A stretch of 64,000 nucleotides of DNA from an uncultured bacterium (lineage in GTDB: Bacteria; Planctomycetota; Phycisphaerae; Phycisphaerales; SM1A02): positions 984 through 64,983 of the forward strand of contig CAIKXA010000097.1 in assembly GCA_903831295.1 (NCBI GenBank), written 5' to 3'. A model generated the notes under the pieces. The model was given only the letters and a program-made list of their open reading frames with translations, did no database searches and was not told the origin of the DNA. Below, one piece after another: positions 1-64,000 of the stretch; position 1 is the first letter of the stretch, and each line of letters opens with the position of its first letter. Position numbers and translations under genes: made by a program.

Positions 1-346
1 CGGCAGCACGGATTTGGTTGGCGCAAAATTGAAAGAAGAACTTGATGGCCGTCTTGGTGGCGCGGGTATTGAAGTGTTGGAAAGCCGCATTTCCAGTTTG
101 AGTTACTCGCCAGAAATTGCCGCGGCCATGTTGCAGCGACAGCAAGCGTCGGCCATGGTGGCGGCGAGATTTAAAATTGTGGAAGGCGCGGTGGGCATGG
201 TCGAGTTGGCCATGGCGCAAATTGAGTCCAAGAAATTGGCGGTCATGAGCGCCGAGCAAAAAGCGCAAATGGTGAGCAATTTGCTTGTGGTTTTGGTCAG
301 CGACCGCGGCGCGCAACCCGTGGTGCAAGCTGGTGGCGGGGCGTAA
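1..346 (+). CDS. SPFH/band-7 (stomatin/prohibitin-like) protein, C-terminal fragment; 5' end lies outside the window
   Basis: The frame is open from nt 2, with no stop before the listed TTG at 14. The segment '[30 protein letters not shown]' resembles the conserved C-terminal helix region of band-7 proteins. Confidence 0.65.
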
Positions 347-433
347 CGCGGCAACTTTCGGATGACAAATCTGTTGTGAAGTGGCGTTTCTCGTATGATC
401 GTCGACCCGACATTTCGCTCGGGTTGACCAATC

Positions 434-2305
434 ATGCTTATCACCGCAAAAGATCTTTCTAAGTCACATGGCCTGCGCGAATTATTCAGCGGCGTTTCAT
501 TTAGTGTTGCCGACGGCGACCGCGTTGGTTTCATTGGCCCAAACGGCGCCGGCAAGACCACGCTGTTGCGCATGCTTGCAGGAATTGAAGAACCCGATCA
601 CGGCTTGGTGCGCACGCAGCGCAACGCGGTGATTGTGTTTGTCAGTCAGCGGGATGATTTTCCCGCGGGTCTTACGCCGCGCTCTGCCGCAACTGCCGCG
701 GCGTTGAAGTCCGCAAGCGTGCACGGCGACGCGCTAGAGGCCGAAGTTCTTGGCAGCGTGATTCTTGGCAAACTTGGTTTTCCGGATTCACGCATGGACG
801 AGCGCGTGGAATTACTTTCGGGTGGTTGGAAAAAACGCCTCTCAATTGCCTGCGGTTTGTGCGAAGCGGGGGGCACGCCAGATTTGTTGCTGCTAGACGA
901 GCCCACAAATCATTTGGATGTTGAAGGTATTCGTTGGCTGGAACAATTTTTATCACGCGGAACCAATGACATTCGCGCGGGTGCGTGCGTGTTCGTGACG
1001 CATGATCGCGCGTTTCTGGAGCGCGTGGCAACGCGCGTGTTGGAATTAAGCCGCGCGTATCCGCAAGGCACGCTCATGATCGAGGGCAACTACAGCGAGT
1101 TCCTGAAGCGCCGCGATGAATTTCTAGAGGCGCAAGGTCGCGCCGAGGCCACGCTTGCCAATGAAGTCCGCATGGACGATGTGTGGTTGTCGCGCGGTCC
1201 GCAAGGTCGCGGCACCAAAGCCAAGAGCCGCATTGATGAGAGCGCCGATCGCCGCGATGTGCTCAGCGCAATCGCCGCGCGTAATGAGGCCGCGGGAGCG
1301 GGTGGCGCGCGTGTGGATTTCACCGCCAGTGGTCGTCGCACGCGTCGCTTGGTTGTGGCCACGGGCATCAGCAAAGGCTTTGATGGCCGCACGCTGTTTC
1401 GCGACCTTGATTTGGAAATTGCGCCAGGCGATCGTCTTGGTTTGATGGGCCCAAATGGCAGCGGAAAGACCACGCTTTTAGGCATTTTGTGCGGCGACAT
1501 GAAACCCGACACGGGCGACATTCGATTTGCGGATCCAATGCCGCGCGTTGTGATTTTGCGCCAACAACGCACCGACATTCCAGAAAATACTTTGCTGCGC
1601 GACGCCATTTGTCCGCTGGGCGAGGTTGTGGATTTTCAAGGTCGCTCCATGCACATCACCGCGTGGTCGCGAAGATTTCTTTTCAAGGACGCGCAACTTC
1701 TTCAAACTGTAAAAAATCTTTCTGGTGGCGAACGGGCGCGCGCGCACATTGCGCGAATGATGCTTGAGCCCGCCGATATTCTGGTGCTTGACGAACCCAC
1801 CAACGACTTGGACATTCCAACGCTCGAGGTGCTTGAGGAGTCGATTGAATCTTTTCCTGGCGCCGTGTTGTTGGTCACGCATGATCGCACCATGTTGAAG
1901 CGCTTGGCAAAAAGTATCGCCGTGATCGGCGCGCCCGATGCCAGCGTGTCGGTGGTCGCAAGTCTTGATCAGGCCATGGCGTGTCTAGAGCGCGCTGAAA
2001 AGGAAGTGGCCGAGCGCGACCGCACAACGCGCATGGAAGGAAATCGCGCCGCCAAAGCCGCGGGTGTGGCCACAAGCAAGCGCACGCGATTAAGTTTCAA
2101 GGAGCAACGCGAACTAGACGCCATGGAAACCGCGGTTGAAACCGCTGAACAAGAGCGGCTTGTTGCGGAGGCGCGCGTGGCAGACCCTGTTATTGCCGCC
2201 GACCATGTGAAAATGGCCGCAGCGTGCAAGTTGTTGGATGAGGCGCAAGAAAAAATCCACACGCTGTATGTCCGCTGGCAAGAGCTAGAGACCAAGCGGG
2301 GTTGA
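434..2305 (+). CDS. ABC-F family ATPase (two ABC ATPase domains, no TM domain, C-terminal coiled coil; Uup-like)
   Basis: Two Walker A motifs (GPNGAGKTT, GPNGSGKTT). Two ABC signatures (LSGGWKKR, LSGGERAR). Two Walker B motifs (LLLLDEPTNHLD, ILVLDEPTNDLD). Charged helical tail. Confidence 0.9.
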   Translation: MLITAKDLSKSHGLRELFSGVSFSVADGDRVGFIGPNGAGKTTLLRMLAGIEEPDHGLVRTQRNAVIVFVSQRDDFPAGLTPRSAATAAALKSASVHGDALEAEVLGSVILGKLGFPDSRMDERVELLSGGWKKRLSIACGLCEAGGTPDLLLLDEPTNHLDVEGIRWLEQFLSRGTNDIRAGACVFVTHDRAFLERVATRVLELSRAYPQGTLMIEGNYSEFLKRRDEFLEAQGRAEATLANEVRMDDVWLSRGPQGRGTKAKSRIDESADRRDVLSAIAARNEAAGAGGARVDFTASGRRTRRLVVATGISKGFDGRTLFRDLDLEIAPGDRLGLMGPNGSGKTTLLGILCGDMKPDTGDIRFADPMPRVVILRQQRTDIPENTLLRDAICPLGEVVDFQGRSMHITAWSRRFLFKDAQLLQTVKNLSGGERARAHIARMMLEPADILVLDEPTNDLDIPTLEVLEESIESFPGAVLLVTHDRTMLKRLAKSIAVIGAPDASVSVVASLDQAMACLERAEKEVAERDRTTRMEGNRAAKAAGVATSKRTRLSFKEQRELDAMETAVETAEQERLVAEARVADPVIAADHVKMAAACKLLDEAQEKIHTLYVRWQELETKRG

Positions 2306-2317
2306 AAGATTCTGATT

Positions 2318-3454
2318 TTATTTTGCCGCGCTGCTGAGCGCTTTTTGGGCCGCCACCAATTGCATCATGGTGGCGTCATCCAGAGTCATTGGGTGTCCTT
2401 GCCAACGCACAATTCCGTCGCTTGAAACCACCGCGCAACTTGGAATGCCTTTGACTTCAAAGAAGTCCTTCAGCTTGTGTTCTGGATCAAGCGCCAATGA
2501 ATAATTGAATGAACCTATTTTTAATTTAGCCTTGCCCAATCCCGTGTCAAAGGCGGATTTTGTTTCATCACTTATGCCAATACACACAACGTTTTCAGCG
2601 AATTTTTTTGATATCTCGTTCATGTGGGGAATGGATGCGACGCATGGACCGCACCACGTGGCCCAAAAGTCAATCACAAGAAGTTTTTTGTCCACGGCCG
2701 GTTGCGTGGTGATCCATTCTTGCGGCGCCAAGGCGATCATGCGCTGGCCGCGTCGATCCTTCGCGGCATCAACTGGGTTTGAAAATGTTGGAAATGTAGT
2801 GGGTGCGGCGGCCGCAGTGCCCGCAGCAGAGCCGCCCACACTTGCGCCCGCATCAGATGGCGCAATTTTTTCGGTGAGCAAAAATGCGCACGCGCGCTTC
2901 ATTCCACTGGGTGTCAGCCCCGCAAAGCGAATGTTGCCGCCCTTGTCTACCACTATGTTGGTTGGCTTCTTCGGCAAGCCAAGCAGCGCGCTCCACGCAC
3001 CTTCTGGATCAAGCGCGATTAGAAGCGGCGCCCTCTTTTCAAGTTGCTTTTTAGTTTTCTCCGCGTCCGCGGTCGACATAATCACCACGAATTTCACATC
3101 CGGCGGAAGATCTTTTTTCAATTTCTCCGAAGCGTTTAAGCCAGTGGATTTGTCGAGCGCGCTTTGAATCACGGTTACGCAATTTGTGAACGAGGTTGGC
3201 GCGTCGCCGCCGATCCACTCGACTTTTGAGGATGCGGGCGCGATTGGCTTTCCAAGCTTTTCTGCGAGCGATTTGCGGTCTTCGTCGTCCATTTTGGAAA
3301 GCCATTTGGCGTTGGCGCCACCATCGGCGGCGGGCAGATCTATTGCGGGCGGCTTCTTTGTTTCTTTGGTGTCTTTGTCGCCAGCGATTTGCAGCGCACC
3401 GAAAAGCGCCAGCATGATCAAGCCAATTTTTACGCGCGGTGGTGCAATGTGCAT
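2318..3454 (-). CDS. Secreted TlpA/ResA-like thiol-disulfide oxidoreductase (thioredoxin fold)
   Basis: N-terminal signal-like segment. C-terminal 'FWATWCGPC' CxxC thioredoxin motif followed by a redoxin-like fold pattern. Confidence 0.8.
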   Translation of the reverse strand: MHIAPPRVKIGLIMLALFGALQIAGDKDTKETKKPPAIDLPAADGGANAKWLSKMDDEDRKSLAEKLGKPIAPASSKVEWIGGDAPTSFTNCVTVIQSALDKSTGLNASEKLKKDLPPDVKFVVIMSTADAEKTKKQLEKRAPLLIALDPEGAWSALLGLPKKPTNIVVDKGGNIRFAGLTPSGMKRACAFLLTEKIAPSDAGASVGGSAAGTAAAAPTTFPTFSNPVDAAKDRRGQRMIALAPQEWITTQPAVDKKLLVIDFWATWCGPCVASIPHMNEISKKFAENVVCIGISDETKSAFDTGLGKAKLKIGSFNYSLALDPEHKLKDFFEVKGIPSCAVVSSDGIVRWQGHPMTLDDATMMQLVAAQKALSSAAK

Positions 3455-3481
3455 GCGGGCATCGTAACGAATGAAGTGGTG

Positions 3482-4483
3482 TTACTTGGCAAGCGAGTCG
3501 CTTCGCGCAACGGTGGTCACTTGCGCTCGCCCCGCGCTTCGGCGCGCAAGTTGAATCACCACAACGCCACCAAGAATAAAAACGGTTGCCACAGCTGTGC
3601 GCAAGCCAGGTTGTTCGTTTAGAAAAAGCCATCCAAGCACAATGGCAACCAATGGGTTCACATAGGCGTATGTTGAAACCGACGCGGCGCTGACATGGTG
3701 CAGCAACCAGACGAACGCGGTGAAGCCAATCATTGAGCCGAATACCGCCAAGTACAACCACGCCATCCATGCTGAATCATTCCAAGGAATTTCTCCAATG
3801 GGTTTCCATGCTTCAAAGCACGTGCTTGCGGCTAGCAGCATCAATCCACCAGCGATCATTTGAAACGCGCTTGAAGCGAGCGGATGCGGAGGTTGTGAAA
3901 CGCGTCTACCAAGAATGCCGCCCACGCTCCACAAAATGCAACTCGCCAGCACCATGAAACTGCCAATCACATCAATGGGCGCGCTGGAACTGGTTGTGAA
4001 AAGTTTTCCACTCATCAACACGCCAACGCCAAGCAATCCAATAATCAGTCCCGCGATAATTTGTGGCGAGAATTTTCCAACGCCGGTTTGCCAGCGATCG
4101 AGCAGCAACATCCATATAGGAGTGGTGGCCACGATCAATGCCGCAAGTCCAGATGGCAAGCCAGGCCGTCCCAAGCTCATGCACAACAAACCGTTGGCTC
4201 CAAGCATCATGAACGCGCCAACCACAAATGCGCCGCGCCAATACGCCACGTCGCGCAGCCAAGGAAATTTAAATTTTCCTAGGACCGCCAAAATCAGCAT
4301 TAATGTTGTGCCGGCTAGAAAAAATCGCGAGCCGCCCAAAAAGAGCGGTGGAATTTTGGACACGGCAATTTTCATGCCCAGATATGTGCTGCCCCAAATG
4401 ACATACACCAACGCGAAGCATGTGATGGTCATAGCTACGGGTGGCGATGATTTTGAATTTAAATTCACCGCTGACACCAACAA
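3482..4483 (-). CDS. EamA/DMT-family transporter (10-TM drug/metabolite exporter type)
   Basis: Polytopic hydrophobic protein of about 330 aa with duplicated 5-TM EamA-like halves. 'VIWGSTYLGMKIA' is a typical first helix. Confidence 0.75.
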   Translation of the reverse strand: MLVSAVNLNSKSSPPVAMTITCFALVYVIWGSTYLGMKIAVSKIPPLFLGGSRFFLAGTTLMLILAVLGKFKFPWLRDVAYWRGAFVVGAFMMLGANGLLCMSLGRPGLPSGLAALIVATTPIWMLLLDRWQTGVGKFSPQIIAGLIIGLLGVGVLMSGKLFTTSSSAPIDVIGSFMVLASCILWSVGGILGRRVSQPPHPLASSAFQMIAGGLMLLAASTCFEAWKPIGEIPWNDSAWMAWLYLAVFGSMIGFTAFVWLLHHVSAASVSTYAYVNPLVAIVLGWLFLNEQPGLRTAVATVFILGGVVVIQLARRSAGRAQVTTVARSDSLAK

Positions 4484-4649
4484 AATAAAGCGTTTTGAAC
4501 CCGCGATGTAGATGGGTCGGTCGTTCTATACGCGCGGACTTTCATGAAGAATTGAATGGTAGCGATGACTTCGATCTTTATACAAAATTCCCTATGATGG
4601 TTTGCGGCGGATTGCCGCCTATGGTTGTGTTCATGCTTGAAAGGATCCA

Positions 4650-6344
4650 ATGTCTTCGTTGAAATCAAACACTTCTGATCATGCCAGCGCTACAGTCCAA
4701 ACGCCCGCAACCACGGCCCACTCTGTGAATCCGGAGGCGGTCACGCTTTCGGGCTATGAAGTTGAGCAGCAATACGGCCCGAACATTTCCACCACCGATG
4801 CCAAGGATTCAACCAAGCCGCATGCGCGTATTGGCCAGCCTGGGCAATTTCCATTTACCCGCGGCGTGCATCAAACCATGTATCGCAATCGTTTGTGGAC
4901 TATGCGCCAGTTTGCCGGCTTTGGTAGCGCTGACGACACGAATAAAAGATTTAAGTATTTACTAGATAATGCAAAGGGCACAAAAGCCAACACAGGTTTA
5001 TCAACCGCGTTTGATTTGCCAACCCTCATGGGTCGTGATTCAGATGATCCGTTGGCGGCCGGTGAAGTAGGGCGTTGCGGCGTTGCCATTTGCACCATTG
5101 ATGACATGCACCGTTTGTACGCCGATATTCCAGTGGGCGATGTCACAGTAAGTCAGACAATAAATGGCCCGGCATGCGTGATTTGGGCCATGTATTTGGC
5201 CATGGCGAAGCAGCGCGGTATTTCTTGGGATTCGCTCGGCGGAACGCTGCAAAACGACATTTTGAAAGAGTTCCATAGCCAGAACGAATTCATTTACCCA
5301 CCCGAGGCCAGTGTGAAACTGGTGGTGGACACAATTGAATTCGCGGCGCAGAACACTCCCAAGTGGAATTCCGTTTCAATCAGCGGCTACCACATTCGTG
5401 AGTCTGGTTCCACGGCCACGCAAGAGTTGGCGTTCACGTTGCGCGACGGAATGGAATATGTGGAGGCGTGTTTAAAGCGCGGTCTTGATGTTGATTCATT
5501 CGCGCCTCGATTAAGTTTCTTCTTCAATAGCCATAATGAGTTCTTTGAGGAAATTTGCAAGCTGCGTGCCGCGCGGCGTATTTGGGCCAACGCCATGCGC
5601 TTCCGATTTGGTGCCAAGCAAGAACGAAGTTGGCTTATGCGCACGCACGTTCAGACCGCGGGTTGCTCGCTCACAGAGCAGCAGCCCATGAACAACATTG
5701 TGCGCGTTGCTTATCAAGCGCTCGCCGGCGTGTTGGGCGGTTGCCAAAGTTTGCACACCGACAGCATGGATGAAACTCTTGGCTTGCCAACGGAAGCCGC
5801 CGTTCGCGTGGCGCTTCGCACGCAACAAATCTTGGCGCATGAAACTGGCGTGCATCGCACGGTGGATCCGCTTGGCGGAAGCTGGTTTGTGGAGGCGCTC
5901 ACCGATCGCATGGAAACCGACGCCAATGAATTCATCAAGGAAATTGATGACATGGGCGGCGTAGTTGCTGGCATTCATAAGGGCTATTTCCGCAGACAAA
6001 TTGCCGAAGCCAGTTACCGCTTTGGTCAGGAAATGGAGGCCGGCGATCGCGTGATCGTGGGTGTGAACGCGTATCCAGAGGGCAACGAGGATCGCCAAAT
6101 GGAGATCCTGCAAATTCCGCATGAGGTGGAGTCGCAGCAGAATGATCGCCTTGCCAAATTCCGCAGTGAGCGTAACGCGGACTTGGCCAAGAAGGGTCTT
6201 GATGGAATTCGCGCGGCGGCGCGTGCAGGCGAGAACGTCATGCCATCGCTTGTGCAAGCATCGCTAGATCGCTGCACGCTTGGTGAAATGGTGCAGGCCA
6301 TGGCTGATGTGTATGGTCGGTATGCGGGCGGCCCCGAATGGTGA
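4650..6344 (+). CDS. Methylmalonyl-CoA mutase family, large (catalytic, N-terminal TIM-barrel) subunit without a fused B12-binding domain
   Basis: 'GQPGQFPFTRGVHQTMYRNRLWTMRQFAGFGSADDTNKRFKYLL' and 'VQTAGCSLTEQQPMNNIVRVAYQALAGVLGG' are hallmark MCM motifs. The length (564 aa) stops before the cobalamin-binding domain. Confidence 0.9.
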   Translation: MSSLKSNTSDHASATVQTPATTAHSVNPEAVTLSGYEVEQQYGPNISTTDAKDSTKPHARIGQPGQFPFTRGVHQTMYRNRLWTMRQFAGFGSADDTNKRFKYLLDNAKGTKANTGLSTAFDLPTLMGRDSDDPLAAGEVGRCGVAICTIDDMHRLYADIPVGDVTVSQTINGPACVIWAMYLAMAKQRGISWDSLGGTLQNDILKEFHSQNEFIYPPEASVKLVVDTIEFAAQNTPKWNSVSISGYHIRESGSTATQELAFTLRDGMEYVEACLKRGLDVDSFAPRLSFFFNSHNEFFEEICKLRAARRIWANAMRFRFGAKQERSWLMRTHVQTAGCSLTEQQPMNNIVRVAYQALAGVLGGCQSLHTDSMDETLGLPTEAAVRVALRTQQILAHETGVHRTVDPLGGSWFVEALTDRMETDANEFIKEIDDMGGVVAGIHKGYFRRQIAEASYRFGQEMEAGDRVIVGVNAYPEGNEDRQMEILQIPHEVESQQNDRLAKFRSERNADLAKKGLDGIRAAARAGENVMPSLVQASLDRCTLGEMVQAMADVYGRYAGGPEW

Positions 6345-6952
6345 TTCGATATTTATTGGCATGCGTTGTTGGCGCCATGCTTGCGTTCACATGGGGCGGC
6401 ATTGCGTGGGGAAATAATTTATGGGCGTGGGCCATGAAACCAGTCACCGCTCCTGTTGAATTGCTCAGCGCTGTGCAAATGAACATGAGCCAAAGCGGCG
6501 CGCTCTTGTATCCAGGCTTTCCTGTGTTGCCCGCCACTGCAACCGCCGCGGAAAAGAAAGCCAGCGATGATGCCACTGTTGCGGCGTACAAAAAAGGTCC
6601 GGTGTTCACGGTTCTGTTTCACAAGGACGGCGCCGACATGAGCGATCCACGCGTGTTTGTGCGGGGTTTTCTCATTGAATTGTTTGCCACCGCGGCGCTG
6701 GTTGCGCTGATTGGTTTGGGCGGATCAGGCCACGGACCGCTTCGCAGATTCATGGTGCTGCTGGCCGCAGTTGTATTTATGAACATGGGCGTGCATTTGG
6801 TGGCGTGGAACTTTATGTATGTGCCCACGGATTGGACGCTGGCCATGATCATGGATAGCGCGGTCACGTGGACGCTTGCTGGTTTACCCGCGGTGATATT
6901 TTTAAGATCCATGCGTGAAGGCGACACACCCAAGGAATATCAATCAGCGTGA
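6338..6952 (+). CDS. Hypothetical integral membrane protein
   Basis: ATG overlaps the MCM stop by 7 nt, and its own stop overlaps the next GTG start (GTGA). Several hydrophobic helices. No recognisable family. Confidence 0.5.
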   Translation: MVIRYLLACVVGAMLAFTWGGIAWGNNLWAWAMKPVTAPVELLSAVQMNMSQSGALLYPGFPVLPATATAAEKKASDDATVAAYKKGPVFTVLFHKDGADMSDPRVFVRGFLIELFATAALVALIGLGGSGHGPLRRFMVLLAAVVFMNMGVHLVAWNFMYVPTDWTLAMIMDSAVTWTLAGLPAVIFLRSMREGDTPKEYQSA

Positions 6953-8274
6953 GTCAGATCAGTCTCACGCCCACATCTCCAATTCAACAGCCAGGTACGC
7001 CGCACGAAGGTGTCGCGCGCGTGATGCTGGCTGCCACTATTGGCAACGTGCTGGAGTGGTATGACTTCGCGGTCTATGGATATTTAGCCACCACGCTTGG
7101 ACCACTTTTCTTTCCCAACGAAAGTCAGACGGCGCAAACACTTTCCGCATTCGCAGTGTTCGCTGTGGGTTATCTCATGCGGCCAGTGGGCGCCATGGTG
7201 CTTGGACCAATTGGTGATCGCTTTGGTCGCCGCGCCATGCTTGTCATCAGTGTTCTCTTGATGGGGCTTTCAAGTTTGGTCATGGGATTGCTTCCAACTT
7301 TCGCGCAAATTGGTTTGGCTGCGCCCGTGTTGATGGTGCTGTGTCGCATGGGCCAAGGCATGAGCGTGGGCGGTGAGTACACCGGAAGTATGACATATTC
7401 CGCTGAAATAGCTCCAAAACGCTGGCGCGGCACATTGAGCAGTTTGGCCACAGTGGGGTGTCTGACGGGGTTCTTGCTGGGCTCCGCAACAGATTGGATT
7501 TTAAAAGAGCAGCTTGGCGCGGCGGCGGTCAGCGCGTGGGCATGGCGCGTCCCGTTTTTACTTGGTTTACCAATCTGTGCCGTGGCTATTTGGCTGCGCT
7601 CTAGTTTGCCAGAGACGCAGGATCAAGGGGCGAAAGATGATTTAAGTGTGGGCAAGGTTTTCAAGGACATCACGAGCAACTATCGCAAGGCGTTCGAAAT
7701 TATTTCGATTGTCACTGGCGTGAACATCGCGTTCTATTTGTTCTTTGTGTGGGCGCCGGATTTATTGGAGCAGGGCGTTGCCAAGGGTGCGCCGTGGGTG
7801 CAAGGCCTGAACACAATGTCAATGGCGTATCAAATTCCATTGATCGTGGCTGGTGGTTGGTTGAGCGATCGATTTGGTCGACGCTTAATCAGCATGATCA
7901 GTGTTGTGATGTTGATGATTGTGTCCGTGCCTGCGATGCACTTGTGTCAATCTGGAAGTGAAACGGAGTTTGCGATCGGCCAAGCGCTGGTGGCAATTCC
8001 AATTTCAATTTTGTTTGGTTTGCAAGGCGCCATGATTGTGGAACTTACTCCCGCCGCCATTCGTTGCAGCCTATTTAGCGTGGCATATTCGGCGGCCATA
8101 GCCCTCTTTGCAGGCACTTCGCCACTGATTGCCACTTGGTTTACGCAGTCACTGAAATTGCAGTGGGGCCCAGTGATCTATTTAATGGCGGGTTTATTGG
8201 TGAGCCTTTGGACGCTCTTCACGCTGCCTGAAACACATCATCAGTCATTGGCCGAAGTGAATTCCGCGCGCTGA
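6949..8274 (+). CDS. MFS transporter (metabolite:H+ symporter, ProP/KgtP-like)
   Basis: MFS motif A 'GPIGDRFGRRAML', a second 'LSDRFGRRL', and a 12-TM pattern. GTG start overlaps the upstream stop. Confidence 0.85.
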   Translation: MSQISLTPTSPIQQPGTPHEGVARVMLAATIGNVLEWYDFAVYGYLATTLGPLFFPNESQTAQTLSAFAVFAVGYLMRPVGAMVLGPIGDRFGRRAMLVISVLLMGLSSLVMGLLPTFAQIGLAAPVLMVLCRMGQGMSVGGEYTGSMTYSAEIAPKRWRGTLSSLATVGCLTGFLLGSATDWILKEQLGAAAVSAWAWRVPFLLGLPICAVAIWLRSSLPETQDQGAKDDLSVGKVFKDITSNYRKAFEIISIVTGVNIAFYLFFVWAPDLLEQGVAKGAPWVQGLNTMSMAYQIPLIVAGGWLSDRFGRRLISMISVVMLMIVSVPAMHLCQSGSETEFAIGQALVAIPISILFGLQGAMIVELTPAAIRCSLFSVAYSAAIALFAGTSPLIATWFTQSLKLQWGPVIYLMAGLLVSLWTLFTLPETHHQSLAEVNSAR

Positions 8275-8342
8275 TTTTCGGGGCGGGCGATTTGCAACGA
8301 AGGCAACTCACTGTCGTTGCGAATTCCCTACTATCTCAAACT

Positions 8343-9695
8343 ATGGCAGCCTTTCAAAGTCCAAAGGGAACGCGCGACTTCTATCCAGATCAAATGGCGT
8401 TGCGTCGCCATGTGGAAAATATTTGGCGCAAGGCCAGCGTGGATTGTGGATTTGATGAGATCGAAGGTCCCACCTTTGAACATTTGTCGTTATTCACCGC
8501 CAAGAGCGGTCCTGGAATTGTAAGTGAGCTTTTTTCTTTTCGCAGAGCTGGTGGGAGCGATGATTACGCGTTGCGTCCTGAGTTCACTCCGACATTGGCG
8601 CGCATGGCCGCGGCGCGAGCTGGAACATTGTCCGTGCCCACAAAGTGGTTCGCTATTCCGCTGCACTTTCGCGCGGAGCGTCCACAGCGTGGAAGGTTGC
8701 GCGAGTTTGTGCAGTGGAATGTGGACTTGCTTGGAAGCGAAGGCGCAGCGGCTGATTGCGATGTGATTGCGTGCGCCGCTTTGGGTCTTGAACGGCTTGG
8801 TTTAAAGCCCACGGATGTGCGTTTTCGCTTGGCGCATCGCGGCGCTTCCGCGGCTGTGTTGACCGCGGCGGGCGTGGCGGGCGAGCACATTGGGGAAGCC
8901 TTTGAATTGCTTGATCGACGCGACAAATTGTCGCCCGAGGAGTTTCAAACGCGCGCCGTGAAGTTGGGTCTTGATGATGCGGCGCAGAAAAGATTCGCAG
9001 CTATCGCGGGAACCAAACTTCCAGTTTCGGCGAGCATGAATGATGTCGCAGCGTCGCTTGGGGTGGGCGCGGATGTGCTTGCTCCGCTTGCCGAGTTGTC
9101 TGAGAAATTAAATTCACTCGGCTTGTCGGATTGGTGCCAATGGGATTTTGGAATTGTTCGCGGACTTGCCTACTACACCGGCACTGTATTTGAAGTGCAC
9201 GAATGCGCGGGCAAGGAGCGCGCCATCGCTGGTGGCGGGCGCTATGACGGACTTGTTGAATTATTTGGTGGACCAAAAATGCCTGCGATTGGTTTTGGAA
9301 TGGGCGATGTTGTGCTTGGGCTTGTGTTGGCGGACAAGGGTTTGCTGCCAAAAGATGGCGGGCAACTTTTGCCTCGGCCTGATGTGTTTTTAATTTCAGA
9401 TGGAAGCGACGCCGCCGAGAAGGCGTTGCCCAAGTTGGTGATGCAAATTCGCCGCGCTGGTTTGCATGCGCGACACTCTTGGAAAGCCACCAAAAACGTG
9501 GGGAAATTGCTGAGTGATGCTGGCAAGTGCCGCGCGCGCTCCGCATTAATTCTGGGCGCCGAAATGGCCAATGGCGCCGTTGCGATCAAGGACCTGGATG
9601 GCGGCGGGCAGCGCATTGTGCCGCTTGAAGAAGTGGTCGCGACATTGCTGGCCATGACAACGGCCAACACATCCACTCCGTCTAAAGAAATTTAA
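8343..9695 (+). CDS. hisS: Histidine--tRNA ligase
   Basis: 'FQSPKGTRDFYP', 'LRPEFTPTLARM' and 'RAERPQRGRLREFVQWNVD' (class II motifs), plus a C-terminal anticodon-binding domain. I prefer the ATG at 8343 to the TTG at 8292. Confidence 0.93.
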   Translation: MAAFQSPKGTRDFYPDQMALRRHVENIWRKASVDCGFDEIEGPTFEHLSLFTAKSGPGIVSELFSFRRAGGSDDYALRPEFTPTLARMAAARAGTLSVPTKWFAIPLHFRAERPQRGRLREFVQWNVDLLGSEGAAADCDVIACAALGLERLGLKPTDVRFRLAHRGASAAVLTAAGVAGEHIGEAFELLDRRDKLSPEEFQTRAVKLGLDDAAQKRFAAIAGTKLPVSASMNDVAASLGVGADVLAPLAELSEKLNSLGLSDWCQWDFGIVRGLAYYTGTVFEVHECAGKERAIAGGGRYDGLVELFGGPKMPAIGFGMGDVVLGLVLADKGLLPKDGGQLLPRPDVFLISDGSDAAEKALPKLVMQIRRAGLHARHSWKATKNVGKLLSDAGKCRARSALILGAEMANGAVAIKDLDGGGQRIVPLEEVVATLLAMTTANTSTPSKEI

Positions 9696-9696
9696 T

Positions 9697-12024
9697 TCAT
9701 GGGTTGGCGGCTTTGGCGAAAGCCGCGGCAAACTCTTGGGAGTTCAGCGATTCATCAATCGCTTTCAAGCGTGACAAACGCATTGTGGCGCGTTCGTCCC
9801 AGCGATTGGCTGCGCGCAAAATTTCCAACTGGCGCAATTGACACAGCCACCACGACGGATCGCGCAAGGCGGGATCGGGTTCATATTCTTTGCCCGCTAA
9901 AATTTGCTTGTAAATAGACATCGCCTCGCCAAGGGATGTCGCATCGCCATTGGCAAACAGACATTCAGCTTTGCCCAGCAATGCTTCCTTGGAATTGGAT
10001 TTTAACTGCAGCGATTTTTGATAGGCGTTCTGGGCTTGCATAAATTCACCAGAAAAACGCAGTAAATCAGCCAAATCAAGCCAAGCCACTGCGTCGGCGG
10101 AGTTGCTCATGGTGAGAGTTTTAAACAGCGACGTGGCCGATGCCGCAAGATTGGCATTGCGAGAAGGCAAGGTTGCCGACCATCGCTCGCTCGGCATCAA
10201 CGCGCGTAGGCGTCGCGCAGTCAGACCCGCGATCAGTTCTGGATTTTTCTGGTTCGCGGCGATGATCTCCGTATCCGTGGAGATATCTTTTGCCAATGCC
10301 GCGTTGGCGCAAATTTTTGCGGACAATCGCCGCGCCGTCGCGGTTGGACCCAAAGATCCACCGTTGCTTCTCGCCAAGCAATCAAGCGCAGCTTGAGCGT
10401 TGCCTTTCTCAGATTCAATCCAGGCTTGCGCCGCGTTCAAGCGATCACGCAACTCGTTCACCGCCACTGAACTTTGCGCGATTGCGACTGTGGGCGCCGA
10501 AATTTCCAGCGCGCACGTTCGTTGATCTGCCATCGCCTCGGTGGCTAGAACCTGCCGCTCCAACTGCCACAAGCCAAAATCTGGATGATCCGGAAATGTG
10601 CTCGCACCCATTTCAACAGCCTTTTCCAGGCGATTTCGCGCTATCGCATCTTGACCATCAACGCCCTTGTCCAGTTCACGACTCACCCGAATTGCCAGGG
10701 CAATAGCGGCGGGACTGGCCGCGTCCGACGCATGCTCCTTGGCCAGCCTCATAGATCGGTCTGCTGCTTCACTCCAATGATCGGCGGCAAGATCCATGCG
10801 TGTCAATGTTCTTAAAGCCGCGGCTTGCATAGAGCCAAGCACGGCGGGATCGTTGGTCAGCGTCTCGAGCATGTTGATTTTTTCATTGATAGGTTCGCCA
10901 CGATCAATCGCTTGATCAACAGATGCGATCAAGCACATTGGATCGCGCTCAGGAAGAGGTGTGCCGTCGCGTTCAATGGAAGCGAGTTTGGAAAGGACCG
11001 CGTCACGCGTGGCTGAAAGATCTTTTTTAGAACTGTGGCGCAGAACATCAGACAGCGGCGCCGTCCAAGCACGTTGTGTGATTTGCAAATCCACACCCAA
11101 CTCACCCAAGGCTTGCTTACGCAATCGGGAAAGCAATTCCGCGATTGCAAGTTGCCGCATGATGGATCCTGAACCTTCAAGAACAACTCCGGCGTCGGCT
11201 GCCTGGCTTGGTCCTCTGAGCAAACCCGCGGCGCGCAAAGAGGCAAGATCCGCAAGAGTGAGCAAAGCCTCATCTTGACCGGCTTTTTGCCGTGAAAGCG
11301 AGAGATATATGTTGGCGCGCTGCTCATCGCCTAGGCGCGCCGCGGCCAAGCCGCCGTATCTACTCACAATGCTCGCTGTGCGATCATCCAGTTCGCTGAT
11401 CAACGCATCAAGACGAGCAAGGGCCGCTTCTCCCATGGCCCTGCGCTTTTGTGCGTCGTACTCGTGGGTTTCCGTATTTAAAATTTCCGCGAGAGATCGA
11501 AGTAATGGAATTCTTCGCGCGCGCTCCACTTGCTCCAACTGAGCGATCAATTGCGCGGTGGGTTGGTCGGGTCCCTTACGGGCAATGACAAGCACCGCGG
11601 CTGAGTCCGCCTCTTCCGCCGCAATCAACATTTCGCGGGAAAGTTCACGCACTCTCCGTCGTGCGTCGGGACCAGCGAGACCAAAAATCACACGGTCCAC
11701 ATCTCCGCCAGCTGGAAGCGCGATAGTGAAACAATCTTCCGCATGATCCGTCAACCAGATTGGCCAGCGAGAATCATTTTTGTTGGCGGAAAGAAGTCCG
11801 CGCCGAATGGAGAGAAGTTCATCGGCGGCCGTGCGTTGGGTGGCCTCGGTGGGAGCAATCTTCACGCGTTGTTTCAGATTTGCGATGCTCTCAAGAGCCG
11901 TCGCGGAAGAATCGCTGGCTGTTTGCGCTGGAGTATCTATAGCGGTGGGGTCGGCGGCTTGAGGCGCTGCATGTGTTTTTACAGCTATAAAACAGCCTAT
12001 AAAGACCAATTTCCAGATTCTCAT
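9697..12024 (-). CDS. Large secreted TPR-repeat/helical-repeat protein, last gene of the ExbBD-vWA operon
   Basis: Signal peptide 'MRIWKLVFIGCFIAVKTHAAP'. The protein is long and Ala/Leu-rich with helical repeats, and has TPR-like C-terminal units (e.g. 'FMQAQNAYQKSLQLKSNSKEALLGKAECLFANGD'). The ATG overlaps the upstream stop (ATGA). Confidence 0.7.
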   Translation of the reverse strand: MRIWKLVFIGCFIAVKTHAAPQAADPTAIDTPAQTASDSSATALESIANLKQRVKIAPTEATQRTAADELLSIRRGLLSANKNDSRWPIWLTDHAEDCFTIALPAGGDVDRVIFGLAGPDARRRVRELSREMLIAAEEADSAAVLVIARKGPDQPTAQLIAQLEQVERARRIPLLRSLAEILNTETHEYDAQKRRAMGEAALARLDALISELDDRTASIVSRYGGLAAARLGDEQRANIYLSLSRQKAGQDEALLTLADLASLRAAGLLRGPSQAADAGVVLEGSGSIMRQLAIAELLSRLRKQALGELGVDLQITQRAWTAPLSDVLRHSSKKDLSATRDAVLSKLASIERDGTPLPERDPMCLIASVDQAIDRGEPINEKINMLETLTNDPAVLGSMQAAALRTLTRMDLAADHWSEAADRSMRLAKEHASDAASPAAIALAIRVSRELDKGVDGQDAIARNRLEKAVEMGASTFPDHPDFGLWQLERQVLATEAMADQRTCALEISAPTVAIAQSSVAVNELRDRLNAAQAWIESEKGNAQAALDCLARSNGGSLGPTATARRLSAKICANAALAKDISTDTEIIAANQKNPELIAGLTARRLRALMPSERWSATLPSRNANLAASATSLFKTLTMSNSADAVAWLDLADLLRFSGEFMQAQNAYQKSLQLKSNSKEALLGKAECLFANGDATSLGEAMSIYKQILAGKEYEPDPALRDPSWWLCQLRQLEILRAANRWDERATMRLSRLKAIDESLNSQEFAAAFAKAANP

Positions 12025-12581
12025 TGCGGCCCCGCGAAGTGAATCTGTTGATAGCCGGCGCGAACTAAGCCGTTGAATGCGGCCACGGCGTCATCCCATG
12101 GAACATCCTGGGAGGGAGCGAGTTCAATCGGTTGATCGGCGGGAAAGAGTCCCGATGGATTCTCGGGTGAATACCGTTTTGAATTGAAGATGGCGGTGAG
12201 CTGCTCAAAGGTGTCTGGCTGAGCCATTGGAGCAATAATTTTTATTTTTGTCTGTTGCCCAATTCGCAATAACTCAATGCGAAGCGGGGGCTCATCCAGC
12301 GCGAGGGAATTTGGACTGACAACGGCGCCGCCACGTTGACTCAAATCCGTGCGTAAAAATTCCTCTCGATCTAGCGTTTTATTCGCGCACACAAAAAACA
12401 CCAGTAGAAAAAATGTGACATCGATCATTGGAATCACATTCAGCTTGATGCCGCGATTTCCTCGGCGCGCCGCGCGCTTCTCGGCCAACTTGTCATCCAG
12501 TATCTGCAAGGAGGCTTCCATCGGCTCCGTGCCACGGGCCAATTGATCCAACGCCGCCGCAAGAATGGCTGCTTCAGCCAC
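12021..12581 (-). CDS. ExbD/TolR-family protein (second copy, longer periplasmic domain)
   Basis: N-terminal 'NVIPMIDVTFFLLVFFV' is the ExbD/TolR TM signature. 8-nt overlap with the upstream ExbD. Confidence 0.8.
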   Translation of the reverse strand: MAEAAILAAALDQLARGTEPMEASLQILDDKLAEKRAARRGNRGIKLNVIPMIDVTFFLLVFFVCANKTLDREEFLRTDLSQRGGAVVSPNSLALDEPPLRIELLRIGQQTKIKIIAPMAQPDTFEQLTAIFNSKRYSPENPSGLFPADQPIELAPSQDVPWDDAVAAFNGLVRAGYQQIHFAGPQ

Positions 12582-13047
12582 CGCGATGCTCCGGCTGCAC
12601 AGCGAGTCTTAGCTTTACCAAATGTCCCGGAATCGCCTTGGTCGCGGCTTTGCCAACTTGATCTAAAACCGGAGAAATATAGGTGTATTTCACATTGGAG
12701 TCAGCGCGCAAATGAACCTCGGCCGCGGGATTGGCTCGAATGGAGGCGGCGACCGCGTTGCAGAGAGATTGAATCCCAGCGGTATCCGCCAAGTAGTCGT
12801 CGTTTAAAAATCTCCATGCGCTGACCTCGCCTTGATCATTGGCAATGGCATTGATCACAATCCGGGGTTCGTTGTGTGGAGCGACAGCAGCCGTGGGTGA
12901 GGGTTTGGGTAAATTCAGTTTCACAAAATCTGTAATTCCAATTTGCGACACAAGCGCGAAGAAAACCACCAGCAACATTGCGATGTCGATGAGCGGCGTG
13001 ATCACCGCCTCGATTTTCACCGGACCTCTCGTGAGCATGCTCTTCAT
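12574..13047 (-). CDS. ExbD/TolR-family protein
   Basis: 'ITPLIDIAMLLVVFFAL' TM signature. Size 157 aa. 4-nt overlap with the ExbB stop. Confidence 0.85.
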   Translation of the reverse strand: MKSMLTRGPVKIEAVITPLIDIAMLLVVFFALVSQIGITDFVKLNLPKPSPTAAVAPHNEPRIVINAIANDQGEVSAWRFLNDDYLADTAGIQSLCNAVAASIRANPAAEVHLRADSNVKYTYISPVLDQVGKAATKAIPGHLVKLRLAVQPEHRGG

Positions 13048-13820
13048 ATGGTGGCGTCCGCCATCACGCTCGATCGACCAGCCGCAGAATTCACCCGCAC
13101 GTGGCTAGGAGCAAATCGACTGATAGTTTTTTCAACTCGACGCACTGATTCCAATGTGGCGGAGTCGACCGTGTTGCGCATGGTCGCGTACGCGCCAAGG
13201 GCCGGAATGGCGATAATCAATCCCCAAAAAGTTGCGACCAACGCGGTTCCAATTCCAGCCGCTAAAGTTACGGGATCGGCATTGCCGCCAGTTCGGGCGA
13301 TGGCTTGGAAAGCCATAATAACCCCGTAAACAGTGCCTAAAAGACCAATCATTGGACTCACTTGACCGAGCACATTCAAAGGCTCCAGTTTGCGAAATCG
13401 TTTCACAGTGACTTCTTCCCCTGTTTGCTCCGTAGCTCGCAACATGCTGGCGTGTCCCGCTGGAGCTTGTTTCAAGGCCGCGCTTAAAATGGCGCTGTAG
13501 TCGCTCGCCTCCGCTGCCGCCAAATGAATCACTTCCTCAGTGCGACCTTCTTCCAAAAGTTTGTCAATCTCATTGGCAAATTCCAGGGGCAAAATTTTAT
13601 TACTTTTGTTGCGCGTCCACAAAGTTGAAATTAAAGACACATTGATCACGCTGAGCAAAATCAAAAGCCAAATCATGCAGCTTCCAACCCATTCAATATG
13701 GCTCGTGCCATCTCCAGCGCTTTCCATGGTCACAAAGAAAATATATCCAAAGCCCTCCGCAAATGTGGCGGAGGTGGGAATAAGCAATGCAAAGACGAAG
13801 GCAAGAGAATATTTTTTCAT
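13044..13820 (-). CDS. MotA/TolQ/ExbB proton-channel family protein
   Basis: Three-TM topology. The conserved C-terminal block 'SPMIGLLGTVYGVIMAFQAI...AAGIGTALVATFWGLIIAIPA' is typical of ExbB/TolQ. Confidence 0.88.
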   Translation of the reverse strand: MKKYSLAFVFALLIPTSATFAEGFGYIFFVTMESAGDGTSHIEWVGSCMIWLLILLSVINVSLISTLWTRNKSNKILPLEFANEIDKLLEEGRTEEVIHLAAAEASDYSAILSAALKQAPAGHASMLRATEQTGEEVTVKRFRKLEPLNVLGQVSPMIGLLGTVYGVIMAFQAIARTGGNADPVTLAAGIGTALVATFWGLIIAIPALGAYATMRNTVDSATLESVRRVEKTISRFAPSHVRVNSAAGRSSVMADATI

Positions 13821-13829
13821 ATGAAGTTC

Positions 13830-14891
13830 CTAGCGGGTATCAAGTCCAAGATCTTGTCGAGTGATGTTGATGAATCCTTCTGCGCCACCATGGTCCTTGG
13901 CAATCCGTTGCAAAGTTCCCAGTGGATCAGGATCAAGAAATTGAATGCATTGCACGCGCGTCAGGCGTCTGCCCGAAGCGGAATCAATCGGATTGAGGCG
14001 TTCTAGCGCCGCAAGAAGCGATACTTCTGACATTTCGAATTCGCCCGCGCCGGTGATGTCCGACGAGAGCAAGAAGATAATTTCCGGCCGCATGGCCATG
14101 GCCGCCTCAAACGCGGCGATAGGATTTGAGCGGCCCGATGGAATCATTTTGGCTTCGATCCATTTCATGGTTTCACTCACGCGCTCGGGCGTGGCGGATT
14201 GCAAGTTGCCTCCTGGAGGAACCGTGATGGCCTCACCGCGCTGGAAAAAAATCACGCCGAAACTTTGGCGCGGGTCCAGTCGTTGCAAACTTTTGCGAAG
14301 CTCCTCGATAATCAGAGGAAATGTTCCAACCAAACTTCCGCTGGCATCGACCAAATACACCACACGCCGCGCGTTGCTTGCTTTGAGTCCTGCAAAATTA
14401 ATAGTGACTGATTTGTTGACCCCGCTCAATTGCCCAAACTCGTGCGCCGCGAGTGACAGTGGGGCTTGCACTTGGCGCACTGCGATCAACGCTTGTTCCG
14501 CTGCGCTCTGCAAAGTTTGTGATTGAGTTAAAGATGTGTCGCTCGCATCCGTGGCTCCTGGAAGGTTTGCGGCTTGACGAAAATCATTTCCGCCACTGGA
14601 GGCGGACGCGGCGACAAGTTGCACGGTGGGGGCGTATGCCGGCCGTTCAAAATCAAGCACCAGTGTGGGCGGAGCAATTGGCTTGCGCGAAAGTCCAACC
14701 GCCGTGGCCGCGGCGGCGATGACCAACGCCGCAACAATTCCGTGAGCGCTCAGCGAGGCGACCCACGCAAAAACACTTCGAAAAGCTGTATTTTCACGCG
14801 GTCGACCACCAAATTGGCGGATGGCTTTCGCCAGCGCTTGAGAGTTTGTGTCTTGCGTGTCGACGACTTGATTCTCCATCGGAGTTTCCAT
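13830..14891 (-). CDS. Membrane-anchored von Willebrand factor A (vWA) domain protein
   Basis: Short N-terminal cytoplasmic segment, one TM ('FAWVASLSAHGIVAALVIAAAATAV') and a low-complexity linker. The vWA fold follows, with a MIDAS-like 'VYLVDASGSL', then 'FGVIFF' and 'IIFLLSSD' strands. Confidence 0.72.
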   Translation of the reverse strand: METPMENQVVDTQDTNSQALAKAIRQFGGRPRENTAFRSVFAWVASLSAHGIVAALVIAAAATAVGLSRKPIAPPTLVLDFERPAYAPTVQLVAASASSGGNDFRQAANLPGATDASDTSLTQSQTLQSAAEQALIAVRQVQAPLSLAAHEFGQLSGVNKSVTINFAGLKASNARRVVYLVDASGSLVGTFPLIIEELRKSLQRLDPRQSFGVIFFQRGEAITVPPGGNLQSATPERVSETMKWIEAKMIPSGRSNPIAAFEAAMAMRPEIIFLLSSDITGAGEFEMSEVSLLAALERLNPIDSASGRRLTRVQCIQFLDPDPLGTLQRIAKDHGGAEGFINITRQDLGLDTR

Positions 14892-14895
14892 CAGA

Positions 14896-15534
14896 TCAAT
14901 CCGCTTGGTGCTTGGCGAAGATCAGCCTGTCAAGCGAAAAGCGTCCTGGACCAGTTAGCAAAAGACTCAACGACATCAAGATCGCGGTCAAGGCGCTGGC
15001 GAATAAATGCATTTTTTCCTGTTGCCACTCCCAAGGCAATGCGTTGCGCACTTGTGGCCATGTCATAAGCCAAATATGAAACACACCTCCAATAAATAGC
15101 AGCAGCGCAAACCAGCGCGTGAATAATCCCACCAACAACACAAATCCACCAACAAGTTCGGCGATGGCGCAGACCCATCCCACAATCAAAGGTTGCGGCA
15201 CTTTGCAATCATCAAGGCGAAGCACAAAGTGATTTAGGTTGCGCATGGTGTTGGCGCCCGCGCCGGATTTTTCGGATTCATCTTTGGTTTGCTTATCTTG
15301 CTTGTCAGATTCGCTTTGGGTTTCTTCCCGCAATGCCACGGGCTTTATTTTTTCCACCGACTCCTCAATCATCTTCGCGGGGCTGCCCATGGCTTCAATG
15401 CGCGCCGCGTCTTGGTTGCTGAAATTGGATGTGCGAAAAATAGAGACATAGCCCGCGGGAAGCACAATCGCGGCTAAAACAATTCGGGCGAACAGCGGGG
15501 CAAGTTCAAGGGATGCATTTTGGCTTAGGCTCAT
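14896..15534 (-). CDS. DoxX-family membrane protein with an inserted acidic/Lys-rich loop
   Basis: DoxX-like helices ('AELVGGFVLLVGLFTRWFALLL', 'LTGPGRFSLD'). Its stop lies 4 nt before the vWA start. I prefer the ATG at 15534 to the TTG at 15576. Confidence 0.65.
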   Translation of the reverse strand: MSLSQNASLELAPLFARIVLAAIVLPAGYVSIFRTSNFSNQDAARIEAMGSPAKMIEESVEKIKPVALREETQSESDKQDKQTKDESEKSGAGANTMRNLNHFVLRLDDCKVPQPLIVGWVCAIAELVGGFVLLVGLFTRWFALLLFIGGVFHIWLMTWPQVRNALPWEWQQEKMHLFASALTAILMSLSLLLTGPGRFSLDRLIFAKHQAD

Positions 15535-15658
15535 AGGTGGATTCTGCCGATAAAAGGTGCTGTAAATTGCTCTCAACCAATCACAATTTCAATGCTATCG
15601 ACAAGATCGACACCAAGTGTCTATAGGTTGTCTTGATAGGATTCGAAACTCACTCGCC

Positions 15659-15742
<84 letters not shown>

Positions 15743-15771
15743 TTGGATTGACCGATCTATAAATAGAAATC

Positions 15772-17145
15772 ATGGCCGTCGCCCACAACAACTCTTGGAA
15801 TCCAGAAAGTTGGAAAAACTTTCCCGCTGTGCAACAACCGCGCTACCCCGATGCCGTCGCGCTTGAGCATGCGTTGGGGGAGTTGTCGCAGTTGCCACCG
15901 TTGGTGACCAGCTGGGAGATCGAGTCGTTAAAGTCTCAACTTGCCGACGCGGCCGAGGGCAAACGATTTTTATTGCAGGGGGGTGACTGCGCTGAAATGT
16001 TTGACGAGTGCCGCAGTCCGATCATCGCGGCCAAACTAAAAATTCTTTTGCAGATGAGCCTTGTGCTCACGCATGGCGGTGGTCGGCCGGTGATTCGCGT
16101 GGGCCGCTTCGCTGGTCAATACGCCAAGCCACGCAGCGATGAATTTGAAACTCGCGGCGACTTGAAATTTGATTCATACCGTGGCGACTTGGTCAACGGT
16201 TTGGAATTTCACCACCACACACGCACGCCCGACCCGCATCGTTTGATCGATGCTTACAGTCGATCCGCTCTCACCCTTAATTTTATTCGCTCGCTTGTGG
16301 ATGGCGGCTTCGCGGATTTGCATCACCCGGAATATTGGGATTTGGACTTTGTGCAGCACAGCCCACTGCGTCTTGAATACCAGAAAATCACGCGCGAAAT
16401 AGGGCAAAGCCTTCGATTTATGGAGACACTCGCCGGCGCGCCAGTGCATGAAATGCGCCGTGTGGATTTTTTCACAAGCCATGAGGGACTGGTGCTTCCA
16501 TATGAGCAGGCGCAGACTCGGCAAGTTCCCCATCGCCAAGGTTGGTGGGATCTTTCAACGCATATGCCTTGGATTGGATATCGAACCGCGGTGCCGGGCA
16601 ACGCGCACATTGAATTTTTCCGTGGCATTCAAAACCCTGTTGGAGTGAAAGTTGGTTCGGGCACCAAGGAAACCACGCTGCTTGAAATCATTCACGCGCT
16701 GAATCCAACAAACGAACCTGGACGCCTTACGTTGATCCACAGATTTGGCGCCCACGAAATCGCCAAGAGTTTGCCGCCACTCATTGACGCCGTGGCCAAA
16801 AGCAAAGCGCGCGTTTTGTGGGTCTGTGATCCAATGCATGGCAACACGCAAACAGTCACCATGAATGGCGGTCCGCAAGCTGGCGCCAAAGTGAAGACGC
16901 GAAAGTTTGCCCATATTCTTGCCGAGGTCGAGCAAGCGTTTGAAATTCATAAACAGAAATCCACCGTGCTTGGCGGAGTTCACTTTGAATTGACCGGCGA
17001 GAATGTCACCGAGTGCACAGGCGGCGCTCGCGGTTTGGGCGACGATAATTTGACGCAGGCTTATCGCAGTCGAGTGGATCCACGCTTGAACTACGAGCAA
17101 TCGTTGGAGATGGCCATGTTGGTGGCGCGTCGCTTGGATCGCTGA
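15772..17145 (+). CDS. 3-deoxy-7-phosphoheptulonate (DAHP) synthase, class II
   Basis: About 457 aa. 'FLLQGGDCAEMF' and 'RFAGQYAKPRS' blocks, and the 'HGNT' region, are characteristic of plant-like class II DAHP synthases. Confidence 0.9.
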   Translation: MAVAHNNSWNPESWKNFPAVQQPRYPDAVALEHALGELSQLPPLVTSWEIESLKSQLADAAEGKRFLLQGGDCAEMFDECRSPIIAAKLKILLQMSLVLTHGGGRPVIRVGRFAGQYAKPRSDEFETRGDLKFDSYRGDLVNGLEFHHHTRTPDPHRLIDAYSRSALTLNFIRSLVDGGFADLHHPEYWDLDFVQHSPLRLEYQKITREIGQSLRFMETLAGAPVHEMRRVDFFTSHEGLVLPYEQAQTRQVPHRQGWWDLSTHMPWIGYRTAVPGNAHIEFFRGIQNPVGVKVGSGTKETTLLEIIHALNPTNEPGRLTLIHRFGAHEIAKSLPPLIDAVAKSKARVLWVCDPMHGNTQTVTMNGGPQAGAKVKTRKFAHILAEVEQAFEIHKQKSTVLGGVHFELTGENVTECTGGARGLGDDNLTQAYRSRVDPRLNYEQSLEMAMLVARRLDR

Positions 17146-17224
17146 GCCACTGAGCGCTGATTTGCGGTGCGGGTCACCACAAACACCACCAAACTTGCGC
17201 AATTCGGTTACAATCGGTCACTTC

Positions 17225-18571
17225 ATGCCCCAAAAACGACGCGTTGTAATCACTGGAATAGGCACCACAAGCGCGGTGGGCGTTGGCATGGAATCACTAT
17301 GGAACGCCCTGATTTCGGGGCAATCTGGCGCCAAGTTGTGCGACACATTCGATATGAGCGGGTTTTCCTGCCCATTTGTGGCGCAGTTGCCAGCGGATCA
17401 ATTGGACATCAAACAATTTGTTCCAAAGAGTTACCGCAAAGCCACCAAGGTTATGGCGCGAGACATTGAACTCGCCGTAGCCGCGGCGCATGAAGCCGTG
17501 AAAGACGCTGGTCTTGTCACCAAGTCGCATGAACCCGTCGACGGCAAAGTCACGCTGCCAGCCAACCGCATGGGTTGCCAGATTGGCGCGGGCTCAATCG
17601 CGGCGGAGGAGAACGAATTAACCGTGGCGTTCGCATCAAGTCAAACTGCCGAAGGCGAAATTGATTTGGGCGCGTGGGGTTCAAGCGGCATGCAAAATAT
17701 CACGCCGCTGTGGATGTTGAAATATTTACCAAATATGTTGGCGTGCCATGTCACCATCATCCATGACTGCCAAGGTCCATCCAACACCATCACTTGCGGC
17801 GAGGCCAGCGCGTTGTTGTCGATCGGTGAAAGCATGCGCGTGATTGGCCGCGATGCCGCTGATTGCTGCTTGTCCGGTGGCGTTGAAAGCAAAGTGAACT
17901 TGATGGGCGTGCTGCGCCAATTTTATTCCAAGCGTTTGGCGACCGCCTCTTTAAGTGATGATCCCGCGGGCGTGATTCGTCCTTTCAATCCAAACGCAAC
18001 AGGCGGAATGGCCGGCGAGGGCGGCGCCATTTTGGTGCTTGAAGAAATGGAAAGTGCGCGCGCGCGCGGAGCCAAAATTCAGGTTGAATTGGCTGGTTTT
18101 GGTGCCAGTCAGAGTTTCTGCCAAGACACGATTGGCATGGGAGCGGAGGCCGATGGCGCCGGTATCGCGCAAGCCATTGAGTGCGCGTTGCAAGAAGCCG
18201 GTGTGAAGCCCGCGGATGTGGACGCGATTGTTCCGTTTGGTTGTGGCGTGCGTGACATTGACGCAAGCGAGGCCGCTGGTTTGCGAAAAGTATTTGGCGA
18301 GCGTGTTTCAAAAATTCCACTGGTCACAATTTCCACGGCCACAGGAAATTGCGGCGCTGGATTTGGCGGGGTCGCCGCCAGCGTCGCTGTGCAATGTTTG
18401 CGCGAGCAAAAATTGCCGGCGCGAATTCAAGGCGGCAAGCCTGGCGAAAGTGTTGGCGGACTTGATGCCGCCACCATTGGCACGCGCGACGCCGTGCTGA
18501 ACACCATCGTTGTCACCACCACAAGTTTGGGCGGACAAAATGCCGCCATTGTTCTGCGGAGGATTTCATGA
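17225..18571 (+). CDS. Beta-ketoacyl synthase-like protein (KS fold; Cys retained, both catalytic His absent)
   Basis: 'RRVVITGIGTTSAVG' is a KS N-terminus and 'SNTITCGEASALLSIGE' carries the Cys. The His motifs are replaced: 'PFGCGV' stands for 'AHGTGT' and 'TGNCGAG' for 'GHxxGAAG'. I prefer the ATG at 17225. The stop overlaps the next ATG. Confidence 0.85.
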   Translation: MPQKRRVVITGIGTTSAVGVGMESLWNALISGQSGAKLCDTFDMSGFSCPFVAQLPADQLDIKQFVPKSYRKATKVMARDIELAVAAAHEAVKDAGLVTKSHEPVDGKVTLPANRMGCQIGAGSIAAEENELTVAFASSQTAEGEIDLGAWGSSGMQNITPLWMLKYLPNMLACHVTIIHDCQGPSNTITCGEASALLSIGESMRVIGRDAADCCLSGGVESKVNLMGVLRQFYSKRLATASLSDDPAGVIRPFNPNATGGMAGEGGAILVLEEMESARARGAKIQVELAGFGASQSFCQDTIGMGAEADGAGIAQAIECALQEAGVKPADVDAIVPFGCGVRDIDASEAAGLRKVFGERVSKIPLVTISTATGNCGAGFGGVAASVAVQCLREQKLPARIQGGKPGESVGGLDAATIGTRDAVLNTIVVTTTSLGGQNAAIVLRRIS

Positions 18572-19890
18572 GCGAGCCACGTGTGGTTGTGACGGGCATG
18601 GGTTGGGTCACCAGTCTTGGTCACTCGGTTGACAGCGTTTGGCAACGCCTTATGAATTCCGAAAGCGGCATGGCGCCCATCACGCATTTCAAGGCCGCCA
18701 CATTTCCCACCACATTCGCCGCAGAGGTGAAGCCCGACTTCGATTACCGAACTTTTTTGACTGATCCCAAAGTCCACGCCACCACGGCTCTCAACGCGCA
18801 GTTCGCCTTGGGCGCCGCGCGACAAGCCTGGAATCAGGCTGGATTTCATACGAATCCGCCCAAGGACCCGCGCCGCGTTGGTTTGTATTTGGGCGCTGGT
18901 GAAGGCGTTCTCGATTTTGACAATTACGCCGGCGCGTTGATCTCGGCATGGGATGCGGCCAAACAAAAAGTTGATGGCGTGCGCTGGGCCAAGGCCGCGC
19001 TTGCGCGCCTAGACGCGTTCAAAGAAATAGAGCAAGAGCCAAACATGTCGCTTGCGCACTTGGCGCGCGAGTTTGGAATTCGCGGACCCGCGTCGAATTG
19101 TTTAACCGCGTGCGCCGCCAGCACGCAGGCCATCGGCGAAGCCTTCAGCATGATCCGCCGCGGCGACACCGACATCATGATGTCTGGTGGAACGCACACC
19201 ATGATTCATCCGCTTGGCGTGACCGGTTTCAATCGACTCACCGCGTTGAGCACTTTCAAAGGCGACCCAACAATGGCAAGCCGTCCATTTTGCATGAGCC
19301 GCGACGGCTTTGTCATGGGTGAGGGCAGTGGAATGGTGATTCTTGAAAAACTTGAGCACGCTCTTGCGCGTGGCGCCACGCCGCTTGCGGAGGTGATTGG
19401 CTACGGATCAAGCGCCGACGCATTTCGTATCACGGATATTCAGCCTGATGGCCGCGGCGCCGCTGCCGCCATTCATTTGGCTTTGAAGCAAGCCAATATT
19501 GATCCCGCCGCCGTTGGCCCCGATGGTCGACCGCTGATTCATTACATCAGCGCGCACGGCACGGGCACCAAGGAAAATGATTCCATTGAAACGCGCGCCG
19601 TAAAAGTTGTCTTTGGTGAGCGCGCCAAGAAAATTCCAATGAGCAGCATCAAGAGCATGATGGGTCATTTGATCGCCGCGGCCGGCGCTGTGGAATTTAT
19701 GACTTGCATTCTGGCCATTCAGCGCGGCATGTTGCCGCCCACGCGCAATCACAATGATCCGGATCCCGCTCTTGATCTTGATTACGTTCCCAATGTTGCG
19801 CGCAAATGCGCCGTGGACACATGCATGAGCAACTCATTTGGCTTCGGCGGACAAAACGATACACTTATTGTCACGCGTTTCAATGCTTGA
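18568..19890 (+). CDS. fabF: 3-oxoacyl-ACP synthase II (FabF-type, complete Cys-His-His triad)
   Basis: 'RVVVTGMGWVTSLG', 'SNCLTACAASTQAIGEA', 'SAHGTGTKEND', 'KSMMGHLIAAAGAVE' and 'NSFGFGGQN'. Confidence 0.9.
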   Translation: MSEPRVVVTGMGWVTSLGHSVDSVWQRLMNSESGMAPITHFKAATFPTTFAAEVKPDFDYRTFLTDPKVHATTALNAQFALGAARQAWNQAGFHTNPPKDPRRVGLYLGAGEGVLDFDNYAGALISAWDAAKQKVDGVRWAKAALARLDAFKEIEQEPNMSLAHLAREFGIRGPASNCLTACAASTQAIGEAFSMIRRGDTDIMMSGGTHTMIHPLGVTGFNRLTALSTFKGDPTMASRPFCMSRDGFVMGEGSGMVILEKLEHALARGATPLAEVIGYGSSADAFRITDIQPDGRGAAAAIHLALKQANIDPAAVGPDGRPLIHYISAHGTGTKENDSIETRAVKVVFGERAKKIPMSSIKSMMGHLIAAAGAVEFMTCILAIQRGMLPPTRNHNDPDPALDLDYVPNVARKCAVDTCMSNSFGFGGQNDTLIVTRFNA

Positions 19891-19926
19891 GTTTGAACGC
19901 TTGAGTTTGAGCGCTTGAGTTTGAAA
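19885..19926 (+). repeat. 14-bp tandem repeat x3 (GCTTGAGTTTGARC) spanning the fabF stop codon
   Basis: Read directly: gcttgagtttgaac / gcttgagtttgagc / gcttgagtttgaaa. Confidence 0.9.
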
Positions 19927-20058
19927 GTAATATTTTTCGGGCGGGGATATTTCAACAACCAGTCACCGCACGCATGAATTGCTATTTGTTTGGGCAACTG
20001 ATGCGGATTTTAATGTTCATGACATTTTCACTTTGAGTGATTTGTAAATACCATTGGA

Positions 20059-20745
20059 ATGAAATCAGAGATGACAAAAAATATATCTACACCGACACAG
20101 CAAATGACCCAGTCGCGACGATTTCAAAGAGTGATGTTCGCTGTGCTGGTTTTTGTATTCCTTGCCTCGGGAATGACTTTTCTCTCCAAATCGCGGCCCA
20201 AATGGTTTCAAGCGGATTTCTCATCGGACGCGCAAATGGAAAGTCGATCGGCGGATTTTGAGCAAGGATTGGCCGCGCAATTCACCAAAGTGCGCGGGCA
20301 TGATTCTGTGTGGGCTATTCGCATTCCTGAAAAAGACATGAACGAATGGTTGGCATCGCGCCTTCCCAAATGGCTTGAGTACCAAGGCAAGAGCGCGGAA
20401 CAATTCAATTGCAAAGTACAAGTGCGCTGCCAACAGGATCACCTGCAAATCGCGGCGGAAAATTCCTGGGGAGTGGGGGTAATAGAGATCACGCCCAAAA
20501 TGCAATCCGACACCAAAGACAACAGCACTGTTACAGCATTGAATTTGGAGCCCACCTCCGCGGCGATTGGGGCCTTGGCAATTCCTACATTTATTATTTC
20601 CTCATTTGGCCCCACGGATATGTTTGAATCGTTGCAAAAATCCGAGTTTCGTTTGGCCGACGGCCGCCGGGTGAAGGTGCAAGATATTGAAGTTTTGCCA
20701 GGGGAGATTCGCATGCAGCTGGAAACTTCACCCACTAAAAACTGA
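20059..20745 (+). CDS. Hypothetical N-terminally membrane-anchored protein
   Basis: One TM ('VMFAVLVFVFLASGMTF') followed by a soluble domain. No family recognised. It lies in a visibly AT-richer stretch. Confidence 0.45.
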   Translation: MKSEMTKNISTPTQQMTQSRRFQRVMFAVLVFVFLASGMTFLSKSRPKWFQADFSSDAQMESRSADFEQGLAAQFTKVRGHDSVWAIRIPEKDMNEWLASRLPKWLEYQGKSAEQFNCKVQVRCQQDHLQIAAENSWGVGVIEITPKMQSDTKDNSTVTALNLEPTSAAIGALAIPTFIISSFGPTDMFESLQKSEFRLADGRRVKVQDIEVLPGEIRMQLETSPTKN

Positions 20746-21171
20746 GCCTATTTCTCGGTGTTTGCAAATTATTTTCCTTGTGGAAGCGATTAAAATTTTC
20801 TCAATTGCACGGACCTTTTTATTGGTTCAAAGGGTCGCTTGCCACAACTTGAAGACCCGATATCTAAAAAAAATACATATTTAGATCCCTTGACTGCAAC
20901 CACTTACATCTTTTCTGCGGATATGTCTTCGGAAGCACCAACAAGTGAATCCGACATCGAGGCGAGGAAAAAGAGAGGGCGATCACCATGTCTGGTGAGA
21001 GCAGATTGAGGGAATTGGGAACAAATATCGCAGGGATTTGTGGGAAAAGGAAATGCCAAATGAAGGTTTGTGTTGTCCCATGTGTTGGCGCCGCAATGGT
21101 CGCCAATGGGAAAATGCAAGTCATACGCAGGCCTAAACCCCAGAAAACTGCAAACAGTCACTCCCCCGTTG

Positions 21172-21213
21172 ACGCGTCCGTGGCTAAACCCGCGGACGCG
21201 TTTATTTTTGTTT
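21172..21213 (+). terminator. Rho-independent terminator-like hairpin followed by a T-tract
   Basis: A 9-bp perfect stem, ACGCGTCCG (21172-21180) pairing with CGGACGCGT (21193-21201). The loop is 12 nt. TTATTTTTGTTT follows the stem. Confidence 0.6.
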
Positions 21214-21253
21214 ACTAGACTCTCAACTTCGCAACCCTCTAAGAAATTCCCAC

Positions 21254-22909
21254 ATGCCACAGCTCACCATTAACGGCAAGACATGCTCTTTTGAAAAGGG
21301 CGAAACCATTTTGCAGGCCGCTCTTCGTCACGATGAGGAGATTCCGCATTATTGCTACCACCCTGGACTTTCAATCGTGGCCAACTGCCGCATTTGTTTG
21401 GCAGAAGTGTGGAGTCCAGATCCAAAGACTGGCGCCTTGCGCGCGGGCAACAAATTATTCCCGACATGTCAGACACCAGCGGTTGAAGGCCAAGTGGTTT
21501 ACACCGATTCACCCAAGGCGGTCGGCAATCAAAAAGCCGTCATGGAATTTCTGCTCATCAATCATCCAGTGGATTGCCCCGTGTGCGATCAAGCGGGTGA
21601 GTGCCACTTGCAGGATTACAGTTATCAATATGGACGCGGTGAGAGTCGCTTCAAGGAAGCCAAGAACAAGCGCCCCAAAAAAGATGTCGGTCCGCATGTG
21701 TTGCTGTATAGCGATCGTTGCATCATGTGCACGCGTTGCGTTCGCTTCACACGCGAGGTCACAGGCACCAGTGAATTGTTGGTGGATGGCCGCGGCAGTA
21801 TTGAAGAGATTGATGTTTTCCCAGGCATCGCCTTGGACAACGAACTCAGCGGCAATGTGGTCGACATTTGCCCCGTTGGCGCGCTGCTCGACAAAGACTT
21901 TCTCTTTCAGCAACGCGTGTGGTTTCTGAAGAAAACCCCGAGCATTGATGGGATTACCGCCAGTGGCGACAACATCAGCGTTGAGCACAATGAAGGCGTG
22001 ATTTACCGCGTGAAGCCGCGCGACAACGCCGAAGTGAACAAGTGGTGGATCACCGATGAAGTTCGTTATGGTTGGAAGTTTGTGCATAGCGAGAGCCGCT
22101 TGAAGTTGCCTGCGATCAAGGGTTGCGACGCGTTTGTCGCGGATGATGCCGCCGCGGCGTGGAGCGACGCGTTGAGCGCGACCCTGAACACGTTGGAGAG
22201 CGCGGTCAAGAATGGTTGTCGCCTTGGTTTGATGGTGAGCCCCATGTTGACATGCGAAGACGCATTCTTGTTGGCCACAACTATTCTTACAATTGATGCG
22301 CAAGCCGAACTTGCGGTTGGTCCAATTCCTGTTTTAGGTGAAGACAAAACTTTCCCTGGCGGGTTCACCATGTACGCGGAGAAGGCGCCCAACGCGCGTG
22401 GAGTTCGCCGCGTGCTTGAGGCGCTTGCCAAGGGACGCAAGGTTCATGACGCCGCTGGTTTTGAGGCCGCGGCAAAATCCAAAGCGATCGCCGCCGCTGT
22501 GATCACCGGAAATTATCCAAGTGAATGGGTTGTGCCGTCCCTGCAAAGCGCGCTGAGCAATGTGAAGTTGATTGTGATTGACACCTTGCCAAGCACGTTG
22601 TCGGACATGGCGGAAGTTGTGTTGCCTGGAGCCACTTGGACTGAAAAATCTGGCTCATTTGAGAACGCCAAAAATCGCCTGCAAGGCTTTGAACGCGCTA
22701 TTTCCAGCGTTGATTTTGCCAAGGGCGAAAGCCAAATCGCGCTTGATCTGCAGGCCGCGCATGCCGGCGTGAAAGCCAAGGTTTTTGACGCAGCGCATAC
22801 CCGAGCCGACATGGCGCGCGTAGTTGGCTTGGAGCGATTTACCACCGATCTTCATGCGCCGCCAAAACCTGCGAAGGTCGCGGGCGACATGGTGTTGATT
22901 GAAATCTAA
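21254..22909 (+). CDS. nuoG: NADH-quinone oxidoreductase subunit G-like Fe-S protein (short form, 551 aa)
   Basis: N-terminal 2Fe-2S ferredoxin-like 'LTINGKTCSFEKGETILQAA...HYCYHPGLSIVANCRICL'. His(Cys)3 cluster motif 'HPVDCPVCDQAGECHLQD'. 4Fe-4S motif 'RCIMCTRCVRF', and 'VDICPVGAL'. Confidence 0.85.
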   Translation: MPQLTINGKTCSFEKGETILQAALRHDEEIPHYCYHPGLSIVANCRICLAEVWSPDPKTGALRAGNKLFPTCQTPAVEGQVVYTDSPKAVGNQKAVMEFLLINHPVDCPVCDQAGECHLQDYSYQYGRGESRFKEAKNKRPKKDVGPHVLLYSDRCIMCTRCVRFTREVTGTSELLVDGRGSIEEIDVFPGIALDNELSGNVVDICPVGALLDKDFLFQQRVWFLKKTPSIDGITASGDNISVEHNEGVIYRVKPRDNAEVNKWWITDEVRYGWKFVHSESRLKLPAIKGCDAFVADDAAAAWSDALSATLNTLESAVKNGCRLGLMVSPMLTCEDAFLLATTILTIDAQAELAVGPIPVLGEDKTFPGGFTMYAEKAPNARGVRRVLEALAKGRKVHDAAGFEAAAKSKAIAAAVITGNYPSEWVVPSLQSALSNVKLIVIDTLPSTLSDMAEVVLPGATWTEKSGSFENAKNRLQGFERAISSVDFAKGESQIALDLQAAHAGVKAKVFDAAHTRADMARVVGLERFTTDLHAPPKPAKVAGDMVLIEI

Positions 22910-22947
22910 GTTGTTGCCCGTGCCATTCACAAGCGGATCGAACTCGC

Positions 22948-24363
22948 GTGGTTGAGCGGCATCCAATTCGCGAAGTGTGGGCGCAGGCGTGGCCAAGCGT
23001 TCTGACCATGGTGAGTTACACCATGATGCAGTTTGTTGATTCGCTCATGGTGGCGCAAGTGGGTCCCGTGGAAATGGCGGCGCAAGGCAACGGCGGCATC
23101 TGGAGTTTTGTTCCGCTGGCGTTTCTGTTTGGCGTGTTGACAATGGTGAACACCTTCACCGCGCAAAATGTTGGAGCCGGTCGCCGCGAAGAGATCGCGC
23201 GTTTCGCTTGGACGGGATTTTGGTTTTCACTTGTGGTGTGGGTGTTGATCATGTTGCCGTGGGCGGCGTGCTTGCCAATGGTGTTTCGATTCTCGGGCCA
23301 CTCCGAAAAACTTCTCACACTGGAAACTCAATACGCGGTCACGCTTGTGTTGGGCTCGATCTTTGCCTTGACAGGCAAGTGCATAAGCAATTTCTATTTT
23401 GGTTTACAGCGGCCACGGGTTATCGCGGTGGCGGCATTGACAGGAAATGTCGTGAACATCCTGCTGAATTATGTGCTGATTTACGGCGAAAATGGCTTGC
23501 CTTCCATGGGTTTGCCTGGCGTTCCCGGCATGCCCGCACTGGGCGTGTTGGGCGCGGCAATCGCCACGGTGTGCGGCACATGCGCCGAGGTGGCCATTCC
23601 ACTGGCGCTGTTCTTCTCCGCGCGTTTCGCCAAGGACCACGGCGTGTGGCAATCATGGCGGCCATCACTTGGCGACTGCAAGAAACTTTTGAAAGTTGGA
23701 TGGCCCGTTGGAATTCAGTTTGGAAATGAGATCACATGTTGGGCGATCTTTATGACTGTGCTGGTTGGAAAATTTGGCGAGATCCATCTCACGGCGGGTT
23801 GGGCCACGCTGCGCTTCATGCACCTGTCATTCATGCCCGCGGTTGGATTCAGCGTGGCCACCACGGCTTTGGTTGGAAAATATATGGGAGCGGGGCGGCA
23901 AGATCTTGCGGCCAATCGCGCGCACTGGGCGTTATTGCTGGCCACCATCTATATGACGCTGTGTGGAGTTGCCATGGCCATCTTTCGCGCGCCGCTCATT
24001 TCACTTTTTACATCCACAGCCGATGCCGCCAATACCGCGGAAATTATTCGTATTGGTTCCACGCTCATGATTTGCGCCGCGGTGTTTCAAACCTTCGACG
24101 CCATTGGAATTGTTTATAACGGCGCGTTGCGTGGCGCGGGCGACACGGTTGTGCCCGGCCTGTACACCATCGCCTTCAATTGGATTTTTATCGTGCTTGG
24201 CGGATGGCTCTTTGTGGTCCTGTGGCCGGCTCTGGAGAGTCTGGGTCCTTGGATTGCCTCGGCTATTTACATCATTGTGCTGAGCGTGTTCTTAACCAAG
24301 CGCTTTGAATCAGGGCATTGGCGGCGCATTCGCCTCTTGGAATCAAACCCCATTCACGGTTAG
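22948..24363 (+). CDS. MATE-family efflux transporter
   Basis: 12-TM protein. The N-terminus 'REVWAQAWPSVLTMVSYTMMQFVDSLMVAQVG' is a typical MATE start. GTG start. Confidence 0.85.
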   Translation: MVERHPIREVWAQAWPSVLTMVSYTMMQFVDSLMVAQVGPVEMAAQGNGGIWSFVPLAFLFGVLTMVNTFTAQNVGAGRREEIARFAWTGFWFSLVVWVLIMLPWAACLPMVFRFSGHSEKLLTLETQYAVTLVLGSIFALTGKCISNFYFGLQRPRVIAVAALTGNVVNILLNYVLIYGENGLPSMGLPGVPGMPALGVLGAAIATVCGTCAEVAIPLALFFSARFAKDHGVWQSWRPSLGDCKKLLKVGWPVGIQFGNEITCWAIFMTVLVGKFGEIHLTAGWATLRFMHLSFMPAVGFSVATTALVGKYMGAGRQDLAANRAHWALLLATIYMTLCGVAMAIFRAPLISLFTSTADAANTAEIIRIGSTLMICAAVFQTFDAIGIVYNGALRGAGDTVVPGLYTIAFNWIFIVLGGWLFVVLWPALESLGPWIASAIYIIVLSVFLTKRFESGHWRRIRLLESNPIHG

Positions 24364-24395
24364 ACTGCCCGACCACCTTTTACCACTGGAGATTT

Positions 24396-25319
24396 ATGTC
24401 AAACACTGGCCTTGATACCGTCCTCGCCGCAACATCCGATCCCGCCGCTTCCCAAGTTTTCATGAAGCAAGGAAAAGCTTTCGAAGCCGACGCCAAATTC
24501 TTCGAGGCGCTTGAGGCCTACAAGAACGCCGCGCAAGCCAACCGCACCACCACCACGCTGTTCAATGTGGCGCGTATGCAGGATTACCTCGGCTATGACG
24601 ACGACGCCATGCGCAGTTACGAGGAGTGCACTCGTATGCCGAATCCTCCGATCAACGCGTTCCTGAATCTCGCGGTTCTGCTTGAGGATGCCGCGCAATT
24701 CACCCGCGCCAGCAAGTTGATTCAAAAAGTGCTTGAGGCAAATCCAAATCATCCGCGCGCCAAGTTGTTCATCCGCGATGTTCAGGCCAGCAAGAACATG
24801 TTGTACGACGAGGAGTTGGCCCGCCTGAAGGGACGCGAGGAGGCAATGTTTGATTTGCCAGTGGCCGAGTTTGAACTTTCCATTCGCGCGCGCAATTGCT
24901 TGAAGAAGATGAGCATCCGCACGTTGGGTGATTTGCTTCGCATTGGCGAGGCCGAGTTGCTTTCATACAAGAATTTTGGCGAGACCAGTTTGGTTGAGAT
25001 CAAGCAAATGCTCACCGCGCGCGGTTTGCGCTTGGGTCAGCAACTTGACCGCGGCCACTACGACAAGGTTCGCAGCGAAGTGTTGGAGAAGATGAAGGGC
25101 ACCGTCGCTGACGGCGTGCTAGGCCTTACGGTTGGAACGCTCAACTTGGGCATTCGCAGCCGAAAAGCGCTGCAATTGCTGGGTATTCAAACGGTTGGCG
25201 ATCTTGCCGCACGAACTGAAGCCGAGTTGATGGGCGTGAAGAATTTTGGCGCCACCAGTTTGGTGGAAATTCATGAGCGTCTTGCTGAACACGGTCTCGC
25301 CTTGCGTACGCTTGAGTGA
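24396..25319 (+). CDS. TPR-like N-terminal domain fused to two RNA polymerase alpha-subunit C-terminal-domain (alpha-CTD, HhH) modules
   Basis: Two copies of the alpha-CTD signature. The first is 'ELSIRARNCLKKMSIRTLGDLLRIGEAELLSYKNFGETSLVEIKQML'. The second is 'LGIRSRKALQLLGIQTVGDLAARTEAELMGVKNFGATSLVEIHERL'. There is no alpha-NTD. I prefer the ATG at 24396. Confidence 0.85.
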   Translation: MSNTGLDTVLAATSDPAASQVFMKQGKAFEADAKFFEALEAYKNAAQANRTTTTLFNVARMQDYLGYDDDAMRSYEECTRMPNPPINAFLNLAVLLEDAAQFTRASKLIQKVLEANPNHPRAKLFIRDVQASKNMLYDEELARLKGREEAMFDLPVAEFELSIRARNCLKKMSIRTLGDLLRIGEAELLSYKNFGETSLVEIKQMLTARGLRLGQQLDRGHYDKVRSEVLEKMKGTVADGVLGLTVGTLNLGIRSRKALQLLGIQTVGDLAARTEAELMGVKNFGATSLVEIHERLAEHGLALRTLE

Positions 25320-25352
25320 GGACAAGCCGCCTGAGGCGGCGAAGGAGCCTCG

Positions 25353-26861
25353 ATGGCGGTGAATTCTGGATGGCAAGCACCCTCGCAAGCTGGACGATTT
25401 ATTGCCACGCTCGCGGCAATTGTGATTGTCGCTTGGGGTTACATGACCATTCCAAGCGGATGTGAAACAGAGGGAGCGGTTAGATCGCGGACCGCGTTAC
25501 CAGGCAGTCCTTTAGAAAAAAATTCCACTGGCTCATCCACGGCCGCGCCAATCGCAAGAGTTGACGGCGCCACGGATGTTGTTGAAAAGCCAAAGACTCC
25601 GCCTCCACTGCAGCGGCCATTTCCGCCAACGTCGCAGCCGAACATTCGTGTGCGAGTTGCGGCTGTGCGCGACGAACCGGTGCAACTGACGCATTCCTCT
25701 GGTTGGCTTTGGCTCAAAGGTGAGAACGCGCAATCGGGTCGAACATTTCGCTCGCCCGTGGCGGTGTATCCCGTGAATGATGGTTGGCGCATCGTGGAGG
25801 CTTTTGGAACCACGCAGGCGGACAATTATCGGTTGAAAGAAATTGGCCCGCTGCAAGTGAGAGCACCACAAAATTCCCGCGGGGATATTCAATTTGGTGG
25901 CAACGCATATTTGGGCAATGTCAACATTGTGCGCCGCGCGGATATCAATGAAAACGCGGCGGATTTGGTGTTTGTTGTGCCCTTGGAAGAGTATTTGCCT
26001 GGCGTGTTGGCGAAGGAATTATTCAAGGGTTGGCAGGCCAACACGTATCAGGCGCAAGCCATCGCCGCGCGCAGTTACGCCGCGTGTGAAATGGAGTGGT
26101 GGAGAAATCGCCGCCACTACGATGTGGTCGCAGGTCAGGCAAGTCAAGCGTGGGTGGGCGCAACAAGTGACGCGAAAAGTTTGGACGCGGTCGCCAATAC
26201 GCGCGGACAATATCTTGTGTTTGATGGTCGCGTTGTGCCGGCGTACTACTCCAGTTGTTGCGGTGGTTTGCCTTCGTCCGCGGTGGATTCCATTCGTGAT
26301 GGAACTTGGACCCAGATCACGCCGCTGAATATCGCCGACAAAGGTCGCCGTACGATGTGTTGCGAGAAGGCGCCAGTGGCAAAGTGGCAGGCTTCATTTT
26401 CAATTTCAGAAACGGTCGATCGCATGAATGAATGGGCCAAGCAAGCTGGGCGCAAAGATTTGGGTCCAATGAATGGTATGAAAAGTTTTGTTGTGGTCGA
26501 TAAAAATTCCGTCGGGCGTTCCATGACGTTTCTGATCACCGATAAAAATGGAAAGCGATTCACCTGGGACGCATCCGATTTTCGTGTAGCGCTCAACAGT
26601 GGCGCCAATGGTTCGCGTGACTCGTTGAAATCTTCCGCGCTTGAGCCGCGCATCGATGGAGGACGCTTAATTTTGGATGGTCGCGGCTATGGTCACGGCG
26701 CTGGAATGTGCCAATATGGCGCGGAATTCATGGCAAAATCAGGAAAATCTCCGCGGGCGATTTTGGAGCGCTACTACCCAGGGGCCACCGTTGTCACCAT
26801 GCCAGAAACTTCCAGCGCCACCGCCACAAGTTCGGCGTTGGTGAGTTCTCCCAAACCTTAA
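25353..26861 (+). CDS. SpoIID/LytB-domain protein (peptidoglycan-remodelling type)
   Basis: 'LEEYLPGVLAKE', 'QAQAIAARSYA' and 'VPAYYSSCCGG' are SpoIID-family blocks. The N-terminus has a TM or signal segment. GAAGGAG lies 6 nt upstream of the ATG. Confidence 0.82.
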   Translation: MAVNSGWQAPSQAGRFIATLAAIVIVAWGYMTIPSGCETEGAVRSRTALPGSPLEKNSTGSSTAAPIARVDGATDVVEKPKTPPPLQRPFPPTSQPNIRVRVAAVRDEPVQLTHSSGWLWLKGENAQSGRTFRSPVAVYPVNDGWRIVEAFGTTQADNYRLKEIGPLQVRAPQNSRGDIQFGGNAYLGNVNIVRRADINENAADLVFVVPLEEYLPGVLAKELFKGWQANTYQAQAIAARSYAACEMEWWRNRRHYDVVAGQASQAWVGATSDAKSLDAVANTRGQYLVFDGRVVPAYYSSCCGGLPSSAVDSIRDGTWTQITPLNIADKGRRTMCCEKAPVAKWQASFSISETVDRMNEWAKQAGRKDLGPMNGMKSFVVVDKNSVGRSMTFLITDKNGKRFTWDASDFRVALNSGANGSRDSLKSSALEPRIDGGRLILDGRGYGHGAGMCQYGAEFMAKSGKSPRAILERYYPGATVVTMPETSSATATSSALVSSPKP

Positions 26862-26880
26862 TCGCCCCAAGGATTCAATC

Positions 26881-27516
26881 GTGTTCACAGGAATTATTCA
26901 ACATATGGTCGCGGTGGAATCCCTACAAGAGAAACAATATGGCAAACAATTGGTTTTGAACTGCGGCGAGTGGCCGAACAATCCAATTATTGGTGAAAGT
27001 ATTTGCGTGGATGGATGTTGTTTAACGGTGGTGGAAATTATTCGTGGTTCCTTGGCCTTTGATGTGGTGCCTCAGACTTTGCAACATACAACCATTGGAA
27101 ATTTGCGCAGCGGGGACATGGTGAATGTTGAACGCGCGTTGCGCGCTGATTCATTGCTCGGTGGCCATATGGTTCAAGGACATGTGGACACCACGGGGGC
27201 GGTCTTGGATGTCGATCGCTCCAATGGGCAGTGGCGCACGCGCATTGAGTCGCCAACTTCGATCGATCATGTTTTGCAAGAGCGCGGCAGTGTTACTGTT
27301 GACGGTGTGAGCTTGACGATTGCCACCAAAGGCCAAGGTTGGTTTGAAGTGGCGTTGATTCCAGAAACGCTGGCCAAAACAACATTGCAGTTTCGCTTGA
27401 AAGGGTCGCGCGTGAATCTGGAAGCGGATTCCATGGCAAAACACATCGCCGTCGAAGTTGCTCGGCAAATGCAAATACTGGGAATATCAGCGGAATCACT
27501 TGCAAAATCTCACTGA
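26881..27516 (+). CDS. ribE: Riboflavin synthase (alpha chain)
   Basis: 'MFTGIIQ' start. Duplicated lumazine-binding halves ('ICVDGCCLTV', 'VTVDGVSLTI'). GTG start. Confidence 0.92.
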   Translation: MFTGIIQHMVAVESLQEKQYGKQLVLNCGEWPNNPIIGESICVDGCCLTVVEIIRGSLAFDVVPQTLQHTTIGNLRSGDMVNVERALRADSLLGGHMVQGHVDTTGAVLDVDRSNGQWRTRIESPTSIDHVLQERGSVTVDGVSLTIATKGQGWFEVALIPETLAKTTLQFRLKGSRVNLEADSMAKHIAVEVARQMQILGISAESLAKSH

Positions 27517-27560
27517 GTCCATGCAGTTTGCCCGGGATTTATTGATGACCGTTGGCGAGA

Positions 27561-28850
27561 CTAGGACACTTTGAACACGAGCATTGTTAAGTCGTCGGCG
27601 CATGATTCCATTTGGGTGCAACCGAGGGCTTGCTGATCAAGCCTGCGTTCCATATCCGTGATCATGTCCGTGGGCTGCGTGATTGGTAGTAGCGCGCACA
27701 ACTCTTGCAAGTGGCGGGGTGCTTGTTTGACAGGCGCGCTTGCTGATTCTGGTGGATCTGGAAATGCAAATTCAAATCCGTCCGAGTACAAAATTATTCG
27801 GTCTCCAGCGTGAAGTTGAATTTCTTTCTCGATCCATTCCACTCCTTCAAATACGCCGATCAAGCCCCCGGCGCACTGGATGAGCTCTATGGATTCTGTT
27901 CCGCGCATGATGATGGCACTGGGGTGTCCCGCGCTCGCCATGCGCATCACGCGTGTTCGTAGATCAATGATCGCGTAAATAGCCGTGGCAAATCGGGTGG
28001 TATTTCCTTGGCGCGCCAGTAATTCACGATTGACGCACGCCAGCGCCTCGCCGGGTTGAATAATTTTATAGGTATTTCCAATGATTTCCTTGGTTGGAAG
28101 TCCACGCGCGATCACCATGGTCAACAACGCCCCGGGCACGCCGTGGCCAACCGCGTCGGCGATGAACAAGCCAACATGATGTTCATCCAAGCGTCGCACA
28201 TCGTAGATGTCGCCACTGACATAGTTCATGGGGCGCCATAAAGCGGCGACTGCGCCACCAGAAAAAGCCGACAATTTTTTAGGCAAAAAATCGCGCTGGA
28301 CTTGGCCAGCCAAATGCAACTCGTCGTGCATCTGGGTGACTTCGCCAAGCAAACGATCGGTTTGAATTTTCGCTCCGCGGTTTGCTTGTCGAAGCGTGTC
28401 GATTTCAGATTGACGCGCAAATAAACCGCGCAACAGTGCGGCAATCACTTGCGGAGATTCGCCTATGGGCAATGAGTTCCACAATGCGTTCTGAGATACC
28501 GCAGGTGTTGGCGCGTCGGTTAAAAGCAAAATGGGAATATTGCGCATTTCAACGCCATCAAGCAAATCAGCAAGCCCTGAGGAATTGTCGCCACGGCTTA
28601 AACAAATCACCACCGCGTGAACTTGCGTGTTCAAATTTTCACCCGCGTCGCGTATGGATACGCATTCAAAAGTTGCGTGATGTTGCAGAAGTTTGGCAAG
28701 CGAAGTGGGCAGTTCGCGCAACTGTTCCGTGGCTGAATCCCCAAGCACAAACAGAACCCGAACGAGCGGGTAAGGATGGGGGATATCGTCTTGCGCCAAC
28801 ATGCCTCGCGATTCTATCGGCGATTCAATTCGGCTTGTTTCAAGCAACAT
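27561..28850 (-). CDS. PP2C-type (SpoIIE/RsbU family) serine phosphatase with a degenerate N-terminal receiver-like domain
   Basis: 'VSGDIYDV', 'LFIADAVGHGVPGALL' and 'ILYSDGF' are SpoIIE-family motifs. The N-terminal ~120 aa look receiver-like, but the phospho-acceptor position reads 'VVICLSRGD'. Confidence 0.83.
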   Translation of the reverse strand: MLLETSRIESPIESRGMLAQDDIPHPYPLVRVLFVLGDSATEQLRELPTSLAKLLQHHATFECVSIRDAGENLNTQVHAVVICLSRGDNSSGLADLLDGVEMRNIPILLLTDAPTPAVSQNALWNSLPIGESPQVIAALLRGLFARQSEIDTLRQANRGAKIQTDRLLGEVTQMHDELHLAGQVQRDFLPKKLSAFSGGAVAALWRPMNYVSGDIYDVRRLDEHHVGLFIADAVGHGVPGALLTMVIARGLPTKEIIGNTYKIIQPGEALACVNRELLARQGNTTRFATAIYAIIDLRTRVMRMASAGHPSAIIMRGTESIELIQCAGGLIGVFEGVEWIEKEIQLHAGDRIILYSDGFEFAFPDPPESASAPVKQAPRHLQELCALLPITQPTDMITDMERRLDQQALGCTQMESCADDLTMLVFKVS

Positions 28851-28884
28851 TCCAAACTCAGGAACGGTTAAAATAATCCTCTGT

Positions 28885-29178
28885 ATGAAAAAACTTTCTC
28901 AACGCCAAGTGGATTCCCGCCTGGCAAAACTCCCGCAGTGGAGCCAAAATGGTGACGCCATTCAACGCACGTTTCAATTTGAAAATTTCGTTGGCAGCAT
29001 GCGCTTTTTAAATAGCGTGGCGGAGGCGGCCGAAAGAGTCCAGCACCATCCAGATATTTTGGTTCGTTGGAACAAAGTCACTTTGACTTTGTCCACGCAT
29101 GACGTTGGTGGAATTAGCGAGAAGGACATGGCGTTCGCCGCCAACGCCGATCAGATTTCCGGGTTGCCTTCCGCGTAA
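28885..29178 (+). CDS. Pterin-4-alpha-carbinolamine dehydratase
   Basis: About 97 aa. 'L..W......I.R.F.F.NF', the 'HHPD' motif ('ERVQHHPDILVRWNKVTLTLSTHD') and 'GISEKD'. I prefer the ATG at 28885. Confidence 0.87.
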   Translation: MKKLSQRQVDSRLAKLPQWSQNGDAIQRTFQFENFVGSMRFLNSVAEAAERVQHHPDILVRWNKVTLTLSTHDVGGISEKDMAFAANADQISGLPSA

Positions 29179-30209
29179 TCACCCAAGGCACGCCGCACCA
29201 AGATCGCGCGGCTTAAGCGGCCTTTTTCCTCCTCGGCCGCGAAGGGATCAATCTGCGCCAGATGCGCTGGTTGCACTTGTAGCAACAATTGCTCAACGCA
29301 TTCAATACTGAGATTGTGCAGAAGCCCGCTTGAAATTCCAAAGCGCAAAGTGGAGAGCAATTTGGTGGCCTCTTCGGCTCCAAGCAAGCGGGCGACTTTC
29401 AGCGTGGCGCGTGCGCGGTACACCTTGTCTTCAATGAGCGGGCGATTTTTTTCCAGCAACATTTGCCGCGCCGTGCGCTCATAGTCAATCAACTTTGGGA
29501 TCACCTCGTCGCGGAAATGCTGCAGCAATTCCTCCTCGGACGCGCCCAAAGTCACTTGATTGCTCACTTGATAAAAGTTGCCGATCGCGTCGGTGCCTTC
29601 ACCGTAATACCCGCGCACAGCTAAATGTAGATCTTTCGCGGCGCGCTTGACGCGCTCAATTTCGCCCGAGTAACGCAATGCCGGTAAATGCAACATCGCG
29701 CCCAAGCGAATGCCGCAACCAACATTGGTTGGACACGCCGTGAGGTAGCCCCAGCGTTGATGAAACGCAAAGTCAACGGTCTCCTCCAACGCTTGATCAA
29801 AGGAGCGGGCCAGATCAAACGCCTCGTTCAAACGGAATCCCGGAAAAATACTTTGAATGCGAAGATGATCTTCCTCGTTCACCATCACTCCAAGTTGCTC
29901 GCTATGACCCAATCCCAGCGCGCGCGGCAGAGTGCTTTGGGCAAAATGTTTGGAGACCAAATGGCGCTCCACAAGCAGTTGACGCTCTTGCGCCGAAGCC
30001 TGGGTCATGTTCACCCACGCCAAGCCATCGGGAAATGCTCCGCCAAGCGGCGCATGCGTGACCATTTGCAAAACTTCTTGCCGTTGCGAATCCGAGGCGC
30101 GCCCAGTGAATGGAAAGCCAGCCAGATTGCGCGCCACGCGAATTCGAACGCTGACAACCACGTCATTGTCATTGTTTGAATTGAAATCGGTTTGGTCGCT
30201 CATGCTCAA
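29151..30209 (-). CDS. mcsB: Protein arginine kinase (ATP:guanido phosphotransferase, McsB type)
   Basis: 'VSVRIRVARNLAGFPF', 'NEEDHLRIQS', 'LTACPTNVGCGIRLGAMLHLPAL' and 'YGEGTDAIGNFYQVSNQ'. Confidence 0.9.
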   Translation of the reverse strand: MSMSDQTDFNSNNDNDVVVSVRIRVARNLAGFPFTGRASDSQRQEVLQMVTHAPLGGAFPDGLAWVNMTQASAQERQLLVERHLVSKHFAQSTLPRALGLGHSEQLGVMVNEEDHLRIQSIFPGFRLNEAFDLARSFDQALEETVDFAFHQRWGYLTACPTNVGCGIRLGAMLHLPALRYSGEIERVKRAAKDLHLAVRGYYGEGTDAIGNFYQVSNQVTLGASEEELLQHFRDEVIPKLIDYERTARQMLLEKNRPLIEDKVYRARATLKVARLLGAEEATKLLSTLRFGISSGLLHNLSIECVEQLLLQVQPAHLAQIDPFAAEEEKGRLSRAILVRRALGDYAEGNPEI

Positions 30210-30718
30210 GTGGTCGGTTCGGTTGGCGGTTTTTTCTCCGCACCCATTTGATGCAGACGTCCTTGCAAAGAAGCGGCTCGCTCGTACTGTTCCGCGGCAA
30301 CGGCGGACTCTATTTCCTTGATTAATTGCCTGCGAACAGCGGCGCGATCGGCTTGGCCTTCGATGCGCTTGGGCGTGCGACCACGATGACTCACGGCTCC
30401 AGATTGCGCACGTTCAATAATGGCCGCCACCGATGGCATGAATGAGTCGTAGCACGTGGCGCAACCGAAACGACCTGTTTGGCGGAACTCGGCGAAGGTG
30501 AGTCCGCATGCTTCGCAACATCGAGCGGCGGCTTTCTGCGCCTTGAGTGATTTTCCCGTGGCCGCGAATTGTTTTAGGATTTGCGTCACTGGAACCGTGG
30601 GTAAAATGTATCCCTTGGCCGCGGCATGTTCGGCGCACAAATGCAATTCCATCTTGTTTCCATTTTGGATGACAACTTCATGCACCATCGCCGGGTTGTC
30701 ACATAGATCACATTTCAT
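30206..30718 (-). CDS. mcsA: McsA-like activator (Cys4 zinc-finger pairs + UVR motif)
   Basis: 'MKCDLCDN...HLCAEH' and 'CEACGLTFAEFRQTGRFGCATCYDSF' zinc fingers. C-terminal UVR-like 'LIKEIESAVAAEQYERAASLQGRL'. 4-nt overlap with mcsB. Confidence 0.82.
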   Translation of the reverse strand: MKCDLCDNPAMVHEVVIQNGNKMELHLCAEHAAAKGYILPTVPVTQILKQFAATGKSLKAQKAAARCCEACGLTFAEFRQTGRFGCATCYDSFMPSVAAIIERAQSGAVSHRGRTPKRIEGQADRAAVRRQLIKEIESAVAAEQYERAASLQGRLHQMGAEKKPPTEPTT

Positions 30719-30783
30719 CGCGGGGTCATTATAGGCAACAGCGCCGTGGCGTCTGATTCGTCGCGCGGCAATTTTTTAGAAAT

Positions 30784-31617
30784 TCAGCCATTGTTCGTGG
30801 CGCGGCGAATCGCGTCAAGTGTTTTTAATAATTGAGGCACGCTGCTCAGCGGCAACATGGTGCTTGCATCACTCAGGGCCTTGGCAGGTTCAGGATGGCA
30901 TTCAATAAAAATAGCGGAAACGCCCACGGCAACAGCAGCTTTTGCCAATAAGGGAGCGCGGTCAGGGCGGCCACCAGTGCGTTCACCTTCGGCGCCTGGA
31001 AGCTGCGTGCTGTGTGTCGCGTCAAAGCAAATTGGAACTTCCAAGTCCATTAAATCACCAATTCCCATGAAGTCATTCACCAATCGGTTGTAGCCAAATG
31101 TTGTTCCTCGTTCGGTCAGCATGATCATGCGGCAACCGCCTTCGCGAACTTTCGCCACAACATGACCCATTTCCGCTGGACTCATGAATTGACCTTTCTT
31201 CACATTCACCGGTTTGCCGGTGTCGGCGGCGGCCAAAAGTAAATCCGTTTGTCGACATAGAAACGCCGGCACTTGCAACATGTCAACGACTTGGGCGACG
31301 GCTTGGCATTGACTGGCATCGTGAATATCCGTGGTCACTGGAACGCCAAGCGACTCGCGCAATTTCGCCAAGCGCTCCAGACCCGACTTAATTCCGGGCC
31401 CGCGCGGACTCTTCACGCTTGAACGGTTGGCCTTGTCAAAGCTGGCTTTGAAAACAAAACTTAATCCCAATTCTTTGCACGTGTCGCGCAGTGTTTCGCC
31501 AATCTGTTGATTGATGGCCTCGGACTCCAACACGCATGGACCGCCAATGACAAGCAGTCGTTGGTGCGGATGGGCGAAAAACGTTTCAAGAACATCGTTT
31601 TGGTGGGACATAATCAT
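30784..31617 (-). CDS. kdsA: 3-deoxy-8-phosphooctulonate (KDO-8-P) synthase
   Basis: 'VIGGPCVLES', 'FKASFDKANRSS', 'LQVPAFLCRQTDLL' and 'FDATHSTQ'. Confidence 0.93.
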   Translation of the reverse strand: MIMSHQNDVLETFFAHPHQRLLVIGGPCVLESEAINQQIGETLRDTCKELGLSFVFKASFDKANRSSVKSPRGPGIKSGLERLAKLRESLGVPVTTDIHDASQCQAVAQVVDMLQVPAFLCRQTDLLLAAADTGKPVNVKKGQFMSPAEMGHVVAKVREGGCRMIMLTERGTTFGYNRLVNDFMGIGDLMDLEVPICFDATHSTQLPGAEGERTGGRPDRAPLLAKAAVAVGVSAIFIECHPEPAKALSDASTMLPLSSVPQLLKTLDAIRRATNNG

Positions 31618-31738
31618 TCATTTTACGGTTTTTTAGAAATTTCACCCGACAGTATAAAAGTTGTAATACACCGTATGTGATATGTGAGCCGAGCGTATCG
31701 GACGCGTGTGGTGGTGGACCGTTTCAGGAGTCGAAAGC

Positions 31739-32536
31739 ATGGAAGCATTTCCTATGAATCCCGAGGATTTTACAGGCTTTGTCAAGAGAATTTTTCTTCG
31801 ACAATGGTCCAACCACAAGTTTGAAATCGCCGGTCCAATGGATTTGGTGATTGATGGCAGGCACCTTGGGTTGGAAAATCTTTGGCGCATCGCCAAACAG
31901 GATCCCGCGCGCGCCGAGGACATTGTGGAAAGTTACATAGACAAATTGATGGAGGGCGATTCCATTGGCGGTCTTCCCATGCCGTTTTCCTTGGTGCGCA
32001 ATCGCATCATGCCGCGCATTCAACCAGAAAGTATTTTCACGTACTTGGACCGCGAGCAAGTGGCGCACATTCCATTTGTCAATGAAACGGTTGTTGTGTT
32101 TGTGATTGACATGCCTCATGTCACCGTGAGCGTGACCGTGGAGCAGATGGTGCGCTGGGGAGTTCAATTGGATGATTTGGAAATCTTGGCTCGGGAAAAT
32201 TTGGCCCGCTACGCGCCGGAGTTGAAGGTGCGCATTGTCGAAGGCGAGGATGGTGGCAAGGCCGCGATTGTGGCGTTGCAAGATGGATACGACGCCGCGC
32301 GGTTGTTGCTTGATTCGCTGCATCTGAAACTTGCTCCGCAACTTGGCGGCGACTTCTTTGTTGCCACCCCGGCGCGCGACATGTTTGTTGCCATGACATG
32401 CAATCCACCCAAGTTTGTTGAGCGCATTTCGCAGCGTATTGGCCGAGATTATCAACGACTTCCATACCCAATCACCAGTTCGCTGTTTCTTGTCACGCGT
32501 GATGGCGTGGCGGGTACTGCGGAAGAAGCAGCCTGA
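31739..32536 (+). CDS. Hypothetical cytoplasmic protein (possibly DUF1444-like)
   Basis: ATG at 31739 with AGGAG 8 nt upstream. No TM segments. The family assignment is tentative and from memory only. Confidence 0.5.
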   Translation: MEAFPMNPEDFTGFVKRIFLRQWSNHKFEIAGPMDLVIDGRHLGLENLWRIAKQDPARAEDIVESYIDKLMEGDSIGGLPMPFSLVRNRIMPRIQPESIFTYLDREQVAHIPFVNETVVVFVIDMPHVTVSVTVEQMVRWGVQLDDLEILARENLARYAPELKVRIVEGEDGGKAAIVALQDGYDAARLLLDSLHLKLAPQLGGDFFVATPARDMFVAMTCNPPKFVERISQRIGRDYQRLPYPITSSLFLVTRDGVAGTAEEAA

Positions 32537-32567
32537 AGAACGAGGCGCGCTTCGCTAGCATCGTGGC

Positions 32568-33164
32568 GTGGTTCTGCTGATCGATAATTATGATTCATTC
32601 ACTTGGAACTTGGTGCACCGCATGCAAGAGGCGCGTCCTGGTTTACGAGTGGACGTTGTTCGCAATGACGCCATTGATTGCGCGCGCGCGGCGGCGATGA
32701 AGCCAACGCATCTTGTGATTTCACCGGGGCCATGCACTCCCAAAGAAGCCGGCGTGAGCGCGGAGTTGATTCAATATTTTCGTGGGCGCATTCCAATTTT
32801 GGGCGTGTGTCTAGGGCATCAAACGATTGGTGATTGCCACGGTATGACGGTGCGCCGCGCCGACAAACCCATGCATGGCAAGACCAGCCAAATTCATCAC
32901 GATGGGCGCGGAGTTTTCCTGGGAATGCCGCAGCCATTTCAAGCCACGCGCTATCACTCGTTGGTGATTGATCTGGCCACTCTCTCGAGTGAATTTGAGG
33001 TGAGCGCCCAAACTGATGATGGAATTATCATGGGAATTCGCCTGCGAATCAAGCAAGGGGAGGCTCCTATGGAGGGCGTGCAATTTCATCCCGAAAGTTT
33101 TTTAACCCCCGACGGACCAAAGTTGCTGTCGAATTTTTTAGCCATGTCCGCGGCGGTGCGCTAA
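32568..33164 (+). CDS. Glutamine amidotransferase class I, anthranilate/aminodeoxychorismate synthase component II (TrpG/PabA)
   Basis: 'VLLIDNYDSFTWNL', 'PILGVCLGHQ' and 'GVQFHPES'. GTG start. Confidence 0.9.
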   Translation: MVLLIDNYDSFTWNLVHRMQEARPGLRVDVVRNDAIDCARAAAMKPTHLVISPGPCTPKEAGVSAELIQYFRGRIPILGVCLGHQTIGDCHGMTVRRADKPMHGKTSQIHHDGRGVFLGMPQPFQATRYHSLVIDLATLSSEFEVSAQTDDGIIMGIRLRIKQGEAPMEGVQFHPESFLTPDGPKLLSNFLAMSAAVR

Positions 33165-33174
33165 ACTGATTTCC

Positions 33175-33579
33175 ATGCAAAGCACCGCCAGCGATATCAC
33201 CCGCGCCGTTCTTCAACAATTGGATGGCGACAAAATCATCCTGGCGATTCCGTCAACCGATTATCAAATACACCTTGTGTGCAGTGGAAAGACATCCGCG
33301 CAAGTTGGCAAAAAAATTCAAGGCGTGATCGACATCAAGGCGTTGCGGATGCACAAGGCGAGCGCGGGTGGTTCCTTCATCGAGCCAATTTACGGACACC
33401 CAAGAGTTGTGCAGGCGCGCGTGTTGGCGATTGATCTTTCAAAAAATCGTTTGCTGTGCGAGGTGGTTGTGCCTATGTGGGTTGAGCCATTTGATGGCCA
33501 AAGCGCGGCGGATTTTAACGCGGGCGACATGGTGAATTTCTACGCTCAATCTGGCGCGACATTTACGCCAGTTGCTTGA
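33175..33579 (+). CDS. Hypothetical small protein (134 aa)
   Basis: ATG 10 nt after the TrpG/PabA stop. No recognisable motif. Confidence 0.45.
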   Translation: MQSTASDITRAVLQQLDGDKIILAIPSTDYQIHLVCSGKTSAQVGKKIQGVIDIKALRMHKASAGGSFIEPIYGHPRVVQARVLAIDLSKNRLLCEVVVPMWVEPFDGQSAADFNAGDMVNFYAQSGATFTPVA

Positions 33580-33648
33580 GAACGACTCATCTCAGCGGAT
33601 GTTTGCAACGCGTTTCATATGCGCGCAAGTGATTCATTCAGCGATGCA

Positions 33649-34944
33649 TCAGGGGGCGATCAAAATGCGTTTACGCATGCCATCGCTGGAATAAGTTCCC
33701 ACTTCGCCGCTCGGTTCAGCCGCGGCTCGAACCGTTTGTTGCCCGCTGCTATTTCGCAAACTCAGCAACCCTCCATCGGTGTCCGATGCCGCGCCAGTAA
33801 CAACCACGGCTTTGCCCTTCATATTGAAGAGATTCAGAAGTCCGCCAGTTGGTCCGCCACCCAAGGCCGCCACGCGTGTGGCGCCAGCGTAAACCTGAAC
33901 CGTGCCGCTTTCTTCCTTGCCTTGATCCATCAATGCGGCGATTTGCCCAGTTGCGGTGCGCACGGTGGCGCGCCCGCCAAGATTTTCTTGCACTTCAAAT
34001 GAGAGCGCGGCTTTGCCATCATGATTTCGGATTTCAGTGAATCCTCCGCGCATGGTGGTGTTGCCAAAGATGCAGCCTCCATCTCCATTGGTTTCACGCA
34101 CCGCGAGTTCGCCACCACCATCGTTCACTTTGCATTCAACAGCGGTGGTTCCGTTTGTATCCGCGATCTGAAATTGACCGCCGTTATCGTTTACGCCGCA
34201 TTCAACAGCTGTCTTTCCATTTGTAGTTGCGATTCGAAATTCGCCACCATTATCGTTCACGCCGCATTCAACCGCGGTGGTTCCGTTCGTGCCCGCGATG
34301 CGAAACATGCCCGCATTTTTGGCGTCGGAACCGACATATGCGACTTCTTTTTCAGAATCGTCCAGCACGCTGAAGGCCGCGCCTTTTGCGCTGGCACCAA
34401 ATCGCACCGCCTGCTTGCCGTTGGAACTATGCACAGTGCCCACGGTTCGTTCGGCGTTCACACTGAGTTGCAAGGAGTTTTCCTCGCTGTCGCTGCGTGT
34501 CAATACAAAGTCCGATCCATCGTTGGTGGCCTCCAAATAGGCGGCGATTTGCCCGGAGCCTCGGGTCACTTCAACGCGACCGCCTGTGCTGTTTGCAAAA
34601 ATTCCAGCCACTGGCTTGCCCGCGGAATTCCAAAGCGCAAGATCTCCACCTGATTCACTGGAAGAAATTCGCGCGACGTTGGCGCCGCCCTTGCTCCACA
34701 CATCAAGCTGTCCACCATTTGGGGCGTTTGAAAGTAGGCAGGTGATTTTTCCTTCGGAGTCTAAGATTTCGAGACGGCTGGCTTGAATCACTTCGGGCAC
34801 AGGCGCGCGTGTGAAGCCCACAAGAGCCGCGGCACCGAGCAATGTGGCGCAGATCAAACCGATGCCTCGTTCGCGGCGGCGTTGTTGCTTGATCAATTGC
34901 AGTTGTAGTTCGATGTGTTCAAGACGGGTTTCGATTGATGACAT
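33649..34944 (-). CDS. Membrane-anchored repeat protein: coiled-coil N-terminus, one TM, then about 17 copies of a 22-aa repeat (h-x-h-x4-G-K-x2-h-x-h-x5-G-G)
   Basis: ATG at 34944 is preceded by GGAG. The TM is 'GIGLICATLLGAAALVGF'. Three near-identical units read 'FRIAGTNGTTAVECGVNDNGGE / FRIATTNGKTAVECGVNDNGGQ / FQIADTNGTTAVECKVNDGGGE', flanked by degenerate copies. Confidence 0.7.
   Translation of the reverse strand: MSSIETRLEHIELQLQLIKQQRRRERGIGLICATLLGAAALVGFTRAPVPEVIQASRLEILDSEGKITCLLSNAPNGGQLDVWSKGGANVARISSSESGGDLALWNSAGKPVAGIFANSTGGRVEVTRGSGQIAAYLEATNDGSDFVLTRSDSEENSLQLSVNAERTVGTVHSSNGKQAVRFGASAKGAAFSVLDDSEKEVAYVGSDAKNAGMFRIAGTNGTTAVECGVNDNGGEFRIATTNGKTAVECGVNDNGGQFQIADTNGTTAVECKVNDGGGELAVRETNGDGGCIFGNTTMRGGFTEIRNHDGKAALSFEVQENLGGRATVRTATGQIAALMDQGKEESGTVQVYAGATRVAALGGGPTGGLLNLFNMKGKAVVVTGAASDTDGGLLSLRNSSGQQTVRAAAEPSGEVGTYSSDGMRKRILIAP
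34111..34308 (-). repeat. 66-bp (22-codon) tandem repeat x3 inside the repeat-protein gene
   Basis: Direct reading of three consecutive 66-nt units with few substitutions (gccaccaccatcgttcactttgcattcaacagcggtggttcc... and so on). Confidence 0.85.
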
Positions 34945-35041
34945 GGAAGCTCCTTGAGTTGAGCCGTTAGCATACGGCGAGTGTGGATCGCAGTGTGCGC
35001 ATTCATGGTTGAACGATTCAACGTAAAGATGATGTGGCGTT

Positions 35042-36271
35042 ATGAAAAAAACAAAATCCAAGCGAAGTTTGAAAACGAAGTCCATGCGAGAAGTTGGAAT
35101 TGGTCTTGTTGGAGCGGGATTCATGGGGCGCGTCCACGCCAATGCATGGCGACAGTCGCCACTGTTTTTTAATCTGAAGTGTCGACCCACGCTGGCGGCC
35201 GTAGCAGGTGGACACGCAAGCGAATCAAGTGAATTTGCCGCCAAATGGGGTGTTTTAAAGCCATCGCAAAGCTGGGAGCGCCTGATCAAGGACCCGCAAG
35301 TTGGGTTGGTGGATGTCTGTGTTCCAAATTATTTGCATGCCGAGATTTCCATCGCCGCGTTGAAGGCGGGCAAGCATGTCGCTTGCGAAAAACCGCTCGC
35401 CAACACGATCACTGATGCGCGCGACATGGCTTTAGCCGCGCTTGGAGCCAAGAAAGGCGTGCGAACTTTCGTGTGGTTCAACTATCGCAGATGTGCCGCG
35501 GTATCGCTTATGCGCGAACTGATTCAACAAGGTCGATTGGGGCGTATTCGACATATCCGCGCGCAGTATTTGCAAGATTGGGGTCGAGCTAGCACGCCGC
35601 ACTCTTGGCGCTTTGATTCAAAGCTTGCGGGCAGCGGCGCGCACGGTGATTTGAACGCGCACTTGATTGACATGGCGCGATTTGTCACGGGCGATGAAAT
35701 TGTGGAAGTGTGTGGCGCCATGGAGGCGCAATTTATTCAAGAGCGAGCGGTGGTGACGGCGAGTTCAAAAAGATTGGGATTAGGCGCGCAAAAAAGTAAA
35801 CGAGGAGCCAAGCGGCAAGCATGCACGGTGGATGATGCTTTCTTGTTTCTTGCGCGCATGCACAATGGCACGGTCGCAAGTTTCGAGGCCAGTCGAATGG
35901 CTACGGGAAATAAAAATGCGAATCACATGGAGGTGAATGGCGAATTTGGCAGCGTGAAATTTGATTTTGAGCGCATGAACGAATTGCAATGGTGGGACGA
36001 CACACTGCCAGCGCGCGAGCAGGGTTGGAGCCGCATTTTGTGCACTGATCCGTCGCATCCTTATATCGACCACTATTGGCCACCAGGACATGTGCTTGGT
36101 TATGAGCATGGATTTATCAGCATGGCCGCGGATATTTGCGCGGTGTTGGCGGGGGGCGAGCCTGAGCAACCACTGGCTGATTTTGTGGACGCTTATCGAA
36201 CCCAACAAGTTCTAGAAGCCGCAATGATCAGCGCGCGCGAGCGATGCTGGATGCGAACTGACGCAATTTAG
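35042..36271 (+). CDS. Gfo/Idh/MocA-family NAD(P)-dependent oxidoreductase
   Basis: Rossmann N-terminus 'VGIGLVGAGFMGRVHANAW'. 'EKPLA' motif ('HVACEKPLANT'). C-terminal alpha/beta domain. Confidence 0.87.
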   Translation: MKKTKSKRSLKTKSMREVGIGLVGAGFMGRVHANAWRQSPLFFNLKCRPTLAAVAGGHASESSEFAAKWGVLKPSQSWERLIKDPQVGLVDVCVPNYLHAEISIAALKAGKHVACEKPLANTITDARDMALAALGAKKGVRTFVWFNYRRCAAVSLMRELIQQGRLGRIRHIRAQYLQDWGRASTPHSWRFDSKLAGSGAHGDLNAHLIDMARFVTGDEIVEVCGAMEAQFIQERAVVTASSKRLGLGAQKSKRGAKRQACTVDDAFLFLARMHNGTVASFEASRMATGNKNANHMEVNGEFGSVKFDFERMNELQWWDDTLPAREQGWSRILCTDPSHPYIDHYWPPGHVLGYEHGFISMAADICAVLAGGEPEQPLADFVDAYRTQQVLEAAMISARERCWMRTDAI

Positions 36272-36315
36272 AAAGTTGGAGCGCGTGGCGGCGCTCGTTA
36301 TACTTTTTCATTCGC

Positions 36316-38358
36316 ATGAATTCGCAAACAGCATCAACGCAAACAGTGGCCAAGGATGACGCGGGCTTGCACGCATTGCGCGCGTGCGCCGAAGCCGCCA
36401 ATCGCGCGCTTCGATCGTTGCAAAAAACGGATGGACATTGGTGCGCGGAACTGCAAGGCGATTCCATTTTGCAAAGCGAATATCTGCTGATGAAATGGAT
36501 TTTGTCGCAAGAGGCGGCGCCCATGGTGAATGGTCGTGGCGCTGACACCTTGTTGAAATTGGTACGGCAACTGAGGGATCAGCAGCGACCAGATGGCGGT
36601 TGGGGGCAATATCCAGGCTCCGATGTTGATTTAAGCGCCACGGTCAAAGGCTATTTTTGCCTTAAATTGTATGGAGATTCGCCGGATGCTCCGCACATGA
36701 AGAAGGCCCGCGATATTGTTCGCGCCTTGGGCGGGGCCGAATGTTGCAATAGTTTTTCAAATTTCTATTTGGCCTGTCTGGGACAGATTTCCTGGAATGC
36801 GGTGCCGGCGATTCCGCCAGAATTAGTTTGGGCTCCCAAGTGGTTTTATTTTCACTTAAGCAAAATGAGCGCGTGGAGCCGCACCATGTTGTTGCCGCTG
36901 GCCATCGTTGCCACGCTTCGCCCAACGCGCCATTTGAGGGCAGACCAAGGAATTGACGAACTCTTTGTGGATGAAGGTGCGCGACACCGGTTAAAAATGC
37001 GCCAAGATGTGCCGCTCGGTTGGCGAATATTTTTCCACGCTACGGATCGCGCGATGAAATTGGCGCACACTGTTCTGGGAACCAGCTGGCGCAAGAGCGC
37101 CATCGCGGCGGCGTTTCGTTGGAGCGCAATTCGTTGCGGTCAAGATTTGCCCGCGCCCACAAGCGGTCTTGGAGCCATCTTTCCGCCAATGGTGTATATC
37201 CAAATCGTGTTCAACGCTTTAGGTGTTCGTCGTGGTGACGCCATGGTGGTTCGAGCGGAAAATGAATTGGATGAATTTTTTATTGAACAAGGCGACCGCA
37301 TTCGTATTCAACCGTGCTTTAGTCCAGTGTGGGACACGGGCATCGCTTTGTACGCTCTGGCCGATTGCGGATTCACCGTGTCCGACGCCGCGGTTGAAGG
37401 CGCGGGCGATTGGTTGCGCGCCAAAGAATGCCGATTTCTCGGGGATTGGTCTGAAAATACAAAGCCAGGCACCGCGCCCGCGGGTTGGTTTTTTGAATAC
37501 GCCAACGCTTGGTATCCAGATGTGGATGACACCGCGATGGTGGCCATGGCCCTGAAGCGCATCGGCGGACCAACCAATGAATCGGCGGCTCTGCGCGGCG
37601 TGCAATGGATGTTGTCCATGCAAAATAATGATGGTGGTTGGGCGGCGTTTGATCGCACGCAAGATCGCAAAATTTATGAGTATGTTCCTTTTGCGGATCA
37701 CAACGCTATTCAAGATCCAAGTTGCCCCGACATCACTGGGCGCGTGCTTGAATGTTTGAGCTGGCACGGAATTAAAAGCGATCATCCGGCGGTGCGCGGC
37801 GCCGTGGAGTACATCAAGTCAAAGCAAGAACCAGAGGGTTGCTTCTTTGGTCGCTGGGGCGTGAATTATATTTATGGAACATGGCAAGCGGTGATTGGTC
37901 CAATCCGCTGTGGCGTGCCGCGCACGGAATCTTGGATCGCAAACGCGGGAGCGTGGATTAAGTCGGTGCAAAAACCAGACGGTAGTTTTGGTGAGAGTGC
38001 CAATAGTTATTTGGATGCCTCCCTGAAAGGCCAAGGTGAGAGCACCGCGAGTCAAACCGCATGGGGTGCGATGATCCTGCAGGAGATTTACGGCGCTAAT
38101 GATCCCGATCTTGCGCGCGCGCTGGCGTGGTTGGCGCAAACGCAACTGAGTCAAATTGACGCGAAAAATCCGCTAAAAAACCCAGACGGCGACCCTGCTG
38201 GATCATGGCGTGAAACTGAATTCACGGGCACAGGATTTCCAAAAGTATTTTATTTGCGATACCACTTATACCGACTTTATTTTCCACTGATGGCTTTAGG
38301 TCGATATCTGCAAGCGCATGGAAATGCTTTGGCCACTCCAGCGCAACGCGACAAGTGA
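36316..38358 (+). CDS. shc: Squalene-hopene cyclase
   Basis: Catalytic 'DVDDTA' (DxDD) motif. Multiple QW repeats (e.g. 'QRPDGGWGQY', 'QNNDGGWAAF', 'QKPDGSFGES', 'QEPEGCFFGRWG'). Confidence 0.93.
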   Translation: MNSQTASTQTVAKDDAGLHALRACAEAANRALRSLQKTDGHWCAELQGDSILQSEYLLMKWILSQEAAPMVNGRGADTLLKLVRQLRDQQRPDGGWGQYPGSDVDLSATVKGYFCLKLYGDSPDAPHMKKARDIVRALGGAECCNSFSNFYLACLGQISWNAVPAIPPELVWAPKWFYFHLSKMSAWSRTMLLPLAIVATLRPTRHLRADQGIDELFVDEGARHRLKMRQDVPLGWRIFFHATDRAMKLAHTVLGTSWRKSAIAAAFRWSAIRCGQDLPAPTSGLGAIFPPMVYIQIVFNALGVRRGDAMVVRAENELDEFFIEQGDRIRIQPCFSPVWDTGIALYALADCGFTVSDAAVEGAGDWLRAKECRFLGDWSENTKPGTAPAGWFFEYANAWYPDVDDTAMVAMALKRIGGPTNESAALRGVQWMLSMQNNDGGWAAFDRTQDRKIYEYVPFADHNAIQDPSCPDITGRVLECLSWHGIKSDHPAVRGAVEYIKSKQEPEGCFFGRWGVNYIYGTWQAVIGPIRCGVPRTESWIANAGAWIKSVQKPDGSFGESANSYLDASLKGQGESTASQTAWGAMILQEIYGANDPDLARALAWLAQTQLSQIDAKNPLKNPDGDPAGSWRETEFTGTGFPKVFYLRYHLYRLYFPLMALGRYLQAHGNALATPAQRDK

Positions 38359-38380
38359 TGTTGTGCTGCATCAATGAATA

Positions 38381-39052
38381 TCAATGAAATGGGTGCGCCG
38401 CGGTGAACGCGTAGTTGTCCCAGGACAATTCGCTCGCGTGCAAACACAAGCGTGTCGCCATTTTTTTCACGTCGTCTGGCGCGTACAAATCATCGCCAAG
38501 AATTGGTTGGTCAAGCGCCAGCAAATGCACGCGCAATTGATGGCTGCGGCCTGTCATAGGCTCCAAGCGAAATCGCGTGCAGCGACAAGTTTCGCGTGAA
38601 GTGGCCACGGAAGCCGGAACGTGATCAAGCAATGCTTCAACTTTCCATCGGGTCACGCTTGCCTTGCCTTGCGTATGGCACACAATTTGGCGCGCGCTGC
38701 CCAGGGCTTCTTTGCGCAGCGGCAAGTTGATTTCGCCGGAGTCTTGCACTGGGTGTCCAAATGCGATGGCGTGATAGGCCTTGGTCACGAGGCGCGCTTC
38801 AAACAACATGCTGAGCGCGCGGTGGCTTTGAGTATTGAGCGCCATCACGATCAACCCACTGGTGTGTTGATCAAGGCGATGCACATTTCGCGCGCCCGGA
38901 AAAACAAGCGCGACGCGAGTTGCCAAGCAATCGGCGTTGTGCGGACCAATACCAGGCACCGAAAGCAAACCCGAAGCTTTTTCAAGAACGACAAAATCGT
39001 GCTGGGCGTGAATCACGCGAAATCCGTCTTGAGTAATGGTGGGCTCTCTCAT
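38381..39052 (-). CDS. RluA-family pseudouridine synthase
   Basis: Catalytic 'HRLDQHTSGLIVMA', and 'GRSHQLRVH'. Confidence 0.87.
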   Translation of the reverse strand: MREPTITQDGFRVIHAQHDFVVLEKASGLLSVPGIGPHNADCLATRVALVFPGARNVHRLDQHTSGLIVMALNTQSHRALSMLFEARLVTKAYHAIAFGHPVQDSGEINLPLRKEALGSARQIVCHTQGKASVTRWKVEALLDHVPASVATSRETCRCTRFRLEPMTGRSHQLRVHLLALDQPILGDDLYAPDDVKKMATRLCLHASELSWDNYAFTAAHPFH

Positions 39053-39102
39053 GATTCAGGAAAAAATATGCTTTCAAATTGCTCGCGTTGTGTAAATGAA
39101 AC

Positions 39103-40449
39103 TTGAGCAGAAAGCCGAAGTGGCAAGGCGTACACTTGTTGATTATGACATTGATCATTATTTTCATGTGCGCCTTGGCGCAAGCTTCCGCGGCAAGCGG
39201 AGTCAAGGTTGAAACCACGACTGCGCCTGGGCAAAGTTCCAGCAACGAGGCAACAAACGCGGCAAAAGATCCCGCGGATTGGCGCAAGTTCGAGGGTTTG
39301 TTATCGCATCAAGTGCAACTCACTCTTTCCGAGCGATTTGTGAAAGCGGGCGAGGCTTATTTTAATTCAGACGCTACACAAATTGTATTTCAAGCCATTG
39401 AATATGATGCGCAGGGTAATCCTGAGAGCGAGTATTACAGCATGTATGTGGCGCAGTTGCGCGACGAAGGGCAGGGGCAATCTTTCGAACCCGACCAGCG
39501 ACGATATCGACTGAAGAACATCCGACGAATCAGCCCAATTGGAAGCGCGAATACTTGCGGTTGGTTTCATCCAACTGATCCCAACAAATTGATCTTTGCC
39601 AGCACAATCACCGCGCCCGCCAAGCAAGAGACGCCGGGGTATCAGCGCGGCAGCAGAAATTATCGCTGGAGTTTTCCGCCAGAGATGCGCGTGGTTGAAG
39701 TGGATTTGAGCGCCCAAGAAATCAACGCTGATAGTTTGAAGACGCTTGTGGGTGATGGTAAGGCGTACGCCGCCGAATGCTCCACAAGTCTCGATGGGCG
39801 AACGTTGCTTTACACAACCCTTGAAAGTGGCGACGGCGATTTGTACGCCATGGATCTTCCCACAAAAAAAATCACGCGGCTCACCGCGTTCGCTGGCTAT
39901 GACGGCGGCGGATTTTTCAGCCCCGATGGCAAGAAGATTATTTGGCGAGCCGACAGAAATGCCGACAATTTGCTGCAAATTTTCGTCGCGGACGTTGTGT
40001 TTGATTCCACAGGCGCGGTTGTTGGAATTGGCGAACCCATCGCCGTGACCAATGATGGAGCTGTGAATTGGGCGCCCTATGTTTCGCCCAATGGCAAGGT
40101 GATTGTTTACGCATCAAGCCGCGTGGGGCACGACAATTATGAACTTCTAGCCGTGCCTGTTCCCGCGGATCACGCGGCGCCGCTTGGTCAACCAAGGCGC
40201 GTGACGCATGCGGGGGGCGCGGATCTTTTGCCCGCGATCAGTCACGATGGAAAATTATTGATGTGGACAAGCCAACGAGGTGCTGGCCGCTCCAGCCAAC
40301 TTTGGTTGGCGCAGATGTCGCAGAATGATTTACTTTCCGGGGAACTTGTTCCCCCCGTGGTCCAACCCACTGCGACGCCGGCATCCACCGCGCCTATCAC
40401 AGCAAGCCCAACACATTCCACGACAACGCCATTGGTTCAACCCAAATGA
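39103..40449 (+). CDS. Secreted TolB-like beta-propeller protein (PD40/WD40-like repeats)
   Basis: Signal peptide. Repeated 'SPDGKKIIW', 'SPNGKVIVYAS', 'SHDGKLLMWTS' and 'SLDGRTLLYT'. The TTG start at 39103 gives a proper signal peptide; the alternative is the ATG at 39145. Confidence 0.78.
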   Translation: MSRKPKWQGVHLLIMTLIIIFMCALAQASAASGVKVETTTAPGQSSSNEATNAAKDPADWRKFEGLLSHQVQLTLSERFVKAGEAYFNSDATQIVFQAIEYDAQGNPESEYYSMYVAQLRDEGQGQSFEPDQRRYRLKNIRRISPIGSANTCGWFHPTDPNKLIFASTITAPAKQETPGYQRGSRNYRWSFPPEMRVVEVDLSAQEINADSLKTLVGDGKAYAAECSTSLDGRTLLYTTLESGDGDLYAMDLPTKKITRLTAFAGYDGGGFFSPDGKKIIWRADRNADNLLQIFVADVVFDSTGAVVGIGEPIAVTNDGAVNWAPYVSPNGKVIVYASSRVGHDNYELLAVPVPADHAAPLGQPRRVTHAGGADLLPAISHDGKLLMWTSQRGAGRSSQLWLAQMSQNDLLSGELVPPVVQPTATPASTAPITASPTHSTTTPLVQPK

Positions 40450-42116
40450 ATTCTTATCACGAACGAGAAATGCTTATTCCCTTTCGCTCGGCATTGCTGC
40501 CGCAAATTTTCACCGATGTTGTGATTGTTGGCACGGGCGTGGCCGGATTGCGCGCCGCCATAGAAGCTTCGCAACGCCACGATGTGATTGTGTTGGCCAA
40601 GGAGTCGATTGATCTTTCAAACACTTCGTGGGCCCAGGGCGGAATTGCCGCCGTGATGAATGCAAAAGACAGCATAAACGCCCATATTCAAGACACTCTC
40701 GATGCTGGCGTTGGTTTGTGCGAATCCGACGCGGTGCGCGCATTGGTGCAAGAGGGCCCGGATGAAATTAGGCAACTTCTTGCTTGGGGAATGCGAGTGG
40801 ACCGCGATCAAAGTGGCGAGCCCGCGCTTGGCCTTGAAGGGGGACATCATTGCCACAGAATTATTCATAGCGATGGAGACGCAACGGGTGTTGAACTGGC
40901 GCGATGTCTTGTGGAGAAAGTTCGTCTGCAGCGGCGAGTGCGCATGTTTGATCGATGTTTCGCAATTGATATTTTAGTGGATCAACGCAAAGGCGCACGC
41001 CGCGCGGCGGGTGTGTTGACATGGCATCCGCGTCACGGTCTGCAAATTATTTGGGCCAGGGCCACAGTGTTGGCGAGCGGTGGCTGCGGACAAATTTTCC
41101 GCGAAACCAGCAATCCGAAAGTTGCCACGGGTGATGGCGTATCCATGGCGTGGCGCGCGGGCGCCAACCTAACTGACTTGGAATTCATGCAATTCCATCC
41201 CACCACGCTGTATGTTGCCGGCGCGCCGCGACACTTGATCAGCGAAGCTGTGCGCGGTGAGGGAGCGAAACTGGTGGATCGCGATGGCGAGTCGATCATG
41301 CGTCATTTGCATGAGCTTGCTGATCTTGCTCCACGCGACGTGGTCAGCCGCGCCATCGTTCGGCATTTGGCCAAGAGCGGTCAATCACACGTGTGGTTGG
41401 ACGCGCGGGCAATGGGTTCAGCAGGTTTTTCCAAGCGTTTTCCAGGGCTTTCACGCATGTTGCAGGGATTTGGCTTGGACGCGGGTCGAAATTTAATTCC
41501 GGTTCATCCAGCCGCGCATTATTCGATTGGCGGCGTGCACACCGATTTGTTTGGACGCTCGAATGTCACTGGGCTATATGCGTGTGGTGAATGCGCGGCC
41601 ACGGGCGTTCATGGCGCAAATCGATTGGCCAGCAACAGTTTGTTGGAGGGTCTGGTCTTTGGTCGGCGCGTGGCGCAAGCGATTGAAATTGATTCGCTTC
41701 CCGCAGCCACGCCCGTGCCCTTGAACCACGAAGTGGAGCGGCCCGAGCGAGGCGAGTTGGACTTGGCCGATGTGCGCAGTAGTTTGCGCAGCGCCATGTG
41801 GCGCAATGTTGGCATTGAAAGAAGCTCTGCTAAGTTAAGTGACATGCTTGAAATGTTCTCATTCTGGGGTCGCTACGCATTTGATTGCGTCTTTGAGGAT
41901 CCAATGGGATGGGAAACTCAGAACATGCTCACCAGCGCGCGCTTGATGGTGCTTGCGGCGTTGTCGCGCAACGAAAGTCGCGGAACGCATACGCGGATCG
42001 ATCGACCCTTGATTGATCCCGAACTTGAGGGTCATTTTATGTGGAACATCAACCGCGAGGACTTTGATTGGAAGGCGCGCGGGGCATTTGCGCCGACCCA
42101 GTCCAGCGGAGTATGA
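40446..42116 (+). CDS. nadB: L-aspartate oxidase
   Basis: FAD motif 'DVVIVGTGVAGLRAA', 'SNTSWAQGGIAAV', 'EFMQFHPT', 'HYSIGGV' and 'LYACGECA'. ATGA overlap with the upstream gene. Confidence 0.92.
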   Translation: MNSYHEREMLIPFRSALLPQIFTDVVIVGTGVAGLRAAIEASQRHDVIVLAKESIDLSNTSWAQGGIAAVMNAKDSINAHIQDTLDAGVGLCESDAVRALVQEGPDEIRQLLAWGMRVDRDQSGEPALGLEGGHHCHRIIHSDGDATGVELARCLVEKVRLQRRVRMFDRCFAIDILVDQRKGARRAAGVLTWHPRHGLQIIWARATVLASGGCGQIFRETSNPKVATGDGVSMAWRAGANLTDLEFMQFHPTTLYVAGAPRHLISEAVRGEGAKLVDRDGESIMRHLHELADLAPRDVVSRAIVRHLAKSGQSHVWLDARAMGSAGFSKRFPGLSRMLQGFGLDAGRNLIPVHPAAHYSIGGVHTDLFGRSNVTGLYACGECAATGVHGANRLASNSLLEGLVFGRRVAQAIEIDSLPAATPVPLNHEVERPERGELDLADVRSSLRSAMWRNVGIERSSAKLSDMLEMFSFWGRYAFDCVFEDPMGWETQNMLTSARLMVLAALSRNESRGTHTRIDRPLIDPELEGHFMWNINREDFDWKARGAFAPTQSSGV

Positions 42117-42766
42117 ACATGAAATTTGGCTTGTTTTTATTGGTTTTTATCAACTCAAGCGCCGCTGTATTTCTGTTTGGGTGCGCCGAGGAAAGAACCG
42201 AGTATCACTATCGCTCACAGGCCGAGGCTGACGCGATCGGTCGACCTGTGGACGAAACATTTGTGAAAGCCGATGGCACCAAGGTTGTCTATTCGTCCAA
42301 GCGCCGTGAGAAGATCAATGAAAATACGTCTAGCGGCATCGACGGATCACCTGCGCCCAATTCAGAAATACCACCCGTGGATTTGCGCGAGAAGAAAGCC
42401 AATGGGGAGGTGATTTTGCGCGCGACATTTCCAGAGCAAGTTGTGGATCATCTGACGGAGTGCGTACGAAACGAGGAGTATGACTTGATCTGGAATCAAT
42501 TGCTTTCCACGGGCGCCAAGCGGGATCTTGAAAGCCGCGGGGGCATGAAATATTTCAAGACATTTTTCACAAACAATCGCAAGGAGGTTATGGCGACGTT
42601 GAATTGCATGCGGATCAATTTAAAAAATGGACATGTCGCGCTGCAAAAAACAGACGACTCGCACATGACCGCCGAGCTTGATTCCACGCTTCGAAGAAGT
42701 TACAAATTCACCGTGATTGATTTTGAATCCACTCCGACAGGCATGAAACTCGTGGGCATTCGCTGA
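42113..42766 (+). CDS. Hypothetical lipoprotein
   Basis: 'MNMKFGLFLLVFINSSAAVFLFGC' has a lipobox-like LFGC. The ATG overlaps the nadB stop (ATGA). The alternative ATG is at 42119. Confidence 0.6.
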   Translation: MNMKFGLFLLVFINSSAAVFLFGCAEERTEYHYRSQAEADAIGRPVDETFVKADGTKVVYSSKRREKINENTSSGIDGSPAPNSEIPPVDLREKKANGEVILRATFPEQVVDHLTECVRNEEYDLIWNQLLSTGAKRDLESRGGMKYFKTFFTNNRKEVMATLNCMRINLKNGHVALQKTDDSHMTAELDSTLRRSYKFTVIDFESTPTGMKLVGIR

Positions 42767-42802
42767 AAGAAAAACCGCGCTTCTTTTGAAGGAAGCGCGG
42801 TT
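42761..42802 (-). terminator. Intrinsic terminator downstream of clpC, possibly bidirectional
   Basis: An 11-bp perfect stem, AACCGCGCTTC (42773-42783) pairing with GAAGCGCGGTT (42792-42802), with an 8-nt loop. On the minus strand it is followed by TTTTTCTTTC. On the plus strand it is preceded by an A-tract. Confidence 0.7.
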
Positions 42803-42826
42803 GAAAATGTCAAGAAATACCGTGAA

Positions 42827-45355
42827 TTACGCGACTGTTGGGGTTGCCGGCGGCGGAACTTCCGCTGGCTTTTGCGCCCTGAATGCCAAGTGCTCCTTCT
42901 CGCCCTCACGGGTGACAAAGATCACATCGCCTGCGGCGAACTCGCCACTGAGCAGATTCTCCGCGAGCGGATCCTCAACAAATTGCGACAGAGATCGACG
43001 CAATGGACGCGCGCCAAAGTCTGGGTTGTAACCCTTGTCAATCAAGAAGTCCTTGGCCTTCTGATCAATCTCAAGAGCCATTCCCTTTTCGGTAAGGCGC
43101 TTGCGCAACTTGCTCAACTCAAACTCAATAATTTGGTTCAAGTCGTCCTTGATGAGAGGACGGAACACGATCATGTCATCCAAACGATTCACAAACTCAG
43201 GACGGAAGAAACGCTCCACTTCGCTGGTGAGCGACTTCTTCATCTTCTCATAGTCCTGAACCTCGGCGCGCTTGGTGAAACCAAACGCCGTGCCGCCCTT
43301 GATCACATCGGCGCCCAGATTGCTGGTCATGATGATGATGCAATTACGGAAGTCCACATGGCGACCGAATGAATCCGTGAGACGGCCTTCCTCCATGATT
43401 TGCAGAAGCATGTTGAACACATCGGGATGCGCCTTCTCAACTTCGTCAAGCAACACAACCGCGTATGGACGTCGGCGAATCCGCTCCGTAAGTTGACCAC
43501 CTTCTTCAAAGCCCACATATCCTGGAGGCGCGCCAATCAAGCGAGAAACGTTGTGTTTCTCCATGTATTCGCTCATATCCAAGGTGAACAACGCGTCTTG
43601 ATCGCCAAACATAAAGTCGGCGATGGCTTTGGCCAACAGTGTTTTACCAACGCCGGTTGGTCCAAGGAACAAGAATGAACCCATTGGACGCTTTGGATCT
43701 TTCAAACCAGAGCGGCTTTTGCGAATCGCGCGAGCCACAGTCTTGACAGCTTCTTCTTGGCCCACGACGGTCTTGTGAAGTTCCGCCTCCAGTTGAAGCA
43801 ATCGCTTGCTTTCTTCCTTGGCCAAACGCGTCAATGGAACGCCCGTCATTTTGCTGACAACTTCCGCGATCATTTCCTCGTCCACGGTTCCCGTGGTCTC
43901 GTTCATGCGGTCGCGCCAACCTTGTTGCAACTTCTCCTTTTCCTTGCGAAGTTTCTCGGCTTGATCGCGCAAGTCCGCGGCTTTTTCGTAGTCCGCGTTC
44001 TTCACGGCGTCATCCTTGTCAATGCTCAAGCGCTCAATGCGAGTCTCTAGATCCGCAAGATCAGGCGGCTTGGCCATGGTCTTCAAGCGCAGACGCGCGC
44101 CAGCTTCGTCAATGACATCGATGCTTTTGTCTGGTTGAACGCGGCCGGGAATGTAGCGACCCGACAATTCAACGGCTGCGCGCAACGCTTGATCTGTATA
44201 GACCACGCGGTGATGCGTGGCGTATTTTTCCTGCAAACCCTTGAGAATTTCGTAGGCTTGTTCTGGTCCTGGTGGCTCAACGGCGATCGATTGGAAGCGG
44301 CGTTCCAGGGCCGCGTCTTTCTCAATGTATTTGCGATATTCATCGAAGGTGGTCGCGCCAATGCACTGGATTTCGCCGCGAGAAAGCGCTGGCTTGAGCA
44401 CATTGCTCGCGTCAATCGCGCCCTCGGCGCCGCCCGCGCCAACCAACGTGTGCAACTCGTCAATGAACAAAATAATGTTCTTGGCGCGTCGAACTTCGTT
44501 CATGACGGCCTTGATGCGCTCCTCAAATTGGCCGCGGTACTTGGTTCCAGCAACCATCATCGCCAAGTCAAGCACAACAAGTCGCTTGTCATGCAAAAGG
44601 TCGGGCACTTCTTGCGAAATAATTTGCTGCGCAAGACCTTCAACAATCGCGGTCTTTCCAACGCCAGCTTCTCCAAGAAGAACGGGATTGTTTTTGGTGC
44701 GTCGACACAACACTTGAACCAATCTTTCAATTTCACTGAAGCGGCCAATCACCGGATCAAGTTCGCCAGCGCGCGCGAGCTCGGTGAGATCGCGGCCGAA
44801 TGAATCCAAAGCTGGAGTCTTGCTCTTGCCACGTCGACCTGTCGCCGCGGGCGCATCACCCGCGCCAGGCTCCGCAGCCGTCTCCGCTTGCTGCGGATTT
44901 TCCTGCTCGCTCTCGCCGCCCGCGCCAAGCAAATTCAGCACTTCTTCGCGGACTTCCTCCAGTTTCATGCCAAGGTTCAACAGCACTTGCGCGGCCACGC
45001 CATCTTGTTCGCGCAGCAGACCAAGGAGCAGATGCTCGGTGCCGACATAATTATGGTTCAGATTGCGCGCTTCCTCAATCGCGTACTCGATCACCTTCTT
45101 GGCGCGCGGAGTTTGCGGAAGCTTGCCCATGGTCACCATCTCTGGACCACTCTTGACCAACTTCTCAACTTCAAGACGAACCTTGCGCAGATCAATGCCA
45201 AGATTTTTTAACACATTGGCGCCAACACCCGAACCTTCTTTGACAAGGCCAAGAAGAATGTGTTCAGTGCCGATGTATTCATGGTTGAAGCGCTGGGCCT
45301 CTTGATTTGCGAGAGCCATCACTTTGCGAGCACGATCCGTCAAACGTTCAAACAT
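42827..45355 (-). CDS. clpC: ATP-dependent Clp protease ATP-binding subunit ClpC (class I AAA+, double Clp-N, UVR linker)
   Basis: '[37 protein letters not shown]'. Two Walker A motifs ([16 protein letters not shown]). UVR-like '[16 protein letters not shown]'. Confidence 0.95.
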
Positions 45356-45434
45356 CGAAGTCTCCTAAAAATGGTCTATAGAAAAGCGGAATTGACCTTC
45401 CATCGGCGATGGTAGCCGAGTACTTTGGTGGTGG

Positions 45435-46841
45435 ATGAGTAGATTTGCACAATTCTTGATTTTGTTGGCATTTACCGCAATTTCATCAACTTCAGCTCAT
45501 GCCCAAGGCGTGGTGGAACCACCACTTCCGTGGAAGGTGAAATTGATCACGGGGGAGACTCTCAAAGGCACGATTTCCAAGTGGGATTTCGCCGGGGTTG
45601 ATGGATCATTTGGGCACGTGGCGTGGACAAGTTTCAAACCCGACGACGCCAATCGAATGTGCAAAAAGTTGATGGATTGGAGGGAAGGCTCGCAGTACAT
45701 CCAATTGGCGCGCATGTTGTTCGCATTGGACGGTGGCGACAAATTCGCCGAGGCCGCGCTGCGCGACGCGATAAAGCGCGATCGAAACCTTGATCCTGAA
45801 ATTCAAAAATTGCGCGCGGAGGTTGCCGAGCAGCGCCGCAAGATTGTTGAAGATCGGCGCATCGCCGCCGAAAAAGATTTTCAAGCCAAGGCAATTGGCG
45901 CCGACGCGGCCGTGAAAAAAGATCCAGCGCCCCGCGCACAGCCTGGGAGCGTGGTCCCCGACGCGCCCCACGCGCAGCCTGGAGGCGTGACCACCGACGC
46001 GCCTCGCGCGCAGCCGTGGAGCGTGGCCACCGATGCGCAACGCGCGGAAGCCTTGACAGACATGAAGGCCGACGCTGATCTCTGGTTAAAGCAAGTCAAT
46101 TTGCGCTATTCAGTGGTGGAGGCGAAGTACTGGGTTGTGTACGCTGATTTGCCAATTGACGAGACGAAAGATTTAGCGCGTCGCATGGACGCCATGTATC
46201 AAACTGTCGCGCAAATGTTCGCGCTTCCAGATGGATTGAATATTTTTCACGGCAAGGCGGTGGTGATTATTTCGGCCACCGAGCCGCATTACCGCGCCAT
46301 AGAAATGGCGGCCTTCAATTCAATGCCGCCGCCGGGCGCGATTGGTTTGTGCCACATGGTCGGCCCTAAAGTTGTGGTGACCGCGTATAAAAGTGATGAC
46401 GCGAATCGATTCATGGCAACTTTGGTGCATGAGGCGTCGCATGGATTCATGCATCGATATGGTTCGCCTTCGCGACTTCCTTCGTGGGCCGATGAGGGCT
46501 ACGCGGAATATGTGGCCGCGGAAAGTTTTCCAAATTCAACCACCAAGGGCGATCGCAAACCACAAGGGTTGCAATGGATTCGAAGTGGAACCAACGATGT
46601 TCAGAATGTGCTTCGAATGAATTACGAGGATGGTTCATGGCCCGGTCCCGACGCCATTGGATATGCGATTGGCTATCTCGCCGTGGATTATTTGGTGCAG
46701 ACAAATCGCAAAGGGTTTGGAGAGTGGGTGAAGGATGTGAAAGGGGGTCTTTCTTGGGAAGAAGCCCTGCAAAAACGTTTTGGCTGGAGCGCGGCGCAGT
46801 TGGCGCAGGCAGTGAAGGTGCGCTATCGGGCGCGTGATTAA
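45435..46841 (+). CDS. Secreted putative zinc metallopeptidase (HExxH) with an internal 12-aa tandem repeat; possibly DUF1570-like
   Basis: Signal peptide 'FLILLAFTAISSTSAHA'. 'LVHEASHGFMH' is the HExxH motif. The repeat reads 'APRAQPGSVVPD / APHAQPGGVTTD / APRAQPWSVATD'. Confidence 0.62.
   Translation: MSRFAQFLILLAFTAISSTSAHAQGVVEPPLPWKVKLITGETLKGTISKWDFAGVDGSFGHVAWTSFKPDDANRMCKKLMDWREGSQYIQLARMLFALDGGDKFAEAALRDAIKRDRNLDPEIQKLRAEVAEQRRKIVEDRRIAAEKDFQAKAIGADAAVKKDPAPRAQPGSVVPDAPHAQPGGVTTDAPRAQPWSVATDAQRAEALTDMKADADLWLKQVNLRYSVVEAKYWVVYADLPIDETKDLARRMDAMYQTVAQMFALPDGLNIFHGKAVVIISATEPHYRAIEMAAFNSMPPPGAIGLCHMVGPKVVVTAYKSDDANRFMATLVHEASHGFMHRYGSPSRLPSWADEGYAEYVAAESFPNSTTKGDRKPQGLQWIRSGTNDVQNVLRMNYEDGSWPGPDAIGYAIGYLAVDYLVQTNRKGFGEWVKDVKGGLSWEEALQKRFGWSAAQLAQAVKVRYRARD
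45927..46046 (+). repeat. 36-bp in-frame tandem repeat, about 3.3 copies
   Basis: Read directly: gcgccccgcgcacagcctgggagcgtggtccccgac / gcgccccacgcgcagcctggaggcgtgaccaccgac / gcgcctcgcgcgcagccgtggagcgtggccaccgat / gcgcaacgcgcg. Confidence 0.85.
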
Positions 46842-46853
46842 ATTTGAACTGCG

Positions 46854-47549
46854 CTAGCCCGCGACGCAGCCATCGACCAATTTTACAACGCGGTCGGCGC
46901 GCGCGGCGACCGCGGGATCATGCGTGACCATTGCAATGGATAAACCTTTGCGATGCTTGGCGGCGATCAAGTCAAGAATTTCGCCGCCGGTTTTTGTATC
47001 AAGATTTCCAGTTGGTTCATCTGCCAGAAGCACGCGTGGTTGATTGGCCAGCGCGCGCGCGATGGCCACGCGTTGGCGCTCGCCACCAGAAAGTTCCGCG
47101 GGTCGATGCGTGAGCCGATGCGACAAGCCAAACGCGTCGAGCAATTCGGTGGCGTGCTTTTGCGCTTGCGCGCGCTGGCTCCACCAACTCATGCCAGCGT
47201 TGACCATGTTGGGCAAAAGCGCGTTCTCTAAAACAGAAAGTTCAGGAAGCAAATGATAAAACTGAAACACAAATCCCACGCTTTGATTTCGATAGGAGTT
47301 GCGCGCGGAAAACTTCAAGTCGGCCACTGGATTGCCATCAAACCACACGCCGCCGGAATCCGCGTCGCACTCGTCAAGCAAACCAAGCAAGTGCAAAAGC
47401 GTGCTTTTTCCGCTGCCAGACGAGCCAAGTATGGCAACCCACTCGCCTTGGGCCAGCGTGAAACTGGCGCCGCGAAGCACGGGCACTTTCACGCGTCCAA
47501 GCGTGTAGGTCTTGCGTAAATTTTTGGCTTCAAGCAGAAACTTACTCAT
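46854..47549 (-). CDS. lolD: ABC transporter ATP-binding protein, LolD/MacB-like
   Basis: 'GSSGSGKSTLLHLLG', 'LSGGERQRVAIARAL' and 'LLADEPTGNLD'. I prefer the ATG at 47549 (MSKFLLEAKNL...), which overlaps the permease stop by 8 nt. Confidence 0.87.
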   Translation of the reverse strand: MSKFLLEAKNLRKTYTLGRVKVPVLRGASFTLAQGEWVAILGSSGSGKSTLLHLLGLLDECDADSGGVWFDGNPVADLKFSARNSYRNQSVGFVFQFYHLLPELSVLENALLPNMVNAGMSWWSQRAQAQKHATELLDAFGLSHRLTHRPAELSGGERQRVAIARALANQPRVLLADEPTGNLDTKTGGEILDLIAAKHRKGLSIAMVTHDPAVAARADRVVKLVDGCVAG

Positions 47550-49230
47550 AGCGCAACGCCCTGACTGGATGAATGTCCGCGGCTTTAGCGGCGGGAATGC
47601 TGGCGCCAAGCACGCTGAAAATGACCGCGCCAAACCAAGTGCTGATTGCGGTGAACCAATCCACTTGGTCTGGAATTGTTGCAAAGTAATAGACGCTTGG
47701 ATCCCAAATCAATGTGCCACGGTGCAGCATCAACCCCGCGCCAACGATGGCAAGCGTGATGCCAAGCACCAACCACAAAAGTGTGCTTAATAAAACCCCG
47801 GTCATCGCGCCGCGCACGCACATGGCCAAACTCACCAGTGCAATGCAGAAACTCGCCATGTAACTCCACGCGGGCGCGTCTTGACCAATGGTCTCGTGAA
47901 TAAAATTAATGTAATGAATCACCAGCCAACCAAGTCCAACACCAAAGAGTCCGCCAATGGCGCCGATGACCAATCCATATTGCAAGAAGATCCACAAAAT
48001 GCCCAGACGACTTGCGCCCACTGAGCGCAAAATTCCAACATCGCGGGTCTTCTCCTGCACGATGGCCCAGAAGATGCTTAACACCAATCCGGCGCACACC
48101 AAATACACAATGGAGAACAAAATCCGCATCATTTCCCGCTCTTTTTCAACGGGGGCGATCAGGTCGCGCAGGTGTTGCTCCCAAGTCAGAATGTTCATGG
48201 ATTCAACGTGCGGCGCCTTCACTGCTTTGGATGGATCTTGGGAAATATCGAACGCGAATTTTTCATAGGCGCCGAACACGGCGGCTTGAAGTTGATCTGG
48301 AGTCACGCCGGGCTTGGCGCGCACCAAAACCTTGTGCACTTTCGCGGGGCTTGTTCCTAGCACTGGCAAACTTCCGTCAGCGTTCGGCGGCGCTTGCATG
48401 TCGTACAAAGTGCCCGCGTCCATGCGCAATAATTTCTGCGCCTCCGAAAGTGAAATCATCACGCGGTTCTTGTCGATTTGATACACGCCACTTTTAAATT
48501 CATTCACCACTGGAAAGACGCGCTCGCGCGGTTCCGCAATTGTTCCCTTGGCGCTAATGGGAACCAACGTCAGCGTGACGGATTGGCGCGGCATGAACCA
48601 TTGATAGCGCGGGCGATAGCTGCCATCACGCATGCGCTCATTGGCAATGGAGACGTGCATGCCCAGCACAAGTCCTGGTTCTCCAGTGGCGCTCTTCATT
48701 AAATCCAAGCCGTCATTGAGAATACTTTGGCTCAGCTTCAAGCGCGGATCATCGGGCAGCATGGCCGCGGCGGCTTCTGGAGTGATGGGTGGTTTCCAGT
48801 AAAGCGCCTTGGAAAAATCGGTGACGCGGTTGAAGCTTTGCGGCTCAATTCCCCACACATTCGCGGTCACAACTTCTTTTTCACTTCCCTCTGGATACGG
48901 CATGCGCACAAGTCCGTATGTGTCAATCAGCGGCGTGGCGGCCTGGGCTTCGGGAAGTTTTTCGATGGTGTCAATGAGTTGCTCGTACCAAGGAATTCCG
49001 CGAATGGGATAGCTGATCACAACATCGCCCATGAGCGTTCGACCACTGGCGCGCAGCATGTCCAGAAATCCGCTCATCACACTTACAACAATCACCACCA
49101 ACGCCACGCACAAAGCCACCGCCGCAACAGCGATCAGCGGAATGATGCGGCTGGTGAGATATCGATTGGCGAGTTGGACTGGATACACGCGAGAGATAGT
49201 AGAGTGTTGAAGGCGCATGCGGGTGTTCAT
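47542..49230 (-). CDS. LolC/LolE-type (FtsX-domain) ABC permease with a large periplasmic loop
   Basis: N-terminal TM, a ~300-aa periplasmic domain and a C-terminal FtsX-like 3-TM bundle ('GILRSVGASRLGILWIFL'). Start taken at the ATG at 49230; 49275 is the alternative. Confidence 0.83.
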   Translation of the reverse strand: MNTRMRLQHSTISRVYPVQLANRYLTSRIIPLIAVAAVALCVALVVIVVSVMSGFLDMLRASGRTLMGDVVISYPIRGIPWYEQLIDTIEKLPEAQAATPLIDTYGLVRMPYPEGSEKEVVTANVWGIEPQSFNRVTDFSKALYWKPPITPEAAAAMLPDDPRLKLSQSILNDGLDLMKSATGEPGLVLGMHVSIANERMRDGSYRPRYQWFMPRQSVTLTLVPISAKGTIAEPRERVFPVVNEFKSGVYQIDKNRVMISLSEAQKLLRMDAGTLYDMQAPPNADGSLPVLGTSPAKVHKVLVRAKPGVTPDQLQAAVFGAYEKFAFDISQDPSKAVKAPHVESMNILTWEQHLRDLIAPVEKEREMMRILFSIVYLVCAGLVLSIFWAIVQEKTRDVGILRSVGASRLGILWIFLQYGLVIGAIGGLFGVGLGWLVIHYINFIHETIGQDAPAWSYMASFCIALVSLAMCVRGAMTGVLLSTLLWLVLGITLAIVGAGLMLHRGTLIWDPSVYYFATIPDQVDWFTAISTWFGAVIFSVLGASIPAAKAADIHPVRALRYE

Positions 49231-49294
49231 TTGGATTGTGATTTGGCTGAAATTGTGGCGGAGCAAACGCGACAACTTCGACTACTCTTGCCAA

Positions 49295-50533
49295 ATGGAT
49301 TTTCGCGTTGTGATTCTTTGGGTTTTGCTTGTGATGGCGGGCGGATGCGCCTTCTGGTGGATCACCGTGGCTATTCGAGTTGCGCGGGATTTGCCCCGAA
49401 TTCCACGAATTAGGCAAGGGTTGGCTTTCGCTTTGCCGCCAAGCGATCCGTTGGTGAGCGTGGTTATTCCAGCGCACAACGAGGAAAAACATGCGCCTGG
49501 TTGCATTGAAAGTATTTTGCGCAGCACATACGAAAACATAGAAGTGATCGTGGTGCTGGATCGATGCACCGACGCCACGCGCGCCAACTTGCAACCCATA
49601 GCCGCGCGTGATGCAAGACTGAAATTGATCGACAATAATTTCTGTCCCACAGATTGGGCGGGCAAATGCAACGCAGGCCGTGTTGGCGCGGAGCAAGCCA
49701 AGGGAACCTACGTTTTGTTCACCGACGCTGATGTGGAATTTTCTCCGCAGCTCATTCGTGCGTCCATGGGAATGTTGCATGAGCGTGGATTGCAGTTGCT
49801 TTCGCTGATGAGCACGCCGCGCATTCGCCATTGGTTTGAGGCCGTGGTTCAACCCGTGGCAGTCATGGAACTCATGCGCATGTTTCCTGTGGCGCAAGTG
49901 AATCGCGCCAAGAATCCGCGCCACTTCGCAAATGGACAATTCATGTTGTTTGAGCGCGCGGCTTATGACAAGTTAGGCGGGCACGCCGCAGTGAAAGACG
50001 ATTTGCTGGAGGACATCGCTTTTTCGGGGCGCATAAAAGACAGTGGTGGTCGAGGCGGCTTGGCCGTGGCCGATGGCATGCTCATAGTGGAAATGTACGA
50101 GAAATTAGGCGAATTTCTTCAGGGTTGGAAACGGATTTATATTGAAGGCTCGCAGCGAAAACCGTCGCGGTTGCGCCGTAGCGGAGTGATTGTTGGCGTA
50201 GGCGCCGCGTTGTTGCCACTGGGCAGTGTTATGGCATTGATCGCGGGGGCGGGTTGGAGTGGTCAATGGAATGGGGGCTCGCTTGAACCACTGGCGTCCG
50301 CCGTGATGTGGACGGGACTCCTTGGAACGCTCTCATTCTTGGCCTCCGCCGCATGGATTCACAAGCTGTGCGCCGCGCCAATGTTGGCTGCGTTCTTTCA
50401 TCCACTTGGCGGATTCTTAATCGCGCGCTGCTTCTTTGGAGCCGCGGAAGATTTGATCAATCGCACGCCGGTTCGTTGGGGCGGTCGTGAATATATTCTT
50501 GAACCCCGTATTAGGAAATTGGTGAAACAATGA
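49295..50533 (+). CDS. Glycosyltransferase family 2, membrane-associated
   Basis: 'VSVVIPAHNEE', 'IEVIVVLDRCTD' and 'FTDADVEF' (DxD), then C-terminal TM helices. I prefer the ATG at 49295, which leaves about 64 nt of divergent spacer. Confidence 0.83.
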   Translation: MDFRVVILWVLLVMAGGCAFWWITVAIRVARDLPRIPRIRQGLAFALPPSDPLVSVVIPAHNEEKHAPGCIESILRSTYENIEVIVVLDRCTDATRANLQPIAARDARLKLIDNNFCPTDWAGKCNAGRVGAEQAKGTYVLFTDADVEFSPQLIRASMGMLHERGLQLLSLMSTPRIRHWFEAVVQPVAVMELMRMFPVAQVNRAKNPRHFANGQFMLFERAAYDKLGGHAAVKDDLLEDIAFSGRIKDSGGRGGLAVADGMLIVEMYEKLGEFLQGWKRIYIEGSQRKPSRLRRSGVIVGVGAALLPLGSVMALIAGAGWSGQWNGGSLEPLASAVMWTGLLGTLSFLASAAWIHKLCAAPMLAAFFHPLGGFLIARCFFGAAEDLINRTPVRWGGREYILEPRIRKLVKQ

Positions 50534-51327
50534 AAATACTTTTGACAAATGACGATGGTTTGGACGCGCCAGGAATTTCCGCATTGCACACGGCGATCCA
50601 ATCGCTGGGTGAAGTCATGGTTGTTGCGCCAGCCAATGGCCAGAGCGCGGAAAGCCACGGCATTACTTTCCATACCCCACTCATGACGCGCCAACGCGCG
50701 TTGCTCAACGGCGCCAACGGAACCGCGGTGGTGGGCACGCCAGCGGATTGTGTGAAACTGGGTTTGCGCGCATTGTGGAAAGAAAAATACGGCCCCAATT
50801 CTCAGCCCGATGTGGTGATCAGCGGCATGAATAATGGCTCAAATGTCGGCATAAATGTGATTTATTCGGGAACCATCGCGGCCGCGGTGGAGGCGGCTTT
50901 CTTGGGCGTGCCCGCCATCGCCGTCAGCCTGCATATTGGCGATCGCAGCAAAACAAATTGGCCGCGCGCCGCCGCCATAGCGCGCTACGCCATTGATCAC
51001 GTTCTCAAGCCTGGCTTGCCGCACGCGCACCGCGTGATCAGCATCAATGTTCCCCACACTGAATCAGCTGATGCGCCAATGCCACAAATCAAACTTGTAC
51101 CGATGAACACTTCCGCGGGAATTGACGGATATGAAAAACGTATCGCACCAGATGGACAGGTGTACTACTGGTCCTCTGGAAACGGGATGGAATTTTATCA
51201 CACCGCCGAAGGCAGCGATGTGGAGGCGCTGGCCGCGCGTTGCATCACCATCACTCCATTGTTCTACGACTTGACCGACCGCATGTTGCTGGAGCGTTTG
51301 CGCAATCTTGGTGTTGCAAAAGAGTAA
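50530..51327 (+). CDS. surE: 5'/3'-nucleotidase SurE
   Basis: 'MKILLTNDDGLDAPGI', 'GMNNGSNVG' and 'YSGTIAAAVEA'. ATGA overlap with the GT2 stop. Confidence 0.93.
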   Translation: MKILLTNDDGLDAPGISALHTAIQSLGEVMVVAPANGQSAESHGITFHTPLMTRQRALLNGANGTAVVGTPADCVKLGLRALWKEKYGPNSQPDVVISGMNNGSNVGINVIYSGTIAAAVEAAFLGVPAIAVSLHIGDRSKTNWPRAAAIARYAIDHVLKPGLPHAHRVISINVPHTESADAPMPQIKLVPMNTSAGIDGYEKRIAPDGQVYYWSSGNGMEFYHTAEGSDVEALAARCITITPLFYDLTDRMLLERLRNLGVAKE

Positions 51328-51403
51328 GCCGCGCCGCGCGCATTTACTGACGCAAATTTTCACGCGGTGATGTTGCGGCGAATTTAATTTTCGCCGCCCG
51401 AAA

Positions 51404-52921
51404 TTATTTTAAGATCAAGCGAATGCGATACTTCAGGGTCTTGCCTTCGGGCAAATTCGTCAATTGACTGCCAGAAGCGCGCCAACGAAACAGACAATCA
51501 AGGATGGGTTGATCGATCAATGGCGAGCCAGAACTCTGCAAGATTTGAGTGTCTTTTGTGGGCACGCCCTCTTTGTCAAAATCAATTTCAATGATTGGAT
51601 TTGCGGGAGCGGTTGAAATTGTTGTGAGCTCGTCAAAGACAGGACGTTGCGTGCGAACGTTCAAGCCTTTGCTCGCAAGTGGGCGGCCGTTGCGCCACTT
51701 GGACTGAGGAACATCCACAATGCTTGTGGCGTCCGACTCGCGATCGGACTTCTCCCCATCCGCGGGCGGACCAGGAGTGGATCCAGGTTGCGTTGCGGGA
51801 GTTTGTTGACTTGGATTTGCGGGTGGACTCGCGGGTGATTGTTGTTGTGGCGGCGTGTTTGGAGACGGCGGTGGCGTGGCAACCGTTGGTTGCTGCGGAG
51901 TTGTTGGCTGCGCAGGTTTTGCCTCCGCTGGTTTTGCTTCAGCAGTTTTTTCTGGCGGCTTTGTGTCAGGCGGTTTCACTTCTGGCTTGGTCGCTTCAAG
52001 CGGCTTCTCATCGGTGGGTTTCACATCCGCAGGTTTCTCTGGTTGCTTTTCATCAATCGGTTTTGCATCCGTTGGTTTCGCCTCATTTGGCTTTAATTCA
52101 TTGGGTTTTTCATCCGTTGGCTTGGAATCTGGTGGCGGCATCTTCAGAGGCTCTGGCGGAACTTTGTCATCTTTTGCGTCGCCTACTTTTTCCACAGGCA
52201 GCACTTGGGTTTCAATTTTGCGTTCATCGGCAAGCGGAACCACCGCGGATGGATTCGCGACTTTAGGTGTTTCAGGCAGCGCCAATGAAACCGGCATGGG
52301 TGGCGGCGCGACAGCTTTGGTGGTGTCTGGGGCTTGCACAGGCGGCGCAGTTTCGGTTGGCGTGGGCGGCTCCGCTTGCGCAACCACGGTTGGCGTCGCA
52401 GGTTGTTGAGCGGGTGGTGTTTGAGGAGTTGGCGGTGGAGTTTGCGCCTGAGCCTGAGCCGGCGGGGAAGCTTGTTGATTTGGTTGAGCTTGCGCGGGTT
52501 GCCCTCCAGCATCCGTTTCTTTAAACGCGGCTTGCTCCACTTCGCTTTTGCGCGCGAATTGCTCTTGATAATCCTTATATCCAATCCAAGTCATGGTGGA
52601 TTTTTCGGTGCCGTCTTCAATTCCAAGTTTGAGCAATTCCTGCTCTTCTTCGGGGGAAAGTTGCTTTGGCTTCTCCATTTCTTTTTCCACGCTGAATGCC
52701 GCTTGGCGCGCTTTCTTTTCGTTGGAATATTTATCCATATAGCTGCCCACGATCAGCATGGTTGGAGCGCCCGCCAACACAACAAAGATGCCGATGAAAA
52801 ATCCAATCGCCAACGGCCAACTAAACACGCTCTCTTGTTCGAGTCGACGAAGTTGTTGATTAAGCCGAACTTCGGCGTAGATCGTGTCCCTGGAAACTGG
52901 GCTCGCGGCGGCGGGAGGCAT
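51404..52921 (-). CDS. TonB-like energy-transducer candidate: N-terminal TM, very long Pro/Lys/Glu-rich spacer, TonB_C-like C-terminal domain
   Basis: TM 'WPLAIGFFIGIFVVLAGAPTMLIV'. The spacer has 'KPTDEKPNELKPNEAKPTDAKPIDEKQPEKPADVKPTDEKP' and 'PPTPQTPPAQQPATP' runs. The C-terminus 'IIEIDFDKEGVPTKDTQILQSSGSPLIDQPILDCLFRWR' fits the TonB_C pattern. 1-nt overlap (TAATG) with the ExbD stop. Confidence 0.65.
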   Translation of the reverse strand: MPPAAASPVSRDTIYAEVRLNQQLRRLEQESVFSWPLAIGFFIGIFVVLAGAPTMLIVGSYMDKYSNEKKARQAAFSVEKEMEKPKQLSPEEEQELLKLGIEDGTEKSTMTWIGYKDYQEQFARKSEVEQAAFKETDAGGQPAQAQPNQQASPPAQAQAQTPPPTPQTPPAQQPATPTVVAQAEPPTPTETAPPVQAPDTTKAVAPPPMPVSLALPETPKVANPSAVVPLADERKIETQVLPVEKVGDAKDDKVPPEPLKMPPPDSKPTDEKPNELKPNEAKPTDAKPIDEKQPEKPADVKPTDEKPLEATKPEVKPPDTKPPEKTAEAKPAEAKPAQPTTPQQPTVATPPPSPNTPPQQQSPASPPANPSQQTPATQPGSTPGPPADGEKSDRESDATSIVDVPQSKWRNGRPLASKGLNVRTQRPVFDELTTISTAPANPIIEIDFDKEGVPTKDTQILQSSGSPLIDQPILDCLFRWRASGSQLTNLPEGKTLKYRIRLILK

Positions 52922-53346
52922 TACTGCTTGCTGGCTTTGGCGCCACCAACCAGTTGGATGTTCACGCCCTCATCTTGCAGTCGGTCCCACAAATCTTGCA
53001 AAATTGGCGCGCGGTCAGACACGCCTTGGCCATCTTCAATGGCCAAATACACAACGGTCTTTGGGTCGGCGGCTTTGGCTTCGCGCACTTTCACTTCAAC
53101 ATCTTTCATTTCAACTTCTTCCTTGTTGAAATAAATTTTGCCCGTTCGCAGCACGCTGATGGTGGCGGCTGTGGCGGGTTTCGCGGGTTTTCCGCTGGCA
53201 AATTGCTTCAAATCCATCGGCACCAAATCCACGCGCACCATCATCACAACGGCGTAAATGAAGAACGTCAACAAGAATGTCATGAGATCAATCAGTGGAT
53301 TGAGCTCAATACGGGCCTCCGGTGGATCACGGCGAATGCGGCGCAT
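52921..53346 (-). CDS. ExbD/TolR-family protein (third copy in the window, no adjacent ExbB)
   Basis: 'ELNPLIDLMTFLLTFFIY' signature. 141 aa. Confidence 0.85.
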   Translation of the reverse strand: MRRIRRDPPEARIELNPLIDLMTFLLTFFIYAVVMMVRVDLVPMDLKQFASGKPAKPATAATISVLRTGKIYFNKEEVEMKDVEVKVREAKAADPKTVVYLAIEDGQGVSDRAPILQDLWDRLQDEGVNIQLVGGAKASKQ

Positions 53347-53349
53347 GAA

Positions 53350-53694
53350 TTATTCAATTCCCAGTTGCACGCTGGCCAACGCGGTGGAAACTTCGGCGGA
53401 AGTTTCAAACACATCATCCAAACCCGCGGTCATAAAGATGCTCCACACTCGGTCGTTGATGGCGCACACAAATAGCCTGCGCTTTTGTTGCAGCACTCGC
53501 TTGCGCACGCGCAAGAGCGACGCAATGTTGCTGGAAGTGAGGCTGTTGACTTGTTGAAAATCCAGAATCACATGTTTCGCCGGCGCGCCTGGGCCATCGA
53601 TGGCAAGTATCAGTTGTTGCAAATCTTCCGAGAGCAAAGGTTCGGGAAAGAGATCAACCAACAACACTTCTTCAGACCATTCGGTAATTGACAT
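53350..53694 (-). CDS. STAS-domain protein (anti-sigma-factor antagonist, SpoIIAA/RsbV-like)
   Basis: 114 aa. 'VILDFQQVNSLTSSNIASLL' fits the STAS Ser-loop region. C-terminal 'DDVFETS...AL' helix. Confidence 0.78.
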   Translation of the reverse strand: MSITEWSEEVLLVDLFPEPLLSEDLQQLILAIDGPGAPAKHVILDFQQVNSLTSSNIASLLRVRKRVLQQKRRLFVCAINDRVWSIFMTAGLDDVFETSAEVSTALASVQLGIE

Positions 53695-53735
53695 GGGTGA
53701 ATAGTAGCCAAGTTCGGTTTTGTTTCCGTGAGGGT

Positions 53736-56387
53736 TTAGTCGGCGGTTGGAGGGGTTTCTGGCGGGGTTTCTGGAAGGATTTCAAAAGTCCCCTCAGTTG
53801 GTGGCAGTTCGCCTTGTGGAGTTGTCTCGTCCACTTCAGCAACCAATGCCACTCCCATGAGAGAATCGCCTTCACCTAGGCGCATAATGCGCACTCCCAT
53901 GGTGTTTCGACCAATTTGACTGATAGCCGTGGCTGGAATGCGGACCACCATGCCCTCTTTGGAAAGCAGCATGAGTTGATCGGCAGTGGTGACCGCTCGG
54001 ACAGAAACCACAAGGCCGTTGCGGCCCTCGGTCTTGATGTCGTAACGACCCTTGCCACCGCGATTTTGACAACGCATGGAGCCATCATCTTGTTGCACCA
54101 TGTATTCGGTGAGCGCGGTGCGCTTGCCGAAGCCGTTCACGGTGGCGGTGAGCAGATCAGTGTCGGGATCGCAGCGGACCGCGCCCACGATGTAGTCGTC
54201 CTCGCGCAAGTTCATTCCAGTCACGCCCGCGGTGGCTCGGCCCATCACCCGTGCGTCGTTCTCATCAAAGCGAATGGCGAGTCCTTGCGCCGTGGCCAGC
54301 AGCACATCATTTTTGCCGGTGGTTAAAAGCACATTCACCAAGTGATCGTTGTCGTTCAATTTCAGCGCGATGATTCCGCTTTTGTTCACGTTGCGGAATT
54401 CTTGCAGCGCGGTGCGCTTCACGCGACCCTCGCGCGTGACGAAGAAGAGAAAATCCTCGCGGGTTTCAAAATTGGAAACCGACAAGAATGTCTGCACGGT
54501 TTCGCCGTCGCGCAACTCGATCAAATTCTGAATGGCGCGGCCTTTGGAGGTGCGTGACATTTCTGGAATTTGCCATGTTTTCATGCGGAAAACACGACCA
54601 GTTGTGGTGAAACACAAAAGATCGTCGTGGCTGGAGCCGGTGAATATTTGCTCAATGAAGTCGCCATCTTTGGCGTCGCTTCCGCGCACGCCAACACCGC
54701 CGCGGCCTTGTGTTCTGTAGGCGTCGGCGGGCAATCGCTTCACCCAACCCGCGTGCGAAATGGTGACCACCACTTCGTGCTCTGGGATCAGGTCGGCCAT
54801 TTCAAAGTCCTCGGCTTCGCCTTGTTCAATCGCGGTACGGCGCTCGTCGCCAAACTTCTCTTTCAGCTCAAGCACGTCTTCACGCACAATGTCAAGCACA
54901 CGTTTCTCATCCGCCAAAATAGATTCAAGTCCGTCAATGTCCTCAAGCACCTTGGTAAATTCCGCCGCAAGTTTTTCAACTTCAAGACCAACAAGTTGAA
55001 TGAGCCGCATTGCGCCAATCGCTTCGGCTTGCACGCGCGTCAGCAGCGCGCCGTCACCAATACGCGAGGCCTCGGCGACGCGCGTTGGAATAAGCGGCGC
55101 ATATCGATGGTCCGGAGTGATGCGGAACGCGTGTTGCATCAGGCTCAGAATTGCCTCTTCGCGTTCACGGCTTTCGCGGATGATTCGGATCACCTCGTCG
55201 ATATCGCACACCGCGTAGATCAAGCCCTCCAGGCGATGCGCCTGTTGCTTGGCTTGGCGCAAAAGGAAGCCAGTTCTGCGGCGAATGACTTCTTTTCGGT
55301 GGTCGATGTGGCATTGAATAATTTGGCGCACGCCAAGAGTTCGCGGTTGGTGGTTGACCAGCGCGATGTTGATAATGGAGAAGGTGCTTTGCAGTGGTGT
55401 GTATTCGTAAAGTTGCTTCTCGACGATCGCGGGGTCCGCCCCTTTTTTTAGCACCACCACAACGCGCGTTTGCGCGTCGCGACCAGAGTGATTGCGCACA
55501 TCGGCGATATCAGGAATACGACCTTCGCGGCTGGCAATGACAATCTTCTCGATCAAATTGGATTGCACAACTTGATATGGAATCTCATCGATGATGATGG
55601 CGTCGCGGCCGCCTTCCTTGGCAACATGCACGCGCCCACGCAGAGTGACTTTGCCGCGGCCAGAGGTGTAGGCCTCCACAATTCCACGGCGACCAATCAG
55701 GATTCCGCCGGTGGGAAAATCTGGCCCAGGCAAAACGCGCATGAGTTCTTCCAAACTAATGTTTGGATTGTCGATCATCTTCACAATGGCGTCGCAGGCC
55801 TCGCTGAGATTGTGTGGCGGCATGCTGCTGGCCATGCCCACGGCGATGCCCGAACTACCATTGACAAGCAAGTTTGGAAATCGCGCTGGTAGAACGGTTG
55901 GCTCTTGCAAGCGTTCGTCGTAATTCGCCTTGAAATCAACTGTTTCCTTGTCCAAATCTTCCAACATCGCGGTTGCCGGCGCGGTCATGCGCGCTTCGGT
56001 GTAACGCATGGCGGCTGGCGGATCGCCCTCGATGGATCCAAAGTTTCCCTGCTTGTCAATCAACAAGTAGCGCGTCTTCCACACTTGCCCCAAATTCACA
56101 AGCGTTGGATAAATCACGCTCTCGCCGTGCGGGTGATAGTTGCCGCTGGTGTCGCCGCAAATCTTCGCGCACTTGATGTGCTTGCGCCCTGGCGTGAGAT
56201 TTAAGTCATGCATGGCCACCAAAATGCGGCGTTGACTTGGCTTCAAACCATCGCGCACATCGGGCAGCGCGCGGTCCATGATGGTGCTCATGGCGTATGT
56301 CAGATAGCTGGTGTGCAACTCCTGCTCAATGGGCATTTCAACAACGTGATCAATTGGCGCGGGTGTGGTTGGAGCAGGTTCACTCAT
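53736..56387 (-). CDS. gyrA: DNA gyrase subunit A
   Basis: 'YAMSTIMDRALPDVRDGLKPSQRRIL', 'GNYHPHGESVIY', the active-site 'RYTE' and a C-terminal beta-pinwheel with a GyrA-box-like 'QGRGGVG'. Confidence 0.97.
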   Translation of the reverse strand: MSEPAPTTPAPIDHVVEMPIEQELHTSYLTYAMSTIMDRALPDVRDGLKPSQRRILVAMHDLNLTPGRKHIKCAKICGDTSGNYHPHGESVIYPTLVNLGQVWKTRYLLIDKQGNFGSIEGDPPAAMRYTEARMTAPATAMLEDLDKETVDFKANYDERLQEPTVLPARFPNLLVNGSSGIAVGMASSMPPHNLSEACDAIVKMIDNPNISLEELMRVLPGPDFPTGGILIGRRGIVEAYTSGRGKVTLRGRVHVAKEGGRDAIIIDEIPYQVVQSNLIEKIVIASREGRIPDIADVRNHSGRDAQTRVVVVLKKGADPAIVEKQLYEYTPLQSTFSIINIALVNHQPRTLGVRQIIQCHIDHRKEVIRRRTGFLLRQAKQQAHRLEGLIYAVCDIDEVIRIIRESREREEAILSLMQHAFRITPDHRYAPLIPTRVAEASRIGDGALLTRVQAEAIGAMRLIQLVGLEVEKLAAEFTKVLEDIDGLESILADEKRVLDIVREDVLELKEKFGDERRTAIEQGEAEDFEMADLIPEHEVVVTISHAGWVKRLPADAYRTQGRGGVGVRGSDAKDGDFIEQIFTGSSHDDLLCFTTTGRVFRMKTWQIPEMSRTSKGRAIQNLIELRDGETVQTFLSVSNFETREDFLFFVTREGRVKRTALQEFRNVNKSGIIALKLNDNDHLVNVLLTTGKNDVLLATAQGLAIRFDENDARVMGRATAGVTGMNLREDDYIVGAVRCDPDTDLLTATVNGFGKRTALTEYMVQQDDGSMRCQNRGGKGRYDIKTEGRNGLVVSVRAVTTADQLMLLSKEGMVVRIPATAISQIGRNTMGVRIMRLGEGDSLMGVALVAEVDETTPQGELPPTEGTFEILPETPPETPPTAD

Positions 56388-56671
56388 GGTTGTGGCATCT
56401 TTGCAATATCAAATACGACATCGTTGACGACATCTTTTGGGGCACAGAAAGGGACAAATTCAGTCACGAATTTAGGGACGCAATTCAAGCATTTATTCTA
56501 GTCGAAATTACCCCTGCACGAGCAGGTTGGCGCCTTATTTCTTATGGAAATTTTGGCTTGAATTGCCGCGAATTCATGCTGAAAAATATCGCCCCTGATT
56601 TTGTGAATGAGTCATCATTTACAAGGTGCTTGGATTGCGGATCCTGAACAAAAAGTGAACGCGCTCAGCGC

Positions 56672-57334
56672 TTACAAGGCTTCAAGCAACATGAGCCATT
56701 CCATGTTGCCAGGCGAGCCGGCGCGTCGGGAACTTTTGCCGCCAGTGATGGGGGAAGCGGTGTCCGCAATAACTTTTGCGCCAAGGTTTTGCATGGCCTC
56801 GCGCACGCGCGCCACAACCACGGGCACATGTTCGTGCGCAAGAAAACCATTTTTCAGCCACGCTTTTTCCGCGCCATCCACTTCGTAGTGCGGCTTCACC
56901 AACGACACAATTTTTCCGTCGCCGCGCAGCCACTTCAGCGCCACTGGAACCGAAAGTTTCTGTTGCGTCCACGCTAAATCCATCACCACAATGTCCACTC
57001 CGCCTGGCACCACGTCGGCATGCAATGCGTTGGTGCGCTCGCGCACAACAACGCGCGCGTCATTGCGCAGGCGCCACGCCAACGTTCCGTAGCCCGTGTC
57101 AATGCTGATCACTTGACGCGCGCCGGCGCGCAAAAGCACATCCGTGAAACCGCCAATATTGCAGCCAAAATCAGCGCAAATTGCGTCTTTCACATGCAAC
57201 TGAAATATGTCCAGCGCGTGTTGCAATTTCAATCCCGCGCGCGATGCAAGGGTGGGTTGCGCAAGCGGGGGTGAGTTGTCTTTTTCAATCGCGTGTTCAT
57301 CCGCGCCGCGCGGGTTTTTTTCTTCGTCATGCAT
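56672..57334 (-). CDS. TlyA-like FtsJ-family rRNA 2'-O-methyltransferase, apparently lacking the N-terminal S4 domain
   Basis: 'SRAGLKLQHALDIF', and the SAM motif 'DFGCNIGGFTDVLLRAGARQV'. It is only 220 aa, with a charged N-terminus in place of S4. Confidence 0.75.
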   Translation of the reverse strand: MHDEEKNPRGADEHAIEKDNSPPLAQPTLASRAGLKLQHALDIFQLHVKDAICADFGCNIGGFTDVLLRAGARQVISIDTGYGTLAWRLRNDARVVVRERTNALHADVVPGGVDIVVMDLAWTQQKLSVPVALKWLRGDGKIVSLVKPHYEVDGAEKAWLKNGFLAHEHVPVVVARVREAMQNLGAKVIADTASPITGGKSSRRAGSPGNMEWLMLLEAL

Positions 57335-57363
57335 TGGCGCGTGCTTTCATTTACCGCAGGCGT

Positions 57364-58221
57364 TTAGGCCACGCCAACCAAAGCCACGCCAAGTCGATTG
57401 GCTGCGGCGATCACAAGGGGTTTCTCAATTAAGATCACGCGGGCCACCCCAAGAGCCAAACATGTTCCGCCCGCTTTGGCAAGACGTTCAATGGTGGCCA
57501 CGCCAATCGTCGGCACATCAGCGCGTCGATCATGGTTGCCGCTGGATGTTTTCAACAACGTCCAACCGCGCGAGCGACAAAGTGTGCTGGCGCGATCAAT
57601 CATGGCGTCGGTTCCCTCAACGGCTTCGACGGCGATGGTGTCGCGGTCGCGCACGGCAATAGCTTGTCCAACATCCAGTTCGCACACTTGTGAAATAATC
57701 GGCCAACCAAATGCAATGTCCGCTTGCTGCGCGCTGCTTGGCGTGACGGAACCCATGACGCCAAGTGTTGCGAGATGTTCTTGGATGTAGGTTGTTGAAT
57801 CCATCAAGGTAACTCCTGAGCTGGCCAATTCATCGGCAACTGCCGCAAGAACAGCCGCATTTCTGCGATCGTGACGCAGACGACGGTACCACAGTCGGGC
57901 AGCGCGCAAATCTGGAAGTTGCCTGATCAGCTTGAATGGATCATGCATGCGCTGCTTGGAAACTCCGCCCACCATAACGGCTTCATGCACGCCGGCTCGG
58001 CGAAGCAGGCGAATCCACTTTCCAATTCTCAGCCAACCAGCCTGATCAAACTCATCGCACAGCGCTGGCAACGCCGAATCAAATTGATCTCGCAAACCAA
58101 CCGCGATCACGCGCCTGCCCGCGGCCTTGGCGCCGCGCGCGACCAACAACGGCAAGTGGCCGTTGCCCGCAATCAAGCCGAGCGGCGGCAAAGATTGAAT
58201 CTCGGACGCTGATGAATTCAT
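57364..58221 (-). CDS. lpxI: UDP-2,3-diacylglucosamine hydrolase LpxI (DUF1009 family)
   Basis: 'LGLIAGNGHLPLLVARGAKAAG', 'DVGQAIAV' and 'DVPTIGVATIERLAKAGG' match my recollection of LpxI blocks. Confidence 0.75.
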   Translation of the reverse strand: MNSSASEIQSLPPLGLIAGNGHLPLLVARGAKAAGRRVIAVGLRDQFDSALPALCDEFDQAGWLRIGKWIRLLRRAGVHEAVMVGGVSKQRMHDPFKLIRQLPDLRAARLWYRRLRHDRRNAAVLAAVADELASSGVTLMDSTTYIQEHLATLGVMGSVTPSSAQQADIAFGWPIISQVCELDVGQAIAVRDRDTIAVEAVEGTDAMIDRASTLCRSRGWTLLKTSSGNHDRRADVPTIGVATIERLAKAGGTCLALGVARVILIEKPLVIAAANRLGVALVGVA

Positions 58222-58805
58222 CCGTTGCCCATGGGTAGAAATCGATTCGGATCAATTTCAAATGGCTCAGCGCTGAGCACGCCATCTAAAACATTGATGG
58301 GATCCTCGTGCACATGTAATAGATGATGCACCGCCGCCTTGATGAAACGATGTTCGATGCCGTGGTCGATCAAGCTCACCAGTGGGTTGTAGTAGCCCGC
58401 TAAATTCACAAGTCCGATTGGCTTGCGATGCTCGCCCACTTGGCGTTGCACCAGCACCTCGAAGAGTTCCTCGAATGTTCCTAGACCACCAGGCAGCGCA
58501 ATGAACGCGTCGCCACGGTGCGCCATTAATGTTTTGCGCTGAGCCATGGTGTCCACCACGATCAGTTCGTCGCACTTGTCGTAGCCTTGCTCCAAGTCCA
58601 ACAATCTTTTGGTGATCACGCCCACCACTTTTCCGCCAGCGCTCTTCATGGTTCGCGCAATTTCCCCCATTAAACCAATGCTTCCGCCGCCGTACACCAA
58701 CACCATTTTTCGCCGCGCCATCTCTTGGCCGAGCAGACGCGCGGCGTCCATAAATTTGGTGTCCAGACTTACGCTACTTGAACAATAGACGGTGATATTT
58801 CTCAT
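58218..58805 (-). CDS. LOG-family nucleotide phosphoribohydrolase (TIGR00730-type, formerly 'lysine decarboxylase-like')
   Basis: 'VYGGGSIGLMGEIA' and 'ALPGGLGTFEELFEV'. 4-nt overlap with the lpxI start. Confidence 0.87.
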   Translation of the reverse strand: MRNITVYCSSSVSLDTKFMDAARLLGQEMARRKMVLVYGGGSIGLMGEIARTMKSAGGKVVGVITKRLLDLEQGYDKCDELIVVDTMAQRKTLMAHRGDAFIALPGGLGTFEELFEVLVQRQVGEHRKPIGLVNLAGYYNPLVSLIDHGIEHRFIKAAVHHLLHVHEDPINVLDGVLSAEPFEIDPNRFLPMGNG

Positions 58806-58830
58806 GGCGATCTTTGGCTAGATTACTCAC

Positions 58831-59961
58831 ATGCAATTACTTTCGCCCACATTTTTCTTTGTCGGTTGGATGCTCTCCATTATTTTCACCGCCGTGGCAA
58901 TCGCGTTTGGCAACCGCTACAAGACGCTTGATTCCGCGGGTGCCGAGGGGCATGTGAAGGAATTGCGGCCAGTTCCTAATGTTGGTGGCGTTGCGGTGAT
59001 GAGCGCTTTCATTTTGCCGGTGGTGGCTGGGTTGATCTTTGTCAGCACTCGAAATGCGCCCAACATTGATCCCACGAAACATTATGGCTTGGATTTTTTC
59101 CAAAGCCGAATTGACCAAGGCTTTCGGCCAACAATTGCATTGCTTGCGGGCGTGGCGTGGTTGCTCTTGGCGGGCATGTGGGATGACCGCAAACCATTGC
59201 GCGCATCCACTAAACTTCTGCTGCAATTTATTCCAGCCACCGTGATTGTCTGGGGCTTTGATGTGCGGTTGCTCACGTTTCTGGATCACTTTGGATCAGA
59301 GGGGCAAGCATTGAGCGTGTTCATTGGCGTGATTTGGATTGTGGCCATGATCAACGCCATGAATTTCCTGGACAACATGGATGGATTGGCCGCGGGCGTT
59401 GCCATGATCGCGTCGTTGTTGTTCGCCATAGGGGCGTTCATAGTTCAACAGTGGTTCATCGCAGGCATGTTCTCACTTTTAGCTGGCACACTCGCAGGAT
59501 TTCTACTTTTTAATTTTGCGCCCAAGAATGGCGCCAAGATTTTTCTTGGCGATGGAGGAAGCCAACCGATCGGATTTCTATTGGCGGTGTTGGCGATGCG
59601 AACAACGTTCATTAATCCAGGCGAGCCGGGATATGCACTTGGCACGAATTGGTGGGGCATTCTCGCTCCGTTGATTATTTTGGCGATTCCGATTTACGAC
59701 ATGATCGCCACCAGCCTGATTCGCATCCGTCAAGGAAGCAGTCCGTGGGTGGGGGATCAAAGACATCTTTCGCACAGGCTTGTGCAGCGCGGGTTCAGCA
59801 AGCGCGGAGCCGTGCTGATTATTTGGGCGCTGGCGGCCATCATTGGAATGGGCGGAATTGTCATTGGAAATCTCACCCCACTTCCCGCCGTTCTGGTGGT
59901 TCTGCAAACGATCGCCGCGTTGTTGTTGCTTGGCTTCATGGAAGGAATTTTTAGTCGATGA
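58831..59961 (+). CDS. Polyprenyl-phosphate N-acetylhexosamine-1-phosphate transferase (MraY/WecA, GT4 family)
   Basis: 'DDRKPL' and 'NAMNFLDNMDGLAAG'. About 10-11 TM helices. Confidence 0.87.
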   Translation: MQLLSPTFFFVGWMLSIIFTAVAIAFGNRYKTLDSAGAEGHVKELRPVPNVGGVAVMSAFILPVVAGLIFVSTRNAPNIDPTKHYGLDFFQSRIDQGFRPTIALLAGVAWLLLAGMWDDRKPLRASTKLLLQFIPATVIVWGFDVRLLTFLDHFGSEGQALSVFIGVIWIVAMINAMNFLDNMDGLAAGVAMIASLLFAIGAFIVQQWFIAGMFSLLAGTLAGFLLFNFAPKNGAKIFLGDGGSQPIGFLLAVLAMRTTFINPGEPGYALGTNWWGILAPLIILAIPIYDMIATSLIRIRQGSSPWVGDQRHLSHRLVQRGFSKRGAVLIIWALAAIIGMGGIVIGNLTPLPAVLVVLQTIAALLLLGFMEGIFSR

Positions 59962-62183
59962 CTTTTCTTCCTCATGCGAGTCATGATGGAAGCAATCTTG
60001 CGTCTGCGAAACGTCCGACACTCGCGGTGTTCGCGGCGATACTTGGTGGCGCCATTGCTCTGCGAACATTGGTGGCGTGGGCGCCAGTGCTTCGATTTGA
60101 TGTTGATCCAGTTTTTGATCCTGCGCCATTCGCTGGTCTTGGACCCGCGGGTAGTTTGTACATCGACGCGGTGATTTCAATCAGCGCCGCGTTTATTTTT
60201 GCCGAGTGCGCGTCGCTGTGGGCATTGGTTTTGTTGCTCGTGGCGGGAGCGGCTTGCGTGTCCATTTTTCAAATACACGGCGTTGGTGCGGTGGGAACAC
60301 CTTGGCGGGGCGCTACATGGATTGCAGGATTTGTTGCGGCCGCAGCGGCGCTGTCAATGGCTCGATCACCAAAAAACACTGCAAAAATAGGCTGGAACGT
60401 GCTGGTGACCTGCTTGATTGCGGTGGCGGCAGCGTGGTGGATGCGCGGCGCGTGGCAGTGGTTTGTGGAGCAGCCAGCGGTGTTGGAATTTTTCCATTCA
60501 TCTGGACGCGACACCGCTTATTTCGCAGACCATGGTTGGGACGCCGATGGTCCGCAAGCGGCTGCCTATGCGCGGCGACTTTCGCAGCGGGAAATGACAG
60601 GTTGGTTTGGCATGGCGAATATCTTCGCGGGTCTCTTCGCATCCATCACCGTGGCGTGCGTTGCCATTGGCGCGCGCCTGGCAGGCCGCAATCGAATCAT
60701 CGCTTTCATCGCCGCGTTCTTGTGCGCGGCAATTCCGCTTGCCAATGGTTCCAAGGGCGCGATTGTCGCCATGTTGCTTGGGCTTGCGTTTCTTGTGATC
60801 ACGCGGCGGGTTCGCGTCGCGCCCAACACATTGGCGATGGGCGCAGTCGCCTTGTTGCTGCTGTGTTGTTTCGCCGGACCACTGCGCGCGCTTTTTGATT
60901 CGCAGGCATTTGGCCAAGAGCGAAGTTTGTTGTTTCGCAGCCACTATATCTCTGGCGCATGGCGCATTTTTCTAAACCAACCGTGGACGGGCAGCGGCAT
61001 CGATCAATTTCAAGACGCCTTTCTTAGGTTTCGACCAATCGACGCGGTGGACGCCGTGCAAAGCGCGCACTCGGTGTTCTTTGACTGGTTGGCGCAAATC
61101 GGAATCGCTGGAATTCCAATGATTTTGGCTGTGATTGCGCTTATTTTTACCTCGGTTCAAGCCAGCACTCAACGCAATGAAAACTCCGCCGAGGGTGAAA
61201 TTCAATTTCCGCGGCAAGTAGCAACGCTAGCGGTGATTCTGGCCGCTTCGTTGGCCATTCGCTTTGAGGCCAACTCGCTTGATCTTGTTTCGCTTCTGGC
61301 GCGCTTGATTGGCGTGGTGGCGGCAGGAATTTTTGCATGGTGGTTGTGTGCAAACATCATGCGATGGACTTGCGCTGCCCCGTCTATTTTGGCGGCGGCT
61401 GCTTTGACCCTTTGGATTGATGGACAAATTGAAATGACTTTATGGAATCCGGGATCCATGATTTGGGGCTGCGCTTTATTGGCTGCAAGCGTGCCCCGAT
61501 GCACGCCTTCGCCGCGCCGTTGGTTTGAAGGCGGCATGCAATGGTTTACCGCCGTTGCCGCGATTTTATTTTCGCTCACGTGTTTCAGGTTGGCCAACAT
61601 CGCCTCGCAAGAAGAAACGCGCGTGGAACTTGCGGCGCAAAAACTTGTTGACGCCGCCGTGTTGGCAAAGGGCGAGCCCGGAGCGCAAGCCCGAATGGAG
61701 TGCGCGCGCATCTTGCGTGAGTCAAAGAACGGCTATGCCGCGTTTGACAGTTCCAAGCTTGCCGCCGTTGATCAATTGATGCGTGCGGCGGCGCTTTGCG
61801 CGACTGCCCAGCAAGCTCAAGATGTACTGCAACAGGCGATTGTTCTCAGTCAGGAAATGGACCAAAATACCTTTGAACAAAGGCAAATTGCCTCAGTATT
61901 AAGCGAGTCCCTTGCCATGCAAACGCACGCGGAAGTTGACGCCGCCTCCGCCATGAACCGAGCGCTTGATGTCACGGAATTGGATCGGCGTTGCGCAGGA
62001 GCGTGGTTGCGCGCGGCGCGTTGGTCCGCAAAATTATCCAAACCTTGGACCGGCGAGTATGCAAGGCAAGCCATTGAATCGGATGACTCAATGCGCTTTG
62101 ATGTGCTTTTAAAATTGCGACCAGCCGATCGGCATGAGGCCGAAGAATTGGCGGCGACTTGGCCGCCTTGGCCGGGGAAATAA
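59958..62183 (+). CDS. O-antigen ligase/polymerase-like (Wzy_C) polytopic membrane protein with a C-terminal helical soluble domain
   Basis: Many TM helices. Periplasmic loop 'GSGIDQFQDAFLRFRP...AHSVFFDWLAQIGIAGI', typical of the O-antigen-ligase domain. ATGA overlap with the upstream gene. Confidence 0.72.
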   Translation: MTFLPHASHDGSNLASAKRPTLAVFAAILGGAIALRTLVAWAPVLRFDVDPVFDPAPFAGLGPAGSLYIDAVISISAAFIFAECASLWALVLLLVAGAACVSIFQIHGVGAVGTPWRGATWIAGFVAAAAALSMARSPKNTAKIGWNVLVTCLIAVAAAWWMRGAWQWFVEQPAVLEFFHSSGRDTAYFADHGWDADGPQAAAYARRLSQREMTGWFGMANIFAGLFASITVACVAIGARLAGRNRIIAFIAAFLCAAIPLANGSKGAIVAMLLGLAFLVITRRVRVAPNTLAMGAVALLLLCCFAGPLRALFDSQAFGQERSLLFRSHYISGAWRIFLNQPWTGSGIDQFQDAFLRFRPIDAVDAVQSAHSVFFDWLAQIGIAGIPMILAVIALIFTSVQASTQRNENSAEGEIQFPRQVATLAVILAASLAIRFEANSLDLVSLLARLIGVVAAGIFAWWLCANIMRWTCAAPSILAAAALTLWIDGQIEMTLWNPGSMIWGCALLAASVPRCTPSPRRWFEGGMQWFTAVAAILFSLTCFRLANIASQEETRVELAAQKLVDAAVLAKGEPGAQARMECARILRESKNGYAAFDSSKLAAVDQLMRAAALCATAQQAQDVLQQAIVLSQEMDQNTFEQRQIASVLSESLAMQTHAEVDAASAMNRALDVTELDRRCAGAWLRAARWSAKLSKPWTGEYARQAIESDDSMRFDVLLKLRPADRHEAEELAATWPPWPGK

Positions 62184-62205
62184 TTTTGCCGAAAAAAGTC
62201 ACGTT

Positions 62206-64000
62206 CTACTTGGCCGCGCGTGCGCTTTGAATTGCTTCAACAACTTGCGCGCGCGTGTATGCGTCGCTCTTCAAAATTACTTTTCCTTTGGCATCTTGCA
62301 CAACCAGCAAGGGAATGCTCACGCGATCATAGTCGTGAAGTAAATTCCAGCCGTTGCTTTTGCGGCTTGTGATATCCACCTTGATGGCCGCCACATCCGA
62401 TTGCGCCAACGCCATTGCCACATCAACCGAATCCAACACCGCGCTTTCAAGCGCTTTGCAATTCAGGCACCATTCGGCGGTGAAATCCAGAACCAGAATT
62501 TTATTTTTTGCTTTTGCCGCGGCTACTGCCTCGCTTGAAAATGGAATCCACTCGGTTTTTCCAGCGCCACCCAACGCCATGCTCACGCCCACGCTTAGGG
62601 CGATCACGGCAATTGAAATCCCTGAAAAAAGAAGCCTAAATATGGATTTTTTGGTGATCCGCAAAGTGCGCCAGAACAACCACAAGCCAGCTGCGGAGCC
62701 CGTGGCGCCAATCAACCACCAATGCGCGTGTGTGGGAGTTTCTAGCAATCCATTCACGCCCGCCCCAATAAAAAATATCGCAGCGGCTAGCAATAGGATG
62801 CCCATGACTTGTTTCACAAGTTCGCTGGCGGGGCCAGTGCGTGGCATGCTTGCGACCAAGTTTGGAAACGCGCTTAAAAATAAATATGGAGTTGCCATTC
62901 CCGCGCCGATGGTTCCAAACACAATCAGCACCGTGGAAGTATTGCCACTTGAAGCCGCCCAGCCCGCCGCCGCGCCCATCAATGGCGCCGTGCAAGGAGT
63001 TGACAGCACCGCCGTCATAATTCCAAATACAAATGTTCCAATAAATGAATCGTGTTTGGGTTCAATCGCGTACACCCACGCTGGCAGACCCACGCTGAAG
63101 AACCCAGCCATGCCCACGGCCATGATGGCGATAAAAATTCCAAGCCCGATGGTGAATGCGGGATATTGAAAAAGTTGGTTGGCCGCGCTGAAGCCACTTG
63201 CGCCACCAACCAATGCGCCGAGCGCCAGCCAAAATCCAATCACGCCCAAACTCATCACCACGCCAAGTGAAAAACATTTGCCCCGATTGCCCGCGCTTTG
63301 GCTCAGGGACATGATTTTTAGCGGAATTATAGGCAAAACGCACGGGGTGAAGTTCAGCAACATGCCTCCCAGGAACGCCACAAACAGCAACAGAAAGAAT
63401 CCCGCGCCTTGGGGATCAACGCTGAATGAGGCGCCAAAAAAATCAAACTGCACGCCATTTTGTAATTTAATTTCCGTGGCGTCGCTGATTAATTTTGCCG
63501 GATCAAACTTTTGAAATTCTCCACTTGGCGCCACCGCGGCGGCGGCGTTATCCACTTGCAACGTGATTGGAATTTCAAGTTCTGCGGGCGCCAGACAACT
63601 GGTGTTGTTGCAGGATTGAAAATTCAGTAGCAGTGTCATTGGCAGCGGACCATTTTTTACATCCGCTCCAATTTGAATCGCGGCAAAGATCATCAACTTG
63701 CCTTCATAAACGGCGAGTGTTTGCTTGCCTTCGCCAAAATTAAATGCGGCGCCAACTGGTTGCGGCCATTGCGCGCCGACCAACTTCAACTCTGACTCGC
63801 CTTGCGCGGCGGCTTGCAATGGCAACGCTTGGAGCGCAAGCGTGGAAAAAATCGCGCCCTCAAATACCTCCGCATCCGCCACGGAGCGCGCTTGGGATTC
63901 CACGGGCCACATGTGCCAACCACTTTTCACTTTCACACGGATTGCAACCGGCACCAACGCGCCAGGGCGCACCGCGCCGCTTGGAATTTCGCCAGTGGCG
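62206..64000 (-). CDS. dsbD: Thiol:disulfide interchange protein DsbD-like (N-terminal DsbD-alpha domain, CcdA-type TM core, C-terminal thioredoxin); 5' end outside the window
   Basis: 'NFTPCVLPIIPLK', 'LSTPCTAPLMG' and the C-terminal 'DFTAEWCLNCK'. The frame stays open upstream of the listed GTG (63972) to the window edge, and no signal peptide has been seen yet. Confidence 0.87.
   Translation of the reverse strand, partial: ATGEIPSGAVRPGALVPVAIRVKVKSGWHMWPVESQARSVADAEVFEGAIFSTLALQALPLQAAAQGESELKLVGAQWPQPVGAAFNFGEGKQTLAVYEGKLMIFAAIQIGADVKNGPLPMTLLLNFQSCNNTSCLAPAELEIPITLQVDNAAAAVAPSGEFQKFDPAKLISDATEIKLQNGVQFDFFGASFSVDPQGAGFFLLLFVAFLGGMLLNFTPCVLPIIPLKIMSLSQSAGNRGKCFSLGVVMSLGVIGFWLALGALVGGASGFSAANQLFQYPAFTIGLGIFIAIMAVGMAGFFSVGLPAWVYAIEPKHDSFIGTFVFGIMTAVLSTPCTAPLMGAAAGWAASSGNTSTVLIVFGTIGAGMATPYLFLSAFPNLVASMPRTGPASELVKQVMGILLLAAAIFFIGAGVNGLLETPTHAHWWLIGATGSAAGLWLFWRTLRITKKSIFRLLFSGISIAVIALSVGVSMALGGAGKTEWIPFSSEAVAAAKAKNKILVLDFTAEWCLNCKALESAVLDSVDVAMALAQSDVAAIKVDITSRKSNGWNLLHDYDRVSIPLLVVQDAKGKVILKSDAYTRAQVVEAIQSARAAK

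Follow-up and report, generated by a model that had tools for sequence, protein, structure and literature searches.

A minus-strand operon combining an ExbB-ExbD-type motor with a vWA protein that is its probable force transducer

Organization of the operon and its products

Six tightly coupled genes, all verified against the ORF list and the sequence, occupy the minus strand from 9697 to 15576 of the window (the whole stretch of DNA analysed, 64,000 nucleotides). According to the ORF list, their order from 5' to 3' (15576 to 9697) is DoxX, vWA, ExbB, ExbD1, ExbD2 and TPR, with the following features:

14896-15576, minus strand: DoxX, ORF call with a TTG start; the ATG at 15534 is the likely true start
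13830-14891, minus strand: vWA transducer (putative), 353 aa, with a cytoplasmic tail, one TM helix, a disordered linker and a C-terminal vWA domain (AF2, Foldseek)
14688-14789, minus strand: TM helix of the vWA protein, residues 35-68 (AF2 pLDDT 94-98)
14742-14756, minus strand: codons of the Ser46-x3-His50 motif, within the TM helix (alignment of 61 relatives)
14403-14687, minus strand: periplasmic linker, residues 69-163 (AF2 pLDDT 48-60)
13833-14402, minus strand: vWA domain, residues 164-353 (Foldseek, AF2)
14334-14348, minus strand: codons of the DASGS MIDAS-like loop, residues 182-186 (alignment)
13044-13820, minus strand: ExbB/TolQ-type pentameric motor subunit, 258 aa, signal-peptide-like N-terminus (Pfam MotA_ExbB, 3e-23)
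12574-13047, minus strand: ExbD1, ExbD/TolR paralogue 1, 157 aa (Pfam ExbD, 1.7e-16)
12021-12581, minus strand: ExbD2, ExbD/TolR paralogue 2, 186 aa, GTG start (Pfam ExbD, 2.2e-13)
9697-12024, minus strand: secreted TPR-like alpha-solenoid, 775 aa (AF2, Foldseek)
11968-12024, minus strand: signal peptide of the TPR protein, approximately residues 1-19

At the junctions, the DoxX stop codon (TGA) is separated from the vWA ATG by the 4-nt spacer TCTG, and 9 nt lie between the vWA stop codon (TAG) and the ExbB ATG. ExbB and ExbD1 overlap by ATGA, as do ExbD2 and TPR, and the overlap between ExbD1 and ExbD2 is 8 nt (GTGGCTGA). The ORFs and junction sequences bear out the gene positions and coupling given in the original prediction, and profile and fold searches upheld the identities that it assigned (DoxX, vWA, ExbB/TolQ, two ExbD/TolR and TPR). 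As it had also stated, none of the proteins showed a TonB_C or TolA domain: TonB_C, TonB_2 and TolA gave no match at E ≤ 1 when the six were searched in Pfam and NCBIfam, and these families gave none at E ≤ 0.01 among 61 members of the vWA family.

The DoxX product matched its Pfam family at 2e-10 (41.6 bits, over the curated cutoff of 23.6). This protein is of the 4-TM inner-membrane type, with a charged loop of about 80 residues inserted after TM1, and the motifs ELxGG..L.GL..R and G.G..S.D were conserved among 69 homologues. Its start is more likely the ATG, as first proposed, than the TTG at 15576, because the first ~12 residues were gapped in most homologues.

Among solved structures, the best relative of ExbB was E. 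coli TolQ (1.1e-9, versus 2.9e-7 for ExbB), and the best PDB match was TolR for both ExbD1 and ExbD2 (1.3e-6 for ExbD2). The motor proteins scored nearer to TolQ/TolR than to ExbB/ExbD, with NCBIfam TolQ/TolR scores all far under the cutoffs. ExbD2 has an N-terminal cytoplasmic extension of about 45 residues; a homologue at locus L014 is of similar length (194 aa). The TM Asp residues, Asp21 of ExbD1 and Asp54 of ExbD2, were 100% conserved, and the pore threonines T163 and T197 of ExbB were conserved in every aligned sequence, with gaps only otherwise (67 homologues). These positions agree with the initial reading of the three proteins as a motor, which retains its catalytic residues.

Pfam gave a weak VWA_3 match for the vWA protein (2.6e-4; 21.5 bits versus a cutoff of 27) and only sub-cutoff matches to TPR families for the 775-aa protein (residues 640-711). 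Both calls were confirmed, since the AF2 models match solved folds in Foldseek: the vWA-domain model matched ITIH1, CMG2, 4fx5 and alpha2delta with a probability of 1.0, and that of the 775-aa protein, an all-alpha solenoid (pLDDT 87.6), matched long TPR scaffolds. The TPR protein, for which 38 homologues were found, was strongly conserved over its full length. In the vWA domain, D182, S184, G185 and S255 were invariant among 61 relatives, whereas the fifth MIDAS position was variable (S276 in 55 and D278 in 14 of the 61). The DxSGS MIDAS-like motif noted earlier is therefore conserved in its D182/S184/G185 part, but the MIDAS is incomplete, its fifth (Asp) ligand not being conserved.

Anchor and linker of the vWA protein

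The vWA protein had 128 homologues, every named one of which was from the Phycisphaerae/Planctomycetota, and 818 representative clusters were found at E ≤ 1e-30. Its AF2 model had a pLDDT of 81, with domain blocks mostly above 90. In the TM helix, H50 was present in all 61 aligned relatives and S46 in 59 of them, and an [ST]xxxH motif occurred within the first 120 aa of 129 out of the 136 full-length representatives. This helix carries the Ser-x3-His signature of TonB/TolA, which would put the vWA protein in the place of these transducers on the ExbB-ExbD motor, as originally suggested. The likeness is at the motif level only; the N-terminal profile had no match in the PDB at E ≤ 10, and in the vWA relatives the classical SHLS motif is not conserved in its Leu/Ser half. 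"TonB-less", the term first applied to this system, is thus accurate for the C-terminal domain only, the N-terminus of the vWA protein being TonB-like.

The linker, of about 95 residues here, had a median length of 92 aa in the family, and a helix was modelled at residues 120-141. Proline accounted for 7% of the linker, and for 5-39% across the family; the statement that there is no Pro-rich spacer is therefore true for the window protein, but not for relatives with linkers reaching 39% Pro. A hydrophobic-D-F-x2-P-x3-P segment (residues 74-88) was conserved in the alignment (P74 in 41, F81 in 48, P84 in 42 and P88 in 46 of the 61 sequences) and is a candidate "motor box", although no beta-strand "motor box" was predicted in the AF2 monomer model.

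Gene neighbourhoods in relatives

The synteny sample comprised 83 dereplicated loci, with denominators that differ per gene and with counts that are inflated because much of the sample is one clade of generally conserved gene order: ExbB was downstream-adjacent to the vWA gene in 58 of 68 loci, ExbB and two ExbD genes were found in 46 of 56, the DoxX gene was immediately upstream of the vWA gene in 48 of 59, a TPR homologue followed the motor, or directly the vWA gene, in 38 of 45, and DAHP synthase II, a housekeeping neighbour, adjoined the locus in 41. The co-occurrence of these genes as a unit, raised with the original prediction, was thus partly borne out: the full six-gene set was present in 27 of the 37 loci with complete flanks, but ExbBD adjacency was not universal. 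Motor genes were not adjacent to the vWA gene in 10 of the 68 loci, so that the association of the vWA protein with this cassette is not a strict one. The tightest conserved unit is DoxX-vWA-TPR, not vWA-ExbBD.

Natural vWA::TPR fusions also exist, which supports the TPR protein as the partner of the vWA protein. At least four representative proteins (P0284, P0293, P0241 and P0277) were HMM-confirmed fusions, none of which had a signal peptide at the junction. P0304, whose sequence cluster was present in two independent sources, is one probable further case, likewise without a signal peptide at the junction but with no match to the TPR HMM. One fusion sits directly behind a DoxX gene.

Taken by themselves, the persistence of DoxX-vWA-TPR without motor genes at the locus in several lineages (L015, L087-L092 and L099), the fusions that occur without a motor, and a gene order conserved well past the operon limits in the sampled clade would fit a motor-independent membrane or periplasmic complex, beside which ExbB-ExbD-ExbD is a historical neighbour serving a canonical TonB elsewhere. 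We consider this quite unlikely. A TM helix with an invariant His and a near-invariant Ser is difficult to account for unless it has a partner within the membrane, and these two residues match the motor-binding motif of TonB/TolA; the Ser-x3-His motif was kept in all 13 checked loci without adjacent motor genes (13/13), as well as in the Tepidisphaerales homologues. Moreover, vWA-ExbB-ExbD-ExbD followed by a large TPR-like protein recurs in the Tepidisphaerales, where DoxX is absent and the upstream genes are unrelated, and in the window the genes are translationally coupled in an operon with no TonB_C protein. The role of the vWA protein as the transducer of the motor is therefore well supported, because of its Ser-x3-His motif, its disordered linker and the adjacency of ExbB, which extends to loci with unrelated flanks.

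Proposed machine and comparison with known systems

The operon is probably a TonB/TolA-type, PMF-driven force-transduction system in which the head of the transducer is a vWA domain instead of TonB_C or TolA-III. By homology, an ExbB/TolQ pentamer would surround an ExbD1-ExbD2 heterodimer, with proton flow via the two conserved TM Asp. Motif and synteny suggest that the vWA protein docks outside the pentamer by the Ser46-x3-His50 face of its single TM helix, as TonB/TolA do. Its flexible linker would span the periplasm, and the hydrophobic-DF-x2-P-x3-P segment, just past the membrane, may touch the ExbD periplasmic domains. Obligatory adjacency and natural fusions point to an association of the vWA head with the secreted TPR solenoid, a pair that is probably the distal module gripping an envelope partner, possibly via the partly conserved MIDAS. 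DoxX, translationally coupled upstream, would be a conserved inner-membrane accessory. Counted against this explanation is that the analysis identified neither an outer-membrane partner nor a TonB-box-like ligand nor a peptidoglycan-binding element.

Williams-Jones et al. 2025 (Mol Biol Evol 42:msaf138; PMC12204202) independently arrived at the same transducer hypothesis for a gene set of vWA, tolQ, two tolR and TPR. These authors proposed "vWA force transducers" in PVC bacteria from a Tichowtungia aerotolerans (Kiritimatiellota) seed, listed Planctomycetes among the carriers and presented AF3 complex models, with no phenotypes reported. The operon is a member of this recently proposed class, hence not unprecedented; the earlier statement that no characterised example is known still holds experimentally, because that proposal is computational only. 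The two agree in architecture and gene set: the protein has one TM helix, in which an SHLS-type motif with a conserved His is found, followed by a disordered linker of ~100 residues and a vWA fold at the C-terminus, and its gene lies next to one tolQ-like gene, a pair of distinct tolR-like genes and a TPR gene. The order here is DoxX-vWA-tolQ-tolR-tolR-TPR, whereas their vWA gene lies downstream of TPR-tolQ-tolR-tolR, and the Tichowtungia locus has two transducers instead of one. Absent from the text of the 2025 paper are DoxX as a conserved partner of the transducer locus (the word occurs nowhere in it), the DoxX-vWA-TPR core in motor-less loci and the vWA::TPR fusions.

The Ton system shares with the operon a 5:2-type PMF motor with the TM Asp in ExbD and the pore Thr in ExbB, and a transducer in which a short tail in the cytoplasm precedes a single TM helix with Ser-x3-His and a long periplasmic spacer. 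This architecture, together with the Pro-rich, TonB-like linkers of some relatives, would suit a Ton-like importer whose head pulls an outer-membrane transporter open, a contact between the MIDAS and an acidic residue replacing that of TonB box and TonB_C. Such a role seems unlikely. No TonB-dependent receptor gene turned up within the operon or in the scan of window ORFs, the motor scores nearer to TolQ/TolR, and the obligatory TPR partner has no Ton counterpart. Ton-dependent loci typically lie in variable contexts tied to a substrate, whereas the housekeeping context here is constant. The operon also differs from Ton in having no TonB_C, a spacer that is not Pro-rich in the window protein, two ExbD paralogues and additional DoxX and TPR genes.

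As a force-transduction system, the operon also resembles Tol-Pal (YbgC-TolQ-TolR-TolA-TolB-Pal-CpoB) in its best motor scores, its housekeeping chromosomal context and its terminal TPR gene, placed like CpoB. TolA and the TPR protein CpoB/YbgF reportedly bind each other (Krachler et al. 2010; Gray et al. 2015), a parallel to the association of vWA and TPR proteins suggested here. The operon differs from Tol-Pal in having no TolA-III domain, TolB or Pal (the sole PD40 propeller protein in the window scored 81 bits versus a TolB cutoff of 343) and in its 775-aa TPR protein, which had no CpoB family match. The position of the locus in an anciently conserved housekeeping neighbourhood weakly supports a constitutive, Tol-like role in envelope maintenance over substrate-specific uptake.

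By analogy with Myxococcus Agl-Glt, whose TolQR-like motor ultimately acts on CglB, Williams-Jones et al. 2025 suggest that the machine might serve surface adhesion or gliding; two reports describe CglB as an outer-membrane vWA adhesin that is coupled with a motor of the TolQR type (PMC9946355, PMC11761067). CglB is a lipoprotein and the Agl-Glt transducers are TonB-like Glt proteins, whereas the vWA domain here is the head of the inner-membrane transducer itself. A role in adhesion or gliding seems very improbable. The vWA domain is tethered to the inner membrane by ~95 residues, with the cell surface out of reach, and the scan of window ORFs found no Glt-like outer-membrane genes nearby. The source appears to be planktonic Phycisphaerae populations of fresh water, and the locus context is housekeeping.

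The Bat operons (BatA-E) share TM-anchored vWA and TPR proteins with the operon, but the resemblance is superficial. The link drawn to these aerotolerance operons found no support, there being no MoxR ATPase or DUF58 gene, and Bat operons have no ExbB/ExbD. We know of no Ser-x3-His TM motif in Bat proteins.

Finally, Williams-Jones et al. 2025 describe a second family, TPH-vWA/TolQ-only, which likewise places a membrane-anchored vWA protein beside a TolQ-like gene, with no tolR/exbD partner and with predicted self-insertion into the pentamer. The window protein differs in its Ser-x3-His motif, its lack of a TM Asp and its two accompanying ExbD genes. Three loci among the distant relatives (L011-L013), in which Ser-x3-His and DxSGS are absent, are probable examples of this second family.

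Operon structure and gene assignments

ORF calling recovered, at exactly the same positions, the six minus-strand genes of the original prediction:

14896-15576, minus strand, DoxX (ORF from TTG, the first possible start)
13830-14891, minus strand, vWA protein (ORF)
13044-13820, minus strand, ExbB (ORF)
12574-13047, minus strand, ExbD1 (ORF)
12021-12581, minus strand, ExbD2 (ORF)
9697-12024, minus strand, TPR protein (ORF)

For DoxX, the ATG start at 15534 of the original prediction agreed better with the alignment of homologues than the TTG. The junctions, re-read in the sequence, were also as predicted, with spacers of 4 nt (DoxX/vWA) and 9 nt (vWA/ExbB), ATGA overlaps at ExbB/ExbD1 and ExbD2/TPR, and an 8-nt overlap, GTGGCTGA, between ExbD1 and ExbD2. 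A promoter and terminator scan of positions 9400-16000, of a kind that is uninformative for Planctomycetota, gave sites that did not outnumber those in shuffled controls, and no internal terminator was convincing. An Rfam search for regulatory RNAs returned only a tRNA. A tRNA-Leu gene (anticodon TAG; 15659-15742, plus strand) was located in the divergent intergenic region between the start of the operon and the DAHP synthase II gene, with less than ~125 nt left beside it for an operon promoter.

DoxX, MotA_ExbB and the two ExbD proteins were clearly assigned by Pfam and NCBIfam. The match of the vWA protein to VWA_3 was below threshold (Pfam; 21.5 bits versus a cutoff of 27), as were the matches of the 775-aa protein to TPR families (Pfam/NCBIfam); both identities were nevertheless settled by the predicted structures. 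The AF2 model of the vWA protein (pLDDT 81, built with 61 homologues) was characterized, from the N- to the C-terminus, by a long TM helix (residues 35-68), a linker modelled at low confidence (69-163) and a C-terminal domain. The latter matched solved vWA domains with a Foldseek probability of 1.0, including ITIH1, CMG2, the bacterial vWA structure 4fx5, calcium-channel alpha2delta and integrin I domains, and its target-normalised TM-score against single-domain vWA chains was ~0.6-0.7. The TPR protein was modelled (pLDDT 87.6) as a signal peptide followed by an unbroken alpha-solenoid, which matched long TPR scaffolds (SKI3, Ctr9, NatA and APC subunits) in the structure search.

The vWA protein and the ExbB-ExbD motor

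The original prediction read the vWA protein as the transducer of the ExbB-ExbD motor, and this reading was supported by a Ser-x3-His motif, by synteny and by gene fusions. In an alignment of 61 relatives (28-82% identity to the window protein), H50 was present in 61/61 and S46, four residues before it, in 59/61, both lying within the modelled TM helix. TonB and TolA engage their motors through an SHLS motif (PMC12204202), and these residues match its Ser-x3-His half; the Leu(+11)/Ser(+15) half is not conserved. The likeness of the N-terminus to TonB and TolA is at the motif level only, since a profile of this region (A3, 35 sequences) matched nothing at E<=10 among all PDB sequences, including the ExbB-ExbD and TolQ-TolR entries.

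The linker comprises 95 aa (pLDDT ~50; family median, 92 aa), and its proline content, 7% in the window protein, reaches 39% among relatives, where it is fully TonB-like. Directly after the TM helix, the family alignment contained a conserved hydrophobic-DF-x2-P-x3-P segment, a candidate 'motor box' for which the monomer model showed no strand. In TonB and TolA, the motor box contacts ExbD/TolR. As to the head, VWA_3 or VWA_2 matched 37 and 19 of the 61 family members, respectively. D182, S184, G185 and S255 were invariant and S186 was found in 53/61 members; the fifth MIDAS ligand position was not conserved (D278 in 14/61) and the MIDAS is therefore partial. A cryptic TonB or TolA domain, one of the points to be checked in the original prediction, was not detected: Pfam and NCBIfam gave no match to TonB_C, TonB_2 or TolA families at E<=1 in the six operon proteins, and the profile search found no TonB or TolA family among the 61 vWA-family members. 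The cytoplasmic tail also carries an [IV]R-x-[LFM]GG-x-P motif (IRQFGGRP here; residues 24-31, window 14798-14821), which is modelled within a short helix and conserved in the closer half of the family.

Judged from its conserved residues, the ExbB-ExbD motor looks functional: the TM aspartate was kept in both ExbD paralogues in 100% of ~100 homologues, and the two pore threonines were kept in ExbB. The best solved relative of ExbB was E. coli TolQ (1.1e-9, versus 2.9e-7 for ExbB) and that of the ExbD paralogues was TolR. TolQ and TolR also ranked first in NCBIfam, far under their cutoffs (66.7 and 43.4 bits versus 221 and 127), and the motor does not appear to be a genuine example of either the Tol or the Ton type.

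A full-text literature search on VWA, ExbB and ExbD gave a single relevant paper, that of Williams-Jones et al. (2025, Mol Biol Evol 42:msaf138; PMC12204202), and a search on DoxX and ExbD found nothing relevant. Starting from Tichowtungia aerotolerans, which lacks a recognisable TonB or TolA, these authors described vWA force transducers in Proteobacteria, Planctomycetes, Verrucomicrobia, Bacteroidetes and Rhodothermaeota, with AF3 models that dock the transducer His on the motor; they state that the function is unknown and that phenotypes have yet to be reported. The window protein resembles these transducers in described features and synteny: it shares the single TM helix with a conserved His and a C-terminal vWA fold where TonB and TolA carry TonB_C/TolA-III, and the tolQ-like, two tolR-like and TPR genes are all in the window, although in a different order. 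The original inference thus coincides with a computational hypothesis that was already published, and of its reservation that a characterised family might already have exactly this architecture, the part that holds is that such a family has been described; it has not been characterised. The locus belongs to the kind proposed in 2025, still uncharacterised, and adds a lineage-specific sixth component and new comparative evidence: DoxX does not appear in the text of that paper, nor are a motor-less core or fusions described there.

The operon shares with the Ton system an ExbB-ExbD motor with the TM Asp and pore Thr, but lacks TonB_C/TonB_2, and the Pro-rich periplasmic spacer of TonB contrasts with the low proline content of the window linker. 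The TolA C-terminal domain, TolB and Pal of the Tol-Pal system are not in the operon. In the TPH-vWA/TolQ-only family, the vWA protein carries an ExbD-like TM Asp and there is no tolR/exbD, whereas here the TM helix contains no Asp and two ExbD genes are present. The original prediction had also drawn a parallel with the Bat aerotolerance operons, in which vWA and TPR proteins are combined; this kinship was rejected because no MoxR-type ATPase or DUF58 gene was found in or beside the operon. For anti-phage defence systems with MotAB-like parts (e.g. Zorya), a comparison of the six proteins with PADLOC gave no match at E<=0.01.

Relatives, synteny and gene fusions

An exhaustive HMMER search placed 818 representative clusters (50% identity) in the vWA family at E<=1e-30, and an alignment-based homologue search did not reach past the Planctomycetota relatives already found. 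The named close relatives were from Phycisphaerae/Planctomycetota MAGs, and all named relatives were annotated as hypothetical proteins. Synteny was analysed in 98 loci (83 after dereplication), annotated with iterated HMMs from the six window proteins.

Gene neighbourhoods of vWA homologues, counted among loci with enough flank; as gene order is conserved beyond the operon, the main-clade counts overstate independent support
DoxX directly upstream of vWA: 48/59 loci
ExbB downstream of vWA: 58/68 loci
ExbB and two ExbD: 46/56 loci
Homologue of the TPR protein: 38/45 loci
Full six-gene order: 27/37 fully flanked loci

Gene order in this clade is unusually stable. The operon is flanked by hisS on one side and by a tRNA-Leu/DAHP-synthase/ketoacyl-synthase block on the other; in 41 related loci, some with a vWA identity as low as ~35-45%, DAHP synthase II was likewise a neighbour. 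The operon occupies a position in the core chromosome and not an island. In those relatives, the DAHP synthase II gene and the pair of ketoacyl-synthase genes (window 15772-19890) were conserved neighbours.

Three Tepidisphaerales loci (L008-L010) exhibited the order vWA-ExbB-ExbD-ExbD, followed by a secreted protein of 930-1018 aa, called TPR-like solely from weak Pfam TPR matches at the equivalent C-terminal position. Their vWA proteins keep Ser-x3-His, DoxX is absent and the upstream genes are unrelated; the association of vWA, motor and TPR protein is therefore not just inherited gene order. An hhalign comparison of the TPR family with the large proteins encoded downstream in L009 and in L015, a motor-less locus, gave probabilities of just 3-7%; L015-type proteins were linked to the TPR family by iterated HMM (E 1e-18). 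One of the Tepidisphaerales loci (L008, 7395-9648) carried two tandem vWA transducers before ExbB-ExbD-ExbD, both with Ser-x3-His and the second without the DxSG[SP] loop motif, which recalls the two transducers reported for Tichowtungia.

In several lineages (L015, L087-L092), DoxX-vWA-TPR occurred with no motor genes between or nearby, and Ser-x3-His was kept in all of these loci. The three genes travel together, and the motor for these loci is presumably encoded at another site. Distant vWA relatives without Ser-x3-His and DxSGS were observed adjoining ExbB (L011-L013); in L011 the TM region starts WWDE and a short ExbB gene comes next after the vWA gene. These loci probably belong to the second family of Williams-Jones et al., in which a 'trans-pore helix' vWA protein is paired with TolQ only.

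In four representatives of 913-974 aa (P0284, P0293, P0241 and P0277), a vWA transducer continued in frame into a TPR-protein homologue (TPR-HMM E 8e-32 to 1e-9), with no signal peptide at the junction. The junction of a fifth protein (P0304, 897 aa) had the same appearance, and the TPR HMM gave no match to it. One fusion was located directly after a DoxX gene, with no motor genes nearby (L099, 760-3684). Such fusions could arise as frameshift artefacts, and four of the five are single-contig observations; we judged this origin unlikely because the four confirmed cases and the probable one belong to clusters diverged beyond 50% identity, because all lack a TPR signal peptide at the junction, and because the P0304 cluster is present in two independent data sources. 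As Rosetta-stone fusions, they speak for a physical association of the vWA head with the TPR solenoid in the periplasm, and they suggest that the head has the solenoid as its direct partner.

Proposed mechanism and envelope role

Taken as a whole, the operon probably encodes a system of the TonB/TolA type, in which PMF-driven force is passed on by a transducer with a vWA head. In such a system, an ExbB pentamer and an ExbD1/ExbD2 heterodimer would form the motor, on which the vWA protein would dock via its Ser-x3-His helix; the linker would span the periplasm, and the vWA head and TPR solenoid would engage an envelope partner. DoxX may act as a conserved inner-membrane accessory; DoxX-family proteins of other bacteria have been associated with quinone or thiol redox complexes. 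To our knowledge, TonB and TolA were long the sole known carriers of inner-membrane proton-motive energy to the Gram-negative outer envelope. This principle would be widened by a third kind of transducer, one whose head is an integrin-like vWA domain, and such a transducer could explain envelope upkeep in PVC bacteria without a recognisable TolA or Pal. The invariant His, the conserved DoxX partner and the natural vWA::TPR fusions are handles added to the 2025 proposal.

The physiological role is tentatively suggested to be a constitutive, Tol-like one in the envelope, which we rank, with low confidence, over Ton-like import and over gliding/adhesion. It is favoured by the housekeeping context, by the leaning of the motor towards TolQR, by the terminal TPR gene, which recalls CpoB, and by the report that pal is not found in Planctomycetes (PMC12204202 supplement, citing Witwinowski et al.). 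Among the window ORFs scanned, no TonB-dependent receptor, OmpA/Pal family member or convincing TolB was found. A more far-reaching version, which we regard as improbable, is that DoxX, vWA and TPR constitute an ancient, self-contained Phycisphaerae envelope module acting on a TolQR-type motor, whether encoded in the operon or elsewhere. This module would take on the outer-membrane stabilisation or division work done by Tol-Pal in other Gram-negative bacteria, in a phylum reported to be without Pal (PMC12204202 supplement). The vWA-TPR pair would then be a new kind of force-bearing head, and DoxX a hitherto unrecognised inner-membrane subunit that a 5:2-motor system requires.

A secreted PD40 beta-propeller protein (39103-40449, plus strand; 448 aa) was the one Tol-Pal-like element noted in the window. 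Its weak likeness to TolB is confined to the propeller, and it was rejected as TolB (TIGR02800, 81 bits versus a cutoff of 343). Elsewhere in the window, a 333-aa protein (24318-25319, plus strand) combined an N-terminal TPR region with two RNA polymerase alpha C-terminal domains and, having no alpha N-terminal domain, is an unusual stand-alone alpha-CTD protein. Genes encoding SpoIID-like, SpoIIE-like (PP2C) and ATP:guanido phosphotransferase (McsB-like) proteins were clustered at 25353-28850 and 29151-30209, and a squalene-hopene cyclase was encoded at 36316-38358.
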